A stretch of 64,000 nt of DNA from Pseudobdellovibrionaceae bacterium (GTDB taxonomy: Bacteria; Bdellovibrionota; Bdellovibrionia; Bdellovibrionales; UBA1609): NCBI GenBank assembly GCA_020635055.1, contig JACKAN010000015.1, forward strand, positions 6,235-70,234, in the 5' to 3' direction. Of this stretch, positions 1 through 64,000 are shown piece after piece. Position 1 is the first letter of the stretch. Each line of letters opens with the position of its first letter. A program made the translations under genes and the position numbers. The notes beneath the pieces were generated by a model, which was not told where the DNA came from, did no database searches, and was given only the letters and a program-made list of their open reading frames with translations.

Positions 1-234
1 TTAAAAAGAAATAATGAAAATAAAATCAGTGTTTGGCGAAAGGATAGTAAAGCAATAATGTTAGGATATTTAATTAAAAAACCTAATATTTTAAGACTGT
101 GTCTGGATTTTAATGGAAAGAATGATTCTGTATTCTTAAAAGACCAAACGCCTTTTTCTGTTAGAAAATTTCTTAAGTTAAAATATTCGATAAATTGTAT
201 AGTGAAAACAACGACAGTAAAAAGTTTTGTGTAA
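1..234 (+). CDS. 3' end of a hypothetical protein (partial, runs off window start)
   Basis: Frame 1 is open from base 1 to TAA at 232-234 (77 codons), which is long for AT-rich DNA. It is convergent with the next gene. No recognisable family. Confidence 0.35.
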   Translation, partial: LKRNNENKISVWRKDSKAIMLGYLIKKPNILRLCLDFNGKNDSVFLKDQTPFSVRKFLKLKYSINCIVKTTTVKSFV

Positions 235-259
235 AAATAGGCAGACTCTAGGGAAAAGA

Positions 260-658
260 TCACATTGACACCGGGAATTCTAAAATTACGTTTTTGCTTT
301 TATCTAAAACCGATATTAATACTAAGCGAAGCTCATAAGGCATGGAAATATTTTTGATTCTTAATTCCTGTTCTGCCATTTTTTTAGCTATTTTAAAATG
401 AGAGTTTTGTAAAAGGGCTTCCCCATGATTTGGTGGGTCCACTTGCAGTTCTTGTAGCCAAAGTAAGAGGTGATTGTTGACGGCGTGAAGGTAGTTGACT
501 CTAGGATTAATAAACCAAAACCAAAAAGTACGCTGGGGTGGGGAAAAGACTTTTTGCCAAGAATTTGTATTGGGTATTTTAAATTCTAGTGTCGGAAGAT
601 CATTGTATGTATTAAAAAAGTTCCATGAAGGGAAAAATACCTTCAAAAAACTCATCAT
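260..658 (-). CDS. hypothetical protein
   Basis: 132-aa ORF abutting the upstream gene (661..1266) in an operon-like arrangement. Trp/Phe-rich, no family recognised. Confidence 0.5.
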   Translation of the reverse strand: MMSFLKVFFPSWNFFNTYNDLPTLEFKIPNTNSWQKVFSPPQRTFWFWFINPRVNYLHAVNNHLLLWLQELQVDPPNHGEALLQNSHFKIAKKMAEQELRIKNISMPYELRLVLISVLDKSKNVILEFPVSM

Positions 659-660
659 CT

Positions 661-1266
661 TTAGTTTCCTTTGAGTTCTTTTTCTAAAAGATCTAAATTT
701 TCTCTAGTTGTTGGAGCCCGTTCTATTTTTTTTACTTGGGAAGTTTGGATGGCCCCCCAAATCCACATGAGAATGTAAAAGATAAAAAGAGCAAGAATCA
801 TTCTTAATATGGGTTTGCGAGGCAGCAAGAAGTAATCAACAAATCCCACAATTAAAAGAATTCCAGAAAAAGCTATGCCTAACAAAATAAGCGGACTTGC
901 CAAAGGGGATAGAACATAAAGGGCAAAGAGGGGAGTGTTAGATAAAATTAACAAAAGGAATAATTGTTTATAACTGATTTCTCTATGTAGAAAAAAAAGA
1001 ACAAAATAGTAAAAGAAACCAGCAATAATAAAATGGATTACAGTCAAGGAAAGAGGAAGAAAGAAAAAGCCTAAGATAGTCGATGTAAAACTGCCAGAAA
1101 CAAGACCATGCAAGCTACCACTCAGAGATCCTAGTAAGCCTAAAAAGAAAAGTATTGTTCGCCAATCCCAATCTGGGAGTGTTCTAATATGTTGAACTGG
1201 ATTTACTAAAAAAACTTTTAAATAATTAAAGACTTCCAGCCAGTCGTTTTTAAATTTTTCAAACAT
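661..1266 (-). CDS. multi-pass inner membrane protein (Yip1-like topology)
   Basis: 201-aa ORF with about 5 hydrophobic helices (LFFLGLLGSLSGSL, FFLPLSLTVIHFIIAGFFYY, and others). Tightly packed with its neighbours. Confidence 0.55.
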   Translation of the reverse strand: MFEKFKNDWLEVFNYLKVFLVNPVQHIRTLPDWDWRTILFFLGLLGSLSGSLHGLVSGSFTSTILGFFFLPLSLTVIHFIIAGFFYYFVLFFLHREISYKQLFLLLILSNTPLFALYVLSPLASPLILLGIAFSGILLIVGFVDYFLLPRKPILRMILALFIFYILMWIWGAIQTSQVKKIERAPTTRENLDLLEKELKGN

Positions 1267-1274
1267 GGCTCATT

Positions 1275-1910
1275 TCAGCACGTCATGTCGCTTTCGGCAA
1301 GTGAAATGGCCCAGGAAAGGTATTGCCGAGCAATAGGGCTAATTTGATCGCTTTCTGAAAGCCCAACAACTTCAGTATCAATAGGAGCTTTCCACAGAGA
1401 GTGGAGTTTAGCTGCCAATTTCCAATAAATACGGGGTGTTTTGCTTGGGTTTTGAGCTAAAGAAATGACAAGATTGTTGATTGATTTATTATGTAAAGTT
1501 ATTGGCTGGGAAGAGACCATAGATAGTGATTGGATGGCTGAAAAATCTTGTTGTGCTAACCATTCCAATTCTTTTTTTAAACTCGGGTCAGCAATATAGT
1601 GATATCTACTGCCTTCAGTAAGGTTTATTAAAGCCTTGAGTTCAGCGACTCTCTGTACGTAGGAATCTTTCGAAAAATTGAAATCTAATACTTCATAGCC
1701 ATGAGCTTCAAGCCAATCTGGAATGTAGTTCCAGTATCTACCAGAATAAAATATAGAGTCAGGACCTGAAAGAAAAACAATAGGATATTTTGTCAGCAAG
1801 CAATTCTTATGCAATCGGAAATAGTATTTTAGATTCCTTCTGTGACGATTGGTGTAATAGAAAATAAATAGTATTATGCTAATTAAGAGAGCAAAACTAA
1901 AAATGAGCAT
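1275..1910 (-). CDS. membrane-anchored hypothetical protein
   Basis: 211-aa ORF with an N-terminal TM helix (LIFSFALLISIILFIFYY). Overlaps the upstream gene by 14 nt. Confidence 0.5.
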   Translation of the reverse strand: MLIFSFALLISIILFIFYYTNRHRRNLKYYFRLHKNCLLTKYPIVFLSGPDSIFYSGRYWNYIPDWLEAHGYEVLDFNFSKDSYVQRVAELKALINLTEGSRYHYIADPSLKKELEWLAQQDFSAIQSLSMVSSQPITLHNKSINNLVISLAQNPSKTPRIYWKLAAKLHSLWKAPIDTEVVGLSESDQISPIARQYLSWAISLAESDMTC

Positions 1911-2547
1911 CGAGTCTTAGCCCCGCACTTACGGCATTCTCATCGATGGTTTCTGCAATCATTGCAGATCGATAAGCCAATTCGGCAGTGAAGGAAAAGG
2001 CATTAGTTAGTTTTGCTTCTAATCCCAATGAAAAAGCCCATGAAGGAGTGTTGTAATTAAGGGTTCGTTTATTAAGATTATCAAAATAACTCAGGTAGCG
2101 AGCGGCCAAGCCACCAGAAGAGCGAAATCTTAGAAATTTATTTAAGGTGGGTCTATATACCAACTTCATATCAAATTCATTTATTTCGGCAAAATCTTTA
2201 GACTCGCGGGTATCTATTTTGGCCCTGCCTAAATTAATATAGCTGCCCTCAGCCATCCAGGTGTCAGAAAATAAATCAATACCAAAATTGATTTCCACAC
2301 CACGGAAAAGGCCTGTGCGAGACTCATTATCAAATAATAAACTCGTCATAGACATGGCCATTCCCACACCAGCGTGTAATAGGATACTATCAAAAGGGTC
2401 TACAGAGTAATACCTTTGGGAAGAGGTTCTCGTTGTTGAAAGTTGATCGACAATTGTGTCATAACTTTCAAAGTCTTCTTCCATAGCTCTACTTAGGTGA
2501 GGTATGGACAATATAGTTACTATTAAGATAGAAATCCATTTCTTCAT
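1897..2547 (-). CDS. small outer-membrane beta-barrel protein
   Basis: Signal peptide (MKKWISILIVTILSIPHLSRA), alternating amphipathic strands and a C-terminal aromatic residue (..GLRLDAHF). Confidence 0.55.
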   Translation of the reverse strand: MKKWISILIVTILSIPHLSRAMEEDFESYDTIVDQLSTTRTSSQRYYSVDPFDSILLHAGVGMAMSMTSLLFDNESRTGLFRGVEINFGIDLFSDTWMAEGSYINLGRAKIDTRESKDFAEINEFDMKLVYRPTLNKFLRFRSSGGLAARYLSYFDNLNKRTLNYNTPSWAFSLGLEAKLTNAFSFTAELAYRSAMIAETIDENAVSAGLRLDAHF

Positions 2548-2627
2548 AAATATAGTATAAGTAAAAAAAAGTAGTTTCGCAAAAAACTTGTCTTTAGAAA
2601 CCTCTAAAAGTCTGTCAAAATAGAAAT

Positions 2628-3050
2628 ATGAAACGATTTTCTAATAAAGTTTTTTGTGCATTCTGTAAATTACCAAGGAACTTTTACAATAAAAAACACA
2701 TTCGCTGGACCAACGTAGGGCTAAGTGTGCTTTGCGCTCTATTAACAATGTTTATAATTTGGCAAACATTTGAACCAGTGGTTTTAGTATTCTTTGTGAT
2801 TTACTTAGCCATAGCAGAAGTTTTTATACAAATACGTTGGCGCTTATCTGTAGTTTGTCCACATTGTAGTTTTGATCCGGTGATTTATATTAAAAATCCA
2901 GAGCTGGCATGTCAGAAGGTTAAAAATAGACTGGATTTACGCAAGGATTCTGGAGATCTGTTACTAAGCTCAAATGATCCTTTTAAAAATTTGCCAAAAA
3001 GAAAGTTTCCAAGCCAGAAAAAAACAGTCGGCTTGTCAAAACACATATAA
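2628..3050 (+). CDS. membrane protein with two CxxC pairs (zinc-ribbon-like)
   Basis: 140-aa ORF with CAFC and CPHC motifs flanking two TM helices. Confidence 0.5.
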   Translation: MKRFSNKVFCAFCKLPRNFYNKKHIRWTNVGLSVLCALLTMFIIWQTFEPVVLVFFVIYLAIAEVFIQIRWRLSVVCPHCSFDPVIYIKNPELACQKVKNRLDLRKDSGDLLLSSNDPFKNLPKRKFPSQKKTVGLSKHI

Positions 3051-3066
3051 GTGATATAAGAAAAAT

Positions 3067-3762
3067 GTGAAAAAAATAGTCATTATTCCTACATATAATG
3101 AAAATGAAAATATATCTTTGATGCTTCCACAGCTATTAGAGTTAGACCCAAACTTGGATATACTCATTGTGGATGACAATTCTCCTGATGGCACAGCTAG
3201 TATTGTTAAAGATTTTCAAAAAAAATCCACAAGGGTTCATTTGGAAGTAAGAGATAAAAAGAATGGCTTAGGTAGGGCCTATATTCACGGATTTAAATGG
3301 GCCCTAAAAGAAAGCTACGATTTGATAGGTCAAATGGATGCTGATTTTTCCCATCGCTTAGCTGATTTAAAAACCATTTTTGAAAGCTCTGATCAAGGAG
3401 ATGTAATTATTGGGAGTCGTTGGATACCTGGTGGGGGAGCTCTTAAGTGGAGTAAATTTAGGAAGTTCATAAGTTTAGGGGGGAGTTTGTATTCCCGATG
3501 GATTTTAAGTTTTCCCTTAAAGGATTGGACAGGGGGATTTAACCTGTGGAAGAGAGACGTCTTGGAGAACATCGATTTGGATCATGTCACTTCGGAGGGC
3601 TATAGTTTTCAAATTGAGATGAAATACCGCGCACAAAAATTGGGTTATAAGGTTGTAGAAGTACCAATAGTATTTGAGGAAAGACATTCAGGGCAAAGCA
3701 AAATGTCTACGCGAATAGTGCTTGAAGCCTTATATCGAGTTTGGTCAATTAGAGGATTGTAA
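3067..3762 (+). CDS. GT2 polyprenol/dolichol-phosphate mannosyltransferase-like glycosyltransferase
   Basis: IIPTYNENENI ... IVDDNSPDGT ... QMDADFSH ... GYSFQIEM motifs, typical of the Dpm1/Ppm1 GT2 family. Confidence 0.85.
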   Translation: MKKIVIIPTYNENENISLMLPQLLELDPNLDILIVDDNSPDGTASIVKDFQKKSTRVHLEVRDKKNGLGRAYIHGFKWALKESYDLIGQMDADFSHRLADLKTIFESSDQGDVIIGSRWIPGGGALKWSKFRKFISLGGSLYSRWILSFPLKDWTGGFNLWKRDVLENIDLDHVTSEGYSFQIEMKYRAQKLGYKVVEVPIVFEERHSGQSKMSTRIVLEALYRVWSIRGL

Positions 3763-3791
3763 AAGCCTTTTTCTCCTGTAAAATTAAAGAC

Positions 3792-4688
3792 ATGTTTTTG
3801 CGTATTCGGTTATGTTTTTTAGTTATTCTGTTCGCCTTTTCTTCAATGGCAGAAGGGAAAAAGATTACTAAAAAAGTAAGAAAAAGGATGAGTGCACAGA
3901 GTGCTATTGTACAAAACAGTGGTGCGGCGATTTACAAAGAGAGATCTTTTGACTCAGATCCCATTTCCTATTTAGAGGCCGGTCAAAAAGTTAGGATATC
4001 CCGCAAAAAGTATCCGGGCAAAGATGGCTTTGGACTTTTTTTTAAAGTGATAGTTTCTAAAAGTCTTAAGGGCTACATTGCAGATGTTGATGTGATACCC
4101 CAATTTACTAAAACTAAGTTTACAAAAAAAATAAAAGATAATCCTGAATTCGAGGATTATGACAAAAAACCTGAAAAGAAAAAAGAGCCCATGCTGTTTA
4201 CTAGATATTTTGGTGCTCAGTTGGCTTTCGTAAATTATACCGAATTGATTTCTGGCAGAAAATTAAGTTCAAAAACGACACTTTACGGACTTAAAATGAC
4301 GGGGCCCGGGTTTTTGTTAGAGGAAGTTCCTTTGGATATTGATATTTTAATATCCATAACACCTCCATCTTATTACGATGAATATCTGACAACAGCACCA
4401 GCGACTGGTTTTATATTTGTTTCTAATTTAGCCCTTAAAATGCCTTTTTATGATGCCAAAAACTTAATCATTTATTACTCTTTAGGATTTACTGGTAGTT
4501 ATACAAATTTTAAAATTCCTATTGGATCTTCAAATTTAGACAGTCAGGAAGTTAAAGTAGGCGTAATAGGTGGACTTGGTGCCGCCATGCGTTTTAGCGA
4601 AAAATACTTTTTTCAATTCGATACAAAGTATTATTACGAAAAAACTCAATATGTTGGCTATGGAGCTTCCTTTGGATTCCAATACTAG
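3792..4688 (+). CDS. secreted protein: SH3b-like N-domain, Lys-rich linker, beta-barrel C-domain
   Basis: Signal peptide, an SH3-like segment (..AIYKERSFDSDPISYLEAGQKVRI..GYIADVDV), a KKPEKKKEP linker, then amphipathic strands ending ..SFGFQY. Confidence 0.55.
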   Translation: MFLRIRLCFLVILFAFSSMAEGKKITKKVRKRMSAQSAIVQNSGAAIYKERSFDSDPISYLEAGQKVRISRKKYPGKDGFGLFFKVIVSKSLKGYIADVDVIPQFTKTKFTKKIKDNPEFEDYDKKPEKKKEPMLFTRYFGAQLAFVNYTELISGRKLSSKTTLYGLKMTGPGFLLEEVPLDIDILISITPPSYYDEYLTTAPATGFIFVSNLALKMPFYDAKNLIIYYSLGFTGSYTNFKIPIGSSNLDSQEVKVGVIGGLGAAMRFSEKYFFQFDTKYYYEKTQYVGYGASFGFQY

Positions 4689-4700
4689 GTATAACTCCTT

Positions 4701-6530
4701 ATGGAAAAAATCCAGGAACTTTCTCCGGAAGTTATAGATCAAATTGCGGCGGGTGAAGTTGTAGAACGTCCTGCTCACCTTGTAAAAGAACTAGTAGAGA
4801 ACAGTCTTGATGCGGGTGCTTCTAAAATTCAAATTGAATTTTCTATGGGTGGTCAAAAAGTAAAAGTGACCGACAATGGCATTGGCATTGATAAATCAGA
4901 ACTCAAATTGGCATTTTCTCGTCATGCTACAAGTAAAATTCGAAAAAGTGAGGATCTTTGGACTTTAAATAGTTTTGGCTTTCGTGGAGAAGCGCTGGCA
5001 AGCCTTTCGGCAGTGAGTAAAATTAAAATGATTTCAAGGACTTCCAATTCACCTTCGGCATTTAGTCTGACCGGGATATTTGGAAAATTTGGAGAAATTG
5101 AAAGTATTGGTGGTCAAGAAGGTACATCCATTTGGATTGAAGAATTATTTGGAAATTTACCTGCAAGAAAAAAATTTTTAAAATCAGATGCCGCAGAAGC
5201 CACACAGCTAAAAAATGTTTTAAAAGCTTTGGCTCTCCATCACTATAAAGTGGAATTCCGTATAGTTTATAAGAACGATCTTCTGTATTTTTGGCCGGCC
5301 ATGGAATCCGCCTTGGAAAGAGTGAAACAAATTTTAGAAATTGATGAAATTTATGAGGGCGAGGGACATTGCGAAAACTATTCGGCAAAGGTTTTTGTAG
5401 GGGCCCCCCATTGTACTGTAAAAACACGAAAACAAATTTGGCTTTTTGCTCAGGGCAGGTGGATTCAGGACAATAGTATTCAGGCTGCCGTTATGGATGC
5501 TTATCGAGGACTGCTTATGCATGGTGAATATCCATACACCGTAGTTTTTTTAAATGTTCCAACTGACTGTATAGATGTAAACGTACATCCGGCAAAATCA
5601 CAGGTTAAATTTAGTGAACCCTCCAATACATTTAGAGCTGTACACCGTGCCGTGAGAGGCGTGCTAGAGCAGGCACCTTGGTTGGACAAAATTTTAAAAA
5701 AACAGGAAAAAATTCCCGAGCAAAAAAATATATCAACTTATTCATCGCCAAATTATAATAGCTCAAAAACAAAAGAATTGATTACAAATATGAGCTTTGA
5801 AAGCCAAGAATTCAATCATACACAGTGGCAGCAAAAAGATTATAAATTAGATATTGAAGACAAGAATACAACTCAAGCCCCTGCCCGTATTGTGGTGGAG
5901 GAAGTCAAGACCACGAAATTGAGAGAGAATATTGATAATAAAAACTATTGGAGTTCACTGCAGGTTTTAAGTCAGGCTGCTTTGACTTACATAATTTGCC
6001 AATCAAAGGAGTCTTTGATAATCGTTGACCAACATGCCGCTCATGAGAGGGTGGTTTATGAAAGCCTTATTGAATCTTGGCTAGAGGGTTCTTTGGAAAT
6101 TCAAAGTTTATTAATTCCACTGATTGTCCGAATGGATGCTGAAAAGCTTGAAGCTATTTTAAATATTAAGCATGAACTTAAGAAATTGGGTTTCGACATA
6201 GAAGCCACGGGGCCTGAAAGTTTGGCTATAAATAATCACCCAATAATTTTAAAAGAATTTGCTATTGAGAAAGCCCTGCAATTTTTAGGTCAAGAATTAG
6301 TAGATAAAGGCGGGAGTTTTGCTTTGGAAAAGGCACTTAGAGAATTGGCGGCAACCATGGCTTGTCATTCTGTAGTTCGGGCAGGACAAGCTTTGAGTAC
6401 AGAAGAAATGAAAGCTCTTTTGGTTTCCATGGATGAATATCCACTATCTAGCTTTTGCCCCCATGGCCGACCCGTTTTTGTAGAAATTCCATTTACAAAA
6501 TTGGAAAAAGATTTTGGCAGAATTGTCTAA
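4701..6530 (+). CDS. mutL: DNA mismatch repair endonuclease MutL
   Basis: N-terminal GHKL ATPase motifs (IAAGEVVERPAHLVKELVENSLDAGA, DNGIGI, FGFRGEAL) and a C-terminal dimerisation/endonuclease region (DQHAAHERV, CPHGRP). Confidence 0.95.
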   Translation: MEKIQELSPEVIDQIAAGEVVERPAHLVKELVENSLDAGASKIQIEFSMGGQKVKVTDNGIGIDKSELKLAFSRHATSKIRKSEDLWTLNSFGFRGEALASLSAVSKIKMISRTSNSPSAFSLTGIFGKFGEIESIGGQEGTSIWIEELFGNLPARKKFLKSDAAEATQLKNVLKALALHHYKVEFRIVYKNDLLYFWPAMESALERVKQILEIDEIYEGEGHCENYSAKVFVGAPHCTVKTRKQIWLFAQGRWIQDNSIQAAVMDAYRGLLMHGEYPYTVVFLNVPTDCIDVNVHPAKSQVKFSEPSNTFRAVHRAVRGVLEQAPWLDKILKKQEKIPEQKNISTYSSPNYNSSKTKELITNMSFESQEFNHTQWQQKDYKLDIEDKNTTQAPARIVVEEVKTTKLRENIDNKNYWSSLQVLSQAALTYIICQSKESLIIVDQHAAHERVVYESLIESWLEGSLEIQSLLIPLIVRMDAEKLEAILNIKHELKKLGFDIEATGPESLAINNHPIILKEFAIEKALQFLGQELVDKGGSFALEKALRELAATMACHSVVRAGQALSTEEMKALLVSMDEYPLSSFCPHGRPVFVEIPFTKLEKDFGRIV

Positions 6531-7464
6531 TTCATATCCACTTTTCTTTATTCTTGGACCTACAGCCGTTGGTAAATCAGATTTAGCTTTGAACTTGGCT
6601 TTGAAATTTCAAGGAGCTGTTGTCAACTTTGACAGTTTGCAATTTTATAAAGATATTAATATCGGCACGGCAAAGCCCTCTTGCTCTGAGAGGAAGAAAT
6701 GCCCTCATTTTTTATTTGATATTTGTGAGGTGGGTACTCATTTTACAGCAGGCCAATTTCGCAAAAATGCACTTACATTAATTGATGAAAAAGAAAGTGA
6801 ATACCCTTTATTTTTTGTGGGAGGAAGTGGTTTTTATCTGCAAGCTCTAGAAAAAGGTATGTATTCGGTAAAACCTATACCAGAGACTATTTCCCGGAAA
6901 ACACAAAAGGAATTAGAGGAATTCGGAATAGAGTTTTTGTATAAGGAATTAGTTGAAAGAGATCCTGCATATGCAATTAAAATTGGCTCTAAAGATAAAT
7001 ACCGTATACAACGTGCTACCAACTTAATTAGAGCTAACAATAAACCTATTTCAGAAATCATGAATGAGCATAAAAATCAGTTAGCAAAAACAAAGCTTAA
7101 TAAGGAGTATTATAAAATTGGTCTTTTTATAGACCGAGAAAAATTACGGCAAAGAGTAAAAGAAAGAACCTTAAAAATGTTAACATCAGGTTGGATCGAA
7201 GAGACTCAGGAGCTTTTGACTTTAGTGGGTGATGATTGGGCACCACTAAAAAGTGTAGGCTATAAAGAGCTGGTGATTTTTTTGAAAAACCAAATGAGTT
7301 ATGATGAAATGGTCGATAAAATAATTACGAACACCATGAGGTTGGCAAAAAGACAAATGACATGGTTTAAAAAAGAAGGCAATATACATTGGTTTGATGC
7401 TTTAGAGAATGTAGAAAAAATCAGTGACTTTGTTGCATCAAAAATATTCAAGAAACAAGCATGA
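6514..7464 (+). CDS. miaA: tRNA dimethylallyltransferase MiaA
   Basis: P-loop GPTAVGKS, DSLQFYKDINIGTAKP and RQMTWFKK motifs. Canonical mutL-miaA linkage. Confidence 0.93.
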   Translation: MAELSNSYPLFFILGPTAVGKSDLALNLALKFQGAVVNFDSLQFYKDINIGTAKPSCSERKKCPHFLFDICEVGTHFTAGQFRKNALTLIDEKESEYPLFFVGGSGFYLQALEKGMYSVKPIPETISRKTQKELEEFGIEFLYKELVERDPAYAIKIGSKDKYRIQRATNLIRANNKPISEIMNEHKNQLAKTKLNKEYYKIGLFIDREKLRQRVKERTLKMLTSGWIEETQELLTLVGDDWAPLKSVGYKELVIFLKNQMSYDEMVDKIITNTMRLAKRQMTWFKKEGNIHWFDALENVEKISDFVASKIFKKQA

Positions 7465-7517
7465 AGCTAGAAGCAAGAAAATGTGGAAAACATAAACACT
7501 CACACTTTATTTTATAA

Positions 7518-7590
7518 GTTAAGAATTAAGAATTAAGAGTTTAAGAGTTAAGAGTTAAGAGTTAAGAGTTAAGAGTTTAAGAGTTTAAGA
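7518..7590. repeat. tandem heptamer/octamer microsatellite (GTTAAGA / GTTTAAGA, 10 units)
   Basis: Read directly: gttaaga attaaga attaaga gtttaaga gttaaga x4 gtttaaga x2, ending 3 nt before the yicC Shine-Dalgarno (aaggag 7594-7599). Confidence 0.9.
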
Positions 7591-7604
7591 TGTAAGGAGT
7601 GGTA

Positions 7605-8471
7605 ATGAGAAGCATGACAGGTTTTGGACATAATACCTTCCAATCCAAAAATCTGGAATTGGATGTAAACCTTCGTTCTGTGAATGGGCGGTTTTTTGAA
7701 ATGCGTTTGCACCTCCCCAAAGAGTATTTGTTTTTAGAAAATAAAATAAAAAAACTGGTTTCAAACAGAATATCTCGTGGAACTTTAGATTTGTATATTC
7801 ATCGACGCGCTTTTTATCCTGGTCACCAAGAATTAAAAATCGAATCACAAATGGCTAAAAACTGGATGAAATCTTTAAGAAAATTAGGCTTGGCGACAGG
7901 TTTAAAAATGGAGATGTCTTTATTGGAATTGGCGCAATTGCCAGGAGTTTCCACTACATTAGAAAGCTTTAAGGTTCCGAATTTAGAACAAAGTGTTATT
8001 TTGAAAACAATTAATAAAGCTGTGGATGTTTGTGTCTTAGAGAGAAAGAGAGAGGGAAAAGCTTTAAAGAAGGAATTAGGCCAATTATTAGCTGGACTGG
8101 CTAAGTTGCGGACGAAAATGCAAAGCTTGAGAGTCCAAGCAAATAACGAGCTTACAATTCGCTATAAAGAAAAGCTAAAAAAGTGGTCCCATTATGATGA
8201 AAACCGGCTGTTTCAAGAGATTGCAAATTTGATTGACAAAGCGGATATCAACGAAGAGATTTCGAGGTTGAATGAACACATCAGTGGTTGCAAAAAGCTC
8301 CTTGAAAACTCCCAACCCGTTGGTAAGAAACTGGATTTTTATTCACAAGAAATTCTGCGTGAAATCAATACCATTGGCTCAAAATCGCAATTTGCAAAAC
8401 TGACGGAACTTGTTGTCGAAGCTAAATCATTAGTTGAAAGATTTAGAGAACAAGTTCAAAACGTCGAGTAA
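7605..8471 (+). CDS. yicC: YicC-family stress-induced protein
   Basis: Starts MRSMTGFG, the YicC hallmark, and has the C-terminal DINEEISRL..H motif region. The ATG at 7605 lies 5 nt after AAGGAG, so it is preferred over the GTG at 7599 in the ORF track. Confidence 0.9.
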   Translation: MRSMTGFGHNTFQSKNLELDVNLRSVNGRFFEMRLHLPKEYLFLENKIKKLVSNRISRGTLDLYIHRRAFYPGHQELKIESQMAKNWMKSLRKLGLATGLKMEMSLLELAQLPGVSTTLESFKVPNLEQSVILKTINKAVDVCVLERKREGKALKKELGQLLAGLAKLRTKMQSLRVQANNELTIRYKEKLKKWSHYDENRLFQEIANLIDKADINEEISRLNEHISGCKKLLENSQPVGKKLDFYSQEILREINTIGSKSQFAKLTELVVEAKSLVERFREQVQNVE

Positions 8472-8521
8472 TTTAAAAAATCATGGAACTTTTCAATGAA
8501 AAGGGTTAGATTTAAAAAATC

Positions 8522-9085
8522 ATGGGAAAGTTAATCATCGTCGTGGGCCCTAGTGGGGCTGGCAAATCCAGTTTTGTAGAAAAGGCAGTTGAGGAAATTC
8601 CAAACCTTGTGGATGTCATAACTTGTACAACCAGAGATTTGCGAGAGGGAGAGAGGCAGGGTTACCCCTATCATTTTTTTAGCAAACAAGAGTTTGAAAA
8701 GAAAATTAAAGAAGACTTTTTTGTGGAATACGCTCGTGTTCACGACAATTTTTATGGAACACCCCGCGATCAAATTGAAAAGAACTGGACCGAAGGTAAG
8801 ACGCCCATTATGGACGTTGATATTCAAGGTGCCGAAACTTTCTTAAAGAAGTATCCCAACGAGGTTCAAACCATTTTTATAATACCACCCTCCATTGACG
8901 AGCTGCGTAAAAGAATAGTGCTTAGAGATGCCAAAGTCCCCAAAGATTTGGATTTGAGACTGGAAAATGGCAAAAAAGAGATAACTCAGGCGGATAGATT
9001 TGATTTTCAAGTCATTAATGATGATTTCTTTGTGGCTTTTTCTCAATTCAAAAAAATTATTGAAAATATTATTTCTCAAGGGTAA
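8522..9085 (+). CDS. gmk: guanylate kinase
   Basis: GPSGAGKSS P-loop and TTR..REGE..G..YHF motif. Conserved yicC-gmk-rpoZ order. Confidence 0.95.
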   Translation: MGKLIIVVGPSGAGKSSFVEKAVEEIPNLVDVITCTTRDLREGERQGYPYHFFSKQEFEKKIKEDFFVEYARVHDNFYGTPRDQIEKNWTEGKTPIMDVDIQGAETFLKKYPNEVQTIFIIPPSIDELRKRIVLRDAKVPKDLDLRLENGKKEITQADRFDFQVINDDFFVAFSQFKKIIENIISQG

Positions 9086-9115
9086 TTTAGCATACTTAAA
9101 TTAAGGGAGATAAGT

Positions 9116-9358
9116 GTGGCAAGAGTTACTGTGGAAGATTGTCTTGATAAAGTACCTAATCGCTTTGCTTTAGTTTTGTTAGTAGCAAAAAGAGCCAAAC
9201 AGCTTTTGAAGGGTGTTACTCCCTCATCTGCAACCAAAAGTGGAAATAAATATATCGTTAATTCATTAAGAGAAGTGGCCGCAGATAAAGTCAGATTCAA
9301 AAGAAATGATAATGACTTAAGTTTTGAAGAGCAAATCGGTCAGGATCTCAATCGCTAA
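9116..9358 (+). CDS. rpoZ: DNA-directed RNA polymerase subunit omega
   Basis: [30 protein letters not shown] is the canonical RpoZ N-terminus. Confidence 0.93.
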
Positions 9359-9380
9359 GCTCGACTTTAGACCTTCTCAT

Positions 9381-9412
9381 AAACACTCTAAATTTAATAA
9401 TTTAGAGTGTTT
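9381..9412 (+). terminator. 13-bp stem hairpin after rpoZ (weak terminator/attenuator)
   Basis: aaacactctaaat (9381-9393) pairs with atttagagtgttt (9400-9412) around a 6-nt loop. Only a short T tract follows. Confidence 0.4.
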
Positions 9413-9435
9413 ACCGATAAATAGGGGATGAGGAA

Positions 9436-11670
9436 TTGTTATCACCTATGAGCCAGGAAACGAAAGTATCTGATAAAAAAGTGTCTCCGAAACTGGAGAC
9501 CATTGAAGAGCTATTAGAGCTCATGTCTAAGTATTATACTAAAGAATCTTGCGAGAAAATTTTTGAAGTCTATAAGTTTTCAGAGAGTGCCCATGAAGGG
9601 CAAATACGTAGAAGTGGTGAACCTTATATCTCCCACCCTATTGGTGTAGCTTCTATTTTAGCAAAACTCAACTTGGACTATTCCACTGTAGCTACGGGGC
9701 TACTGCACGACACTGTTGAAGACACGGGTGTCACGCTGGAAGAGTTAGTTACGAGGTTTGGAAAAACCATTGCTGAATTGGTGGATGGTGTAACTAAAAT
9801 CAATCAAATTAAATTTCGCAACACTCATGAAAAACAAGGTGAGAACATTAGGAAAATGATCGTGGCTATGGGGCAAGATGTTCGCGTTGTTTTAGTTAAG
9901 CTGGCAGATCGCCTGCACAACATGCGAACTCTTAATCATATGCCCTATGAAAAACAAGTCATAAAAGCTCGTGAGACTCTAGACATTTATGCACCCTTGG
10001 CCGGACGATTAGGTATGATGTCTATGAAAGTGGAATTAGAAGACCTTAGCTTCCGCTACTCCATGCCAGATCAATATTATAGTTTAGTTCAAAAGATTAA
10101 TAAGAAAAAGAAAGAGCGAGAAAAATACATTGAAGATGTGATCGAGGCTTTAACAAATGAAGTAAAAAAACGAGTAAAGTTTAAGTTTAAAGTTTATGGC
10201 AGATCTAAACATCTATATTCTGTTTACAAAAAAATGACTCATCGAAATGTGGACTATGACCAGCTCTATGACTTACTGGCATTCCGTGTGGTAGTGAATA
10301 CCATTCCAGAGTGTTACGAGATTTTGGGCATTGTGCACTCAGTGTTTAAACCCATTCCTGGGCGTTTTAAAGATTTCATTGCGATGGCAAAGGCTAATAA
10401 CTACCAAAGTTTGCACACCACCGTAGTGGGCTTGAGTGGTGAGAGAATTGAAATTCAAATTCGCACAAAAGATATGCATGATATAGCAGAAAGAGGGATC
10501 GCCGCTCACTGGCAATATAAAGAGGGTGCAAGTGTAAAAAACGTTTCACAACAAGCAATAGATAAATTTAATTGGTTGCGGGATCTCGTGAGTATGCATC
10601 AGCAAACTCACGACTCTGATGAATTTTTGGAAAACATTAAAAAAGATCTGTATGACGAAGAAATATATGTATTCACTCCCAATGGGGATGTGAAAGCCTT
10701 TCCTGATGGGTCCACGCCTATAGATTTTGCTTTTTCTATTCATACGGATGTGGGTTCAAAAATTGTTGCTGCAAGAATTAATGGGAAGTTAGTGCCACTA
10801 AAACATGAGTTGCAAAACGGTGACACCGTCGAAATTATTACTTCTAAAAATCAAAAACCCTCAAAAGATTGGCTCAATTATTGTGTTACCACTAAAGCAA
10901 GATCAAAAATCCGTGCCTATGTTAAAATAGAACAGAGAAAACGGGCCATGGAGTTAGGGCGAGAAATACTGGAGAAAGCCTTTCGCAAAGAGGGGAGGTC
11001 GCCACAAAAATATTATGAAGGTATTGTCTTTGAAAAGTATCTTAAAGACAACGGGGCAAATTCACTTGAAGATCTTTTTATGGTTGTGGGTTATGGAAAG
11101 TTAGCACCTAGAAATGTCCTGGAAGCATTGGTCCCAGATCACTCTGAAGTTAAAGAACAGGCGGAAGAAAGTTTTCTACAAAAAGCCATGAAGTCGGCAT
11201 TATCTAAAAAGAAAAGTTCTGACACCTTAGTTATTGTAGATGGCATGGATGATGTACTTGTTCGTTTTGCTAAATGTTGCAATCCCATACCTGGGGATGC
11301 CATTGTAGGATTTATTGCTTTGGGCAGAGGGATAACTATTCATAAGGCAGATTGTGAAAAAACCTTTGAAATCGATGCCGCTCGCAAAGTGGATGTGGCA
11401 TGGACGCGTGGTAAAAGCCCAACGGCCTCACGCATGGTGCGCATGAGAGTTATAAGTCATGATATACCTGGATTGTTAAAACAAATGACAGAGGTGATGT
11501 CGGCATCAGGAACAAATATTCACAATGCTCAGATAAGAACCACACGAGATAAAAAAGCCATTTGTATTTTTGATATAAGTGTGAGAGATACCGAGCAATT
11601 GGAAATTGTAATGCTCAATTTAAATAAATTGAAGGGCGTATTGGGTGTTTCACGTATTACTCATTCTTAA
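9436..11670 (+). CDS. spoT: bifunctional (p)ppGpp synthetase/hydrolase (Rel/SpoT)
   Basis: HD hydrolase domain (HPIGVA..LLHDTVEDT), RelA/SpoT synthetase domain (YRSLHT-like NYQSLHTTV, IEIQIRT), TGS and C-terminal ACT-like domains. Confidence 0.95.
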   Translation: MLSPMSQETKVSDKKVSPKLETIEELLELMSKYYTKESCEKIFEVYKFSESAHEGQIRRSGEPYISHPIGVASILAKLNLDYSTVATGLLHDTVEDTGVTLEELVTRFGKTIAELVDGVTKINQIKFRNTHEKQGENIRKMIVAMGQDVRVVLVKLADRLHNMRTLNHMPYEKQVIKARETLDIYAPLAGRLGMMSMKVELEDLSFRYSMPDQYYSLVQKINKKKKEREKYIEDVIEALTNEVKKRVKFKFKVYGRSKHLYSVYKKMTHRNVDYDQLYDLLAFRVVVNTIPECYEILGIVHSVFKPIPGRFKDFIAMAKANNYQSLHTTVVGLSGERIEIQIRTKDMHDIAERGIAAHWQYKEGASVKNVSQQAIDKFNWLRDLVSMHQQTHDSDEFLENIKKDLYDEEIYVFTPNGDVKAFPDGSTPIDFAFSIHTDVGSKIVAARINGKLVPLKHELQNGDTVEIITSKNQKPSKDWLNYCVTTKARSKIRAYVKIEQRKRAMELGREILEKAFRKEGRSPQKYYEGIVFEKYLKDNGANSLEDLFMVVGYGKLAPRNVLEALVPDHSEVKEQAEESFLQKAMKSALSKKKSSDTLVIVDGMDDVLVRFAKCCNPIPGDAIVGFIALGRGITIHKADCEKTFEIDAARKVDVAWTRGKSPTASRMVRMRVISHDIPGLLKQMTEVMSASGTNIHNAQIRTTRDKKAICIFDISVRDTEQLEIVMLNLNKLKGVLGVSRITHS

Positions 11671-11743
11671 GATAATCCCAAATAATATTTAGTTACATTT
11701 CTATTTCTTCTATTGACTGCACATTCTGAATATAAGTAGGATA

Positions 11744-12172
11744 GTGGGTATGATGGATAGATTTTTATTTGCCAAAGGCCAATTTGTTAACTCGACAAGC
11801 TCTCATTTAGGCCTTTTATTTTTAAGGTTGTTTGCAGGTTTGACTTTAGCATTTGCTCACGGTGTGGATAAGGTTCCCCCCAATGAGCAGTTCGTTGGTT
11901 TTCTAGATGTTATGGGTTTTCCTATGGCTATTGCTTTTGCATGGCTGGCCGGCTTAGCTGAATTTTTAGGGGGATTGCTAGTGGCAATGGGTTTATTATC
12001 TCGTCCGGCATCATTATCTGTTATGGTTACTATGTTGGTGGCCGCTTTTATGGCTCATGCTAACGACCCATTTCAAAAGAAGGAAATGGCATTATTGTAC
12101 TTTTTTGTGTTTTTACTCATTTTCTTAATGGGCCCCGGAAAATTTAGCCTCGATAATAAAATAAGAAAATAA
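11744..12172 (+). CDS. DoxX-family membrane protein
   Basis: Four-TM small protein with a LGLLFLRLFAGLTLAFAHG..K DoxX-type N-terminus. Confidence 0.8.
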   Translation: MGMMDRFLFAKGQFVNSTSSHLGLLFLRLFAGLTLAFAHGVDKVPPNEQFVGFLDVMGFPMAIAFAWLAGLAEFLGGLLVAMGLLSRPASLSVMVTMLVAAFMAHANDPFQKKEMALLYFFVFLLIFLMGPGKFSLDNKIRK

Positions 12173-12173
12173 A

Positions 12174-12226
12174 GGTACCAAGTCCCTTTTTACGTTGCAG
12201 TGAAACGTAAAAAGGGACTTGGTACC
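12174..12226. terminator. bidirectional intrinsic terminator (perfect 23-bp stem)
   Basis: ggtaccaagtccctttttacgtt (12174-12196) pairs perfectly with aacgtaaaaagggacttggtacc (12204-12226) around a 7-nt loop. Flanked by AAA and TTTT, between convergent genes. Confidence 0.8.
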
Positions 12227-12228
12227 TT

Positions 12229-13122
12229 TTAGAAGTATATTCCTATTCCGAAGCGGAAAGCTATGTAGTGGGCTTTGACGGTTTCGGAAGAGGGGTAAAG
12301 TCCATATTCTACTTGTAGAGGTATGTACATATCGGGTTTAAAAAACCAATCTAAGCCACCGCCACCGGCAAAAACAGAAGTGCTCGTAATAGACTTTTCA
12401 TCAATAGCTGTTGAAGCTTTTGAAGAGGGAAAAAGTAAGTTAAACCCAAGGCCTACCCACGGACGGAAGTTTCCTTGAGAAAATAAATATCGGCCCCATA
12501 AATCTAAAGAAAGATACGAAATCTCTACATCACAAGCCGTATCATTGCTGGCACCACAAACATCTTCAGCTCCCTCTGTAGCAAAATTTTCCAGACCGAG
12601 TAAGCCGCGAAACCATACGCTTGTCCAAAGAGCATGGTCAAAAAGAAGGCGACCACTAAATCCACTGCCTGTCATATTGACCTCAGCGGTGGAATTACCT
12701 GTCTGATCAATGGTTGCCGTCATATTGTTGGTAGCAAAACCAGCCATCACGCCATAAAAAGTTCCTGGTGAGCTTTGCTTTAAATTTTCGTATCGATCAT
12801 TTTTTTCCTCTGGCTCTTCTGCCTTATCTTGGCTTTTAGCAACTTGCTGTGCTTTGCGAAGTTTGAGACTCCATCCTTTATTTGCTGTTCCTTTGAGTTG
12901 TCCGAGAGCTCGCTTGCCCTTGATTTTCATAACCTTTACAAGGCCCTTTTTCTTTCCTTGGGGATCCATAATTTCAAAAATAGATCCCTTGCTAGCTTCC
13001 GCAGGCGAATCAAGTAGAAGGTAGACTTTTTTACCACTGACCTTTGCTATTTTTGCGCCATGAACAGAATGTGAAATAAAAAAAATAGAAGTTAATAAAA
13101 GGAAGTATCTCGATGTTTTCAT
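12229..13122 (-). CDS. secreted protein: small beta N-domain, acidic/Lys linker, outer-membrane beta-barrel
   Basis: Signal peptide (..FFISHSVHGA), linker AEEPEEKNDRY, amphipathic strands, C-terminal ..FGIGIYF. Confidence 0.55.
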   Translation of the reverse strand: MKTSRYFLLLTSIFFISHSVHGAKIAKVSGKKVYLLLDSPAEASKGSIFEIMDPQGKKKGLVKVMKIKGKRALGQLKGTANKGWSLKLRKAQQVAKSQDKAEEPEEKNDRYENLKQSSPGTFYGVMAGFATNNMTATIDQTGNSTAEVNMTGSGFSGRLLFDHALWTSVWFRGLLGLENFATEGAEDVCGASNDTACDVEISYLSLDLWGRYLFSQGNFRPWVGLGFNLLFPSSKASTAIDEKSITSTSVFAGGGGLDWFFKPDMYIPLQVEYGLYPSSETVKAHYIAFRFGIGIYF

Positions 13123-13211
13123 TATGGGTGCTCTCCTCAGATGATACTAATTATAATGGTAATTTTGTTTTTAGACGAGAGAGTTCATTTATTGCTAACC
13201 CAAAGTCGGGT

Positions 13212-13562
13212 CTATAAATTTGAAATATAATATTCGACAATTTTACTTATGAGTGAATATTCTTCCTCGGACCAAAAAGAAGGTTTTGTTTTTTCAAAAG
13301 TACAGGAGAAAGTCGTATCAATATAATGAATTGTGTATTTAATATCCGTCTCTGAGTTTTCCCATTGAGATGGAGAATAGGATAACTTTTTATAACAATG
13401 TTTTTGGCTCAACTGAAGTTGGCTGGCTTTGGCTTTAGCACTGAATTCAAAGCCTTGTTCCCGTAAATATTTGCGGGCATCAGATTCATACATTGTACAA
13501 GAAATTAAAGTGAAAGCACTAAAGAGTAAAATTGTGGGGATGATTAAAAACTTCATCCCCAT
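13212..13562 (-). CDS. putative lipoprotein
   Basis: Lipobox-like signal (LFSAFTLISC) followed by a 95-aa soluble domain. Confidence 0.5.
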   Translation of the reverse strand: MGMKFLIIPTILLFSAFTLISCTMYESDARKYLREQGFEFSAKAKASQLQLSQKHCYKKLSYSPSQWENSETDIKYTIHYIDTTFSCTFEKTKPSFWSEEEYSLISKIVEYYISNL

Positions 13563-13568
13563 ATTTTA

Positions 13569-14003
13569 CTAGAAAGGAATCTCTTCGTCGGCATCAAAAG
13601 AGGGTTCTGGTCCAAAGTTCTGAGTAGGAAAGTCATTGGCTCCGCCACTCATGGCATCGGCACCCGCAGAAGCTCCACCACCGAGAAACTGTATATTAGT
13701 AGCAACGATTTCTGTGGAGTAACGCTTTTGACCTTGCTGGTCTTCCCAGCTACGGGTTTGTAAACGACCTTCAGCATAAACTTGACGGCCCTTAGAAAGA
13801 TAGCGACCACACAGTTCGGCTAGCTTTCCCCATACAACAATGCGGTGCCATTCGGTTCGCTCTTGCTTTTGACCATTTCGATCTGTCCAATTTTCACTGG
13901 TAGCAACACTTAAACGAGCCACAGTGTTGTCACCGCTTACAGTCTTAACTTCAGGATCTGTTCCTAAACGACCAATGATAATTACTTTATTAATGCCAGA
14001 CAT
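13569..14003 (-). CDS. ssb: single-stranded DNA-binding protein
   Basis: OB-fold N-terminus ([18 protein letters not shown]), Gly-rich linker and acidic tail ..DADEEIPF. Confidence 0.95.
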
Positions 14004-14061
14004 ATTTACCCCTAATGTGGAAATGCAACAATATTAACAGAAACTATATTTAATAAATGAA

Positions 14062-15042
14062 TTAATCAAACTTGTTAAGCTTTGACGGACTGGGAATATC
14101 TTGAAAATTGCGTCCGGTAACGCGAAGCGTATATGTGTCTAGTCCATTTGCGCTGAGTTTAAAGTTGTCTAAAAAATTAATAAAAAGTCGTAAGTCTTTG
14201 TTTTCAGAGGACTTACTTATTATTTGTACTTTTAAATCAAAGGCTCCAGGGCGGGGCACTAAACCTGTTGGCGATTGTTCAATTTGTAATCCAATACGGC
14301 CTTTGAGTCTTACAAAAAGTGGGTCCTTTAAACTCCCTAATTCAAATTGCTCAATAATAAGGTCGCCGCCGACAAGTCTTCCTTTCACTGATAATTTTTC
14401 AAAATTCTTTTCATCAAAAGGGATTTCACCAAAGGGAGTGGGTAAGCTGGTCGAGGGCAAATTAAGGGCTTTTGTGGAAATTGACAATTCACCATCGGGT
14501 TGTTCATTAAATTGTGGGTCGATGTCAGCAGTTAAATTAAAATCAGCACGCCCCTTTAGCTCGAGGGGCAGTTTAACAAAGTTTTTAAGTTGGGAGAGTT
14601 CAATGTTTTCTCCTTCGAGATCGACATTTTGCATAAGCACTTTTTCACTGGTTTTATTTCCAGACTTAACTGCTAATTGTATATTGCCATCCATTAATCC
14701 TTCTATTTTAGAAACAAAGCCGGGTTTGAATTTTAATAAGCTTATTAATGAAGGGGATATAGAAAGGGCCTTAACTTCTATCGTTGGCAAGTTTTGTAAC
14801 TCAAGTTTTACATCCTTCATATCCAATCCTATGGCTGGAAAGAGAGAAAGATTTAAATCTTCAAAAGTTACAAACACTTGATTGTTAGTCGCTTGTGCAA
14901 TTTTTTCGGTAACTAGGTCACTCAAGTCTTCATAGGGGAAAAGTAAGAATAAGAAAAAAATGGTTGATAATATAATGAAGAGAATTTTCTTTTTGTGAAA
15001 CTTGAAGATATTAATTATGAATTGTGCTATTTTTTGCAACAT
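14062..15042 (-). CDS. gspN: type II secretion system protein GspN (by position and topology)
   Basis: Last gene of the gsp cluster. Single N-terminal TM helix plus a periplasmic domain. Size and position fit GspN, but there are no strong motifs. Confidence 0.6.
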   Translation of the reverse strand: MLQKIAQFIINIFKFHKKKILFIILSTIFFLFLLFPYEDLSDLVTEKIAQATNNQVFVTFEDLNLSLFPAIGLDMKDVKLELQNLPTIEVKALSISPSLISLLKFKPGFVSKIEGLMDGNIQLAVKSGNKTSEKVLMQNVDLEGENIELSQLKNFVKLPLELKGRADFNLTADIDPQFNEQPDGELSISTKALNLPSTSLPTPFGEIPFDEKNFEKLSVKGRLVGGDLIIEQFELGSLKDPLFVRLKGRIGLQIEQSPTGLVPRPGAFDLKVQIISKSSENKDLRLFINFLDNFKLSANGLDTYTLRVTGRNFQDIPSPSKLNKFD

Positions 15043-15720
15043 TTACTTTCTCTGAAACTTTCTTTTTGGTTTCTTATTAGAATTATCTTCGCCATCATTG
15101 GCCTCAGAATCTGGCAAATAGAATTTACTCAAACGGTACTCTGTATTAAAATACCCGGCCTTTTCTTTGTCGGCAGCTATATTAAGACCTGTCATTTTTA
15201 AGTCATTAAAATTTTTAACTAAATCACTGCCAATTTGTAAGATTTGATCGAGATTTAACTTCTTCAATTTTAAAATGAATACCTCTTCTTGAACCGGTGG
15301 GCGTGCTAGAGAACTTTTTGTTTCAGATGAAAGCTCTACGCCAACAATTTGATCGCCCATTAAATTAAAATTATTAAGTGAGCTGGAAAGACGGCTTTTT
15401 AAAAGTTCCAGATTTCCCTTCTGTGTGTACAAAGCTCTTGAGTTGTCAGCTTTTCCCACCCTTAGTAATTCACGAATAGTAGAGCGATAGGACGTATATT
15501 TTTCTTGATACACTTTGGCAGATTGAAAATAACCAAAGGGGATATAGATTACTATTAATATAAACAACAGTAAAAAAGAAGCAATTATAGCCTTTTGAGA
15601 GGTGGAAGGTAATGTTTCGAAGCGTTCTCGAATTGAATTAAAAGTGGGATCGTCTAAGATTCTATTTCTTAGTCTTTCCCACTGTTCTAATAATTGATCT
15701 TTTAAATCATCTAAATTCAA
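15043..15720 (-). CDS. gspM: type II secretion system protein GspM-like
   Basis: Bitopic protein (TM at AIIASFLLLFILIVIYIPFGY) abutting gspL and gspN with no gap. Confidence 0.55.
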   Translation of the reverse strand: MNLDDLKDQLLEQWERLRNRILDDPTFNSIRERFETLPSTSQKAIIASFLLLFILIVIYIPFGYFQSAKVYQEKYTSYRSTIRELLRVGKADNSRALYTQKGNLELLKSRLSSSLNNFNLMGDQIVGVELSSETKSSLARPPVQEEVFILKLKKLNLDQILQIGSDLVKNFNDLKMTGLNIAADKEKAGYFNTEYRLSKFYLPDSEANDGEDNSNKKPKRKFQRK

Positions 15721-15721
15721 A

Positions 15722-17365
15722 TCAATTTTCCTCTCTACGTTGAATCTTCATATCAAAGGCAAAAGCCACCCATCCCGGTTGTGCTTTGATGCTGGCTGGA
15801 GATTTTTTTACTTTTTTTCCAATAGCAATACTTTCTAAAGATTTTTCTAGTATGCTTAATGTATTTGGATCTTTGACTTCCCCTTCTAGCTTTAAGGCTT
15901 CATTTTCTAGTTGGAAATTTTTAATATTTAAATTGATTATTTTTTTTGAGGGTGTTTTTTGCGACACTAATGTGAGTATGTCTAGTGCTGAATTAATGAA
16001 TTGAAGGTTTTCAGTCATTTTAATATCTTTTTGTATTTTTTTTTGCTGATTAATATACTCATTTATTTTTTTAACGCTGACTTTGGTTCTTTTTATCTCT
16101 AAAATTTGTTCGCCATGATCGCGCAAGGCTTCTTCGGCCTTGTCAGACATACTTAAAGTAAAACTCTCGCGAACCATTCCGTAGACTAGAAAAAATATAA
16201 AAGTTGCAGCAGCAAGGCTTAAAGTGTGAGACCATTTATTTAAGTAAAGTTTAAAAGTCTGGCTTTCTTTTTTATACTCATCAACTCTTAAATTAATTGC
16301 AGGACTTTTTGGTTTTTTAAGGCCCTCAATGGCCAACCCAATGGCGGTTCCGGCAATAGGACCTTCAGCCGTTGAAATATTACCGGTCACTTCTTGCAAA
16401 GTGGACAGAACATCTATTTTTTTAAATGGAATTTCCGTCTTTTGTGTCAAATAGGCATTTAAGTTAACAAGCTGACTTAAACCACCGGTAATAGTGCCCT
16501 TAACAAAATTTAAGTTGTATAGACTTTTTAGTTCAAGAAGAGTGAGTTTTAACTGATTGGTTAGCTTGTCGATTTCACTTTTAAGCGCATCGGAACTTTT
16601 AATCTCATCTTGTGTAGCGACATCAGGATTGATGATTAATAAATCGCTCTTTTCAATTTCGCGAATGGCTTCAGTTATGTGTATGCTTTTTAAATTTGTT
16701 AGAGCTTTCGCTAAATCAATTCCACCCCAGTCAAAGTCACGGATTTCGACCACTAAACCTTTTCTGAGTACTACTAAATTGCTAACTTGATGACCGAGAT
16801 TAAGAAGGATCTCTGCGGGTTGCACAATATCAGAATTCTCTGAAATTTCATTACTGGGTGGAGCCTCCGACCAGGAAGTAAAGAGATTTGCCAGAGCTAA
16901 ATTATTTACACTTATAATATCAAGGGGGAAATTACAGTCTTCACTTAACTGGATTCTATTTTCAATAATTTTTTTGGGGCAAGCAAGAGCTAAAACTTCT
17001 GTCTGTGGTCCCAAGTAGGCAATGACTTTAGCACTAAAAATTATATCCTCTTGGGCTAGAGGGATCTCATCTTCCAATTCAAAGGGTATACTTTTTAGTA
17101 TTTTATGTCTTTCTTTAAATGGGAAAAGTAACTTGCGTACAGTCAGTTGACTGGTTGCAATTCCTAAAATGTATTTAGTATTAGAGGGATCATACTCTTG
17201 GGATAAATTTCTTAGTGCATCTAGGATTTCAATTTCTTTATCTTTATTAGGGTCTATACTTAATGGAATTTTAAGAAAGCGATTGAGTTTAAAACCCCTG
17301 TTAGTTGATTCGATTTCAACGACTTTGATACTATAGCTACCAATATCTATTCCTAAGCTGACCAT
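15722..17365 (-). CDS. gspL: type II secretion system protein GspL (actin-like/PilM-like N-domain)
   Basis: N-terminus SLGIDIGSYSIKVVEIE (actin-like ATPase fold as in GspL/PilM), a central TM (LSLAAATFIFFLVYGMV) and a periplasmic C-domain. Confidence 0.7.
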   Translation of the reverse strand: MVSLGIDIGSYSIKVVEIESTNRGFKLNRFLKIPLSIDPNKDKEIEILDALRNLSQEYDPSNTKYILGIATSQLTVRKLLFPFKERHKILKSIPFELEDEIPLAQEDIIFSAKVIAYLGPQTEVLALACPKKIIENRIQLSEDCNFPLDIISVNNLALANLFTSWSEAPPSNEISENSDIVQPAEILLNLGHQVSNLVVLRKGLVVEIRDFDWGGIDLAKALTNLKSIHITEAIREIEKSDLLIINPDVATQDEIKSSDALKSEIDKLTNQLKLTLLELKSLYNLNFVKGTITGGLSQLVNLNAYLTQKTEIPFKKIDVLSTLQEVTGNISTAEGPIAGTAIGLAIEGLKKPKSPAINLRVDEYKKESQTFKLYLNKWSHTLSLAAATFIFFLVYGMVRESFTLSMSDKAEEALRDHGEQILEIKRTKVSVKKINEYINQQKKIQKDIKMTENLQFINSALDILTLVSQKTPSKKIINLNIKNFQLENEALKLEGEVKDPNTLSILEKSLESIAIGKKVKKSPASIKAQPGWVAFAFDMKIQRREEN

Positions 17366-17417
17366 AGAGTAGAATTACCTCACACCTTTATAATTAGTGC
17401 AAGGTAAGACCCTCGCA

Positions 17418-17450
17418 GATCCCAGCGTGCGAATTTCCCGCACTGGGCTC
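17418..17450 (-). ncRNA. group II intron domain V (catalytic hairpin)
   Basis: Minus strand reads GAGCCCAGUGCGG-GAAA-UUCGCACGCUGGGAUC. It has the AGC triad, a GAAA tetraloop and a 2-nt bulge on the 3' strand, 22 nt after the RT stop codon. Confidence 0.7.
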
Positions 17451-17471
17451 CTCAAAATCAGATTCAGTTTA

Positions 17472-18854
17472 TCAGTAAACATAGTTACTCCCAAGTTGTT
17501 TGAGCTTTAACGATTCCCATGGTTCCACTAAAGGAAAGTTTCTGATTCTTTCTTTGAATCCATCCCAAGAGTAGGACCTCTTCTGACTTCTCCGGTTTAA
17601 CCATTTAAACAATGATTGAATGGCCTTCCGATAGAAGTAGTGAAGTTTGAGGTTGTTCATTGCATAGCCATAGTAATTGAAGTGTCCCACAATCTTTGAT
17701 TTCGCAAGTTTCCAGATGGTTGACAGTTTGGTTCTGTTTCTAATATTCTTGATCCAGACATCCCACTCACGAAAAGCACTTACCAGCTTTTCTTTCTGAG
17801 TTTTTACTTTCAACATCTTCTTCTTTTGCTGTTTACCCCAATAAAAGGTAAATCCTAGGAAGTTAAAGCTATTGTGCTTATCCTTTCCTAGAATCAGAGT
17901 GCGGGTTTTGTCTTCATTTAGCTTAAGCCCAAATTTTCCTACACGGAGTGCTAAATCCTGTAGAAATCTTATGGAATCATCTTCTTTTTTGAAAAAGAAG
18001 ACTGCATCATCAGCATATCTCACGATGACATTGTTGCAGGAGGCGTAGTTTTCTAGAAACCACTGATCCAGAACTTCGTTAAGATAGATATTTGCGAGTA
18101 TCGGACTCATTATGGATCCTTGTGGTGTGCCGATCTCACTGGGGATATTTTCACCATGTGAGATAAGGCCACCTTTCATGAATCGTCCAATAAGGCCTTT
18201 AAACTTATTGTCAGAGATTTTTCGACCCAAAATTTTCATCAATTTTCGATGAGATATTGTGTTGAAGAAATTTGAGAAGTCTATTTCTACCACATTTTTC
18301 CGCTGATTCTTGAATAAAGAATAGTAGCAGGCTTCAATTGCCTTATGCGCAGACCTTCCGGGTCTGTACCCGAAGGAATTACGTATAAATAGCGGCTCAT
18401 AGATTTGTGTTAGAATTTTTCCAACCACCCAATCTACCAGTTTGTCTTCAAAGCATGTGATGGCAATGGGCCTTGTTTTGCCATTGGCCTTAGGAATAAG
18501 AACTTCTCTTTTTGGTTTTGGCTTATAGGATCCGTTTTTAACTTTGACTTCTAAATTAAAAAGATTTTCCTCTAAGTTTTTACCATACTCAGACTTACTG
18601 ATACCATCCACACCCAAGGCCTTTGATCCATCTAAAGCTTTGAATGCCTCTTTGAAAGAGTCCACATGAAAATGTGTTAGGAGGTTTTCGAACACAAAAT
18701 GTTTACTTTGTGCTTTTAGACCTATTCTTGCCCAACGACTTTGCGACAGGTCTGTGAGACCTGTCGCGATCTGCTTCGAATGCACCCCTCTGTAGAGGCT
18801 CGAAGTGCTTGTTGCAAGATCCTGATCTTGTCGACCCCTTTGCTCCTTTGGCAT
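17472..18854 (-). CDS. ltrA: group II intron reverse transcriptase/maturase
   Basis: RT blocks 0-7 (GVDGISK, RPIAITCFEDKLV, FGYRPGRSAH, IDFSNFFNTISH, GTPQGSIMSPILANIYL, VRYADDAVFFF, LKLNEDKT) plus a maturase X domain. No HNH endonuclease domain. Confidence 0.92.
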   Translation of the reverse strand: MPKEQRGRQDQDLATSTSSLYRGVHSKQIATGLTDLSQSRWARIGLKAQSKHFVFENLLTHFHVDSFKEAFKALDGSKALGVDGISKSEYGKNLEENLFNLEVKVKNGSYKPKPKREVLIPKANGKTRPIAITCFEDKLVDWVVGKILTQIYEPLFIRNSFGYRPGRSAHKAIEACYYSLFKNQRKNVVEIDFSNFFNTISHRKLMKILGRKISDNKFKGLIGRFMKGGLISHGENIPSEIGTPQGSIMSPILANIYLNEVLDQWFLENYASCNNVIVRYADDAVFFFKKEDDSIRFLQDLALRVGKFGLKLNEDKTRTLILGKDKHNSFNFLGFTFYWGKQQKKKMLKVKTQKEKLVSAFREWDVWIKNIRNRTKLSTIWKLAKSKIVGHFNYYGYAMNNLKLHYFYRKAIQSLFKWLNRRSQKRSYSWDGFKERIRNFPLVEPWESLKLKQLGSNYVY

Positions 18855-19268
18855 TACCCAACCTCAACGCTAATATGAGTCGATCTGACTTCTGTAAGAA
18901 GCTTCACACTTGTCTTAAGGTTGTCCCTCTTGAGTTCGTATTTTAACATCCGTTTCCATCTCCTTACAGATCTCCCAAGTTCCGACGTTTACTGTATCTA
19001 CATGCCATGCTCTTGGACCCCGGAAAGGCCAGAGTCAATTTTGACTCTGATATTGCCTTCGCTTCTTCATACCCACTCGGCCCTTTCACATCACCATTAT
19101 CTCTCGGGGCTCTATCACTTAAAGGTGATATTCCACCTAATGGCCTGCAGACTCTCTGTCTACACTTCACGAGCTTCGTTGCCTAACTCGCGCAAGACTC
19201 GATACAAGGCCTCTGTCCCCAGAGCTACCTTGGAAGGACTTGACGACTATTGTTAACCGTCGCACCTT

Positions 19269-29093: not shown

Positions 29094-30040
29094 TTAATCA
29101 ATGTTATAGTCGAAAACCTCTTCTCGTCCTTCTCTATTTACACTTAGAGTTAGGTGATCGGAACTTTTTAAACTTTGATACATTTCCATAGCTTGTGTCG
29201 GGCTGGTTACGGGTTCATTATTTACACCCTTAATCACGTCACCAGGTTGAAATCCCAATTTAGAAAGATGCTGTCGGGTTGAATGGACACAAATCGAAAG
29301 CCATCGATGGTTCCGCCTGAGCCAGGAACAATATTGGGTACCATGCGAGCTTGTTTAAAGTGCTAGAGATCACTGGTGTATTTTTCCAAATCGTCTTTAG
29401 AAATGCAAGCGGAAATTCTCCTTCTTTTTGACTTCATCACCAGTGATGGTTGTGGGTTTTGCGCGCGGGGCTTTTAAGCCAAAATTAATTTGATTGTCCC
29501 CGGAATTTCAATGTATTCTAAACGTCGTGTGGCCAAGTTGCGGAAGATGACTTTGCGCCTTTCAATTTTAGTGATCTCGGCCAGGGATTCTATGCGCTCA
29601 CCAACTCGAAAGGATTCAGATTCATTACCACTGGATTTGTTAATGGTAGCAATGGACTTGTTGGGGTCGAGATGAACAATTGTGCCTAAAAGTTTAAGTG
29701 GTAATTTAGATAAAACGGGAGGTCCATCTAGGTTTTCCCCCTTTTTTTCACCATCAGTAAGCGGTGGTGGAATAAGGCCATCATTATTAAAAATATTTCG
29801 ATCTGTAATTTTTCGTAAATCGCTACTGGAAATGAGTTTTTGTCTCATCATTCTTTTTGGCTTTAAAGGCGGTGCTTTCTTTGGCAACATTTGTGGACGA
29901 AAGGTGAGGATATTTAAATCGGCAATAGAGTATCCAACTAAAGCACACAAAATATAAATATAAAGCCACTCAAAAGGTGGTCTTCCTGTAGGGCTTATGA
30001 TGTTTTTGAACCATTGGTTACTCGATGTCTTTAGACCCAT
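29094..30040 (-). pseudogene. gspC: type II secretion protein GspC; N-terminal 188 aa intact, PDZ domain broken by indels and a TAG
   Basis: ORF 29474-30040 holds the TM helix plus HR domain. 29094-29473 encodes a PDZ (..MVPNIVPGSGGTIDGFRFVSIQPDSIF / SKLGFQPGDVIKGVNNEPVTSPTQAMEMY..) spread over three frames with one in-frame stop. Confidence 0.75.
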
Positions 30041-30271
30041 TGAAGAAATATTAACACGTCATTATTATTACAGATATAACTAACTGAAGCCTCTGGACTT
30101 ATGGCTATCACTTATAGCAGTGATTAAATTTGCATTAGATGCGGGATGTTAATTTCTAATAAATTTATAAAATATTCAAGTTGCAATTATTTTCTGGTGC
30201 CAAATTGGGAGTCAGGTTGTAATTAACGCACATTAAGGCAGTGGGGAAAGCTTTAATGTTTGGCCTGTTAA

Positions 30272-31042
30272 TTGCTTTTTAGAAAGCATGAGTCAAAAAA
30301 GACTCTAGGGGAAAATGGGGAGGGGAATATGCGAGATGTGGTTATATTTAATGGTCTAAATGCACTAGACTTTCATGAGATTAGAGACAGTGTGATTCGA
30401 ATACCAGAAGTGAGTATTCGTGTGCGGGAAGCTCAGGGAGTATGGGACGCCTTGGGGGAGTCTAATTTTAGTTTTTTTAATTTTCTGGTTTCAGAAGATG
30501 CCACTTACTTGAGTAACATAAAAATTAAAAGTTTGGTGACATCCATTGTTCAAATTGGTTTGTATGATAGATATGTTCGAAGATTTGGCCGTCCAGAATA
30601 TATTGTGGGGAGTGTCAATGGAGATTCACCATTGCAAGTATGTATTGGGGAGACCACTTTTGAAGATATGATTCTGGATAGTCCAGTGGCAAAACCAGTG
30701 GCATCAGTTACTGAAATTTTTAGTCAGAGCAGTTCCACAGTACTTTCAGGAATCTCACTGGCTGAAACCGGAGTGTTTCAACATTTAGAAAACACAGGGA
30801 AATACCAACGTGTTTCTTCAACTAAACAGGACTTAGGAAAAATTATTTCTCATCTTATCGAGGACTGTCATGTTAAAAAATTAATTAATGTAGGTCCTGG
30901 CATTACGGCTTTGGAGCCTTTGCAAGAAAATTTAGCATTAAAAGATATTCAAATTGTAGAATCTATTGATGCTGATCCCATGTTGAATTGGTTTTGGATG
31001 GAGTTGAAGAAATCTTCCGAACAGGTTTCAATGGCCCAATAA
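30272..31042 (+). CDS. hypothetical protein (start possibly ATG at 30329)
   Basis: 256-aa ORF divergent from gspC. No confident family. Weak resemblance to the acyltransferase fold, lacking the GHSxG nucleophile. Confidence 0.5.
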   Translation: MLFRKHESKKTLGENGEGNMRDVVIFNGLNALDFHEIRDSVIRIPEVSIRVREAQGVWDALGESNFSFFNFLVSEDATYLSNIKIKSLVTSIVQIGLYDRYVRRFGRPEYIVGSVNGDSPLQVCIGETTFEDMILDSPVAKPVASVTEIFSQSSSTVLSGISLAETGVFQHLENTGKYQRVSSTKQDLGKIISHLIEDCHVKKLINVGPGITALEPLQENLALKDIQIVESIDADPMLNWFWMELKKSSEQVSMAQ

Positions 31043-31069
31043 AACTTAGATTAGAAAGTAGCATACGAT

Positions 31070-31768
31070 TTGTCAGCAGATGAGTTCAATAAAAAAAATA
31101 AAGTTTTAGTAAAGTCCCGTCTATATTTAGTCGGGACTTTGTTTTCAAAGCGACCTCACGCTCATAGTTTTTTGATAAGTTTCTCAATGGTGTCCTTGTG
31201 TTTTGTTGTTTCCTCTGTGGCCTGGAAAAATAAAAATTGGATGGAAGCACTTTCGGCCTCGCGCTATAGCGTCTTTGAAGAGCTAAAAATATGGCAGTTG
31301 CTAACGACTATTTTTATACATGCTGATGGACTTCATGTTTTGTCTAATAGTTTTATGTTGTTTATTTTTGGCTACTTTGTTTTTGGTTACTTTGGTGGGA
31401 AAGTCTTTCCCCTGTACTCCTTGATTGGAGCTGGATTAACAAATGCATTTGCGCTTTGGACTTACCCTCCACATGTGAAGCTTGTGGGCGCTTCTGGTTG
31501 GGTTTATTTTTTAGCGGGATATTGGCTTTGCATGTATTTATTTATAGAAAGACAGAGAACATTATGGGCAAGAACTTTAAGAATTTTCGGTGTAGGATTA
31601 GTGGTGTTGTTTCCTTCGAGTTTTGAAATGCAAGTGAGTTATCGTGTTCACGGAATAGGACTTTTTTTAGGAATATTGATGGGCTTTGTTTATTATTATA
31701 TTCATCGCAAACAATTTATAAATTACGAAAAATACTCTTTGGAAACTGATAGTGAATCCAATGTTTAA
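31070..31768 (+). CDS. rhomboid-family intramembrane serine protease
   Basis: Six or more TM helices with H..H..N (IHADGLHVLSNSF), the GASGWVY catalytic Ser motif and the catalytic His in HGIGLFLG. Confidence 0.85.
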   Translation: MSADEFNKKNKVLVKSRLYLVGTLFSKRPHAHSFLISFSMVSLCFVVSSVAWKNKNWMEALSASRYSVFEELKIWQLLTTIFIHADGLHVLSNSFMLFIFGYFVFGYFGGKVFPLYSLIGAGLTNAFALWTYPPHVKLVGASGWVYFLAGYWLCMYLFIERQRTLWARTLRIFGVGLVVLFPSSFEMQVSYRVHGIGLFLGILMGFVYYYIHRKQFINYEKYSLETDSESNV

Positions 31769-31910
31769 CTATTTAACTAAACCAAAAGCCTTTTGTTATA
31801 ACTTAAGAGGTTTTTGTGCAGTTCAACGACCGCACTCCATTCCTACTATTTCATTTTTAACGGATGAACGTTTTTGTTTCTAAGGCACTCTTAAGATTCA
31901 CCCAATTTAT

Positions 31911-31952
31911 AGATCTAGATCCAGATCCAGTTCCAGTTCCAGTTCCAGTTCT
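31911..31952. repeat. hexanucleotide microsatellite AG(A/T)TC(C/T) x7
   Basis: agatct agatcc agatcc agttcc agttcc agttcc agttct read directly, 170-210 nt upstream of the fibre gene. Confidence 0.85.
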
Positions 31953-32121
31953 CAGAATGAGAATCTCGAATTGAGAATTATTTTCCTCAGTTCAAAATTA
32001 ACCTTGTTACCCACAAAGTAGTAAGAGCCTAAAGTTATTACTTTATTTAAGTTTTTTTTTTCGACTCAATGTGATGCAGAAGGGACTTAAGTCTAGCTGT
32101 TAAAAATCCGAATAGTTAATC

Positions 32122-35106
32122 ATGAACAGGATGTCAGTAGTTAACCTTAATAAAAAAATACTTGCTCAAGTAAGAAGTTACTTGCAACTGCGATATTGTT
32201 CTAGCATTTCCAAGCTTTCCAACAAGATGGTTTTTTCGATGCCTATTGCCTTTGTCATTTCGTTCTTTTTACTTTCGAATGTTCATGCACAGTCACCACA
32301 GGGTCTGACATTGCAAGGAACAATTCTCAATGCCAGTGATCTTCCCCAAGAGGGAGCTTCAGTAAGCTTTGTCATTCAAATTTTATCTTCAGATGGTAAT
32401 GCCTGCTTACTTTACGAAGAGTCCCATGTTTTAAATATGACAGGCTCTCAGGGTGCTTTTTCTTTGATACTGGGCACAGGAACTCGCAGTGGAGTGAATT
32501 ATGAAGACACAAATACTCTAGCTTTAGCTATGGACAACACTTTGGGCGTACAGAGTTCACTTACTTGTGCCGTTGGAAGCACTTACGATCCAGCACCGGG
32601 AGATTCCAGAGATGTATTAATTAGTTTTAACGACGGTTCGGGAGTACAAACTCTAACACAAAATTTATTAGTTCAATCTGTGCCCTATGCTTTCTATACA
32701 GATAACACAGAAAGACTGCAAGGTAAGCTTGCAACAGATTTTATTCAAGTCAATACGGCTACAGCTTCGCTATCGCAAGTAAATATTGAAAATGTATTTT
32801 CCACTACAAATTATCCCAATTTAGTTGATTTACTTTCTGTATCTCCCACAGAGTATGTTCGCACAGGATCAAACGGTTCAGCTTCGATACCACAAATTAC
32901 TGGCAATCCTGGGTCAGGTTTAGCCGCAGGTCAAATATGGTATGACGATGCTGCCAATTTAGTAAAATATTATGATGGCACAATGGTGCAATCACTGTCG
33001 GGTTCTGGTTCTGGAGATTTAGTCTCAACAAATAACTTAAGTGATATTAGTAATGCTGCTACAGCTAGAACTAATCTAGGATTAGCTATTGGTACCAATG
33101 TACAAGCTTTCGATGCACAATTAACAGATGTGGCTGGCTTAGACCCCAGTACAACTTCTGGTTATTTACTTGGCTCGGATGGCACAAATTTAGTTATGCG
33201 CTCACCAGCCAATGCTCGAAGTGATTTAGGTTTAGGAACAGCGGCAACGAGTTCCACTGGAGATTTCTTACAAGTCACAAATAACTTAAGTGATATTAGT
33301 AATGCTGGAACAGCCAGAACTAATTTAGGATTAGCTATTGGTACCAATGTACAAGCTTTCGATGCACAATTAACAGATGTAGCTGGTTTAACCCCTACAG
33401 CAGATAATTTTGTAAGCGGTGATGGTACTAATTTAGTGATGAAAACTCCAGCGCAAGCGCGCACAAGTCTTGGACTTGGTACGGCTGCAACTAGTGCATC
33501 TGGTGATTTTTTACAAGTTACAAATAACTTAAGTGATATCGGTAGTGCCGCAACCGCACGCACTAATTTAGGTTTAGGAACCGCAGCCTTACTTTCTGAA
33601 GATTCAAATAACACATTCGCTAATGGTCAACTTGTTGCTTTTGATAGTGCAACAATGACATGCGCAGCAGGTGAATATTTAACCATTCAAGGACCAGGCC
33701 CCACTTATTCTTACACCTGCGGAACTCCATCCGCGACAGATTCCACAAAATTACCACTAGCCGGTGGCACTATGACTGGTCCTTTGGTGAATAATTCAAA
33801 TTCGGCATCTACGGCCTTAGCGATAACTCAATCCGGAGCAGGGCACGCAGCCACTTTTATGGGAGGCAATGTCGGTATTGGGACTACAACACCTAGTTAT
33901 CCTCTTTCGGTAATTGGTAATACGAATGTTTTAGGTACGTTATCTGCAACCTCAATTACTTCTTCAAACCTTTCTACTTTCAATGGTGGAGTGATTGCAA
34001 CGTTAACAAGTTCCACCTTTCCATATAGTGGTACAAGTGCCTCAATATCAAACGCAGGAACTAGAAAAGTAATGCAAATGAGCATGTCTCCAAATCCTAC
34101 AGCGGACTATACAACGAACTACTATAATGGTGATTTTTTAACTGTAGCAAGTACAGCTAATAATCAAAATTCCGGGAAATATGTAACAATTAATTCAGCA
34201 TCTACTCATACGGGAACAGGTACAGTCCTTGATATGACGGGTGGGGATTTTTCAATTACTAATTCAACGGGGACAATCACCGATGGATTTGGGTTAAAAA
34301 CCTCAATCACAAATTCAGCTACGGTAACCAATGCATACGGTCTCTATGTCGGCAATATTCAGGGAACTAACCGATATTCAATTTATAGCTCGGATAGTAA
34401 TGCTCCCTCTTTCTTCGCAGGCAACATGGGGATAGGCGTTTCTTCTCCGGCAAGACTTTTAAACGTAGCAGGACCTATTCGAGTTAATCCTGCAGCCTTA
34501 CCTGGAACTCCAGGAGCTGGTGATATCGCTATAGACAGTGGAGCAAGTAATGCCCTTAAATATTATAATGGAAGTTCATGGGTTACAGTAGGTTCGGGTA
34601 GTGGAGATTTAGTTTCAACAAATAACTTAAGTGATTTAAGCAATGCTGGAACAGCTAGAACCAATTTAGGATTAGCTATTGGTACCAATGTACAAGCTTT
34701 CGATGCTCAACTTACTGATGTAGCTGGTTTAACACCCACAGCCGATAATTTTGTAAGTGGTGATGGCACTAATTTAGTGATGAAAACTCCTGCTCAAGCG
34801 CGCACGAGTCTTGGACTTGGTACTGCAGCCACCAATGCCACTGGAGATTTCTTACAAGTTACAAATAACTTAAGTGATCTTGGTAGTGCCACAACCGCAC
34901 GCACTAATTTAGGTTTAGGAACAGCAGCCTTACTTTCTGAAGATTCAAATAACACATTCGCTAATGGTCAATTAGTAGCTTTTGATAGTGCAACAATGAC
35001 ATGCGTTGCAGGTGAATATTTAACCATTCAAGGACGAGATATTTTAAAATGTTGTGGATTAGTTATCCAGCGACAACCTTTTCGGTTTTTTTATCTTCTA
35101 CAATAA
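32122..35106 (+). CDS. tail-fibre-like surface fibre protein, N-terminal fragment (native sequence ends at 35035; last 23 codons read into IS256)
   Basis: Signal-like segment (MVFSMPIAFVISFFLLSNVHA) and five NNLSD..ARTNLGL(A/G) repeats, as in phage tail fibres. The tail ..RDILKCCGLVIQRQPFRFFYLLQ is IS-derived. Confidence 0.8.
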   Translation: MNRMSVVNLNKKILAQVRSYLQLRYCSSISKLSNKMVFSMPIAFVISFFLLSNVHAQSPQGLTLQGTILNASDLPQEGASVSFVIQILSSDGNACLLYEESHVLNMTGSQGAFSLILGTGTRSGVNYEDTNTLALAMDNTLGVQSSLTCAVGSTYDPAPGDSRDVLISFNDGSGVQTLTQNLLVQSVPYAFYTDNTERLQGKLATDFIQVNTATASLSQVNIENVFSTTNYPNLVDLLSVSPTEYVRTGSNGSASIPQITGNPGSGLAAGQIWYDDAANLVKYYDGTMVQSLSGSGSGDLVSTNNLSDISNAATARTNLGLAIGTNVQAFDAQLTDVAGLDPSTTSGYLLGSDGTNLVMRSPANARSDLGLGTAATSSTGDFLQVTNNLSDISNAGTARTNLGLAIGTNVQAFDAQLTDVAGLTPTADNFVSGDGTNLVMKTPAQARTSLGLGTAATSASGDFLQVTNNLSDIGSAATARTNLGLGTAALLSEDSNNTFANGQLVAFDSATMTCAAGEYLTIQGPGPTYSYTCGTPSATDSTKLPLAGGTMTGPLVNNSNSASTALAITQSGAGHAATFMGGNVGIGTTTPSYPLSVIGNTNVLGTLSATSITSSNLSTFNGGVIATLTSSTFPYSGTSASISNAGTRKVMQMSMSPNPTADYTTNYYNGDFLTVASTANNQNSGKYVTINSASTHTGTGTVLDMTGGDFSITNSTGTITDGFGLKTSITNSATVTNAYGLYVGNIQGTNRYSIYSSDSNAPSFFAGNMGIGVSSPARLLNVAGPIRVNPAALPGTPGAGDIAIDSGASNALKYYNGSSWVTVGSGSGDLVSTNNLSDLSNAGTARTNLGLAIGTNVQAFDAQLTDVAGLTPTADNFVSGDGTNLVMKTPAQARTSLGLGTAATNATGDFLQVTNNLSDLGSATTARTNLGLGTAALLSEDSNNTFANGQLVAFDSATMTCVAGEYLTIQGRDILKCCGLVIQRQPFRFFYLLQ

Positions 35107-36399
35107 TGCCATCCTTGTAAGCAACCCCATTTAATAGCTTTGTAAACTCTTTAACCCCACATAATCTTAGCCAGTGGCTTTCACATTGTTTTAACAACTT
35201 AAAAGTCATGGCCGTAGCAGAGTTAATACTGCCGGCACCCTTAGTTGATTTTAAACGACTCTTTACTCCAGCAAATGATGACTCTATAGGGTTACTAGTT
35301 CTTATGCTACGCCAGTGTGCTGCTGGGAAATCAAAAAAATTATTTAATTCATTCCAGTTTTTAGTTAAACAAGTAACCATCTTTGGATATTTATTTTCAT
35401 AAGCTTTTGAAAAATTATTTTTTATTTTAGTCGCTGTTTCTTTATCTGGTGCCCGCATCATTTCATGTAACTGTGATTTAATTGCTGGCTGAAGTTTTTT
35501 AGGACACTTATCTAATACATTGGCTATCTTATGTACCCAGCAACGCTGGTGTTTTGTTTTTTTAAATTCTTCTAAACTTTCAAGGGCTGACCAAAATCCT
35601 AAAGCCCCATCTGCTATAGCCAATAGAGGACAGTTTAAACCCCTGGCTATTAAAGACCTTAATACAACTAACCAGGACTCCTTAGACTCCCTGTAACCGG
35701 CTTCTACAGCTAATAATTTCTTTTCACCATCTTGAGTTACACCCATGATTACCAACAAGTTTAAACGCTTGTCTTCTCCGATTCGAATAGATACATTGAC
35801 CCCATCAGCCCAGAGGTAAACAAACTCATCTGTGATTTTACTTTTTTTCCATACCTGATACTCCTCCTCCCAGCGTCTTTTTAATTTACTAATACTTCCT
35901 GCTGAAAGGCCTTGAGAAAAATGATCCTTTAATATTTTATCAAATTTATTTGTTGAAACACCTGATAAGTAAAGTGCGGGAATTAAACTCTCTATTTTGG
36001 GGGACCGTCTTATATAAGCTGGTAATAAATTAGAGGAAAACTTAAAGCCATCACGTTTGTCATTTACTCTAGGGGTCTTGATTTCAATAGCACCAGCAGC
36101 TGTAGTGATTTTCCTAGACTTGCTGCTTCCATTTTTTACTACTAATCGGTGCCCAGAATCATCAATAAGGCTTTGATGATTATTAATATACTCCTCAACT
36201 TCCAGCTGTAAAGCTTGTTGGAGCATCTTTTTGGCCCCTTCTTTAACTACATCATCTAAGTTGATTGATTCGGATTTTTCGGTTACTATTTTTAGCATAG
36301 CAGCTCTCCTTTTGCTCATTTAATGAGCGGTTTTTAGTGAAACCTTAGGTTATGCCGCTATATTTTCTTTTTCAAATCCACAACATTCTGCAATATCTC
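35036..36399 (-). mobile_element. IS256-family insertion sequence (1364 bp) with 9-bp target site duplication
   Basis: 25-nt terminal IRs (35036-35060 and 36375-36399, 22 of 25 identical). TSD TTCAAGGAC at 35027-35035 and 36400-36408. Single transposase ORF. Confidence 0.9.
35063..36319 (-). CDS. IS256-family (Mutator-type) transposase
   Basis: 418 aa with YLWADGV (D), AIADGALG (D) and the QRCWVHKIANVLDK signature, plus NPIES..F (E) typical of IS256/MULE DDE enzymes. Confidence 0.93.
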   Translation of the reverse strand: MSKRRAAMLKIVTEKSESINLDDVVKEGAKKMLQQALQLEVEEYINNHQSLIDDSGHRLVVKNGSSKSRKITTAAGAIEIKTPRVNDKRDGFKFSSNLLPAYIRRSPKIESLIPALYLSGVSTNKFDKILKDHFSQGLSAGSISKLKRRWEEEYQVWKKSKITDEFVYLWADGVNVSIRIGEDKRLNLLVIMGVTQDGEKKLLAVEAGYRESKESWLVVLRSLIARGLNCPLLAIADGALGFWSALESLEEFKKTKHQRCWVHKIANVLDKCPKKLQPAIKSQLHEMMRAPDKETATKIKNNFSKAYENKYPKMVTCLTKNWNELNNFFDFPAAHWRSIRTSNPIESSFAGVKSRLKSTKGAGSINSATAMTFKLLKQCESHWLRLCGVKEFTKLLNGVAYKDGIIVEDKKTEKVVAG

Positions 36400-36485
36400 T
36401 TCAAGGACCAGGCCCCACTTATTCTTACACCTGTGGAACTCCATCCGCGACAGATTCCACAAAATTACCTCTCGCTGGTGGCACT

Positions 36486-38318
36486 ATGACTGGTCCTTTA
36501 GTTAATAACTCAAATTCGGCATCTACGGCCTTAGCGATAACTCAATCCGGAGCAGGATATGGCGCAACAATTGAGGGCGGCAACGTCGGTATAGGCACAT
36601 CCACTCCCTCCTCATTATTAACGATCAAAGCAGCCACTACTGGGGAGCACATGGCAATAAAGAATAGCGCTAATAACTCCGTTTTTACTTTTGGTTCAAC
36701 GGCAGCGGGAAATCATGGTTTGCTTTCGGTGAATACCGGCACAGGGGTTGAATCCGTCACGATGAGAGGAGATCATAACTCGGGAGCCTATATCTTTGTG
36801 GATGCACAAAGAAATAAACCTGATGGAGGAGCGAACGGATATGGCGCCGGTTTGGCAATCAAATCTCCATTTGTGGTGAATCAGGAGAATGGAATATTTT
36901 TTCTCAACGGACCAGTTTTGAGTGATAAAGCGGGAGCAGCAGTGACTTTCTATACCTCAGATATCGGCGACTACGGGCGAGGTGGTCTCAAATTTAAAAC
37001 AACAGCCTCAGGATCTGTGGCAACACGAATGACAATTGATCCAACAGGAAACGTTGGAATTGGAACGGCGGTGCCGACAAGTAAATTACATGTTTTCGAC
37101 GGCATAGCTGCAGCAGGTACTGCTGCTCCCTCTGTCTTGCAAGTCATCGGTGGAACAAATGCTGTCGATGCTCCAGGTGCTAATCCTGCCGGAGGCATTA
37201 TAATTTCATCGGCCAATGGAGGCGGAACCAATTTTAATTTGGGTGGAAACGTCGATATATCAGCTGGGTATGGCGGCAACGGCGGGAATGTAACTCTCTC
37301 CGCAGGAAAGTATCAAGGAGCTCTTGCTACGACTCCAAGCCAACTGACTCTTGGAGGATCTGGATCTGTGACTTCCGGAGCAGCGACTCTTGGATCGGGA
37401 TATACAAATTTTGTCGCAGCAAGCTCTGGCTCACTGAGTTTATTCACTCCGAATGCATATTCTAGCTATGGAAGGGGCGGTAACATTTCAATTATGGCAG
37501 GCAATGGTTCTACAGGGGTATCCGGAGGAGCTTCGGACTTTGGAGGAACAATTAGCATCACGGCAGGAAATGGAGGGGTTCAGCAAAATCTAGCCGGTTC
37601 TAATGTTGTCATTAACCCTGGCGCAGGTGGCGGAACAGGGGCCTCCGGAAATATTATCCTTGGTAATCTTCAAGGCAACGTCGGTGTGGGTACGACCACC
37701 CCTGGTGCGAAGCTGGATGTCACCGACACGAGCACGACAACTAGTGCGATCGTTGTTCCACGCGCAGCAAATTTTACTGGTACTAGTCTTAACGGTATGA
37801 TCCGCTACAACACATCTTCTACATTATTCGAGTTTTATCAAAACGGCACTTGGGTGAACTATACAACTGTATCGGATGGTCGCTTGAAAACAAATGTGAC
37901 CCCAGTGGATCAGGGACTTGAAATTGTGAATCAACTGAACCCAGTATTCTACGATTGGGAACGCAGCAATCCTAAAGCTTCGAGCTTTGAAAATAAACAC
38001 CAAGTGGGTTTTATTGCCCAGGAAGTTGAAGAAGTCTTACCTGAAGTTGTTAATAAAGGCGAGGACGGCTACAGGTCACTCGAGTATGGAAAGATCGTCT
38101 CCGTGGTCGTAGCGGCTGTTAAAGAGCTTTATGCGAAAGTTATGGGGCATGAAGAGAAAATCCAGGCCCAAGACCGTCAAATTGCCTCTAAAGCTGATAA
38201 AACCGAAGTGGATGCGAAGGTTCAGAAGCTTGAATCTGAAAACGAAAAACTAAAACAAGAAAATGATGCAATCAAAGCTCGCCTTGAGAAAATCGAGAAA
38301 GCCCTCAACTCAAAATAA
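36486..38318 (+). CDS. tail-fibre-like surface fibre protein, C-terminal fragment (native reading frame actually resumes at 36409)
   Basis: Gly-rich beta-helix-like repeats, then SDGRLKTNV (37872) plus FIAQEVEEVLPEVV, an S74-type intramolecular chaperone signature, then heptad coiled coil (..KLESENEKLKQENDAIKARLEKIEKAL). Confidence 0.8.
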   Translation: MTGPLVNNSNSASTALAITQSGAGYGATIEGGNVGIGTSTPSSLLTIKAATTGEHMAIKNSANNSVFTFGSTAAGNHGLLSVNTGTGVESVTMRGDHNSGAYIFVDAQRNKPDGGANGYGAGLAIKSPFVVNQENGIFFLNGPVLSDKAGAAVTFYTSDIGDYGRGGLKFKTTASGSVATRMTIDPTGNVGIGTAVPTSKLHVFDGIAAAGTAAPSVLQVIGGTNAVDAPGANPAGGIIISSANGGGTNFNLGGNVDISAGYGGNGGNVTLSAGKYQGALATTPSQLTLGGSGSVTSGAATLGSGYTNFVAASSGSLSLFTPNAYSSYGRGGNISIMAGNGSTGVSGGASDFGGTISITAGNGGVQQNLAGSNVVINPGAGGGTGASGNIILGNLQGNVGVGTTTPGAKLDVTDTSTTTSAIVVPRAANFTGTSLNGMIRYNTSSTLFEFYQNGTWVNYTTVSDGRLKTNVTPVDQGLEIVNQLNPVFYDWERSNPKASSFENKHQVGFIAQEVEEVLPEVVNKGEDGYRSLEYGKIVSVVVAAVKELYAKVMGHEEKIQAQDRQIASKADKTEVDAKVQKLESENEKLKQENDAIKARLEKIEKALNSK

Positions 38319-38332
38319 AAGGGTTTTTATCA

Positions 38333-39157
38333 TCACAGAAGTTTACTTAAAGAAGCACAGTCGCTGCGCAATAGGTAGTCCATGGCTAGTATAGATTTGT
38401 CGAGGGCTTCTTTGAAATAAATAAGATGAGGAGCTGTAATGAGCATTACATTTTTTTGTTTTGTGGATAGGTCTTTTTCAAAGTGTTGTGTGGCATTGCA
38501 TGAAAATAATCCTAAAACGGATAAGGGCTTTTTAATTTTTTTAAAATAATTGAGAATCAAAGAAAAACTGCCATAGCCATTTTTATACTTTGCGAAGTCG
38601 ACTTGATTGTCTTTTTTAATTATAGGTGGGGAAAAATCTGGACCGCCTCCGGCTCGCGAGTGACCATTGTAGAATAAAATATCGGCCTGCTGAAGAGATA
38701 ATAAAAACTCTTTTTTTGCACGCTGGCTCATCCAGGATTGGAAAGGATGGTTGCGATTTTCTTCGTCATCTTCGCTGACAGAACTGTGAATGATCCTTAA
38801 ATTAATTTTTTTGCCATTCCATTGTTTATTAAAAAGATAGGCGTCTTTTTTATCTCTTTCAAAGCCACAGAGAACATTGTTGTCTATACATTTTTGAGTG
38901 AGGTGATAAATGACCACATTTCGTTCATAACGGTCACCAACGAAACGAGCGGGGCGAGCATCTTTATAGCCAATAATATATGTGATATTGATTTTAGCTT
39001 TCTTTTGTAAATAAGAAGTTGTGTTTTCACAGGAATTTCCAGATATAGTGGCGGCAGCCATAAAGCTTAATGTTTGAATAAACATTAGTAATGCGAAACA
39101 CATAGCCTTTGAGATATTTTTCCAATAAATAACTTTATAGATTTTAGGAGCTACCAA
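38333..39157 (-). CDS. secreted hypothetical protein with caspase-fold-like His...Cys order
   Basis: Signal/TM (FALLMFIQTLSFMAAA), ..ILFYNGHSRAGGGPDF.. then ..VLGLFSCNATQHF... The His-Gly...Cys order resembles clan CD peptidases. Weak. Confidence 0.45.
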   Translation of the reverse strand: MVAPKIYKVIYWKNISKAMCFALLMFIQTLSFMAAATISGNSCENTTSYLQKKAKINITYIIGYKDARPARFVGDRYERNVVIYHLTQKCIDNNVLCGFERDKKDAYLFNKQWNGKKINLRIIHSSVSEDDEENRNHPFQSWMSQRAKKEFLLSLQQADILFYNGHSRAGGGPDFSPPIIKKDNQVDFAKYKNGYGSFSLILNYFKKIKKPLSVLGLFSCNATQHFEKDLSTKQKNVMLITAPHLIYFKEALDKSILAMDYLLRSDCASLSKLL

Positions 39158-39876
39158 TTGATCTCCTTAGAGTTTTTTTTCTCTAGGCAAAGCTTTCTGA
39201 CGTACTTATTCTTATCTTTTTCACAAGAGGAAAAATCAATAAAATAATAAGGAAGTGAGTAAAGCACTTGCAAACGAATCTGATACCAAGGGCTAGCTAA
39301 GGCGATACTCGCTAAACTCTTGAACTCCTTATTGCTAAACTGACCCTTGAGTCGTCGTAAATAATTAAGAGTGCTGGATTGAATTTCGAAGTTTCCATTG
39401 CTCAGCCAATTTTCAATGAGTGCTATTTCTAATTTGTATTTCATGCGCCCAAGAGTATCCATCATAATAATTCTTGCAGGTAGGGAAGCATCGCTATTTT
39501 TCAAGCGCAAAGCATATAAGCCAATGAGCGACTCCCGCGAGTTTTTAGTAATAAGAGAGTTCATTGCCAAATAAAGGTGTCCGGTTTGATCTTCTTTAGA
39601 GTACTTAACCAGTATGTCCATCATACTATAAAGTTTTAAAGAGGCGATGATATCAGCAGCTAATTCCCTGTTTTGATTGCTTTGAATGGCTTGTATGAGT
39701 TCGGCTCGCAAATGGGGGTAGAGTTTTAAAGATTCAATAGAAGATTTCTGTACAGTCCAACTTTCACCAAAAAGGCGTTTGCCATATTCTGTCCAATGTC
39801 GAAGTTCCGTGGCTTTTTTTGTAGCCCCCAAAGTTACAGCCCCATAACCAAAAAAAATGAAAACTAACCAACGCAT
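39151..39876 (-). CDS. secreted helical-repeat (HEAT/ARM-like) protein
   Basis: Signal peptide (MRWLVFIFFGYGAVTLGA) and repetitive helical hairpins. Overlaps the downstream gene by 7 nt. Confidence 0.45.
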   Translation of the reverse strand: MRWLVFIFFGYGAVTLGATKKATELRHWTEYGKRLFGESWTVQKSSIESLKLYPHLRAELIQAIQSNQNRELAADIIASLKLYSMMDILVKYSKEDQTGHLYLAMNSLITKNSRESLIGLYALRLKNSDASLPARIIMMDTLGRMKYKLEIALIENWLSNGNFEIQSSTLNYLRRLKGQFSNKEFKSLASIALASPWYQIRLQVLYSLPYYFIDFSSCEKDKNKYVRKLCLEKKNSKEINW

Positions 39877-39962
39877 CCAAAAATTGTAACACTTTTGGGT
39901 TCCAGGTCCTATTGCTTATTACAGTATGTCATAAGGTATGGTTTTTGCTCTGAATATAGCTT

Positions 39963-40925
39963 GTGTTAATTTACAGTATGGTTGCTTATTATATAGGCTT
40001 TCAGAGCCTGGAATTGTTTAGGTTTTTTGCAAGAAAATCGTTTTTTGTAGTTGCTATACTATTATGTTGTTTTCCCACTATGGCTAAAGATATTGATATC
40101 ACGAATTTCTATAAAAATTTGGGGATTGAAAACTTAAGTCAAATCCTTGTTCCTGAAGTTAAAGTTGATCCTATCGACTTGTTGGTAAGTCATTGGGCAC
40201 AACGCGAAAAGGGCAGTTCTAATCAAAAAGCTAGAGTTACAAATCACAAAGTAGATTATATTAAAAAAAGAGTGGAGTTTAGAAATTTAAAAGGAATAAA
40301 GGTTACGGGATTTTTGTTAACTCCAGTTGGCCCAAATTTACCCCGCCAATTACCTACGGTGATTTTTCACCATCAAGAAGGAGCCCCTAAAAAATTAGGC
40401 TCTGAAGAAATCTTCTCTAGAGATCAAACTTGGCAGTGGGCTGAGTTATTGATGAATCAGGGTTACATGGTTTTAGCTATAGATAGTTTAGATCATGGGC
40501 AGCGTTTTCATGATGAAGAGGTTGATTATATTAAATATTGGAACTTGCATCGTCATCAAATTCAATTATTGGATGATATTCAGGCGTACTTATTTTTAAG
40601 AAAAACAAAGTCAGTGGGCAATATTGCAATTTTAAATGTTTCCACTTCCACTGAACGCAGTCAAAGGCTCCAAGAGGCGTTGGTATCAGAAGAGAAGTTG
40701 CCACTAGTGCAGTGGTCACAAAGCGAGTGGCCTAACATTGATGCCTACGAGCTTGTGAAAAAATTGAACTTGCATTTACTAAATAGCCCCCATAAACCAA
40801 GGCTTTCCAATGCATTTTTTCTGAAAATGATAAATCAGATTCAACAAAAAAGAATTTATGGCGTACATTGTAATGAGACTCTCAACAACAATTCATTATC
40901 CCCAGAGCAGGGCGTGTTATTTTAA
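39963..40925 (+). CDS. hypothetical secreted protein (alpha/beta-hydrolase-like)
   Basis: TM/signal, ..VIFHHQEGAP..MVLAIDSLDHGQR.. resembling the dienelactone-hydrolase-type N-terminal half. No clear nucleophile elbow. Confidence 0.4.
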   Translation: MLIYSMVAYYIGFQSLELFRFFARKSFFVVAILLCCFPTMAKDIDITNFYKNLGIENLSQILVPEVKVDPIDLLVSHWAQREKGSSNQKARVTNHKVDYIKKRVEFRNLKGIKVTGFLLTPVGPNLPRQLPTVIFHHQEGAPKKLGSEEIFSRDQTWQWAELLMNQGYMVLAIDSLDHGQRFHDEEVDYIKYWNLHRHQIQLLDDIQAYLFLRKTKSVGNIAILNVSTSTERSQRLQEALVSEEKLPLVQWSQSEWPNIDAYELVKKLNLHLLNSPHKPRLSNAFFLKMINQIQQKRIYGVHCNETLNNNSLSPEQGVLF

Positions 40926-40937
40926 ACAAATTAACTC

Positions 40938-40975
40938 AAAAAAAGCAGAGAATTTAAAAATTCTCTGCTTTTTTT
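40938..40975. terminator. bidirectional intrinsic terminator
   Basis: A7-gcagagaatt-taaa-aattctctgc-T7, between convergent genes. Confidence 0.75.
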
Positions 40976-41001
40976 ATTTAGATAAAAATTTTAATTTAAT
41001 A

Positions 41002-41301
41002 CTACTTTAATGTGCTGTAGTAAGCAGCCAAGTCTTGCATGTCCTTATCAGAAAGCGTTTTGGCTTGTCCAGACATAACAGGATCTTTTCGTTTGTCGGT
41101 TTTAAAATCATTCAATTGCTTAGCTAAATAGCCAGCTTTTTGTCCTTTTAGGCTGGGCCACAAATCATTGGTGCTTACACCATTAGCACCATGGCAAGCC
41201 GCACAGGTTGTAGCTTTTTTGGCACCGGCTTTAGCATCCCCTTTGGCAAAGCTGAGGGGTGCCGTTAATGTGATCGCTAATAATACAATTATACTTTTCA
41301 T
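41002..41301 (-). CDS. monoheme class I c-type cytochrome
   Basis: Signal peptide, one CAACH heme site, distal Met (DPVMSG). Cytochrome c4/c553-like unit. Confidence 0.85.
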   Translation of the reverse strand: MKSIIVLLAITLTAPLSFAKGDAKAGAKKATTCAACHGANGVSTNDLWPSLKGQKAGYLAKQLNDFKTDKRKDPVMSGQAKTLSDKDMQDLAAYYSTLK

Positions 41302-41315
41302 TTTTGACTCCGTTT

Positions 41316-42413
41316 TTATTGTGTTTTTAATTCGCTAATATATTTTGCTAAACTTTCAATGTCTTTGTCATCAATTTGATCGGCAACTCCTGACATAATT
41401 GCATTTTTACGAATTCCAGTGCTAGTTTTAAAAGCACGCAATTGATTGGCTAAATACTCAGCCTTTTGACCACGGATGCGTGGACCCATACTTTCGGCCT
41501 GACCCGTATGACAGCCAAGACAATTGTTAAACTTTCCGTCGGAATCTTCTTTTGTACCTTGATTGGCTTCCATTTTGGAAAAATGTTGAGCCACTAATTC
41601 AATTTGTGCCTCAGTAAGGTCTTGAGTAATTAAATTCATAATATGGGCAGGGGTAGAATCTTTGCGAGCCACAACATTTAAGTCGGAACCCTGGATTACT
41701 AATTCCCCTTTTTCATCCATTCTGACCTGTTTAAAAGCTTTGAGTTGCTGAGAAATGTATGCCGCCGAGAGTCCAGCCAAATTGGGAACACTATTGGTTT
41801 TGCTGGTCTCATCGATCTCGCTGATACCGGTAACTCCATGACAAGCTGTGCAGCTGCTGATGGTGTTAAATTTCTCTTCATCGGAAAGTTGGTCTAACTC
41901 TGCTTTTGATATTTTATCAGAAGAAGCAGATGCTGGGGCGGTGGTTTTATCACCAACAGCTACTTTTTTAGTTTTTGGCGCCTTTGCTTTCCCTGTTTGG
42001 GTTTTTGCTACTTTTTGTTGATATAAAAAGGCAAGGGCGTAATCGCGAATTTGTGCCCTCTCTTCGTCTGAAAGGCTATTTTTTAAAAAAGCTTCCATGG
42101 CTGCCGGTACATTTTTCTTTTCCCAAATAAACTCAATCAGTGTGCCTTTTATAATTGTAGCTTCTAGTTTGGCTTGATTGGTATGCCAATCATGGCAAGC
42201 ACCGCATTTGTTTTGTAATAGTGTTTGAATGTCTTGGTAGGAGGGGCCGATAATTGTTTTATCAGATTCTTGCGAAACACCACCCTTATTGGACCCAGTT
42301 GGTTGAGTTTTTAAGGGCTGATGGGGCCCCTTATTGTCACATGCCGAAAATAATACAAGGGCTGTTATAAAAATAAAGCCATAACTTACTGATTTTCCTA
42401 AATTACGAATCAT
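41316..42413 (-). CDS. triheme c-type cytochrome lipoprotein
   Basis: Lipobox (LVLFSAC) and three CxxCH sites (CGACH, CTACH, CLGCH). The last unit is paralogous to the adjacent monoheme gene. Confidence 0.85.
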   Translation of the reverse strand: MIRNLGKSVSYGFIFITALVLFSACDNKGPHQPLKTQPTGSNKGGVSQESDKTIIGPSYQDIQTLLQNKCGACHDWHTNQAKLEATIIKGTLIEFIWEKKNVPAAMEAFLKNSLSDEERAQIRDYALAFLYQQKVAKTQTGKAKAPKTKKVAVGDKTTAPASASSDKISKAELDQLSDEEKFNTISSCTACHGVTGISEIDETSKTNSVPNLAGLSAAYISQQLKAFKQVRMDEKGELVIQGSDLNVVARKDSTPAHIMNLITQDLTEAQIELVAQHFSKMEANQGTKEDSDGKFNNCLGCHTGQAESMGPRIRGQKAEYLANQLRAFKTSTGIRKNAIMSGVADQIDDKDIESLAKYISELKTQ

Positions 42414-42563
42414 CTTTAGATCCTTTCTTTCAGTTGCTAAAACTAAAGGGCAATATCCGGGCCAATTCTATATTTAAGTTAATAAAACCAAATAAAAATC
42501 CAACTAAGTTAATGACAAGTATTCATTCTCCCATTAAAAACTCATTTGCAACTTCGCGGAGGT

Positions 42564-43781
42564 ATGTTTGTGAATTTTACAGTTAGAAGTCAGGGTTTCT
42601 ATGCCTTTTTTGTCTCAATATTTTTGTTGTTATCACAAAATGTCGAAGCCAGGCCGGAGTTTGCACTTCGTCATAATTTAAATCGTTGTACAAGCTGTCA
42701 TTTTAGTCCTGCCGGGGGAGGTCTTAAGACCACAACAGGCAAGTTGTATGGGGCTCATGGATTTAAAATTTCAAAATATGCTAGCCAAGATTTTGTGAGC
42801 GCAGAGATGCGCATGGCCCATTACAATCCCAGCAATCGAAAAAGTGATCGCTCCGGCTTATTTATGATGTCGGGCATTGTTGGCGGTTCTATTGCCATCA
42901 CCCCCGAAGAAGAAAATACAGAAGTGAGAGCCGTGATTTCCCATGACATTTACAATTCCAGCGCTTGGGACAGTTACTTAAGGTGGAGATTTTTCGATGA
43001 CACAGAGACGTCTTGGGCACCACAATACATATTAGTAGGGAGGTTTCATGCTCCTTTTGGCTTGTTAACAGATGAACATCGCACATATACGAAATTACAA
43101 ACACTTTCAAATTACAATTTAAAATTAGAAGCTGGAGCCATGTTATCCGGACAGCCCTTTGAAGCTTTTCACTATGATTTAGCTGTTGTTAATGGAGAAG
43201 CCTCCAATGCGGCCTTAGCACCAGGAAATGCCGAACTTTGGGGAGGCGTTTCTAATTTTCGCTTTTCGTCATCATCTCGTTGGTTTCCTGTGACGGTGGG
43301 GATGAGTTACAAATTTCATGATAGATTAGAGGGTCAAAAAAACCCCTGGGCGGGAGCTCTGTATGGGATGTTTTCTTTGGAAAGATTCACTCAAGGACGT
43401 ATTAAGGCCGATGTAATATTTGAATATGCCAATGCTAAAAACTTTAATGATAAGGCCTCAACATCGGCAGGATTTCCTGTGGATGCCACATATAAAGCCA
43501 ATATCTTAGATGCAGAGTCAGAGGGTATATACAGCCAAGTGAATTTCTTTTTAACTGAGAAACTCATTTTGCAAGTTAAATATGATAGATGGTTATTTAA
43601 TAAAGATTTTCCTGCAGATGCCTTTGAGAAATTGGGTTATGGATTAAAACATTATTTTGAAGCTAATAGCTTAATAATGCTTAGATTTGAAAGTTCAAGA
43701 ATTGGTCGCCCAGAAGAGCAGGTGGCACCTCATCACAGAGCTGATGATGCCGCTTGGGTTTATATGCAGGTGGGGATATAA
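42564..43781 (+). CDS. putative outer-membrane beta-barrel protein with N-terminal CxxCH heme-binding motif
   Basis: GGAGG lies 2 nt before the ATG at 42564. Signal peptide (..LLLSQNVEA), then CTSCH 16 residues after the cleavage site, then about 370 aa of alternating amphipathic strands. Confidence 0.55.
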   Translation: MFVNFTVRSQGFYAFFVSIFLLLSQNVEARPEFALRHNLNRCTSCHFSPAGGGLKTTTGKLYGAHGFKISKYASQDFVSAEMRMAHYNPSNRKSDRSGLFMMSGIVGGSIAITPEEENTEVRAVISHDIYNSSAWDSYLRWRFFDDTETSWAPQYILVGRFHAPFGLLTDEHRTYTKLQTLSNYNLKLEAGAMLSGQPFEAFHYDLAVVNGEASNAALAPGNAELWGGVSNFRFSSSSRWFPVTVGMSYKFHDRLEGQKNPWAGALYGMFSLERFTQGRIKADVIFEYANAKNFNDKASTSAGFPVDATYKANILDAESEGIYSQVNFFLTEKLILQVKYDRWLFNKDFPADAFEKLGYGLKHYFEANSLIMLRFESSRIGRPEEQVAPHHRADDAAWVYMQVGI

Positions 43782-44213
43782 TTGCTAAGTTACCAGCAGG
43801 AAAATTCTCATTTAGTTGTTTTATCTAAGGGTGAAGCTTTTATAGCTGGCCTTACAGAATACTGTAAAGAGCATAGTGTAAAAGGCGCATTTTTTAACGC
43901 AATTGGCGCCTTAGAAAATGTGGAGTTGGGTTACTACGATTTACACAATCAAACTTATGTTAGAAAAACCTTTAGCGATGGGGATTATGAATTGGTATCG
44001 GCCCATGGCAATTTGACTTTAAAAAATGGCGAGCCCTATGTGCATATTCATGCTTCCATCTCTGGCCCGGACTTTCAAGTTTTTGGTGGTCACTTGTTTG
44101 AAGCCACAGTGGCTGTCACCGCAGAGGTGCAATTGACTCCCTTGGAGACTTTTGCGGTGAGAGAACCGAATAAGTCCATTGGGCTAGATCTTATTTGTCG
44201 ATTTCACAAATAA
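43782..44213 (+). CDS. PPC (DUF296) domain protein
   Basis: ..GALENVELGYYD..YELVSAHGNL..PYVHIHASISGPDFQVFGGHL.. matches the PPC/DUF296 pattern. A TTG start directly abuts the upstream stop. Confidence 0.7.
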   Translation: MLSYQQENSHLVVLSKGEAFIAGLTEYCKEHSVKGAFFNAIGALENVELGYYDLHNQTYVRKTFSDGDYELVSAHGNLTLKNGEPYVHIHASISGPDFQVFGGHLFEATVAVTAEVQLTPLETFAVREPNKSIGLDLICRFHK

Positions 44214-44292
44214 AATATCCAAGATGTTAGCACGACAGTTATCTTAAAAAAGTCCTGATCCAAAATGTTTTTTGGTCTTTTGTCGGTGAATA

Positions 44293-45627
44293 TTGTTAAA
44301 TACAAGGATGGGGATTAAAACATTTCAATATTTACTGAAATTTATAGTTTTTGTTATTTGTAATTATTGTTACTCTTTTAAAGTCTTGGCTGAAAATAGA
44401 GTTACTTTAGGTCAAGTGAATGCTCCTTTTTTAAATGTATTTTCATCTACCGAAAGTCGATCCCATTCTTTATGTAAAATAGAAAAGGGCATGGAGCTTC
44501 CTATCAATAAAGTGAGTTCTGATGGAAAGTGGTACCAGATTTCACTAAAAAACATAAAAAATTGCAAAAAAAAATATGGCTGGGTACCCACTTATCCTTA
44601 TTTTACACCAGTTAAAGAAACTGCTGATGCTTATGTAGTTAACTCCCCCCAAGGACTCGAAGTGAGGAGTGGTCCCCAAAAAGATGATAAAGTTTTATGT
44701 AAGCTCCAAAATTATGATCCCATCGATATTGTTGGGCCATCCAAAGAGAGTGAAGATATTTTAATAGTGAAACTAAGGTATCATAATGAGTGTTTAAAAA
44801 GTAAATATAAAGAAGATTATGCTCAGGATATAAATGAGGAATTAGTTAAAAAGAAAGCTAGTAGTGAAACTAAAACTCGTGAAGAAGTTATTGATGGAAA
44901 TACATCAATTGATAAAACTAAAAATATATCTATTGAAGATATAGAGCAAATAAAAGCTACAGATAAGACTAAAGCTACACAAAAAACTACGGATATAGAT
45001 ATACATTCAAGCATTGGCTATGTCCCTAAAGATCAAGTTATGGAGATGGAGCCCATTGTACCCAGCGATGAGGAACTTGAGAAGGAAGAGTTCACAGAGG
45101 CGCAAGGACCTTGTTTGGATTGTGCTAAAAGTAAAATTATAAAAGAGGCCATTGATAGCAAGAAACTAAGTTTAGAGGCAGCTATAAAATCCTATTCTTC
45201 GAGTGATCAAGTGAAAAATATGATTCATTACGCCATGAGGAAGAAAAAAAGGGCAAGTGCTGGTGTGTGCTATATGTTTGTGAAAAATGCATTGCTAGCT
45301 TCTGGTTTAACTGCAAAGAGATCGGGAGAAAGGCGTGCTAAAAATGCTGGGTCCAGCTTAAAGGCCGAAGCTTATATAAATTTAATGGATGAACCCGATT
45401 GGAAGAATAGAATTAAGTCACCCTATGATGCTCCCAAGGGGGCAATTTTAGTTTATAATGGGGGACCATCAGGGCATATTGAAATTAAAACAGGAGATAT
45501 AGGTGAGGGAGGATTTGTTAGTGATTACTACAGTCCCAATGCACGCACTGGGATATCTAAAAACAAAAACGTGGGTCGGGGTCGTCGTTTAATTGGCGTT
45601 TATATAAAGCCAGGAGTTCAATCGTGA
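44293..45627 (+). CDS. secreted protein: two SH3b-like domains, acidic/Lys linker, C-terminal Cys/His papain-fold (CHAP/NlpC-like) domain
   Basis: Signal (FIVFVICNYCYSFKVLA), SH3-like (..DGKWYQISL..GWVPTYPYF; ..GLEVRSGPQKDDKVLCKL..), C-terminal ..SAGVCYMFVKNAL.. and ..GGPSGHIEIKTG... Confidence 0.55.
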   Translation: MLNTRMGIKTFQYLLKFIVFVICNYCYSFKVLAENRVTLGQVNAPFLNVFSSTESRSHSLCKIEKGMELPINKVSSDGKWYQISLKNIKNCKKKYGWVPTYPYFTPVKETADAYVVNSPQGLEVRSGPQKDDKVLCKLQNYDPIDIVGPSKESEDILIVKLRYHNECLKSKYKEDYAQDINEELVKKKASSETKTREEVIDGNTSIDKTKNISIEDIEQIKATDKTKATQKTTDIDIHSSIGYVPKDQVMEMEPIVPSDEELEKEEFTEAQGPCLDCAKSKIIKEAIDSKKLSLEAAIKSYSSSDQVKNMIHYAMRKKKRASAGVCYMFVKNALLASGLTAKRSGERRAKNAGSSLKAEAYINLMDEPDWKNRIKSPYDAPKGAILVYNGGPSGHIEIKTGDIGEGGFVSDYYSPNARTGISKNKNVGRGRRLIGVYIKPGVQS

Positions 45628-46046
45628 AAGTAAAACAGACTTCAAAAATATTTTTAATTAATCTAATTTTAGTATTTTCTTTTGCAAGCTCACAAGAGTC
45701 CTTTGCCCAGAGTATATCTAAACACATTGAAAAACTACAGGCTTACATTGTATCGAATTCTAAAAATCCAGAATTGGATAATGGATACGAACTTGTTAAA
45801 AATGCAGTACATTCTGCCATAACTTCTAACATAAATGACGAGCAGTTAAAGAGTCTATACGAAGTAGTATATATCTTATTAGAAGCCGATCCCTCCCATT
45901 ATGCAGCGGAAGTGGTTTACCCCTTGTACCAACAAAAAAACTCACAGAGTTTAAAAGCCATAAATACTTTAACTGATAAAAAACAAGAATTAATCAAAGC
46001 CTCAATGAGAAACTTTATTCGCGAATTAAAAGAGGGCAATGGCTAG
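45624..46046 (+). CDS. small secreted helical protein, translationally coupled to the upstream gene
   Basis: GTG start overlaps the upstream TGA (GTGA at 45624-45627). Signal peptide (..LILVFSFASSQESFA). Confidence 0.5.
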   Translation: MKVKQTSKIFLINLILVFSFASSQESFAQSISKHIEKLQAYIVSNSKNPELDNGYELVKNAVHSAITSNINDEQLKSLYEVVYILLEADPSHYAAEVVYPLYQQKNSQSLKAINTLTDKKQELIKASMRNFIRELKEGNG

Positions 46047-46109
46047 AGCCTGCTCATTGTTGCAGCGCTCAGTCATGGCATATCAATAAACTTTTGTTAA
46101 AATTCAGTC

Positions 46110-47576
46110 ATGACAAATTCTACCTTGAATAATTCTACGATAAGACCAGCGAGCCAACTTATCCCTCTTAAAAAGGGCAGTCACATACATCTTATGGGCA
46201 TTTGTGGAACAGCCATGGGCAGTTTAGCCGGACTACTTAAGGATCAAGGTTTTAAAGTGACGGGGAGTGATCAAAATATTTATCCACCCATGTCAACACA
46301 ATTAAATGAATTGGGCATTGAAATATTTCAAGGATATAAAGCAAAAAACTTAGAGCCTCGTCCTGATTTAGTGATCGTTGGCAATGTGATCTCAGCACAT
46401 TTTGAAGAAGCACAAGCCCTTTTGGATTCGGACATTCCCTATACCTCTTTACCCGCGGCTCTTGGCGAGTGGGCCATTGGCCATCGCTGCAGTTTGGTGG
46501 TGGCTGGTACCCATGGCAAGACGACTACAACATCTATGTTAGCCTGGACGGCCGAAGAGTGTGGAAAAAAACCAGGGTTTTTGATTGGGGGAGTGCCATT
46601 AAATTTTCCGAGATCCTTCCGCAATCCCCCTTCTGAAAATAACAGCAGTGAATATTTTGTTATTGAAGGTGACGAGTACGACACGGCATTTTTTGATAAA
46701 GTGCCCAAGTTTATTCACTACCGTCCTAAATTCGTTATTTTAACAAGTATCGAATTTGATCATGCAGACATTTATAATAATTTGGACGAAATACTTTCTG
46801 CTTTTAAAGAGCTTTTGTCCTTGATTCCAGAAGATGGATGTTTGGTATACAATGCTGAAGATAAAAATATTAAAAAAATTCTCAGTCATTGCAAGGCAAA
46901 AACAGTGAGCTATGGATTGAACCAAGGGGACTACCAGGTCAAAAATAGAGAAAACATAGTGGGTCGCAATCAATTTTCAGTTTTACATAAAAACAGGCGA
47001 ATTGCAGATATAGCTTTAAAGCATTTTGGCTCCCACAATACAATGAATGCTCTGGCCACCTTTGCCCTTGCTCACCAATTGAACTGGCCAAGCCACAAAA
47101 TTATGCAAGCCTTAGCCAATTTTAAAGGTGTTAAAAGAAGGCAAGAAATAATTGGCGAAGTTCATGGAATCACTATGGTGGAAGATTTTGCTCATCATCC
47201 AACAGCCGTTGAGTTAACAATCTCTTGTATGAGAGAACAATTTCCTGGTCGGAGAGTGATAGCCATTTATGAGCCCCGATCCGCCACTTCCCGCAGAAAC
47301 ATATTTGAAGACCAATACATAGAAGCATTTAAACATGCGGATGTGATATTCTTACCCCAAGCTTTTGATCAAGGGAAAATACCTGAAGCGGAAAGGTTTT
47401 CTTCGGAAAGAGTCATTGATAAATTAAAATCACAAAATAAAGAAGCTTTCTTTTGCAAAGACAGTGATGATATTCTTACTCACTTAAAATCTGTTAAGAA
47501 AACAGGAGATGTTATCTTAATTATGAGTAATGGTGGATTTAATGGAATTTACACCAAAATTTTATCACTGCTGTAA
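46110..47576 (+). CDS. mpl: UDP-N-acetylmuramate:L-alanyl-gamma-D-glutamyl-meso-DAP ligase (murein peptide ligase)
   Basis: HLMGICGTAMGSLAGLLKDQGFKVTGSD N-terminus, Mur ligase P-loop VAGTHGKTTTTSM and central/C-terminal Mur domains. Confidence 0.9.
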   Translation: MTNSTLNNSTIRPASQLIPLKKGSHIHLMGICGTAMGSLAGLLKDQGFKVTGSDQNIYPPMSTQLNELGIEIFQGYKAKNLEPRPDLVIVGNVISAHFEEAQALLDSDIPYTSLPAALGEWAIGHRCSLVVAGTHGKTTTTSMLAWTAEECGKKPGFLIGGVPLNFPRSFRNPPSENNSSEYFVIEGDEYDTAFFDKVPKFIHYRPKFVILTSIEFDHADIYNNLDEILSAFKELLSLIPEDGCLVYNAEDKNIKKILSHCKAKTVSYGLNQGDYQVKNRENIVGRNQFSVLHKNRRIADIALKHFGSHNTMNALATFALAHQLNWPSHKIMQALANFKGVKRRQEIIGEVHGITMVEDFAHHPTAVELTISCMREQFPGRRVIAIYEPRSATSRRNIFEDQYIEAFKHADVIFLPQAFDQGKIPEAERFSSERVIDKLKSQNKEAFFCKDSDDILTHLKSVKKTGDVILIMSNGGFNGIYTKILSLL

Positions 47577-48765
47577 AGTTAGTAGCCTAATAAAATATTT
47601 AGCCTTAGGTTTTTTTATTATTGTTGCTCCTGATATGGGACTGGCCTATGAGGTTTACCCAGAGTATAGGAATTTGCAAAGCGCTGAAGTTAAAGAGCTA
47701 CAGTCCTCGAATAAAATAGATTCCGAATATCAGTCCGATATGCTGACTTATCAGAAACCATTTTCTTGGGAAGCTTATTGGCTTAAAAGTCCTAAGGCCT
47801 TTGATTTATCTTTAGGCAGTGTGAGTAGTCGTCGTTTTGCCACAGAAAACAGATTAAAAGTCCAAGCAGCATTAAACGACAAGTTGGATTTCAATTTTGT
47901 TTATTTTGATCAAAGTCATTTAGAGGAGCAATTTAATACTCCCATTATAGAGTTGACTTATTGGCTCAAACAAAATTGGGGCTTAGCCATTTATGGCAAT
48001 AGTAGCACATACAAAAGCGAAGATGATGTGGGTGCAGCCTTTGTTTATAAACCTGAAAAAAATGAAGTTTATCGCTTGTTTTATACTGCTGCCGATTTTT
48101 CAAGAAATGAACGCAATGAAGGCTCCGACAAATTTGATCCTTCACCAATAAGTTTTGGCGGCGTGTTTCGCCGCTGGAATGAAGAGGGATCTGAGTATTT
48201 TGAACTAGCCCTGCGCGCGGATAAAGAGAGCCATTGGCTTTTTCCCGATCAAAATTTTGAACACTTTTATAACAAAAGGTATTTGGGTCTGAAAGGAAGA
48301 AAACACTTGAGTGGCGCTCATTATCTCAATTACCAAATGACATTATTAAAACGGCACGAAGTTATTGGTGAAAGTGTTGAGTTTTTAGAAGGGGAATATC
48401 AAGTTCAACACGAAGGTTTTTATGCTTTAGGAGGAGAATGGTTGTTTGGTTTTCAATATGTGGATAGAATTTGGCGTCAAAGTCCAGGAGAGGTGCGCCA
48501 TAAAAACCTATTGCCGCATATTTGGTGGAAACTCGATAATTTGGCCCTTGGCTTTGAAACGACTTTTTACAGTGCCAGTGGTCCCGCTATAGTGCGCTCC
48601 TCTTTAGATGATAAGAATTCGAAAGTAGAGATGCGCGGAAATATAAGTTACACACTCCACTTTCATAATGCCCTTCTAAGGGGCTTATTTACTTTTGATT
48701 TAGATCGCTTGGGGACTCAGGAAACTTGGGAGGGCGGAGGAGTTCAGTTTATTAGCGAACTATAA
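47530..48765 (+). CDS. hypothetical outer-membrane-like protein (start uncertain)
   Basis: 411-aa ORF overlapping mpl by 47 nt. Hydrophobic leader (YLALGFFIIVAPDMGLA) and a Tyr/Phe/Trp-rich strand pattern. Confidence 0.45.
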   Translation: MVDLMEFTPKFYHCCKVSSLIKYLALGFFIIVAPDMGLAYEVYPEYRNLQSAEVKELQSSNKIDSEYQSDMLTYQKPFSWEAYWLKSPKAFDLSLGSVSSRRFATENRLKVQAALNDKLDFNFVYFDQSHLEEQFNTPIIELTYWLKQNWGLAIYGNSSTYKSEDDVGAAFVYKPEKNEVYRLFYTAADFSRNERNEGSDKFDPSPISFGGVFRRWNEEGSEYFELALRADKESHWLFPDQNFEHFYNKRYLGLKGRKHLSGAHYLNYQMTLLKRHEVIGESVEFLEGEYQVQHEGFYALGGEWLFGFQYVDRIWRQSPGEVRHKNLLPHIWWKLDNLALGFETTFYSASGPAIVRSSLDDKNSKVEMRGNISYTLHFHNALLRGLFTFDLDRLGTQETWEGGGVQFISEL

Positions 48766-48907
48766 CAATAATATTTTTAGCTAATAAAAATAGATTCAAT
48801 TTGGCACCGACTCCCATTAGTATTTCTAATTTACATTCCTTAATCCAAATAATTTTAAATAATTTAAAAATACATTTATAAAAGTATTCACACAGGGGAG
48901 AAATCAA

Positions 48908-49459
48908 ATGAAAATTTTAATTGCTATCATCTTAGTTCAAATCGCAGTCTTAAAAGCTCAAGCCATTTTACAGCCGGATTGGGATCGTCCCTTAGCTAAA
49001 GCCGAGCAAGTTGAGGTACTGGAAGCCAGCGGTTGGTTGTCTAATGTAGAAAGAGTGGATCTAACTTTAACTCGAAATGATAACACTAAAGTCCTTAAAC
49101 TCTTGTTAAAAATGGAAGGTCAAACTATTGCCTTTGCTATTCAGTCTGAAGGTAAAGACAACTGCAATACAGATGTACATACAGCAAGCCAATATGAAGG
49201 ATCATTTGAAAATGAATTAGTAGTTAAATTTGAAGATCATGCAAATCGCTTTTGTAAAGATCTTAAAGAATTTGAATGGGATGTGACTTTAACTGTTGTA
49301 GACCAGGAAGCAGGAAAAATTCTTGGAAGATTGGTTTTGGGTGCTAATCCAAGGTCAGTATTCACAATTCAAAGTCTTAATCCCAATACTGAAAAAGAAA
49401 AAAAATATGTAGTTAATGACATAGACAGTGATTTAACTATTTATAGAATTTATAAATAA
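48908..49459 (+). CDS. secreted hypothetical protein
   Basis: Signal peptide (MKILIAIILVQIAVLKAQA), 183 aa, followed by a terminator. Confidence 0.5.
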   Translation: MKILIAIILVQIAVLKAQAILQPDWDRPLAKAEQVEVLEASGWLSNVERVDLTLTRNDNTKVLKLLLKMEGQTIAFAIQSEGKDNCNTDVHTASQYEGSFENELVVKFEDHANRFCKDLKEFEWDVTLTVVDQEAGKILGRLVLGANPRSVFTIQSLNPNTEKEKKYVVNDIDSDLTIYRIYK

Positions 49460-49510
49460 ATAAGCCCCCCCAACAATTTCCCGAAGATCAAAGCTTTGGG
49501 ATTTTTTTTT

Positions 49511-49541
49511 AAACTGCCGATGCTTAAAACATCGGCAGTTT
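49511..49541 (+). terminator. intrinsic terminator
   Basis: aaactgccgatg-cttaaaa-catcggcagttt with a 12-bp stem, followed by a T-rich tract. Confidence 0.7.
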
Positions 49542-49702
49542 TATTTATTCTGACCTTTTATTAAGCATATCATATATATAAGAATGTATTTTTGAAAATA
49601 ATCTAAATTTAAAAGCTAAAGAATCGTGTAAAAATCGGGAAAACCAACTATTTTTAACAACTTATTCTTACTCTTTAAATCTTATACTTTAAGCTTATCA
49701 GG

Positions 49703-50611
49703 ATGCTATTAAAAAATATCAATTTAAATTACTTAAGGGTTTTCGAGTGTGTTTATCGCAGACTTTGCATGACTTCTGCGGCCAAAGAACTTCACTTGAC
49801 CCAAAGTGGAGTTTCACAACATATCAGGGCCTTAGAGGAATGTATTGATGCTCCTTTGTTTGATCGACTTCATCGAAAATTAATGCCAACCAAAGAAGCC
49901 CAAAAGCTGTATTTCCAAACTCGTTTAGCCTTAAAGCATATTGAGGAAGCACTGGGAGAAATTTCACAAACTCAAGTGACATTATCTGGAGAAGTGAACA
50001 TAGGAACGCCCATTGAATTTGGTATACATAAAATTATCCCTGCACTAGCAGACCTGGGTAAGAAATACCCCGATTTAAAATTTAATATAGCCTTGGACTT
50101 TGCATCAAAAATTCAAAGTCAACTCCTTGCGGGGAACTTGGATTTTGCCTTTGTGGATGAGTTTGTTTCCGACAGAAATATTGAAACTCAAAAAGTGGCC
50201 GAGGAGACCTTGATCTTGTGTGCGACTCAAGATTATCTAAAAAAGTTTGGCCCGCCGAAAAATAGAAAATCTTATTTTGAAGAGTTACAATATATTGCCT
50301 ATCAAAAAGATGAACCTGTATTAAGGCGTTGGTTTTTGCACCACACAAAAAGAAAAAATTTAACTCTGAATGTTCGAGCTACGGTTATGGATGTACAAGC
50401 CATTGCCAGTTTTATTTTACAGGGCTTGGGGGCAGGAATTCTTCCTGGACACTTTTTAGAAAGCTTGAAAAGTCAAAATGTGAATTTGTACAATTTCCCG
50501 GGTTCAGGTACGCCATTAAAAAATAAAATTAGTTTGGCATTTTTAAAAGGTCGTCAACAAAGCCATTTGGTAAAATTGGTTATTGGTGATCTAAAAGAAA
50601 TAATTAAATAA
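49703..50611 (+). CDS. LysR-family transcriptional regulator
   Basis: N-terminal wHTH (LRVFECVYRRLCMTSAAKELHLTQSGVSQHIRALE) plus a LysR substrate-binding domain. Confidence 0.9.
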   Translation: MLLKNINLNYLRVFECVYRRLCMTSAAKELHLTQSGVSQHIRALEECIDAPLFDRLHRKLMPTKEAQKLYFQTRLALKHIEEALGEISQTQVTLSGEVNIGTPIEFGIHKIIPALADLGKKYPDLKFNIALDFASKIQSQLLAGNLDFAFVDEFVSDRNIETQKVAEETLILCATQDYLKKFGPPKNRKSYFEELQYIAYQKDEPVLRRWFLHHTKRKNLTLNVRATVMDVQAIASFILQGLGAGILPGHFLESLKSQNVNLYNFPGSGTPLKNKISLAFLKGRQQSHLVKLVIGDLKEIIK

Positions 50612-50630
50612 GTTCCACAGGAGTGCCTCT

Positions 50631-52709
50631 TTGCTTATACTTTTTTCCTTTGCGATCTTAATTAGTTCAAGTTTACTTTTTTTAGTACAGCCGATGGCTG
50701 GAAAGATTTTGCTACCCATTTTTGGTGGTTCACATACTCTTTGGATAACCTGTTTGCTCTTTTTTCAAACTGTACTTTTGTTGGGTTATGGGGCTAGTCA
50801 TTTTATTGTAAAAAAATTGAGTTGGAACCTACAGCGAATGGCAGTGTCAATATTGTTAATTCTTTCTTTGGTTCAACTTTTCTTTTGGCAAAATAATATG
50901 GCCTGGGATTTGCCCTTTCAAGTGGATTTGCCACAGGTTAAAATATTAATTCTTCTCTCACTAACAGTGGGCCTGTCCTACTTTAGTCTTTCCCTTCTTT
51001 CTCCTACATTACAGTTTTGGTTGGGTGGGAAGAATCCTTATGTGCTTTACGTATTTAGTAATGTAGGCAGCCTATTGGCCCTTTTATCTTACCCCTTTGT
51101 AATGGAATATTTTTTTACCACGGGTCAGCAAGTGGGAATTTATATATTAGGATTTTTATTTTTATCAACTTTTGTCTTCACAATATTTTACAATAAAAAA
51201 TTGCAGGTTCCAGAGCTAGAAATACAGAGTCTGCCAATAGCTAGAGGTCAAAAGCTGCGTTGGCTATGGCTTTCTTTATCTTCCACAGCCATGATGATGT
51301 CGGTCACAAATTATTTATCTTCAGTGCTATTGCCCCTACCTTTACTTTGGATTTTACCCCTTTCCATATATTTATTGAGTTTCGCTTTGGCATTTACTCC
51401 TTGGGATATAATAAAGCTAAAGTATCTTCAGGTTCTTTCTTTTCTTTTTATTTTAATATTGGCCATATTTATACTTGGCAATGTTGTGCAACCCTTGAGC
51501 CTTGTGCTTGTTGTTCATTTTTTGGGTTTATTTATTTTGTGTTTTCTTTGCCATAGAAGCCTTTACTTAGATCGACCTTCGGTAGGTCATTTGACTCAAT
51601 TTTATTTGTGGATAGCTGTGGGGGGAGTCCTTGCTGGCTTTTTAATATCTTTCGTAGCTCCTATAGCATTTAATAGTATCGCGGAATATCCTTATTCTCT
51701 GGTGTTTGTTGCTGTGACTTTTTTAAATGATTTAACACTCAAAGATATCAAAAGAATCCAGTATTTTGGATGGGTCGTCTTACTGCCCATATTGTTCTAT
51801 TTTTTACCATTTAAAGCAGAATCCATGGTTGTCTATTTTTGTTTGCTTTTTTTATTAAGAAAGACTCCATTGGTTTTTCTTCTCGCATTCTGCTCGGGAC
51901 TTTGGGTTTGGAGTGGAGTTATGGATAGAGAAAATCAAGTGCATTTCAAAAGCAGAAGTTTTTATGGTGCATTTCAGGTTTTACAAAAAAAAGATCCCCA
52001 AAGACATGTATTCGTACATGGTCAAACTTTGCATGGTATAGAAAGAATAGGAGAGAGCCCACAAGCCCTGGGTTATTATCACCAACGCAGTCCACTAGCG
52101 GAAGTATTTAATAATTTTAGTTCTAATTTTCACGAAGTGGCAGTCATTGGTTTAGGTATAGGCTCCATGGCATGTTATTCACGACCAGAACAGAATTGGA
52201 ATTTTATAGAGATTGATAGTGAGATAGTAAAATTAGCCACCCAAAGTGACTTGTTTACAACTTACAATAAATGCTTTCAGGGACAAGGGAGTGTAGTTGT
52301 TGGCGACGGCAGAAAACAGTTAGAAAAGGAAGGCGCAAATAAATACGATATTATAATTGTTGATGCATTTAATTCCGATGCTATACCCTTTCATCTATTA
52401 ACGAAAGAAGCTTTAAGCTTATATGAGAGTCGATTGAAGTTAGATGGGCTTATTTTATTTCACGTATCCAATCGTTTTTTAGATTTATCTAATGTTTTAG
52501 GAAATCTTGCGAAAACACAAAATAAAGTGGCACTTTACCGCGATGTACAAGGTGATGAGAGCACCGATTTTTTTGCTAGCGAATGGGTCTTGTTAATTTC
52601 ACCTAAAGATGAGCGACGCCAAGTTCTCAATCAGTGGTTTATGATTGAAGCTAATGAGTATCCCATTTGGACAGATCAATACTCTAGTGTATTAAGATAT
52701 TTTAAATAG
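50631..52709 (+). CDS. fused polytopic membrane / spermidine-synthase-like methyltransferase-fold protein
   Basis: About 12 TM helices followed by VAVIGLGIGSMA .. IIIVDAFNSDAIPFHLLTKEA (aminopropyltransferase-like). Confidence 0.8.
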   Translation: MLILFSFAILISSSLLFLVQPMAGKILLPIFGGSHTLWITCLLFFQTVLLLGYGASHFIVKKLSWNLQRMAVSILLILSLVQLFFWQNNMAWDLPFQVDLPQVKILILLSLTVGLSYFSLSLLSPTLQFWLGGKNPYVLYVFSNVGSLLALLSYPFVMEYFFTTGQQVGIYILGFLFLSTFVFTIFYNKKLQVPELEIQSLPIARGQKLRWLWLSLSSTAMMMSVTNYLSSVLLPLPLLWILPLSIYLLSFALAFTPWDIIKLKYLQVLSFLFILILAIFILGNVVQPLSLVLVVHFLGLFILCFLCHRSLYLDRPSVGHLTQFYLWIAVGGVLAGFLISFVAPIAFNSIAEYPYSLVFVAVTFLNDLTLKDIKRIQYFGWVVLLPILFYFLPFKAESMVVYFCLLFLLRKTPLVFLLAFCSGLWVWSGVMDRENQVHFKSRSFYGAFQVLQKKDPQRHVFVHGQTLHGIERIGESPQALGYYHQRSPLAEVFNNFSSNFHEVAVIGLGIGSMACYSRPEQNWNFIEIDSEIVKLATQSDLFTTYNKCFQGQGSVVVGDGRKQLEKEGANKYDIIIVDAFNSDAIPFHLLTKEALSLYESRLKLDGLILFHVSNRFLDLSNVLGNLAKTQNKVALYRDVQGDESTDFFASEWVLLISPKDERRQVLNQWFMIEANEYPIWTDQYSSVLRYFK

Positions 52710-52951
52710 ATAATCGCGATTAAAGCGTATCAGTAGGATTATGCTTTGTTTGCCATCCCTCGCACACCAATAGAAAGCGAATGTCCAGTAAAAACTATTG
52801 CTTAGAAAAAAGGAAGTCCAGTAAGTTCGTGATCAAACCAGCAATTCCGTATGAGTTTGTTTATCGCAGCAGAGGCCAGCCCTAGGTACCTATAATTTTA
52901 TCTTTTCTCACAGCTGTGCCGCTCCCGAACTTAAGACTAGAGGCCAGTTTC

Positions 52952-53494
52952 TTAGCCAGTATCCGCCAATGTCTGCCCTAACTCGCTAGAAAAATCTTCC
53001 CAATTAAAACCCACAGCTTGCATACGATTTTTATCGAAATACCTATGAATAGCTTTATAAGCTCTGCCCCAAGTCACCACTCGTGAAAATGGCCGAGCAT
53101 CCCAAAACTGTATAGACTTTCCACAACCTCTTTCGGCCCGCAAAATATGACGAGCAATCAACCCTGTTACCGAACGCAAATAACCGGCCAGCCACCTCCG
53201 ATGCCCAGTTTTTAAAAGAATATGCAAGTGATTGCCAACATTTTCATATCTATAAAGTCGAATACCCCAGCGCTTGGCCTGGGATTTTAAGATGCAATCA
53301 ATGGCCTCACGATTCGCCTTACGCAGAAAACTACGACTGCCTTTAGTGTATTTGGATTTCAGCACCAAGTGCATGGCGTGTTTGGTCGATATAGGTCTTT
53401 TTGTCTTCGGGTTGGAAGCTTTAAGCAAGCTAGCGCCAAAGATCTTTGGACTTCTCATATTAAACAAGGACATTTGAAATTCTTTTTGCACCAT
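52952..53494 (-). CDS. IS200/RAYT-like HUH tyrosine-transposase-family protein
   Basis: ..HAMHLVLKS.. and the HUH motif GNHLHILLK, with a C-terminal ..AIHRYFDKNRMQAVG.. (Y-x3-N helix), as in REP-associated tyrosine transposases. Confidence 0.65.
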   Translation of the reverse strand: MVQKEFQMSLFNMRSPKIFGASLLKASNPKTKRPISTKHAMHLVLKSKYTKGSRSFLRKANREAIDCILKSQAKRWGIRLYRYENVGNHLHILLKTGHRRWLAGYLRSVTGLIARHILRAERGCGKSIQFWDARPFSRVVTWGRAYKAIHRYFDKNRMQAVGFNWEDFSSELGQTLADTG

Positions 53495-53686
53495 GAATCT
53501 ACGAATATAACTTTTATGGTAGCGATGTCAATACAGAAATGATAAAAATCAGATTTATTTCATAACAACTCGCGGAAGTGTTTTCTGGAAGCAATATTTG
53601 TGGCAACTAAAGAGAGGCATCATTTGATCGAACTTCAGGATTGTTCAAAAAGTTTTAAATTGATTTATAAAATGTTCCCCTAATGG

Positions 53687-54851
53687 GTGCAGTGGGTTTA
53701 TCAGTGCGTGCCAGAGAAACGACGTCGCGCCAGCTGCCATCACCCTCTGGGTGAAGTTGTTTTGTTGGGGCTTTGTATGTTTTTGTTTCGTTATCGGTCT
53801 CTAAGATCTTTTGTTCGGGAGTTCCGAGATAACAGCGTGGCCATTTTGAATCTCAATGAATTTTTTCCTGATTAAAGCCGTCCCCAGTGAGGATGAGCTT
53901 CGTTACGCTTTGAGTAAGATTCCCTCGTCGGCCTTCAATAAAATACTACAAAAAATTCACCAGCGGCTGGAGCGAAAAAAGCAGGTGCAGTCGTTTAGGC
54001 TTCTAGATAAGTACGATCTTATCAGCCTTGATGGCTCGGGCCAACAAGCAGTTACATTAATTAATTCCTATTCTTAATTGTCTGCAAGTATTTTAAAAGC
54101 AAGGTTTCTGTTTCCACAAAAGGGGAATTATTTCTTGTTATTGGTATTACCATTGTCGCTGACCCTAAGTTTTGAACCTATTGAAAACGACGGCACTAGC
54201 CAAGAATATCGAAAAAATGATTGCGAGCTAGCGGCTGCCAAACGACTCTTGAAAAACCTAAACTCTCTTTACCCACGAAGATCTTTTTGCATGACGGGTG
54301 ATAACTTATTCGCTACAGCCCCTATCACCAAACAGCTCAAAGAAAATGGCTGGTCATTTATCATCACGGCGAAACCAGAAAGAAATAAGGAGCTATTTTC
54401 TTGGTATGATTATTTGCATGAGCAGAAAGAAGAATGGCTCTTTAAAGATGCAGTGGGTCTACAACACCATTACCAGTGGTCGAATAAACTGCCCATCAAG
54501 CAAGATCAAAAAGCCGATGATTTTACTTTTGTCAATTTACTCGAGTACTCTGTCACAGACACCAACAGCAATGTTTTGTATTACAACACTTGGATGACTG
54601 ATATTTATTTACACGAAAACAACGTCAAAGAAGTCGCCGCTGGAGGTCGGGCTAGATTTAAAATAGAAAATGTCACCTTTAATGAACAAAAAACGAAAGG
54701 GTGTTTCATCGAGCACAAATGTGTTTTTTTGGCTGGCACAAATAGCCCACTTATTCTCACAAATGTTTTACCTCTGGCGATAGGGAAAACGCTTAATCCA
54801 GAAGGTCGGCAGTCAACGCCGATTCTGGGAACACCTTGTAACTTTATTTAG
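53687..54851 (+). pseudogene. IS4-family DDE transposase, decayed (frameshift in T6 run at 53861-53866, in-frame stop at 54075, degenerate C-terminus)
   Basis: Three consecutive ORF pieces. DDE landmarks: LISLDGSGQ, CMTGDNLFATAP, RFKIENVTFNEQKTKG (the IS4-type catalytic Glu region, IEN..FN..K). Confidence 0.7.
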
Positions 54852-55407
54852 CAGCATAAAAATGCTCATTTATGATTTGCCAATATTGCAGGTAAAACTC
54901 GAACTAAACTCTTCATAATTTGCCACTTAAAAATGTGGCTATTTGAAAGAGCCGATACCCCCTCGTTGAGTCAAAAAATTCGCAAATTAAAACCTTGCTG
55001 GTCCATATTAGGACTGGGTGGATAGGTATGTCTACTTTTCTTGGCAGGGAACATTGCAAAACTATTGAGCAATTTCAGACTTTCTCATTTTGATTCATAC
55101 GGAATTGCTGTGATCAAACAGGTCTCCTAAAAGTAAGAGTTAAATGGGCCGATAAATACATGGTATATTTCGATGATGGATTGAAAATTGGTTGGAATCA
55201 ATTATGCGAATGTCGTATCTGTCACCCTTTCCACGACAAACTTTGTCTGTACATTGGTAGCGTAAAAAAAATTGTGTCTCCATAAGAATAACTTATAGGA
55301 CTAAATGGAGAACATATAATATGACACTATCAATGAGTTTAATAAAAGTAGAAATAAGTGTACCAGAAATTGTAAAGTAAATCATCGAGCTTCCCCACAT
55401 TTTAAAA

Positions 55408-55845
55408 ATGTCAAAACCTGTTAAATTAAGAATCAAGAATAAACAACACATGGAGGTGTTAAGGATGGACAATACAATATTAAGAAAAAAATTAAATACA
55501 TACAAATCCCCAAAAGGCTCACTTAAAGGTATGAGTCACGAGGTGATTCTTGAGGTACTACAGGCTTGGCAAAACTGGCCCGGCAGTACAGCAGATCTTT
55601 ATAGGGATTTGGGGCTTAGTAAAGGTCAAATGTCTGCTTTGATTCGTGCAGGAAAGAAGCTGGTAAAAAATGGTGCTGTTGTTGAGAGTGAATTTAAAGA
55701 GGTAAAGGTGGAATCAGTGCCTGTATATGATGATAACTGTAACTCCCCTATTACTGTGAAGTGGGACAGGAATAAGGTGATCCGTTTTTCACAAGTGGAT
55801 CAATTAGTGGATTTTTTAAATAAAGTGGAGAAGAAAGCCGCGTGA
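55408..55845 (+). CDS. tnpA: IS66-family accessory protein TnpA (orf1)
   Basis: Small HTH-like protein immediately upstream of, and overlapping (4 nt), the IS66 orf2. The start may be an internal Met (MDNTIL.. at 55465). Confidence 0.65.
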   Translation: MSKPVKLRIKNKQHMEVLRMDNTILRKKLNTYKSPKGSLKGMSHEVILEVLQAWQNWPGSTADLYRDLGLSKGQMSALIRAGKKLVKNGAVVESEFKEVKVESVPVYDDNCNSPITVKWDRNKVIRFSQVDQLVDFLNKVEKKAA

Positions 55846-56246
55846 TTGCCTTTAATCGTACAACAAAGATATATGTAAGTAAGGAGCCCACGGACATGCG
55901 GGCTTCTTACGACACATTATTTAACAAAGCAAAGTCGGTATTAGAAAAGGATCCCTTTTCGGGTCATTTGTTTGTATTTATAAACCGGTTAAGAACGTCG
56001 ATGAAGTGTCTATATTACGACGGCACGGGATTAGTTATAGTGTCCAAGCGTTTAGAGCGCGGCACGTTTTCGAAGATAAATCCATTTTACAAGAAAGAAA
56101 TTGTATTAACTCAGGCGGAGTTTTCATTGTATTTTGAGGGTGCAGATTTAGAGAAAAGATTTATTGATTCCCCGAGTGAAATAAAAAAAAGTTATCAAAA
56201 AAACACATGCCGCAACGGGAGTGCGTTGCAAAATTTAATCGTGTAA
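55842..56246 (+). CDS. tnpB: IS66-family accessory protein TnpB (orf2)
   Basis: ..IYVSKEPTDMRASYDTL...DPFSGHLFVFINRLRTSMKCLYYDGTGLVIVSKRLERGTF.. is the conserved IS66 Orf2 pattern. Confidence 0.9.
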   Translation: MIAFNRTTKIYVSKEPTDMRASYDTLFNKAKSVLEKDPFSGHLFVFINRLRTSMKCLYYDGTGLVIVSKRLERGTFSKINPFYKKEIVLTQAEFSLYFEGADLEKRFIDSPSEIKKSYQKNTCRNGSALQNLIV

Positions 56247-57790
56247 TTTGTAATGCTCGAATGGATCAAAAAGAATTATTTAAACCTATTCCTGTTGATA
56301 AGCTTTCAACATTTTCAAAAGAAGAATTAATAATTTTACTTCGTGGTGAGCAGCAAATAAGACAACAGATTGAAAAAGAAGTTGATCGTCTTCGGGCGTC
56401 GAACAATGAATTGGAGCAAAAGTCATTTTACATAGAAGAGCAGTACATCACGATCAAGAACAAATATTTTGGTAAGAGTTCCGAGAGAGAACCTAGCGAA
56501 AATGATCGTAAAAAGCACCTTAAAAAGAACAAAAAAATGAAGAAGAAAGTTCAGCTTCCGTCGCTTCGCTACCCTGACGCTCCGTTAATAGAGCGAGAAG
56601 TGACATTAGATAACTTACCCAGTTGTAAATGCTGTGGCACAGAGATGAGCGACTCTGGGATGACAGAGAACAGTGAGTTTTTAACAGCGGTACCTCAGCA
56701 ATTTTTTGTCATCCGTCAAAAACGTCATAAGTACAGATGTGGTAAATGTCATGGAGATATAGTGACAGCGCCTTCACCACCAAGAATAAAACCAGGCTCT
56801 AGTTACAGTGATGAGATGATGTTGGATGTAGCCTTAAGTAAGTACTGTGACCTGATCCCAGTAGAGAGGTACTCGAGTATAGCAGGAAGAGCTGGGTTAA
56901 TGGATTTACCGCCGCAGAGTTTAATCGGGACAACTCATAATGTGGCTGATTATGTTGAAGGGGCTTACAGTAAAGTAAAAAAAGAAATCACAATTGAAAA
57001 AGTATTAAATGCCGATGAAACGCCCCACAGGATGTTAGAAGACCACGGAGATAAGAGTTGGTACTTGTGGGGGTTTTCGACAAGGAGAAGCAGTTATTTT
57101 GAGATCCACGACACCCGAAGTGGTGACGTAGCTTCTGAGATTTTAAATAAATCAAAATGTGAATATTTAGTGAGTGATGTATTTAGTGGTTATGCCAAAG
57201 CCGTACGAGTGAGTAACGTTTACCGTAAAGAAAACAAGCTGCCACTATTAAAAAACGTTTATTGCAATGCTCATGCGAGGCGTAAGTTTAAGGAAGCCGC
57301 AGAGAAGTATACAGATGAGGCACAGTATTTTATAGAGGCGTATAAAAAGATCTATCGATTGGAAAAGATAGCCAAAGCTCGTCCCCCAAGTCGGGTTTTA
57401 CGAGTCCGCAGGTTAATGACAAAATTGTTTGAGGAAATGAAGGAAACTGCTATCGAAAATGTAGCTGGCTACTCTAGTAAAAGTAAGATAGCTATTGCAA
57501 TGAAGTACTTCCTTAAAAATTATGAGGGGTTGACGTTATTTATAAAAAATAAAGAATTACCCATAGACAACAACTCACAGGAACGGCAAATGAGGAGTCC
57601 AGTTATTGGTCGAAAAACTTGGTATGGAACTCACTCAAAAAGAGGGGCCAGGACAACAGCCATATTATTTTCCTTAGTAGAGTCTTGTAAACTCAACAAT
57701 GTAAATCCAAGAGAATATTTTAAAAAACTAGTCGAAGATCTCCACAAAGGCAAAGAACCCTATACCCCCAAAGATTACGCTGACTTATAA
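56207..57790 (+). CDS. tnpC: IS66-family DDE transposase TnpC (start likely Met at 56261)
   Basis: Leucine-zipper N-terminus, zinc-finger CKCCG..CGKCHG, and a DDE core (NADETPHRML.., LVSDVFSGY, YCNAHARRKF). Confidence 0.9.
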   Translation: MPQRECVAKFNRVICNARMDQKELFKPIPVDKLSTFSKEELIILLRGEQQIRQQIEKEVDRLRASNNELEQKSFYIEEQYITIKNKYFGKSSEREPSENDRKKHLKKNKKMKKKVQLPSLRYPDAPLIEREVTLDNLPSCKCCGTEMSDSGMTENSEFLTAVPQQFFVIRQKRHKYRCGKCHGDIVTAPSPPRIKPGSSYSDEMMLDVALSKYCDLIPVERYSSIAGRAGLMDLPPQSLIGTTHNVADYVEGAYSKVKKEITIEKVLNADETPHRMLEDHGDKSWYLWGFSTRRSSYFEIHDTRSGDVASEILNKSKCEYLVSDVFSGYAKAVRVSNVYRKENKLPLLKNVYCNAHARRKFKEAAEKYTDEAQYFIEAYKKIYRLEKIAKARPPSRVLRVRRLMTKLFEEMKETAIENVAGYSSKSKIAIAMKYFLKNYEGLTLFIKNKELPIDNNSQERQMRSPVIGRKTWYGTHSKRGARTTAILFSLVESCKLNNVNPREYFKKLVEDLHKGKEPYTPKDYADL

Positions 57791-57795
57791 GAGTC

Positions 57796-59037
57796 ATGTG
57801 TGGCAGCTCGACGATTTACATTGTAAAAGCAATAGATAAATTTAAAAGAAATAAAATAAAAGCTTTTGAAGAATTAACCAATGAAGTTTCAAAATCAGTA
57901 TCAGATTCTTTGAATAAACTTTTAAATGCTGAGATGGAATTTTTCTTGGGTCAGCCAGAACAAAAAAGTAATAAAAGAAATGGTTATTACGAAAGAGAAT
58001 TTGTTTTAAAGGGTATTGGTCAACTACGTTTACGCGTACCTAAAGATCGTCACAGTAAGTTTAAAAGTGTGATTGTTCCTGAAAATGAACGATTGGATAG
58101 CCGTTTAAAACAAGATCTGGCCGCTCTTCACTTGTCTGGCATATCCAACAGAACATTGTCCCTAATATCAAAAAGAATATTAGGCGTACAAGTATCGCCA
58201 CAAACAGTCCACAACTCATTAGCCACATTGGAGCCAAAAGCATTAGAGTGGCTGGAACGTCCACTTGATGAAGATTATTGGGCTTTATTTATTGACGGTA
58301 CAAATTTTAAAGTTCAAAGACGTGGTTCAACTGAGAAAGAACCAACTCTTGTTGTTCTAGGTATAAATAACAGGAATTCCTTTAGTATACTGGCAATGGA
58401 GCCAGGTCAGAAAGACAGTGCAGATTCATGGGAGGCTGTTTTTACTAGTTTAATACAACGTGGGTTAAACACTAACAAAGTTCAAATAGGAGTAATGGAT
58501 GGTCTGCCTGGGTTAGAGAAAAAGTTTAAGGAGTACTTTACCAAAGCAGTGACTGCCCGTTGTTGGGTGCATGCTAAAAAGAATGCCTTACAAAAAGTAT
58601 CAAAAAAATTATCATTGGCTTTTGACGAACAATTAAGTCAAGTGATGTATGCAAATAGCGAATCATCAGCACGAGTAGCTTTTAACAACTTAAAACAACA
58701 TTTGAATAAAGATGCAGATCGAGCAGTAAAGTGTATAGAAAAAGATTTAGAATCACTTTTAGTGCACTATAGATTTGAAGAAAAGTTTTGGCGAACCTTA
58801 AAGACTACAAATCCAATTGAGAGAATAAATAAGGAACTTAAAAGAAGAACAAAATCAATGGAGGGCTTGGGCCAGTCAACATTAAATGTAGTATTAGCAT
58901 TTACTGCAATGAGACTAGAGTATAATTGGAGAACAACACCAGTTGACTCACCAAAGTTAAATAACTTAAAAGGTAGGAGGGAACAAAAACAGGTACTTAA
59001 CAAAGTAGAGGATACATTAGAAAATCTTATACATTAA
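57796..59037 (+). CDS. IS256-family (Mutator-type) transposase, second divergent copy
   Basis: ..AEMEFFLG..KRNGYYEREF..LRVPKDRHSKF.., FIDGTNFKV, GVMDGLPGL, ARCWVHAKKNALQKV, NPIERINKELKRR. Confidence 0.88.
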   Translation: MCGSSTIYIVKAIDKFKRNKIKAFEELTNEVSKSVSDSLNKLLNAEMEFFLGQPEQKSNKRNGYYEREFVLKGIGQLRLRVPKDRHSKFKSVIVPENERLDSRLKQDLAALHLSGISNRTLSLISKRILGVQVSPQTVHNSLATLEPKALEWLERPLDEDYWALFIDGTNFKVQRRGSTEKEPTLVVLGINNRNSFSILAMEPGQKDSADSWEAVFTSLIQRGLNTNKVQIGVMDGLPGLEKKFKEYFTKAVTARCWVHAKKNALQKVSKKLSLAFDEQLSQVMYANSESSARVAFNNLKQHLNKDADRAVKCIEKDLESLLVHYRFEEKFWRTLKTTNPIERINKELKRRTKSMEGLGQSTLNVVLAFTAMRLEYNWRTTPVDSPKLNNLKGRREQKQVLNKVEDTLENLIH

Positions 59038-59323
59038 ACATAGCGGACACAAAAAATTTTACGCTACCTGTACATTTGAAAAGGTAGTCACCATGCTCTT
59101 TGGTCATTGCCTTTGTTCCAAATGATAATAAAAACTCATCGTTCAAAAAATCTGACTTTCGCTCAATAAGAGCCCGGTCAAAGCACAGTTCATTTTTATT
59201 TATTAACTTGTACAAACCTTCTTTAATTTTTGTATTAGCGGCTACAGCTTCTAACATGGGACTCTGTGTTCCACCTAAAAATACTAGAGCAGTAGTTAGA
59301 ACCAATACTTTATGAATACTCAT
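59027..59323 (-). pseudogene. secreted hypothetical gene truncated by the IS nest (native part 59075-59323)
   Basis: Signal peptide (VLVLTTALVFLGG). The last 15 codons are encoded by the IS end. A 35-codon in-frame continuation exists across the nest at 55247 downwards. Confidence 0.4.
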
Positions 59324-59631
59324 TGGGCAATTCCTCCTGGGTATTTTTAATATAGTTCTTGATCAAGCTCAATACCCAATATTAACTATAAATAAAACGT
59401 CACCATCATACTTGCTATCCGACCGACACTTAGAAATGCTGGAAAGTGCGGGTCGCAAATAGTTGGCCCACCTGGGCTGACGTGATGTTATAACTTGGAA
59501 TATAAATTGCATATAAATTGCGTAAGCTAGACTGTGTCCAAGATAGAGTTCATGGGTGGCTACTTGACTTGTTCCGCCCATGAATTAAGTGTTTAACGTT
59601 TAAAATGTTTACAATAAAAGGGAGATGAATT

Positions 59632-60081
59632 GTGATTATGCCGGTTAAGTTATTTGTAGTGACGATAATTCTGAGTTGCGCAACAGCAACCTTTGCTGAT
59701 GAATTCAATTTTCACATTGAGAACATGTGCATAAAATCCAACTCTTCCGAAGGTAAGCAATTGGTTATTGAGGGCTTTGATCCTTTTGTTCCTTGGGCTC
59801 CTTTGAATTGGAAATCTAACTTGGAAGTTAGAAAAAAGGACGGGGAAGTGTATATTCATTTCGAACACAAGGTAAAGATTTTAGACAATCTTGTGAGCGT
59901 ATTTGTTAATGCTGACAATGATGCCGCGAGAAGAATGCAATTTACGCCTTGTTCATTGAGCGTTCCCACTGATTTTTCGACGGGTGAAATAGTTCGATTT
60001 CAAAGTGGTAACTCCGAGCTTCAGGTGGAATTACAAGATTGTCCGCAAAAATCTCACCCAAATCGCGTTTTGAAGAGGTAG
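59632..60081 (+). CDS. secreted hypothetical protein
   Basis: Signal peptide (LFVVTIILSCATATFA). The ATG at 59638 is possible. 149 aa. Confidence 0.5.
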   Translation: MIMPVKLFVVTIILSCATATFADEFNFHIENMCIKSNSSEGKQLVIEGFDPFVPWAPLNWKSNLEVRKKDGEVYIHFEHKVKILDNLVSVFVNADNDAARRMQFTPCSLSVPTDFSTGEIVRFQSGNSELQVELQDCPQKSHPNRVLKR

Positions 60082-60240
60082 TAAAATATTTTGTGTAAAT
60101 CAGCAGTTGCTGTTTATTTAATTTAATAACTCTTTTCTTTTACCCCTCGATTTTAATAGTTTGTATTTTTAATTTCGAGGGTAGTGAAAGGAGGGAAAAT
60201 AATCAAATTACAAACTTTTGAATTAGCTAACCTCTAGGTT

Positions 60241-60862
60241 TTATTTTTTGTAAAGTCTAAAGGCCTCTAAAATTGGCATATCAACTGATCGTCCTTCTTT
60301 TGCATTTCCATAATTATGAATAACAAGGATCTCTTTACCTTTATCAAAATTAAAAGCAAAAAGATTGTTACCATATATTGATCTATAGATGCCACCTGCG
60401 TTCCAATATCCGACTACTACTTCAGGTTTCCATTCAAAGTGCAAATTGAGTATAATTAACTTCCCATCTTCACGTAAACCATAAATATGGCCTCCATGTG
60501 CGTGATATTCGTTTTTGCATTCGATATCAAAGTTAATTCCAAGAGGTTTCATTGCCATAACTTCTTTAAGCTTTTCTTTAAATGGAGTGCGATAATTATC
60601 TGGATCTACATGGGTTATTTCATATTTAACTTTACAGGGATTTTCTAAATTTTTAATTATACCACTTGTAAAACCAGTTCCTTCCCATGTGCCAACTATA
60701 TTACTGTATAGAAAGTCTCTTTTTTCTTGCGGAACACTGTTTTTTAAACTCTTTAATTAATCAAAATAATCATTTTGATTAAGAAAAATATCCGCTTGAA
60801 TATGTAGACCTTAAAAAGTTAAGAATAATAAGAATAAACATTGCTATGAAAATACGGTACAT
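60241..60862 (-). pseudogene. secreted hypothetical protein, frameshifted near its 5' end
   Basis: ATG at 60862 gives signal peptide MYRIFIAMFILIILNF.. and stops after 27 codons. A second frame is open from about 60757 through the annotated 105-aa ORF (60241-60558). Confidence 0.4.
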
Positions 60863-61597
60863 ATATTACTCCAAATGCTCAGTTACTTTCTGTTTTCCCA
60901 GGACACCCATATCCATCATGTTTAATAATATTTTCTCTTAGAAGTTTCTAACTGCAAGATAAGTTCCAAAAGTTAAGTGGTTAGAATGAGTTTGTAAAAT
61001 ACTAGTTACCGAAATCATTCATGCAGTTTTCTGAAAGTTTTTTGAAAAAAAATGATAATCACACAATACTTAGTGCTTTATCCACTTCTGCCTTTGCGAA
61101 TGAATCTAGCTCAGTGGTTCTAACTTCTCGCCATACAGGGGGAGATTATACTTCTGCATAAATTCATCCAATTCTGATTTTTAACACAGATTTTTGCCTT
61201 TTCTCGATCCTATTTTCTGGTTCAGTCTTTTAGGCTACCTCACTGGGTGTTTTTTTTGGTGGTGAGAGTAATAAATCGTTGTTCAGTTTAGAAGTCCTAC
61301 ACCATTAGATATAATTTAGATGTCTTTGTTCTGTGATTTCTCTTTATTTTCAAGTCGACTAAGCATATAGTAATTCGTGGTGTCGACATCGGCTGCTTCC
61401 ACCATTTACGACACTCCGAAAGTGGATTAAGCGATTGATATGATTCAATTTTGGGGTCAAGAGCAGTGGGTTCAAGGTTCCGGGATGCAGAGAGGAATCA
61501 AGCGCGTATGAAGCGCGTATGAAGCTATTGTTAAATGGTGGAGCTGTCCTAGTCGTCTCCGGTGATATGAGTAGTTTATTGTTAGGAGACTTTAAAA

Positions 61598-61780
61598 ATG
61601 CCTTTAATTTGCCAGTTTTTCGGAATTAAAATTTACATGTATTGGGATGAGCATTTTTCTACTGCAAAACAATTAAAACTCATATTGGCTTGGTGTGAAA
61701 TTCATAAAAAAGAGCTGATTCAAAACTGGAATTCAGCGAGAGAAAACGGCGAGATCAATAAGATCGAGCCATTGAAATGA
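61598..61780 (+). CDS. DUF4160-family protein with internal deletion
   Basis: N-terminus MPLICQFFGIKIYMYWDEH and C-terminus ..AWCEIHKKELIQNWNSAR..INKIEPL match DUF4160, but the central PPHFHA-containing segment is absent (60 aa instead of about 85). Confidence 0.6.
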   Translation: MPLICQFFGIKIYMYWDEHFSTAKQLKLILAWCEIHKKELIQNWNSARENGEINKIEPLK

Positions 61781-62082
61781 GGTTTGTAATGTTAGCAACA
61801 GTTATTCAGGTGAAACCAACTAGTGACTTTAAGGTCTACGTTTATTTTGCTGATGGAAAAATAAAGCTTTTTGATGTGAGGCCGCTCATTGATAAAGGTG
61901 GTGTGTTTCAGCAGATTGCAGACGTACAAGACTTTATTGAAATGTGCACCGTAATGAATGGGACTTTAGCTTGGGATGTTGCTGGAAACTTTAACGACGA
62001 AAAATGTATCGATATTGATCCAGAGACGATATACAGCGCGGGAAAAGATGTTTCGGATCCAATGGAAACCGAAGTTGCATAG
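61777..62082 (+). CDS. DUF2442-family protein
   Basis: ..VKPTSDFKVYVYFADGKIKLFDV..GVFQQI.D...F....V.NGTLAW...GNF...CIDIDPETIY.. pattern. Overlaps the upstream gene by 4 nt. Confidence 0.65.
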   Translation: MRFVMLATVIQVKPTSDFKVYVYFADGKIKLFDVRPLIDKGGVFQQIADVQDFIEMCTVMNGTLAWDVAGNFNDEKCIDIDPETIYSAGKDVSDPMETEVA

Positions 62083-62292
62083 CTATCAAAATAGGTGCAT
62101 TAGTCTACCTAAACCCTTTAAACAAATGATTCATGATGTTGTGTCGAAGTTAGGAAAAAGAGTATTTTTGTAAATTTATTTGTAAATAAATTATTATTTG
62201 TTATGAACTAAGCTTTTAAGCAAACTTTTAGATGAATCTGTAATTGTAGATGAATCTATAATTATAACAGATGGACAGTGTGAGGGTGTAAC

Positions 62293-63429
62293 ATGACAAA
62301 GTTTTTTTTCTTTTTATTCACGTCAGTAATGATTGGATCTGGCTTAGGAACAGTGGCCGAGGCCTCAAAAGCTCGCCTAGAAGCTTTAGGTCAAGGAGCC
62401 GATGGTTCCTACTTTATAAATGACAATCGCAATATATTTTTAAATCCAGCTACAATAATAGGTATGAACAATCAGTTAAACATAGAAGTGGGTAATAACG
62501 GTGGAGTCAACCCAAAGGCTGAAGGTGGCCTGATACACAGTAATGAAGTTGGCACATTTGGACTTCACTTAGGGCGATTAGGTATGGGAGCTCAAAATAT
62601 ATCCAGGGCGGAAACAGATTTGACTTATGTTTTGTTTAACCCGCAAAATTCTGTTGAATTATTTTTTGGTAGAGATTTAGGAGGCTTTAATGTGGGGGCC
62701 TCACTATTATATTCTAACTCTAAGTCCGATACGGGAGAAACTGTTAATTTGCCCGATGATAAAGCTTCAGTAATGACGATGAAAGTAGGCACCCATAATG
62801 ATAGTTTTGGGGCTTTCTTTGCTTACAGCATCAATGAAGAATCAAAAACTGAAGACCTTGCGAGTGTGATTCGTGAATATGAGGCTACCAGTTCTATGAA
62901 GTTAGGTGGAGTTTATAATTTAAATGATAATTTAAAACTTTCGGCTCAAGTAACTCAATTAGATTTTAAATTTAATAATGGTGCGGGGCTCACAGGAACT
63001 AGTGGCCAACAGGATTTGGTTTTGAACATGTATAACCATCTAGTAGGAGATAAAGAATTTTTCGTGTTTTATACTGTAGGAATTACTCAAGCAAAGCAAA
63101 CTAAGGATTATGACACTGTCTCGGCAAATGATGTTGAAGAATCACAAATGTACCTACCCCTGGCTATTGGTGCAGAAGCTCAAGTTAAAGATTGGTTAAC
63201 ATTAAGGGCCTCAGTGAAACAGAATACACTTATCGATAATACTGAACTCAAGAATGCCGCTACAGATTTAAAAACAAGTAACCTTGATGATACAGTTATT
63301 TCGGCTGGATTGGGATTGCATTTTGGCAAAGTGACTATAGATGGACTTCTTGAGGGTGCAAGGAGTGGAACAGGAAACATAAGTGGCAATTCATTTTTAG
63401 CTAATGCGTCACTTAACTACAGTTATTAA
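62293..63429 (+). CDS. outer-membrane beta-barrel (porin-like) protein
   Basis: Signal peptide (..GSGLGTVAEA), 16-18 amphipathic strands, C-terminal ..ASLNYSY. Confidence 0.6.
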   Translation: MTKFFFFLFTSVMIGSGLGTVAEASKARLEALGQGADGSYFINDNRNIFLNPATIIGMNNQLNIEVGNNGGVNPKAEGGLIHSNEVGTFGLHLGRLGMGAQNISRAETDLTYVLFNPQNSVELFFGRDLGGFNVGASLLYSNSKSDTGETVNLPDDKASVMTMKVGTHNDSFGAFFAYSINEESKTEDLASVIREYEATSSMKLGGVYNLNDNLKLSAQVTQLDFKFNNGAGLTGTSGQQDLVLNMYNHLVGDKEFFVFYTVGITQAKQTKDYDTVSANDVEESQMYLPLAIGAEAQVKDWLTLRASVKQNTLIDNTELKNAATDLKTSNLDDTVISAGLGLHFGKVTIDGLLEGARSGTGNISGNSFLANASLNYSY

Positions 63430-63460
63430 TTAATATACATAAATATCATAGGAGGGGATT

Positions 63461-64000
63461 ATGAACCTAATTAAATTATTGTCAGTTTTAATAATGGGCA
63501 CTTTTTTTATGGCTTGCAGTGGACCAGAAACATCAAGTAACAGTGGCGATTTTTGGAAAACGGGATTGCCTCAACAATACAATAAACTAAGTGAGGAAAA
63601 AGAGAAGAAAGCTCATGAGCTAGTATCGATGGCAGAAGATGTATTGTATAGCCTTAATGAGAATACGATTGCTGGATATTTATCAATGAAAAATTATTTT
63701 AAAGCTGGCAACTATGAAAAGCAAAATTTTAGAAACGACATTCGTAGTTTATGTTTATTTGAAAGCCTACAAGAATCGAATCGTGATAAAACAGTGGAAT
63801 ACAAATGGACGGATAGCGCTCAAAAATCTACTCGAGGATTAAATAAAGAAAGGGGTGAGGAGCTGATATCTTGTCCAATTGAGCTTTCTGGAACTCAAAC
63901 CAATTTCAGCAGCACAACGACTCAAGCCCTTGAAAATGTAACATTAAGTAGTTCTCAGTTGAATTATGCTCTCAAGCCTCTAAAAGAAGAAGATACGAGG
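63461..64000 (+). CDS. lipoprotein (partial, runs off window end)
   Basis: AGGAGG at 63450 and ATG at 63461. Lipobox LIMGTFFMAC. The frame is open for 180 codons to the window edge. Not in the ORF track because no stop is present. Confidence 0.6.
   Translation, partial: MNLIKLLSVLIMGTFFMACSGPETSSNSGDFWKTGLPQQYNKLSEEKEKKAHELVSMAEDVLYSLNENTIAGYLSMKNYFKAGNYEKQNFRNDIRSLCLFESLQESNRDKTVEYKWTDSAQKSTRGLNKERGEELISCPIELSGTQTNFSSTTTQALENVTLSSSQLNYALKPLKEEDTR

Follow-up and report, generated by a model that had tools for sequence, protein, structure and literature searches.

Prey-recognition fibres of Bdellovibrio have been described as the mosaic adhesive trimer (MAT) family (Caulton et al. 2024, Nat Microbiol, PMC10769870). 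Directly after the signal peptide, these proteins carry a conserved, beta-rich N-domain of ~130 aa, and their beta-helix segments bear a capping loop of the form V-G-G/N-pi-x-x-P-x-x-x-L (PMC10769870). HD100 encodes 21 MATs, 13 with an S74 chaperone, whose catalytic motif is defined as SDxxxK, and eight without it that nonetheless form fibres; these NS74 MATs fold without the chaperone, and their tips are dedicated domains that fold on their own (PMC10769870). Autocleavage has been demonstrated for Bd3182, the fibres are surface-displayed, and single deletions are mostly silent (PMC10769870).

Here we analyze a stretch of 64,000 nucleotides (the window), in which two plus-strand ORFs (32122–35106 and 36486–38318) lie on either side of a minus-strand ORF of 418 aa (35063–36319). 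With a probability of about 0.9, the locus is a single MAT-family fibre gene of 1607 codons split by an IS256-family element. On sequence criteria, the encoded protein is an S74-type MAT. It resembles the S74 MATs of B. bacteriovorus (e.g. Bd3182) in its beta-rich N-domain, which follows a putative signal peptide, its long repetitive fibre, its VG.G..xP...L capping loops, its C-terminal S74 domain with SDxxxK, its mosaic block structure and its chromosomal, non-phage setting. It differs in host (an uncultured lineage of ~38% GC), in length (1607 aa, against ~1000 aa for a typical HD100 MAT, an internal duplication of 447 codons accounting for part of the excess) and in its interruption by an IS; the words 'transposon' and 'pseudogene' are absent from the MAT paper (PMC10769870). 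As the family has already been described, membership adds no new biology. The earlier note on this DNA had called the gene giant, which holds only in a relative sense, since relatives of 2000–4800 aa exist.

S74 domains are also found in phage fibres and tailspikes, such as the K1F endosialidase (3GW6) and the T5 L-shaped tail fibre pb1 (4UW8). The likeness to these proteins lies in a Ser-Lys dyad S74 domain followed by a helical bundle, in the trimeric beta-helix logic, and in shaft repeats common to phage fibre families. However, the phage proteins begin with a virion-attachment N-terminus, whereas a probable cellular export signal and a MAT N-domain are seen here, with phage genes absent nearby.

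An IS256-family element within one reading frame

The minus-strand ORF encodes an apparently intact transposase, which matches Pfam Transposase_mut (1.7e-67, profile positions 12–362 of 379) and NCBIfam transpos_IS256 (5e-86, 288.7 bits, cutoff 150). It lies within an element of 1364 bp (35036–36399, minus strand), oriented antisense to the fibre gene, whose terminal inverted repeats (GAGATATT..AATGTTGTGGATT; 35036–35060 and 36375–36399) are imperfect, matching at 22 of 25 positions. Perfect 9-bp copies of the target-site duplication (TSD), TTCAAGGAC, flank the element at 35027–35035 and 36400–36408. Elements of the IS256 family are 1.2–1.5 kb long and generate duplications of 8–9 bp (ISfinder descriptions). 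The element shares with this family a single Mutator-type DDE transposase ORF, as well as its length, its imperfect inverted repeats and its 9-bp TSD. Its ends are present once within the window. No match to its left-end 30-mer was seen in the genome contigs searched, nor was the exact transposase sequence found in the protein collection searched. The window contains a second IS256-family transposase (57796–59037), only 28% identical to the one in the fibre gene.

In silico removal of the IS and one TSD copy leaves a gene of 4824 nt, divisible by three and with a single terminal stop, that encodes 1607 aa. The point of insertion is past the first base of codon 972. Hence the 5' part of the gene (32122–35035, plus strand) holds codons 1–971 and that one base, and the 3' part (36409–38318, plus strand) runs from the remainder of codon 972 to the stop; at the empty site, ..CCATTCAAGGAC is joined to CAGGCCCC... 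In its present state, the 5' ORF continues into the IS as far as 35106, gaining 23 foreign residues (..EYLTIQG-RDILKCCGLVIQRQPFRFFYLLQ and a stop). The annotated stand-alone 3' ORF uses an internal ATG (36486) as its start and has neither signal peptide nor N-domain.

The internal repeats of the gene bear directly on the join. On the repaired DNA, a block of ~640 nt (33270–33900) recurs 1341 nt (447 codons) downstream with ~90% identity, and this repeat passes the repaired junction without offset. The left arm of the second copy (34611–35035, plus strand) is ~90% identical to 33270–33694 and stops at the IS. The right arms lie 2714 nt apart in the window, and 2714 − 1373 = 1341. Such exact register across the junction independently confirms the join. 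Bases specific to the second module occur near the join, both upstream (GCGTTGCAGG) and downstream (ACCTGTGG). Thus the reading first proposed in the earlier note, of two ORFs that are halves of one gene, parted by a 1364-bp element of IS256 type with a 9-bp TSD, joined in frame to 1607 codons and corroborated by a paralogous internal module, was reproduced at each point.

In GenBank, the two halves are annotated as intact proteins, namely MCB9026870.1 ('hypothetical protein H6625_11165', 991 aa, with the start placed at M4) and MCB9026872.1 ('tail fiber domain-containing protein', 610 aa), each identical to the respective ORF. Both are long open frames, as would be expected if they were genuine separate genes with a transposase between them by chance. 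We regard this reading as barely credible, and it is refuted by the TSD, the frame, the repeat register and the origin of the 5' ORF's end: a complete IS sits inside a perfect TSD, its precise excision gives one frame, the repeat holds exact register over the junction, and the last 23 residues of the 5' ORF are encoded by the IS. Moreover, the 3' ORF opens partway through a repeat module and lacks a signal peptide, and the junction peptide is continuous in an intact relative (P0001).

One caveat here is that the sequence comes from a metagenome-assembled genome (MAG), named in the protein records as Bdellovibrionaceae/Pseudobdellovibrionaceae, and the insertion may exist in only part of the population. 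It could also be asked whether the assembler itself inserted an IS copy into this gene, whose 90%-identical internal repeats might mislead assembly. Such an artefact is very improbable, because an assembler would not yield, exactly at both ends of an IS, a perfect duplication of 9 bp, the length typical of IS256, and removal of the IS restores frame and repeat register exactly.

N-domain, shaft and tip of the repaired protein

At the N-terminus, where M1, M4 and M36 are possible starts, a hydrophobic segment read by eye, MVFSMPIAFVISFFLLSNVHA followed by QSP (aa 36–56; 32227–32289, plus strand; cleavage after VHA), directly precedes the N-domain and is probably a Sec signal peptide. The NCBIfam model NF053851 (Bdello_MAT_N) matches from aa 49 to 211 (32266–32754, plus strand) at 6.8e-39, with 133.3 bits against a cutoff of 60. 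An AF2 model of aa 45–220 is beta-rich (pLDDT 79.6, pTM 0.69), and a comparison with PDB folds gave no significant match (best E 0.034, generic Ig-like sandwiches); the MAT paper likewise reports no significant fold match for the N-domain (PMC10769870). This domain presumably forms the cell-proximal, anchoring end of the fibre. Given the Bdello_MAT_N match, the earlier suggestion of a host-owned trimeric adhesin for prey recognition appears correct in kind.

The first copy of the shaft repeat region (33028–33900, plus strand) is built of 243-nt tandem units with NNLSD..TARTNLGL and ARxxLGLGTAAT motifs, after which come a EYLTIQGPGPTYSYTCG..LPLAGGTMTG segment and the first capping loop (VGIGTTTPSYPL). 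It matches tail-fibre families of PHROGs and the short tail fiber gp92 (PDB 9ZD7, 8.2e-13), and PHROGs tail-fibre family matches reach values as low as 1.5e-30 and 3e-28. Over the whole repaired protein we counted five NNLSD..TARTNLGL repeats (aa 304, 387, 468, 834 and 915) and three AR(T/S)(S/D)LGLGTAAT half-repeats (aa 365, 446 and 893).

The tip region (36585–37715, plus strand) was recognized by motif scan, PDB sequence matches and PHROG tail-fibre families, and has three capping loops bracketing a Gly-rich stretch (24–26% Gly at aa 1201–1400). Capping-loop motifs of the form [VM]G[IV]G.xxPxxxL occur five times in the repaired protein (aa 584, 769, 1031, 1187 and 1396), the last three being the tip motifs VGIGTSTPSSLL, VGIGTAVPTSKL and VGVGTTTPGAKL. 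PDB sequence matches of the tip include 8OND (Bd2133, 1.4e-8), 8OML, 8OJN/8ONB/8ONC and 8ON4; four of the five matches are to Bdellovibrio MAT structures, the remaining one being 6F45, a distal subunit of a phage long tail fibre. It is the capping-loop segments that align to the MAT crystal structures 8OND and 8OML. From these similarities, we presume that the tip is a trimeric beta-helix and the ligand-binding part of the fibre. Modelling the last 450 aa as a monomer with AF2 gave a poor result apart from the terminal helix (pLDDT 56.7, pTM 0.24), and a Foldseek search of this model against the PDB yielded no match at E ≤ 0.001. The best-ranked rows, none of them significant, comprise MAT crystal structures and 3GW6, with alignments spanning only 35–50 residues, and were not used as evidence.

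The S74 chaperone core (aa 1460–1519; 37872–38051, plus strand) matches Pfam PF13884 (Peptidase_S74) at 1.6e-17, scoring 63.9 bits (cutoff 22). The motif SDGRLK, S1460 to K1465, starts at nt 37872, and S303, D304 and K308 (numbering of the 450-aa construct) are invariant across 28 aligned relatives. Ser1460 is the predicted site of autocleavage. The gene ends in a long alpha-helix (38085–38315, plus strand), which would belong to the released chaperone module. It spans residues 374–449 of the AF2 model, with pLDDT of 86–96 across the last 40, and its end shows heptad periodicity, with L/I/N in a/d positions; coiled-coil families match weakly at aa 1534–1605.

Most of the architecture outlined in the earlier note is borne out by these searches: the counts of five full and three half-repeats are exact, the tail-fibre character of the repeats and the S74-type chaperone from SDGRLKTNV at 37872 were recovered with HMMs, and both the Gly-rich region and the heptad helix at the gene end are present. 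Its beta-helix-like region fares less well, being favoured by the resemblance in sequence to crystal structures of MAT beta-helices but not by the protein's own monomer model.

Comparison with relatives points to a mosaic. P0001 is 92–93% identical to the repaired protein across the first ~570 aa and 36% identical in the S74 region. Conversely, the S74 cassette is 62–74% identical to the cassettes of otherwise different MATs.

Genomic setting and searches for intact alleles

The neighbours of the fibre gene include a complete type II secretion (T2SS) operon and genes for a rhomboid protease, cytochrome c, Mur ligase, LysR, RelA/SpoT and SSB. The upstream rhomboid shows a weak rhombosortase match (29 bits versus a cutoff of 84), which we did not take as meaningful. 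Pfam and PHROGs scans of neighbouring ORFs revealed no phage structural, lysis or integrase genes within ~18 kb on either side, in agreement with the earlier observation that phage genes do not flank the locus. No other MAT paralogue was found in the window.

The strong PHROG tail-fibre matches, the S74 domain, which is typical of phage spikes, the PDB sequence matches to the phage fibres 9ZD7 (gp92) and 6F45, and a window rich in mobile elements might together suggest a prophage remnant, in which the gene would be a degraded phage tail fibre or tailspike rather than a cellular adhesin. Against this stand a Bdellovibrio-specific MAT N-domain placed after a signal-peptide-like segment, neither of which phage fibres have, and the absence of phage genes nearby. 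Relatives are located among housekeeping genes; P0007, for instance, lies on a 1.07-Mb contig with HSP90 on one side and GlyRS on the other. In addition, Bdello_MAT_N is present in 13 of the 27 relatives that share the tip/S74 cassette. A prophage remnant is thus highly unlikely, and these data argue for a cellular MAT fibre.

An IS-free allele was not found in any collection searched. The genome contigs, scanned with the repaired protein, contained no relative. In the metagenome contigs, a 41-mer across the empty site had no match, and a scan with the 3' half of the gene gave only distant relatives, with at most 62% identity across the S74 cassette. No contig was retrieved when P0001 and the product of the 3' ORF (P0121) were looked up by exact sequence, and a literature search on IS-disrupted Bdellovibrio fibres returned nothing relevant.

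Probable effect of the insertion and place in the family

Judging from its homology to Bd3182 and other MATs, the intact protein would be exported through its probable Sec signal peptide, and the N-terminal beta-rich domain would keep it at the surface of the predator. From there the fibre would extend as an intertwined trimer via its tail-fibre-like shaft repeats, the shaft being lengthened in this case by the 447-codon duplication, and beta-helical segments of the tip, delimited by capping loops, would bind glycans on the prey surface. The S74 chaperone and helical bundle would drive trimerisation and then self-cleave at Ser1460. Trimerisation, autocleavage, surface display and prey binding are thus expected by analogy with the described family.

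Entry of the IS into codon 972, with formation of the 9-bp duplication, would divide these functions. With its 971 native residues and 23 from the IS, the 5' product would keep the export signal, the anchor and part of the shaft, losing the tip and the folding chaperone; the product of the 3' ORF would have neither signal peptide nor anchor domain. Given these losses, we infer loss of function, and the allele is most likely null. The size and redundancy of MAT repertoires would allow a null allele to be tolerated.

Could the interrupted gene still be active? The truncated 994-aa product retains signal peptide, MAT_N and ~750 aa of shaft, and might serve as a shorter fibre akin to NS74 MATs, since S74 is missing from eight of the 21 MATs of HD100, which are fibres all the same (PMC10769870); alternatively, the 3' half might be expressed by outward transcription from the IS, where a weak outward-facing promoter-like site lies at 36337–36364. 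However, NS74 MATs have dedicated tip domains, whereas the truncated product stops within a repeat followed by 23 random residues, and an export signal is missing from the 3' ORF. Promoter-like sites were fewer than expected by chance (10 versus 15.4), and promoter and terminator scans in general gave results at or below chance level. Continued activity in either form therefore seems improbable, and knock-out of the gene remains the preferred reading.

The repeats could in principle offer a way back. The right arms (33695–33900 and 36409–36614) are 85% identical, with longest perfect runs of 47, 35 and 25 nt, and a computed deletion between them loses exactly 2714 nt, i.e. the IS plus one 447-codon period, leaving an in-frame protein of 1160 aa. 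Speculatively, RecA-type recombination between the repeats might purge the IS and yield a 1160-aa fibre whose anchor and tip are unchanged and whose shaft is shorter. The interrupted gene would then represent a reversible 'off' state, and repeat modules a means to vary fibre length or purge insertions. As part of the same conjecture, adjacency to the T2SS operon may hint at how MAT fibres pass through the outer membrane; this adjacency is absent at the one related locus examined (P0007). We consider this set of ideas unlikely.

Little new biology is added by this locus, which represents a further, probably inactivated member of the MAT family. It does indicate that MAT prey-recognition fibres reach an uncultured low-GC Bdellovibrio-like lineage, and that the same mosaic logic operates there, in which the anchor is conserved, the shaft modules are shuffled and the S74 tip cassette can be exchanged. 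Insertion sequences can remove single members from the repertoire, in keeping with the redundancy that has been reported for MATs. In comparisons of MAT repertoire or prey range, MCB9026870.1 and MCB9026872.1 should accordingly be counted as one disrupted gene.

The split gene and its repair

The fibre gene occupies two plus-strand ORFs, 32122–35106 and 36486–38318, which the earlier note had read as halves of one gene broken by an IS256-type insertion. A 9-bp target-site duplication (TSD), TTCAAGGAC, is found at 35027–35035 and again at 36400–36408. The 1364 bp between the two copies open with GAGATATTTTAAAATGTTGTGGATT and close with GAGATATTGCAGAATGTTGTGGATT in reverse complement, and these terminal inverted repeats match at 22 of 25 positions. 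Between the fibre-gene halves lies a minus-strand ORF of 418 aa (35063–36319), which matches Pfam Transposase_mut (1.7e-67, profile positions 12–362 of 379) and NCBIfam transpos_IS256 (5e-86, 288.7 bits versus a cutoff of 150), bearing out the IS256 assignment. Element size, inverted repeats and 9-bp duplication agree with the norms of this family. Because the TSD is perfect and the transposase full-length, the sequence suggests a recent insertion. No second copy of the element's ends was seen within the 64-kb window, and no further copy was found in genome contigs (left-end search) or the protein collection (exact transposase).

Deleting the element in silico together with one TSD copy gives a gene of 4824 nt (1607 codons) with one stop, which is terminal; the element sits between the first and second bases of codon 972 (Q970, G971, P972). 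In the repaired DNA, a block of ∼640 nt (window 33270–33900) is repeated exactly 1341 nt (447 codons) downstream with ∼90% identity, and 60-nt windows covering the junction show 92–98% identity between repeat copies, with no shift. Before repair, the spacing of the repeat is 1341 nt between its left arms and 2714 nt between its right arms; subtracting the 1373 nt of IS plus TSD yields 1341, so the arm spacing agrees after repair. The peptide ..EYLTIQGPGPTYSYTCGTPSATD.. is unbroken in P0001, the closest intact relative. Thus, the internal module does provide the independent backing for the join that had been claimed for it. The possibility that the ORFs represent two separate genes is ruled out by the TSD, the frame restoration and the repeat register. 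The same three observations speak against an assembly artefact, which is unlikely: an assembler cannot yield a TSD of the right length along with exact restoration of frame and register, and hence some or all of the sampled population does carry the insertion. Conceivably, the internal repeats might recombine and so remove the IS, which would yield an in-frame fibre of 1160 aa.

Sequences identical to the two ORF products are on record in GenBank: MCB9026870.1 ('hypothetical protein H6625_11165') for the 5′ ORF and MCB9026872.1 ('tail fiber domain-containing protein') for the 3′ ORF. Both belong to a Bdellovibrionaceae/Pseudobdellovibrionaceae metagenome-assembled genome (MAG) and lie on a contig of 93,933 bp. 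The public record carries no flag for gene disruption.

Family membership and domain content

The decisive result for the gene's identity is a match of aa 49–211 of the repaired protein to NCBIfam NF053851 ('Bdello_MAT_N, mosaic adhesive trimer family chimeric fiber protein'; E 6.8e-39, 133.3 bits versus a cutoff of 60), which points to the mosaic adhesive trimer (MAT) family and supports the proposal of a cellular, prey-recognition-type adhesin. The family is already known, having been published in 2024, and has a curated NCBI model; the gene is a new member, most likely inactivated by the IS.

A hydrophobic, signal-peptide-like segment ending VHA|Q (aa 36–56) can be read at the N-terminus. 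Motif searches recovered exactly the five NNLSD..TARTNLGL repeats and three ARxxLGLGTAAT half-repeats counted previously (aa 304–932), as well as five VGIGTxxPxxxL motifs (aa 584–1407) that match MAT β-helix capping loops (PMC10769870). A Gly-rich stretch (24–26% Gly) covers aa ∼1200–1400. The anticipated chaperone and C-terminal heptad helix are both present, the former as Peptidase_S74 (S74) at aa 1460–1519 (SDGRLK at 1460–1465; 1.6e-17, 63.9 bits versus a cutoff of 22) and the latter as a long predicted helix (aa 1531–1606) with heptads at its end and pLDDT of 86–96 in the last 40 residues.

Both halves match many tail-fibre families in PHROGs, in line with a tail-fibre-type protein. Against PDB sequences, the 5′ half matched a phage short tail fibre, while the 3′ half gave five matches, four of them Bdellovibrio MAT crystal structures (8OND for Bd2133; 8OML and 8ON4 for Bd1334; 8OJN/8ONB/8ONC for Bd3182) and the fifth a T4-type long tail fibre distal subunit. 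The predicted tip structure (monomer) was too poor for fold comparison. The N-domain gave a good model with no significant structural neighbour in the PDB, in agreement with the MAT paper, where this domain has no PDB structural homologue (PMC10769870).

Genomic context

Upstream of the fibre gene and divergent from it is a complete minus-strand type II secretion system (T2SS) operon (14062–30040), encoding GspC-like, D (secretin), E, F, G, pseudopilins, J, K and GspL/PilM-like (PilM_2) proteins. Between the two, on the strand of the fibre gene, are an ORF without family match (30272–31042) and a rhomboid-family protease (31070–31768; Pfam Rhomboid 1.1e-11) whose rhombosortase match is sub-threshold (29 bits versus a cutoff of 84). 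Downstream lie three ORFs without confident family match, one with a weak esterase match, and then genes for a cytochrome c, a PCC-domain protein, a Mur ligase, a LysR regulator and others. As the earlier note had stated, phage structural and lysis families have no match among the immediate neighbours (PHROGs). Because these neighbours are non-phage and the related MAT-type protein P0007 is flanked by HSP90 and glycyl-tRNA synthetase (1.07-Mb contig), the fibre gene is, by its context, host-owned. A prophage remnant is ruled out by this context and by the MAT N-domain.

The term 'type II secretion' does not occur in the MAT paper, which does not address the route of MAT export across the outer membrane (PMC10769870). 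At the one related locus examined, that of P0007, there is no nearby T2SS, and hence the adjacency seen here may be coincidental.

Mobile elements in the 64-kb window number at least five. One, a complete group II intron (17364–19242, minus strand), sits inside the T2SS operon, between gspK (19410–20693) and the GspL/PilM-like gene, with matches to Rfam RF02005 (D1–D4; 99.7 bits, 19008–19242) and RF00029 (D5–D6; 43.9 bits, 17364–17452) and an RVT_1 reverse transcriptase ORF (17472–18854). Its 3′ end is at most 1–2 bases from the ATG of the GspL/PilM-like gene at 17365 (MVSLGIDIGS..), and the intron is therefore intergenic yet within the operon transcript. Directly downstream of an IS66-type unit (55408–57790, plus strand; ORF 55408–55845, TnpB_IS66 55842–56246, DDE_Tnp_IS66 56207–57790) lies another IS256-family transposase ORF (57796–59037, plus strand), unrelated to that in the fibre gene (28% identical); these may be nested or adjacent insertions. 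An IS200-like Y1 transposase ORF lies at 52952–53494 on the minus strand (Pfam Y1_Tnp 3.7e-06). A hexanucleotide tandem repeat (AGATCC/TCCAGT, ∼6 copies, 31911–31951) is located ∼170 nt before the start of the fibre gene, within an intergenic region of 353 nt.

Relatives and the probable effect of the insertion

With the 3′ half as query, an exhaustive HMMER search returned 65,756 relatives at E ≤ 1e-3, many of which have in common a cassette corresponding to the last ∼215 aa (60–67% identity). Bdello_MAT_N is also present in 13 of the 27 relatives with the same tip and chaperone. P0001 (1780 aa, from a Bdellovibrionaceae MAG) is 92–93% identical to the fibre over its first ∼570 aa; beyond this it has the same blocks in rearranged order, and its S74 region is just 36% identical. 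In P0007, P0009 and P0012, the bodies differ and the C-terminal cassette is 70–74% identical. Conserved front with swapped end, and swapped body with shared cassette, corresponds to what has been described in the MAT family as 'tip-swapping'. On JGI contig Ga0502775_0000005, from a related organism (P0007 locus, 10001–16651), two or more large MATs are encoded, among them P0007 (2216 aa) and P0012 (2752 aa), which have long internal repeats in common and S74 cassettes 70–74% identical to that of the fibre, a case of cassette sharing across fibres. No IS-free allele was found in genome or metagenome contigs, or through exact-sequence look-ups of P0001 or the 3′ ORF product.

Bdellovibrio bacteriovorus HD100 has 21 MATs, in all of which a signal peptide precedes the conserved N-domain; 13 of them terminate in S74 with SDxxxK (Caulton et al. 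2024, PMC10769870). MAT fibres are trimeric and found on the predator surface, one binds Proteus-type glycans, Bd3182 undergoes autocleavage at its catalytic serine, and single MAT deletions mostly have no phenotype (PMC10769870). Going by these homologues, the repaired protein would undergo export and be anchored by its N-domain; the S74 module would trimerise it and then cut at Ser1460, exposing a β-helical, prey-binding tip. The IS parts the export/anchor end from the tip/chaperone end. The last 23 residues of the 5′ product are IS-encoded, and the 3′ ORF lacks an export signal. It is improbable that the truncated fibre is partly functional, as it has no tip domain of any kind. Most likely the allele is null, and such a loss would be tolerable through redundancy within the MAT family.

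Follow-up and report, generated by a model that had tools for sequence, protein, structure and literature searches.

A MAT-family fibre gene with old in-frame duplicated modules is split by an IS256-family element in an uncultured Pseudobdellovibrionaceae genome

The present study analyzes an interrupted fibre gene in a window of 64,000 nucleotides, the whole stretch of DNA that was analysed, taken from a metagenome-assembled genome (MAG) with locus-tag prefix H6625; source names of the matching records are Bdellovibrionaceae or Pseudobdellovibrionaceae. The source organism is uncultured and its genome is low in GC (about 38%). The gene lies on the forward strand at 32122-38318. Upstream of it are a rhomboid gene and gspE, gspD and gspC of type II secretion, and downstream of it a gene for a cytochrome c. 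At present it is read as an N-terminal ORF of 994 aa (32122-35106), the last 23 codons of which lie inside an insertion sequence (IS), with the C-terminal part left as an orphan ORF at 36486-38318; the truncated part is on record at NCBI, with 100% identity, as protein MCB9026870.1 (H6625_11165). Removal in silico of the IS and one copy of its target-site duplication (TSD) restores a gene of 4824 bp encoding 1607 aa plus a stop codon.

Along the repaired protein, with all fibre features on the forward strand, a probable signal peptide read by eye (aa 36-56, 32227-32289) is followed by Bdello_MAT_N, the cell-proximal conserved N-terminal domain (aa 49-211, 32266-32754). The stalk would be built of supermodules, each comprising a connector, two or three NNLSD repeats, a two-cysteine knob, an LPLAGGTMTG collar and GNVGIG. 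In supermodule 1 the first 83-aa tail-fibre repeat unit of NNLSD/'LGLAIGTNVQAFDAQL' type (33001-33249; direct repeats D2, D4 and D7, spacing 249) matches the short tail fibre gp92 of PDB 9zd7 (E 4e-12) as well as PHROG tail-fibre entries. Module A (33277-33896) then supplies a full NNLSD unit, a partial unit, the knob TMTCAAGEYLTIQGPGPTYSYTCG, the collar KLPLAGGTMTGPL and GNVGIG. The region that follows, 33897-34617, starts with an internal beta-rich insert cassette (aa 592-766, 33895-34419), the last 70-80 aa of which find matches inside the family members P0012 (2146-2215 of 2752), P0004 (788-851 of 2111) and P0011 (534-616 of 2055), and goes on with a connector into supermodule 2 (aa 767-827, 34420-34602, GNMGIGVSSPARLLNVAGPIRVNPAALPGTPGAGDIAIDSGASNALKYYNGSSW...) that is 87-90% identical to two connectors of the probable paralogue P0001 and recurs seven times in P0004 and four times in P0019. 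Module B is in two pieces on either side of the IS, a left part of 418 bp (34618-35035) with 91.6% identity to 33277-33694 and a right part of 202 bp (36409-36610), which matches 33695-33842 at 95% over its first 148 bp and has diverged over the remaining 54 bp or so. Beyond it lie the fibre tip region of GNVGIG-begun beta-helix-type segments (36611-37871), a Peptidase_S74 intramolecular chaperone/autoprotease that starts at the catalytic motif SDGRLK (37872-38051; PF13884), and a tail that is probably a coiled coil, with weak coiled-coil-type Pfam matches, ending in the stop codon (38052-38318). Residues 1134-1312 are weakly similar in sequence to the MAT crystal structures 8ond (bd2133; E 7e-7) and 8oml, 8on4 and 8ojn (E 3e-4 to 4e-3), and the last 214 aa share 74-75% identity with the C-terminal ends of two proteins that have unrelated stalks, P0007 and P0009.

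The interrupted gene is a MAT fibre of the S74 type, chromosomal and not of phage. Assignment to the family follows from the NCBIfam model Bdello_MAT_N (NF053851.1), which matched over profile positions 4-161 of 162 at E 6.8e-39 and 133.3 bits against a cut-off of 60 bits, and not from single-sequence or profile searching: the N-terminal domain alone returned one protein, and an N-terminus profile built from 14 family members gave short fragments only, where named all from proteins labelled Bdellovibrionota. A Pfam scan of the N-terminal 994 aa gave no family. The family was defined by Caulton et al. 2024 (PMC10769870), and its criteria include an intertwined trimeric beta-helix/prism stalk as well as display on the predator surface and binding to prey epitopes. 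Here we found the conserved domain of about 130 aa, beta-rich and right after the signal peptide; the signal peptide itself, judged by inspection alone, is the hydrophobic MVFSMPIAFVISFFLLSNVHA followed by QSPQG, kept in paralogues, with the ...AQ/(S/T)PQG junction seen in P0001 and P0121. Also found were the S74 domain (PF13884, E 5.9e-18), with its SDxxxK motif as SDGRLK at aa 1460 of the repaired protein, and a mosaic build in which, against paralogues, one end is conserved and the tip diversified. Members of the S74 subfamily of Bdellovibrio bacteriovorus (e.g. Bd3182; PMC10769870) likewise have a signal peptide and then the conserved domain, a long repetitive stalk with beta-helix segments begun by GNxGIG, a C-terminal S74 chaperone/protease with SDxxxK, and a mosaic of a conserved end common to paralogues and a tip common to unrelated members. 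The present gene differs from these in its source, an uncultured Pseudobdellovibrionaceae MAG, in the NNLSD phage-fibre repeats and 447-codon tandem duplication of its stalk, and in being split by an IS. With phage tail fibres (T4-like long and short; PDB 9zd7 gp92 and 6f45, a long tail fibre distal subunit) it shares NNLSD/ARxNLGL repeats, the LPLAGGTMTG collar and an S74-type C-terminus. Unlike them it sits in a bacterial chromosome beside housekeeping genes, with no prophage, and carries a signal peptide and a Bdellovibrio-specific N-terminal domain. The NNLSD/ARxNLGL, collar and S74-type motifs are classic recombination joints in the evolution of phage fibres.

An earlier note on this DNA had described modules A and B as co-linear over 620 bp, about 90% identical, different mostly at synonymous third positions and offset by an in-frame 1341 bp, and alignment bears out each part of that description. 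The two align without gaps over 620 bp with 557/620 identities (89.8%), which is far above chance. A repeat finder paired 33277-33576 with 34618-34917 (90%, spacing 1341) and 33686-33893 with 36400-36607 (88%, spacing 2714), and self-blastn of the repaired gene gave 566 bp at 92.6% without gaps and with an offset of 1341 bp (447 codons, 0 mod 3). Differences fall at third codon positions in 47/61 cases, 41 of the changed codons are synonymous and 11 non-synonymous, and amino-acid identity is 94.7%. From the dS of 0.38 and dN/dS of 0.085 it is clear that the duplication is old and that both copies have been selected, so that A and B have long coexisted without collapse or homogenisation. Values of dS fall from 0.37-1.2 at the module ends to 0.16-0.24 in the middle, near the IS site, which could be an older conversion tract. 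The duplication reaches further upstream than 33277, with 33001-33148 matching 34591-34738 at 86%, and one 249-bp repeat unit of the first copy (33001-33249) has no counterpart in the second.

Supermodules number three in P0001, which the MAG also encodes (2, 3 and 2 repeat units), and two in the H6625_11165 gene (3 and 2), so module number does vary; the MAG thus holds five copies, two in the IS-split gene and three in the intact paralogue. P0001 lacks the insert cassette at one junction and has a different one at another. The N-terminal domains of the two proteins are 92% identical and their knob-collar and stalk modules 90-94%, whereas their tips share only 32-40%; a third, truncated paralogue has an N-terminal domain 93% identical. 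Large internal repeats that keep the frame are also frequent among other members, e.g. P0004, P0012 and P0034. The proposal of repeated cassettes that support domain shuffling thus survives in part, in that the gene is modular and that module number and tip differ in P0001. What fails is the claim that each module carries an alternative distal domain, because 33897-34617 is an internal beta cassette plus connector, both recurring internally in family members, and precedes the real tip in the same polypeptide chain instead of replacing it.

That module B is interrupted by an IS, another point of the note, was readily verified. The element occupies 1364 bp on the reverse strand (35036-36399), with terminal inverted repeats of 25 bp with 3 mismatches (35036-35060 and 36375-36399) and a perfect 9-bp TSD, TTCAAGGAC, at 35027-35035 and 36400-36408, where IS256 elements have inverted repeats and a TSD of 8-9 bp. 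Module A has this 9-mer once, uninterrupted as ATTCAAGGACCAGGCCCC, and the IS-free site of module B would lie around CCATTCAAGGACCAGGCC. The transposase gene (35063-36319, reverse strand, 418 aa) is intact and its product is an IS256-type (Mutator) DDE enzyme, scoring 288.7 bits with the equivalog NF033543 (cut-off 150 bits) and E 1.7e-67 with PF00872. Downstream of the element, 1910 bp of the fibre gene are still fully open. The NF033543 score, inverted repeats, perfect TSD, intact transposase and undecayed downstream frame establish a real and recent transposition. Resemblance to the family, e.g. staphylococcal IS256, extends to a transposase above the equivalog cut-off, a single ORF, a length of about 1.36 kb, imperfect inverted repeats, a 9-bp TSD and a surface-structure gene as target; the host belongs to another phylum and the H6625 locus gives no sign of reversibility. 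Within the window there is no second copy of this IS, and its exact transposase sequence was not found in the protein collection searched. The window encodes another IS256-family transposase, with which this one shares only 28% identity, and has several further mobile elements. Since the IS severs anchor and stalk from the tip and the S74 chaperone, the fibre gene is most likely now inactive.

A scan of genome contigs with the fibre protein returned nothing, and the same scan of metagenome contigs returned only distant, mostly marine, phage-like repeat proteins. The neighbouring GspD had relatives at 76-87% identity among genome contigs, none with a fibre gene at the locus, and no orthologous locus was found among them. 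In the closest genomes gspD-gspC-orf30272 is kept and synteny stops at window position 31042, where the segment with the rhomboid and fibre genes starts. No recombinase was present among the Pfam-scanned neighbours at 24-44 kb, an exclusion that is not absolute because Pfam assigned no family to the ORFs at 38333-40925, and the only strong inverted repeats in 31-40 kb were the IS ends. A site-specific switch of shufflon, invertase or integrase-cassette type, which would have an adjacent recombinase and short inverted or direct sites at the module borders, is not supported by these scans. We also rejected a diversity-generating retroelement (DGR) acting on the fibre gene, as the sole reverse transcriptase of the window (17472-18854) is that of a group II intron, being flanked by the intron RNA domains RF02005 and RF00029, and mismatches between A and B involve all bases and lie mainly at synonymous third positions against an expectation of adenine-specific change.

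Patterns detected are, with good confidence, best explained by a MAT fibre gene that was duplicated in frame long ago and recently split by an IS256-family element, with repeats that are no purpose-built mechanism. The gene would encode a secreted, phage-tail-fibre-like surface adhesin of a Bdellovibrio-like predator. An old tandem segmental duplication with a period of 447 codons would have placed two supermodules in series with the beta cassette between them, and much later the IS would have entered the knob of supermodule 2, making the 9-bp TSD, so that the N-terminal anchor and stalk lost their link to the tip and to the S74 domain, the chaperone on which trimerisation of such fibres would depend. 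We regard the repeats as part of the structure and evolution of the family and not as a device, and unequal recombination or slippage among them has likely changed stalk length and module number over evolutionary time.

Judged from the arrangement, three rare repair outcomes are allowed. Gene conversion with module A or a paralogous module as donor would give back the full 1607-aa gene; it is a simpler route that the earlier note overlooked, and with module A as template it would remove the IS precisely, having homology of 418 bp on one side of the IS and 202 bp on the other and keeping the 447 codons. Alternatively, a crossover of 33695-33842 with 36409-36556 would give a fibre of 1160 aa with one supermodule. 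The note had likewise expected an intact shorter ORF from a crossover right of the IS, and the in-silico product joining 32122-33896 to 36611-38318 does have an open frame of 1160 codons; the only interval for an IS-removing A x B crossover is that to the right (36409-36610). The third outcome would be precise excision of the IS via the TSD.

An alternative explanation, and the one that the note favoured, is that the adaptor cassettes form a built-in recombination system, active often enough to matter biologically, that frees the gene of the IS and shuffles alternative distal domains. The repeats do bracket the IS in frame with an open deletion product, paralogues do differ in module number and tips, and 'tip swapping' has been raised in the MAT paper, as speculation of its own authors (PMC10769870). 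We nevertheless consider such a system unlikely. Frame is kept automatically by any repeat translated within one ORF, a dS of 0.38 between copies speaks against frequent exchange, and useful homology right of the IS amounts to about 148 bp, with stretches of perfect identity of 47, 35, 25 and 23 bp. In addition, the region after module A is an internal cassette and not an alternative tip, no recombinase, invertase or DGR was found nearby, and the position of the IS has no evident tie to the repeat beyond chance.

A related reading, which we find quite improbable, is that the five near-identical supermodules are a recombination pool through which stalk length and tips of prey-recognition fibres vary on short time scales; if so, broken copies would be donors or would be repaired by conversion, and prey range would be varied by a cassette-style system. 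As in Neisseria pilE/pilS and Borrelia vlsE, an intact gene and truncated paralogues of a single genome share several near-identical modules, which could be exchanged by gene conversion. Unlike in those systems, there is no evident expression locus or silent cassette array in H6625, its module copies have long diverged independently, and conversion tracts are hypothetical. The IS might instead switch the adhsin ON and OFF by inserting reversibly and excising precisely at the 9-bp TSD, a model first put forward for IS256 in the ica operon of Staphylococcus epidermidis. An IS256-family element with a perfect TSD in an adhesin gene whose downstream part is undecayed is compatible with this, but the observation is a single one with no empty-site allele, the other mobile elements of the window suggest general IS activity, and for the ica/IS256 paradigm itself insertion is reported to outnumber precise excision by orders of magnitude, and the part played by the latter in phase variation is disputed (PMC13640169); phase variation is therefore very unlikely. 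Assembly artefact, in which similar modules were mis-joined or an IS copy was put in the wrong repeat of a MAG with repeated modules and several IS elements, is just as hard to credit, because the perfect TSD and exact colinearity with module A over the insertion point are signatures of true transposition, A and B differ at 63 positions and so are resolvable, frame is kept throughout, and the multi-module architecture occurs independently in the paralogue.

For the specialist there is nothing surprising in an ordinary IS knockout within a known family. MAT fibres have been proposed as the prey-recognition repertoire of Bdellovibrio-like predators, and the locus bears on how that repertoire diversifies, being a clear natural example of stalk supermodules duplicated in frame, their number differing between paralogues, and of a tip swapped with those of remote members of the family. 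In addition, it shows MAT-type genes as targets of IS elements and is a candidate locus for studies of allele heterogeneity in the source metagenome. Of practical value is a correction of annotation, by which two 'hypothetical' fragments and an IS become one MAT gene.

The structure of the fibre gene (32122-38318, plus strand) was correctly described in the earlier note, and the gene is one of a known family with an ordinary IS knockout. NCBI MCB9026870.1 (H6625_11165), annotated in a "Bdellovibrionaceae / Pseudobdellovibrionaceae bacterium" MAG, has the same sequence as its truncated product, and at the sequence level three features match the gene to the mosaic adhesive trimer (MAT) family: an N-terminal domain (residues 49-211) scoring 133.3 bits against NCBIfam NF053851.1, [quoted passage not shown] (cut-off 60 bits), a C-terminal Peptidase_S74 domain (5.9e-18) beginning at SDGRLK, and weak sequence matches of the tip region to the MAT crystal structures 8ond (bd2133, E 7e-7), 8oml, 8on4 and 8ojn. 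Caulton et al. (PMC10769870), who count 21 MAT genes in B. bacteriovorus, define these proteins by a signal peptide with an invariant N-terminal domain and by a trimeric beta-helical fibre ending in an S74 domain with SDxxxK or in another tip. Stalk repeats of the form NNLSD...ARTNLGL... are common to phage fibres and this gene, with a match to the short tail fibre gp92 (PDB 9zd7, E 4e-12) and many PHROG tail-fibre matches; a phage gene was ruled out, the neighbours being GspE, secretin GspD and GspC of type II secretion, a rhomboid protease and cytochrome c. No tRNA genes were found in the window.

In the repaired protein (positions in amino acids), a likely signal peptide (36-56) and the MAT N-terminal domain (49-211) are followed by a connector with YYDG at about 283 and by a first supermodule with NNLSD units starting at 304, 387 and 468, a two-cysteine knob at 524, a LPLAGGTMTGPL collar at 544 and GNVGIG at 582. 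Next come an insert cassette (592-766), a connector (GNMGIG...ARLLNVAGPI...YYNG, 767-827) and a second supermodule, with NNLSD units starting at 834 and 915, the knob where the IS sits at 971, a collar at 991 and GNVGIG at 1029; the tip has further GNVGIG segments at 1185 and 1394, and the S74 domain (from 1460) leads into a probably coiled-coil tail that ends at 1607. The region following module A, previously taken for an alternative distal domain, therefore consists of the insert cassette and connector, and belongs to the stalk: it precedes the true tip in the same chain and is no alternative to it. Both are internal and recurrent in related proteins: the conserved end of the cassette matches internal positions of P0012, P0004, P0106 and P0011, and the connector occurs in seven copies in P0004 and four in P0019. 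The ORF reaches 35 codons 5' of the likely signal peptide (32122-32226, MNRMSVVNLNKKILAQVRSYLQLRYCSSISKLSNK), which may belong to an extended signal-peptide region or stem from a mis-called start; a similar extension is present in the related protein P0001 (MCB9024800.1, 1780 aa).

The duplication lies where it had been reported. A repeat finder paired 33277-33576 with 34618-34917 (90%, spacing 1341) and 33686-33893 with 36400-36607 (88%, spacing 2714), and module A (33277-33896) aligned with spliced module B (34618-35035 plus 36409-36610) over 620 bp without gaps (557 identities, 89.8%); self-blastn of the repaired gene gave 566 bp at 92.6%, offset 1341 bp. Differences fell mostly at third positions, as had been noted by eye (10, 4 and 47 at codon positions 1, 2 and 3), and the codon differences were synonymous in 41 cases and non-synonymous in 11 (Nei-Gojobori dS 0.38, dN 0.032, dN/dS 0.085). 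The duplication exceeds the module first recognized, 33001-33148 matching 34591-34738 (86%), and from the alignments copy 2 looks like copy 1 less one 249-bp repeat unit. Divergence was uneven, with dS 0.37-0.42 in the first 300 bp of the module, 0.16-0.24 in the central knob-collar part around the IS site (33577-33816 versus 34918-36530, module offsets 300-540) and 1.2 in the last 78 bp; the low central value could reflect past gene conversion in this tract or tighter constraint on codons.

The IS (35036-36399, 1364 bp) has 25-bp terminal inverted repeats with 3 mismatches and a minus-strand transposase gene of 418 aa, matching the NCBIfam IS256 equivalog model (288.7 bits, cut-off 150) and Pfam Transposase_mut (1.7e-67). 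A perfect 9-bp duplication, TTCAAGGAC, lies on both sides, the uninterrupted form in module A being ATTCAAGGACCAGGCCCC, and taking out the IS with one duplication copy gives a 4824-bp ORF of 1607 aa. The insertion is probably recent relative to the A/B duplication, because the 1910 bp 3' of the IS contain no stop codons and the transposase is intact.

Crossover between A and B would be in frame, as proposed, and in silico an exchange between 33695-33896 and 36409-36610 loses 2714 bp, with the IS and 447 codons, and the remaining frame is open over 1160 aa. The further suggestion of a built-in device for excision or shuffling has no support beyond this geometry. In-frame spacing is unavoidable because both copies are translated in one ORF, and with dS at 0.38 the copies have long persisted without collapse or homogenisation. 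Homology right of the IS is short (202 bp, 86%), with similarity only over the first 148 bp (95%; perfect runs of 47, 35, 25 and 23 bp); such homology is usable by RecA-dependent recombination, but inefficiently. No recombinase or DGR was found near the fibre gene, and a DGR was rejected since the reverse transcriptase in the vicinity is that of a group II intron and the A/B mismatches are without adenine bias. A route absent from the earlier account is non-crossover gene conversion with module A as template (418 bp homology left, 202 bp right), or with the three P0001 modules as alternative templates, which would remove the IS exactly and leave the gene at full length. A third would be TSD-mediated precise excision; for IS256 itself, such excision is reported to occur orders of magnitude less often than insertion (PMC13640169).

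The modular, shuffled architecture that had been suggested is real, and is typical of MAT fibres. P0001 has three supermodules, with 2, 3 and 2 NNLSD units, versus two with 3 and 2 here, and it lacks a cassette after the first supermodule and has a different one after the second. Relative to the window gene it is 92% identical in the N-terminal domain, 90-94% in the knob-collar modules and 32-40% in the tip/S74. The C-terminal 214 aa of the window gene, by contrast, share 74-75% identity with P0007 and P0009, which have unrelated stalks; a P0001-like N-terminus and stalk joined to a P0007/P0009-like C-terminus make the gene a textbook mosaic. H6625_09655 (MCB9026569.1, P0121) and H6625_11165 are 302 genes apart by locus tag and 301 by accession number, and MCB9024800 extrapolates to about H6625_00785; thus P0001 and the window gene are very probably paralogues within one genome, so that module copy number would vary among paralogues. 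The MAT N-terminal domain, at 92-93% identity, occurs in at least two further genes on other contigs of the MAG: P0001, which is intact with its three supermodules, and P0121, a 323-aa truncated copy (93%) ending inside its first NNLSD unit (...LGLSIGTDRCSSL), apparently through a frameshift or some other disruption.

The nearest genomes compared, with GspD 76% and 87% identical, keep gspD-gspC-orf30272 and carry unrelated genes from window position 31042 on. Synteny ends exactly after ORF 30272-31042 (versus L081 1-7616 and L090 1-2112, contigs of Pseudobdellovibrionaceae/Bdellovibrionales MAGs), and the genes beyond the breakpoint there (GNAT-like, TolC-like and ResB/CcsA-like ORFs, cytochrome c) were not found anywhere in the 64-kb window. 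This places the rhomboid/fibre segment at a point of rearrangement or insertion, which fits an accessory, mobile position of the fibre gene. Downstream neighbours at 38333-39157 and 39151-39876 (both minus) and 39963-40925 (plus) have no Pfam match. Elsewhere, a complete minus-strand group II intron (17364-19242) has a PilM-like gene on one side and further minus-strand genes on the other, its D1-D4 (19008-19242, Rfam RF02005) and domain V/VI (17364-17452, RF00029) flanking a 460-aa reverse transcriptase ORF (17472-18854). A mobile-element cluster at 55408-59037 comprises two small ORFs (55408-55845, 55842-56246), an IS66-family transposase (56207-57790) and, directly after it, a second transposase of the Mutator/IS256 family (57796-59037), which shares only 28% identity with that in the fibre gene.
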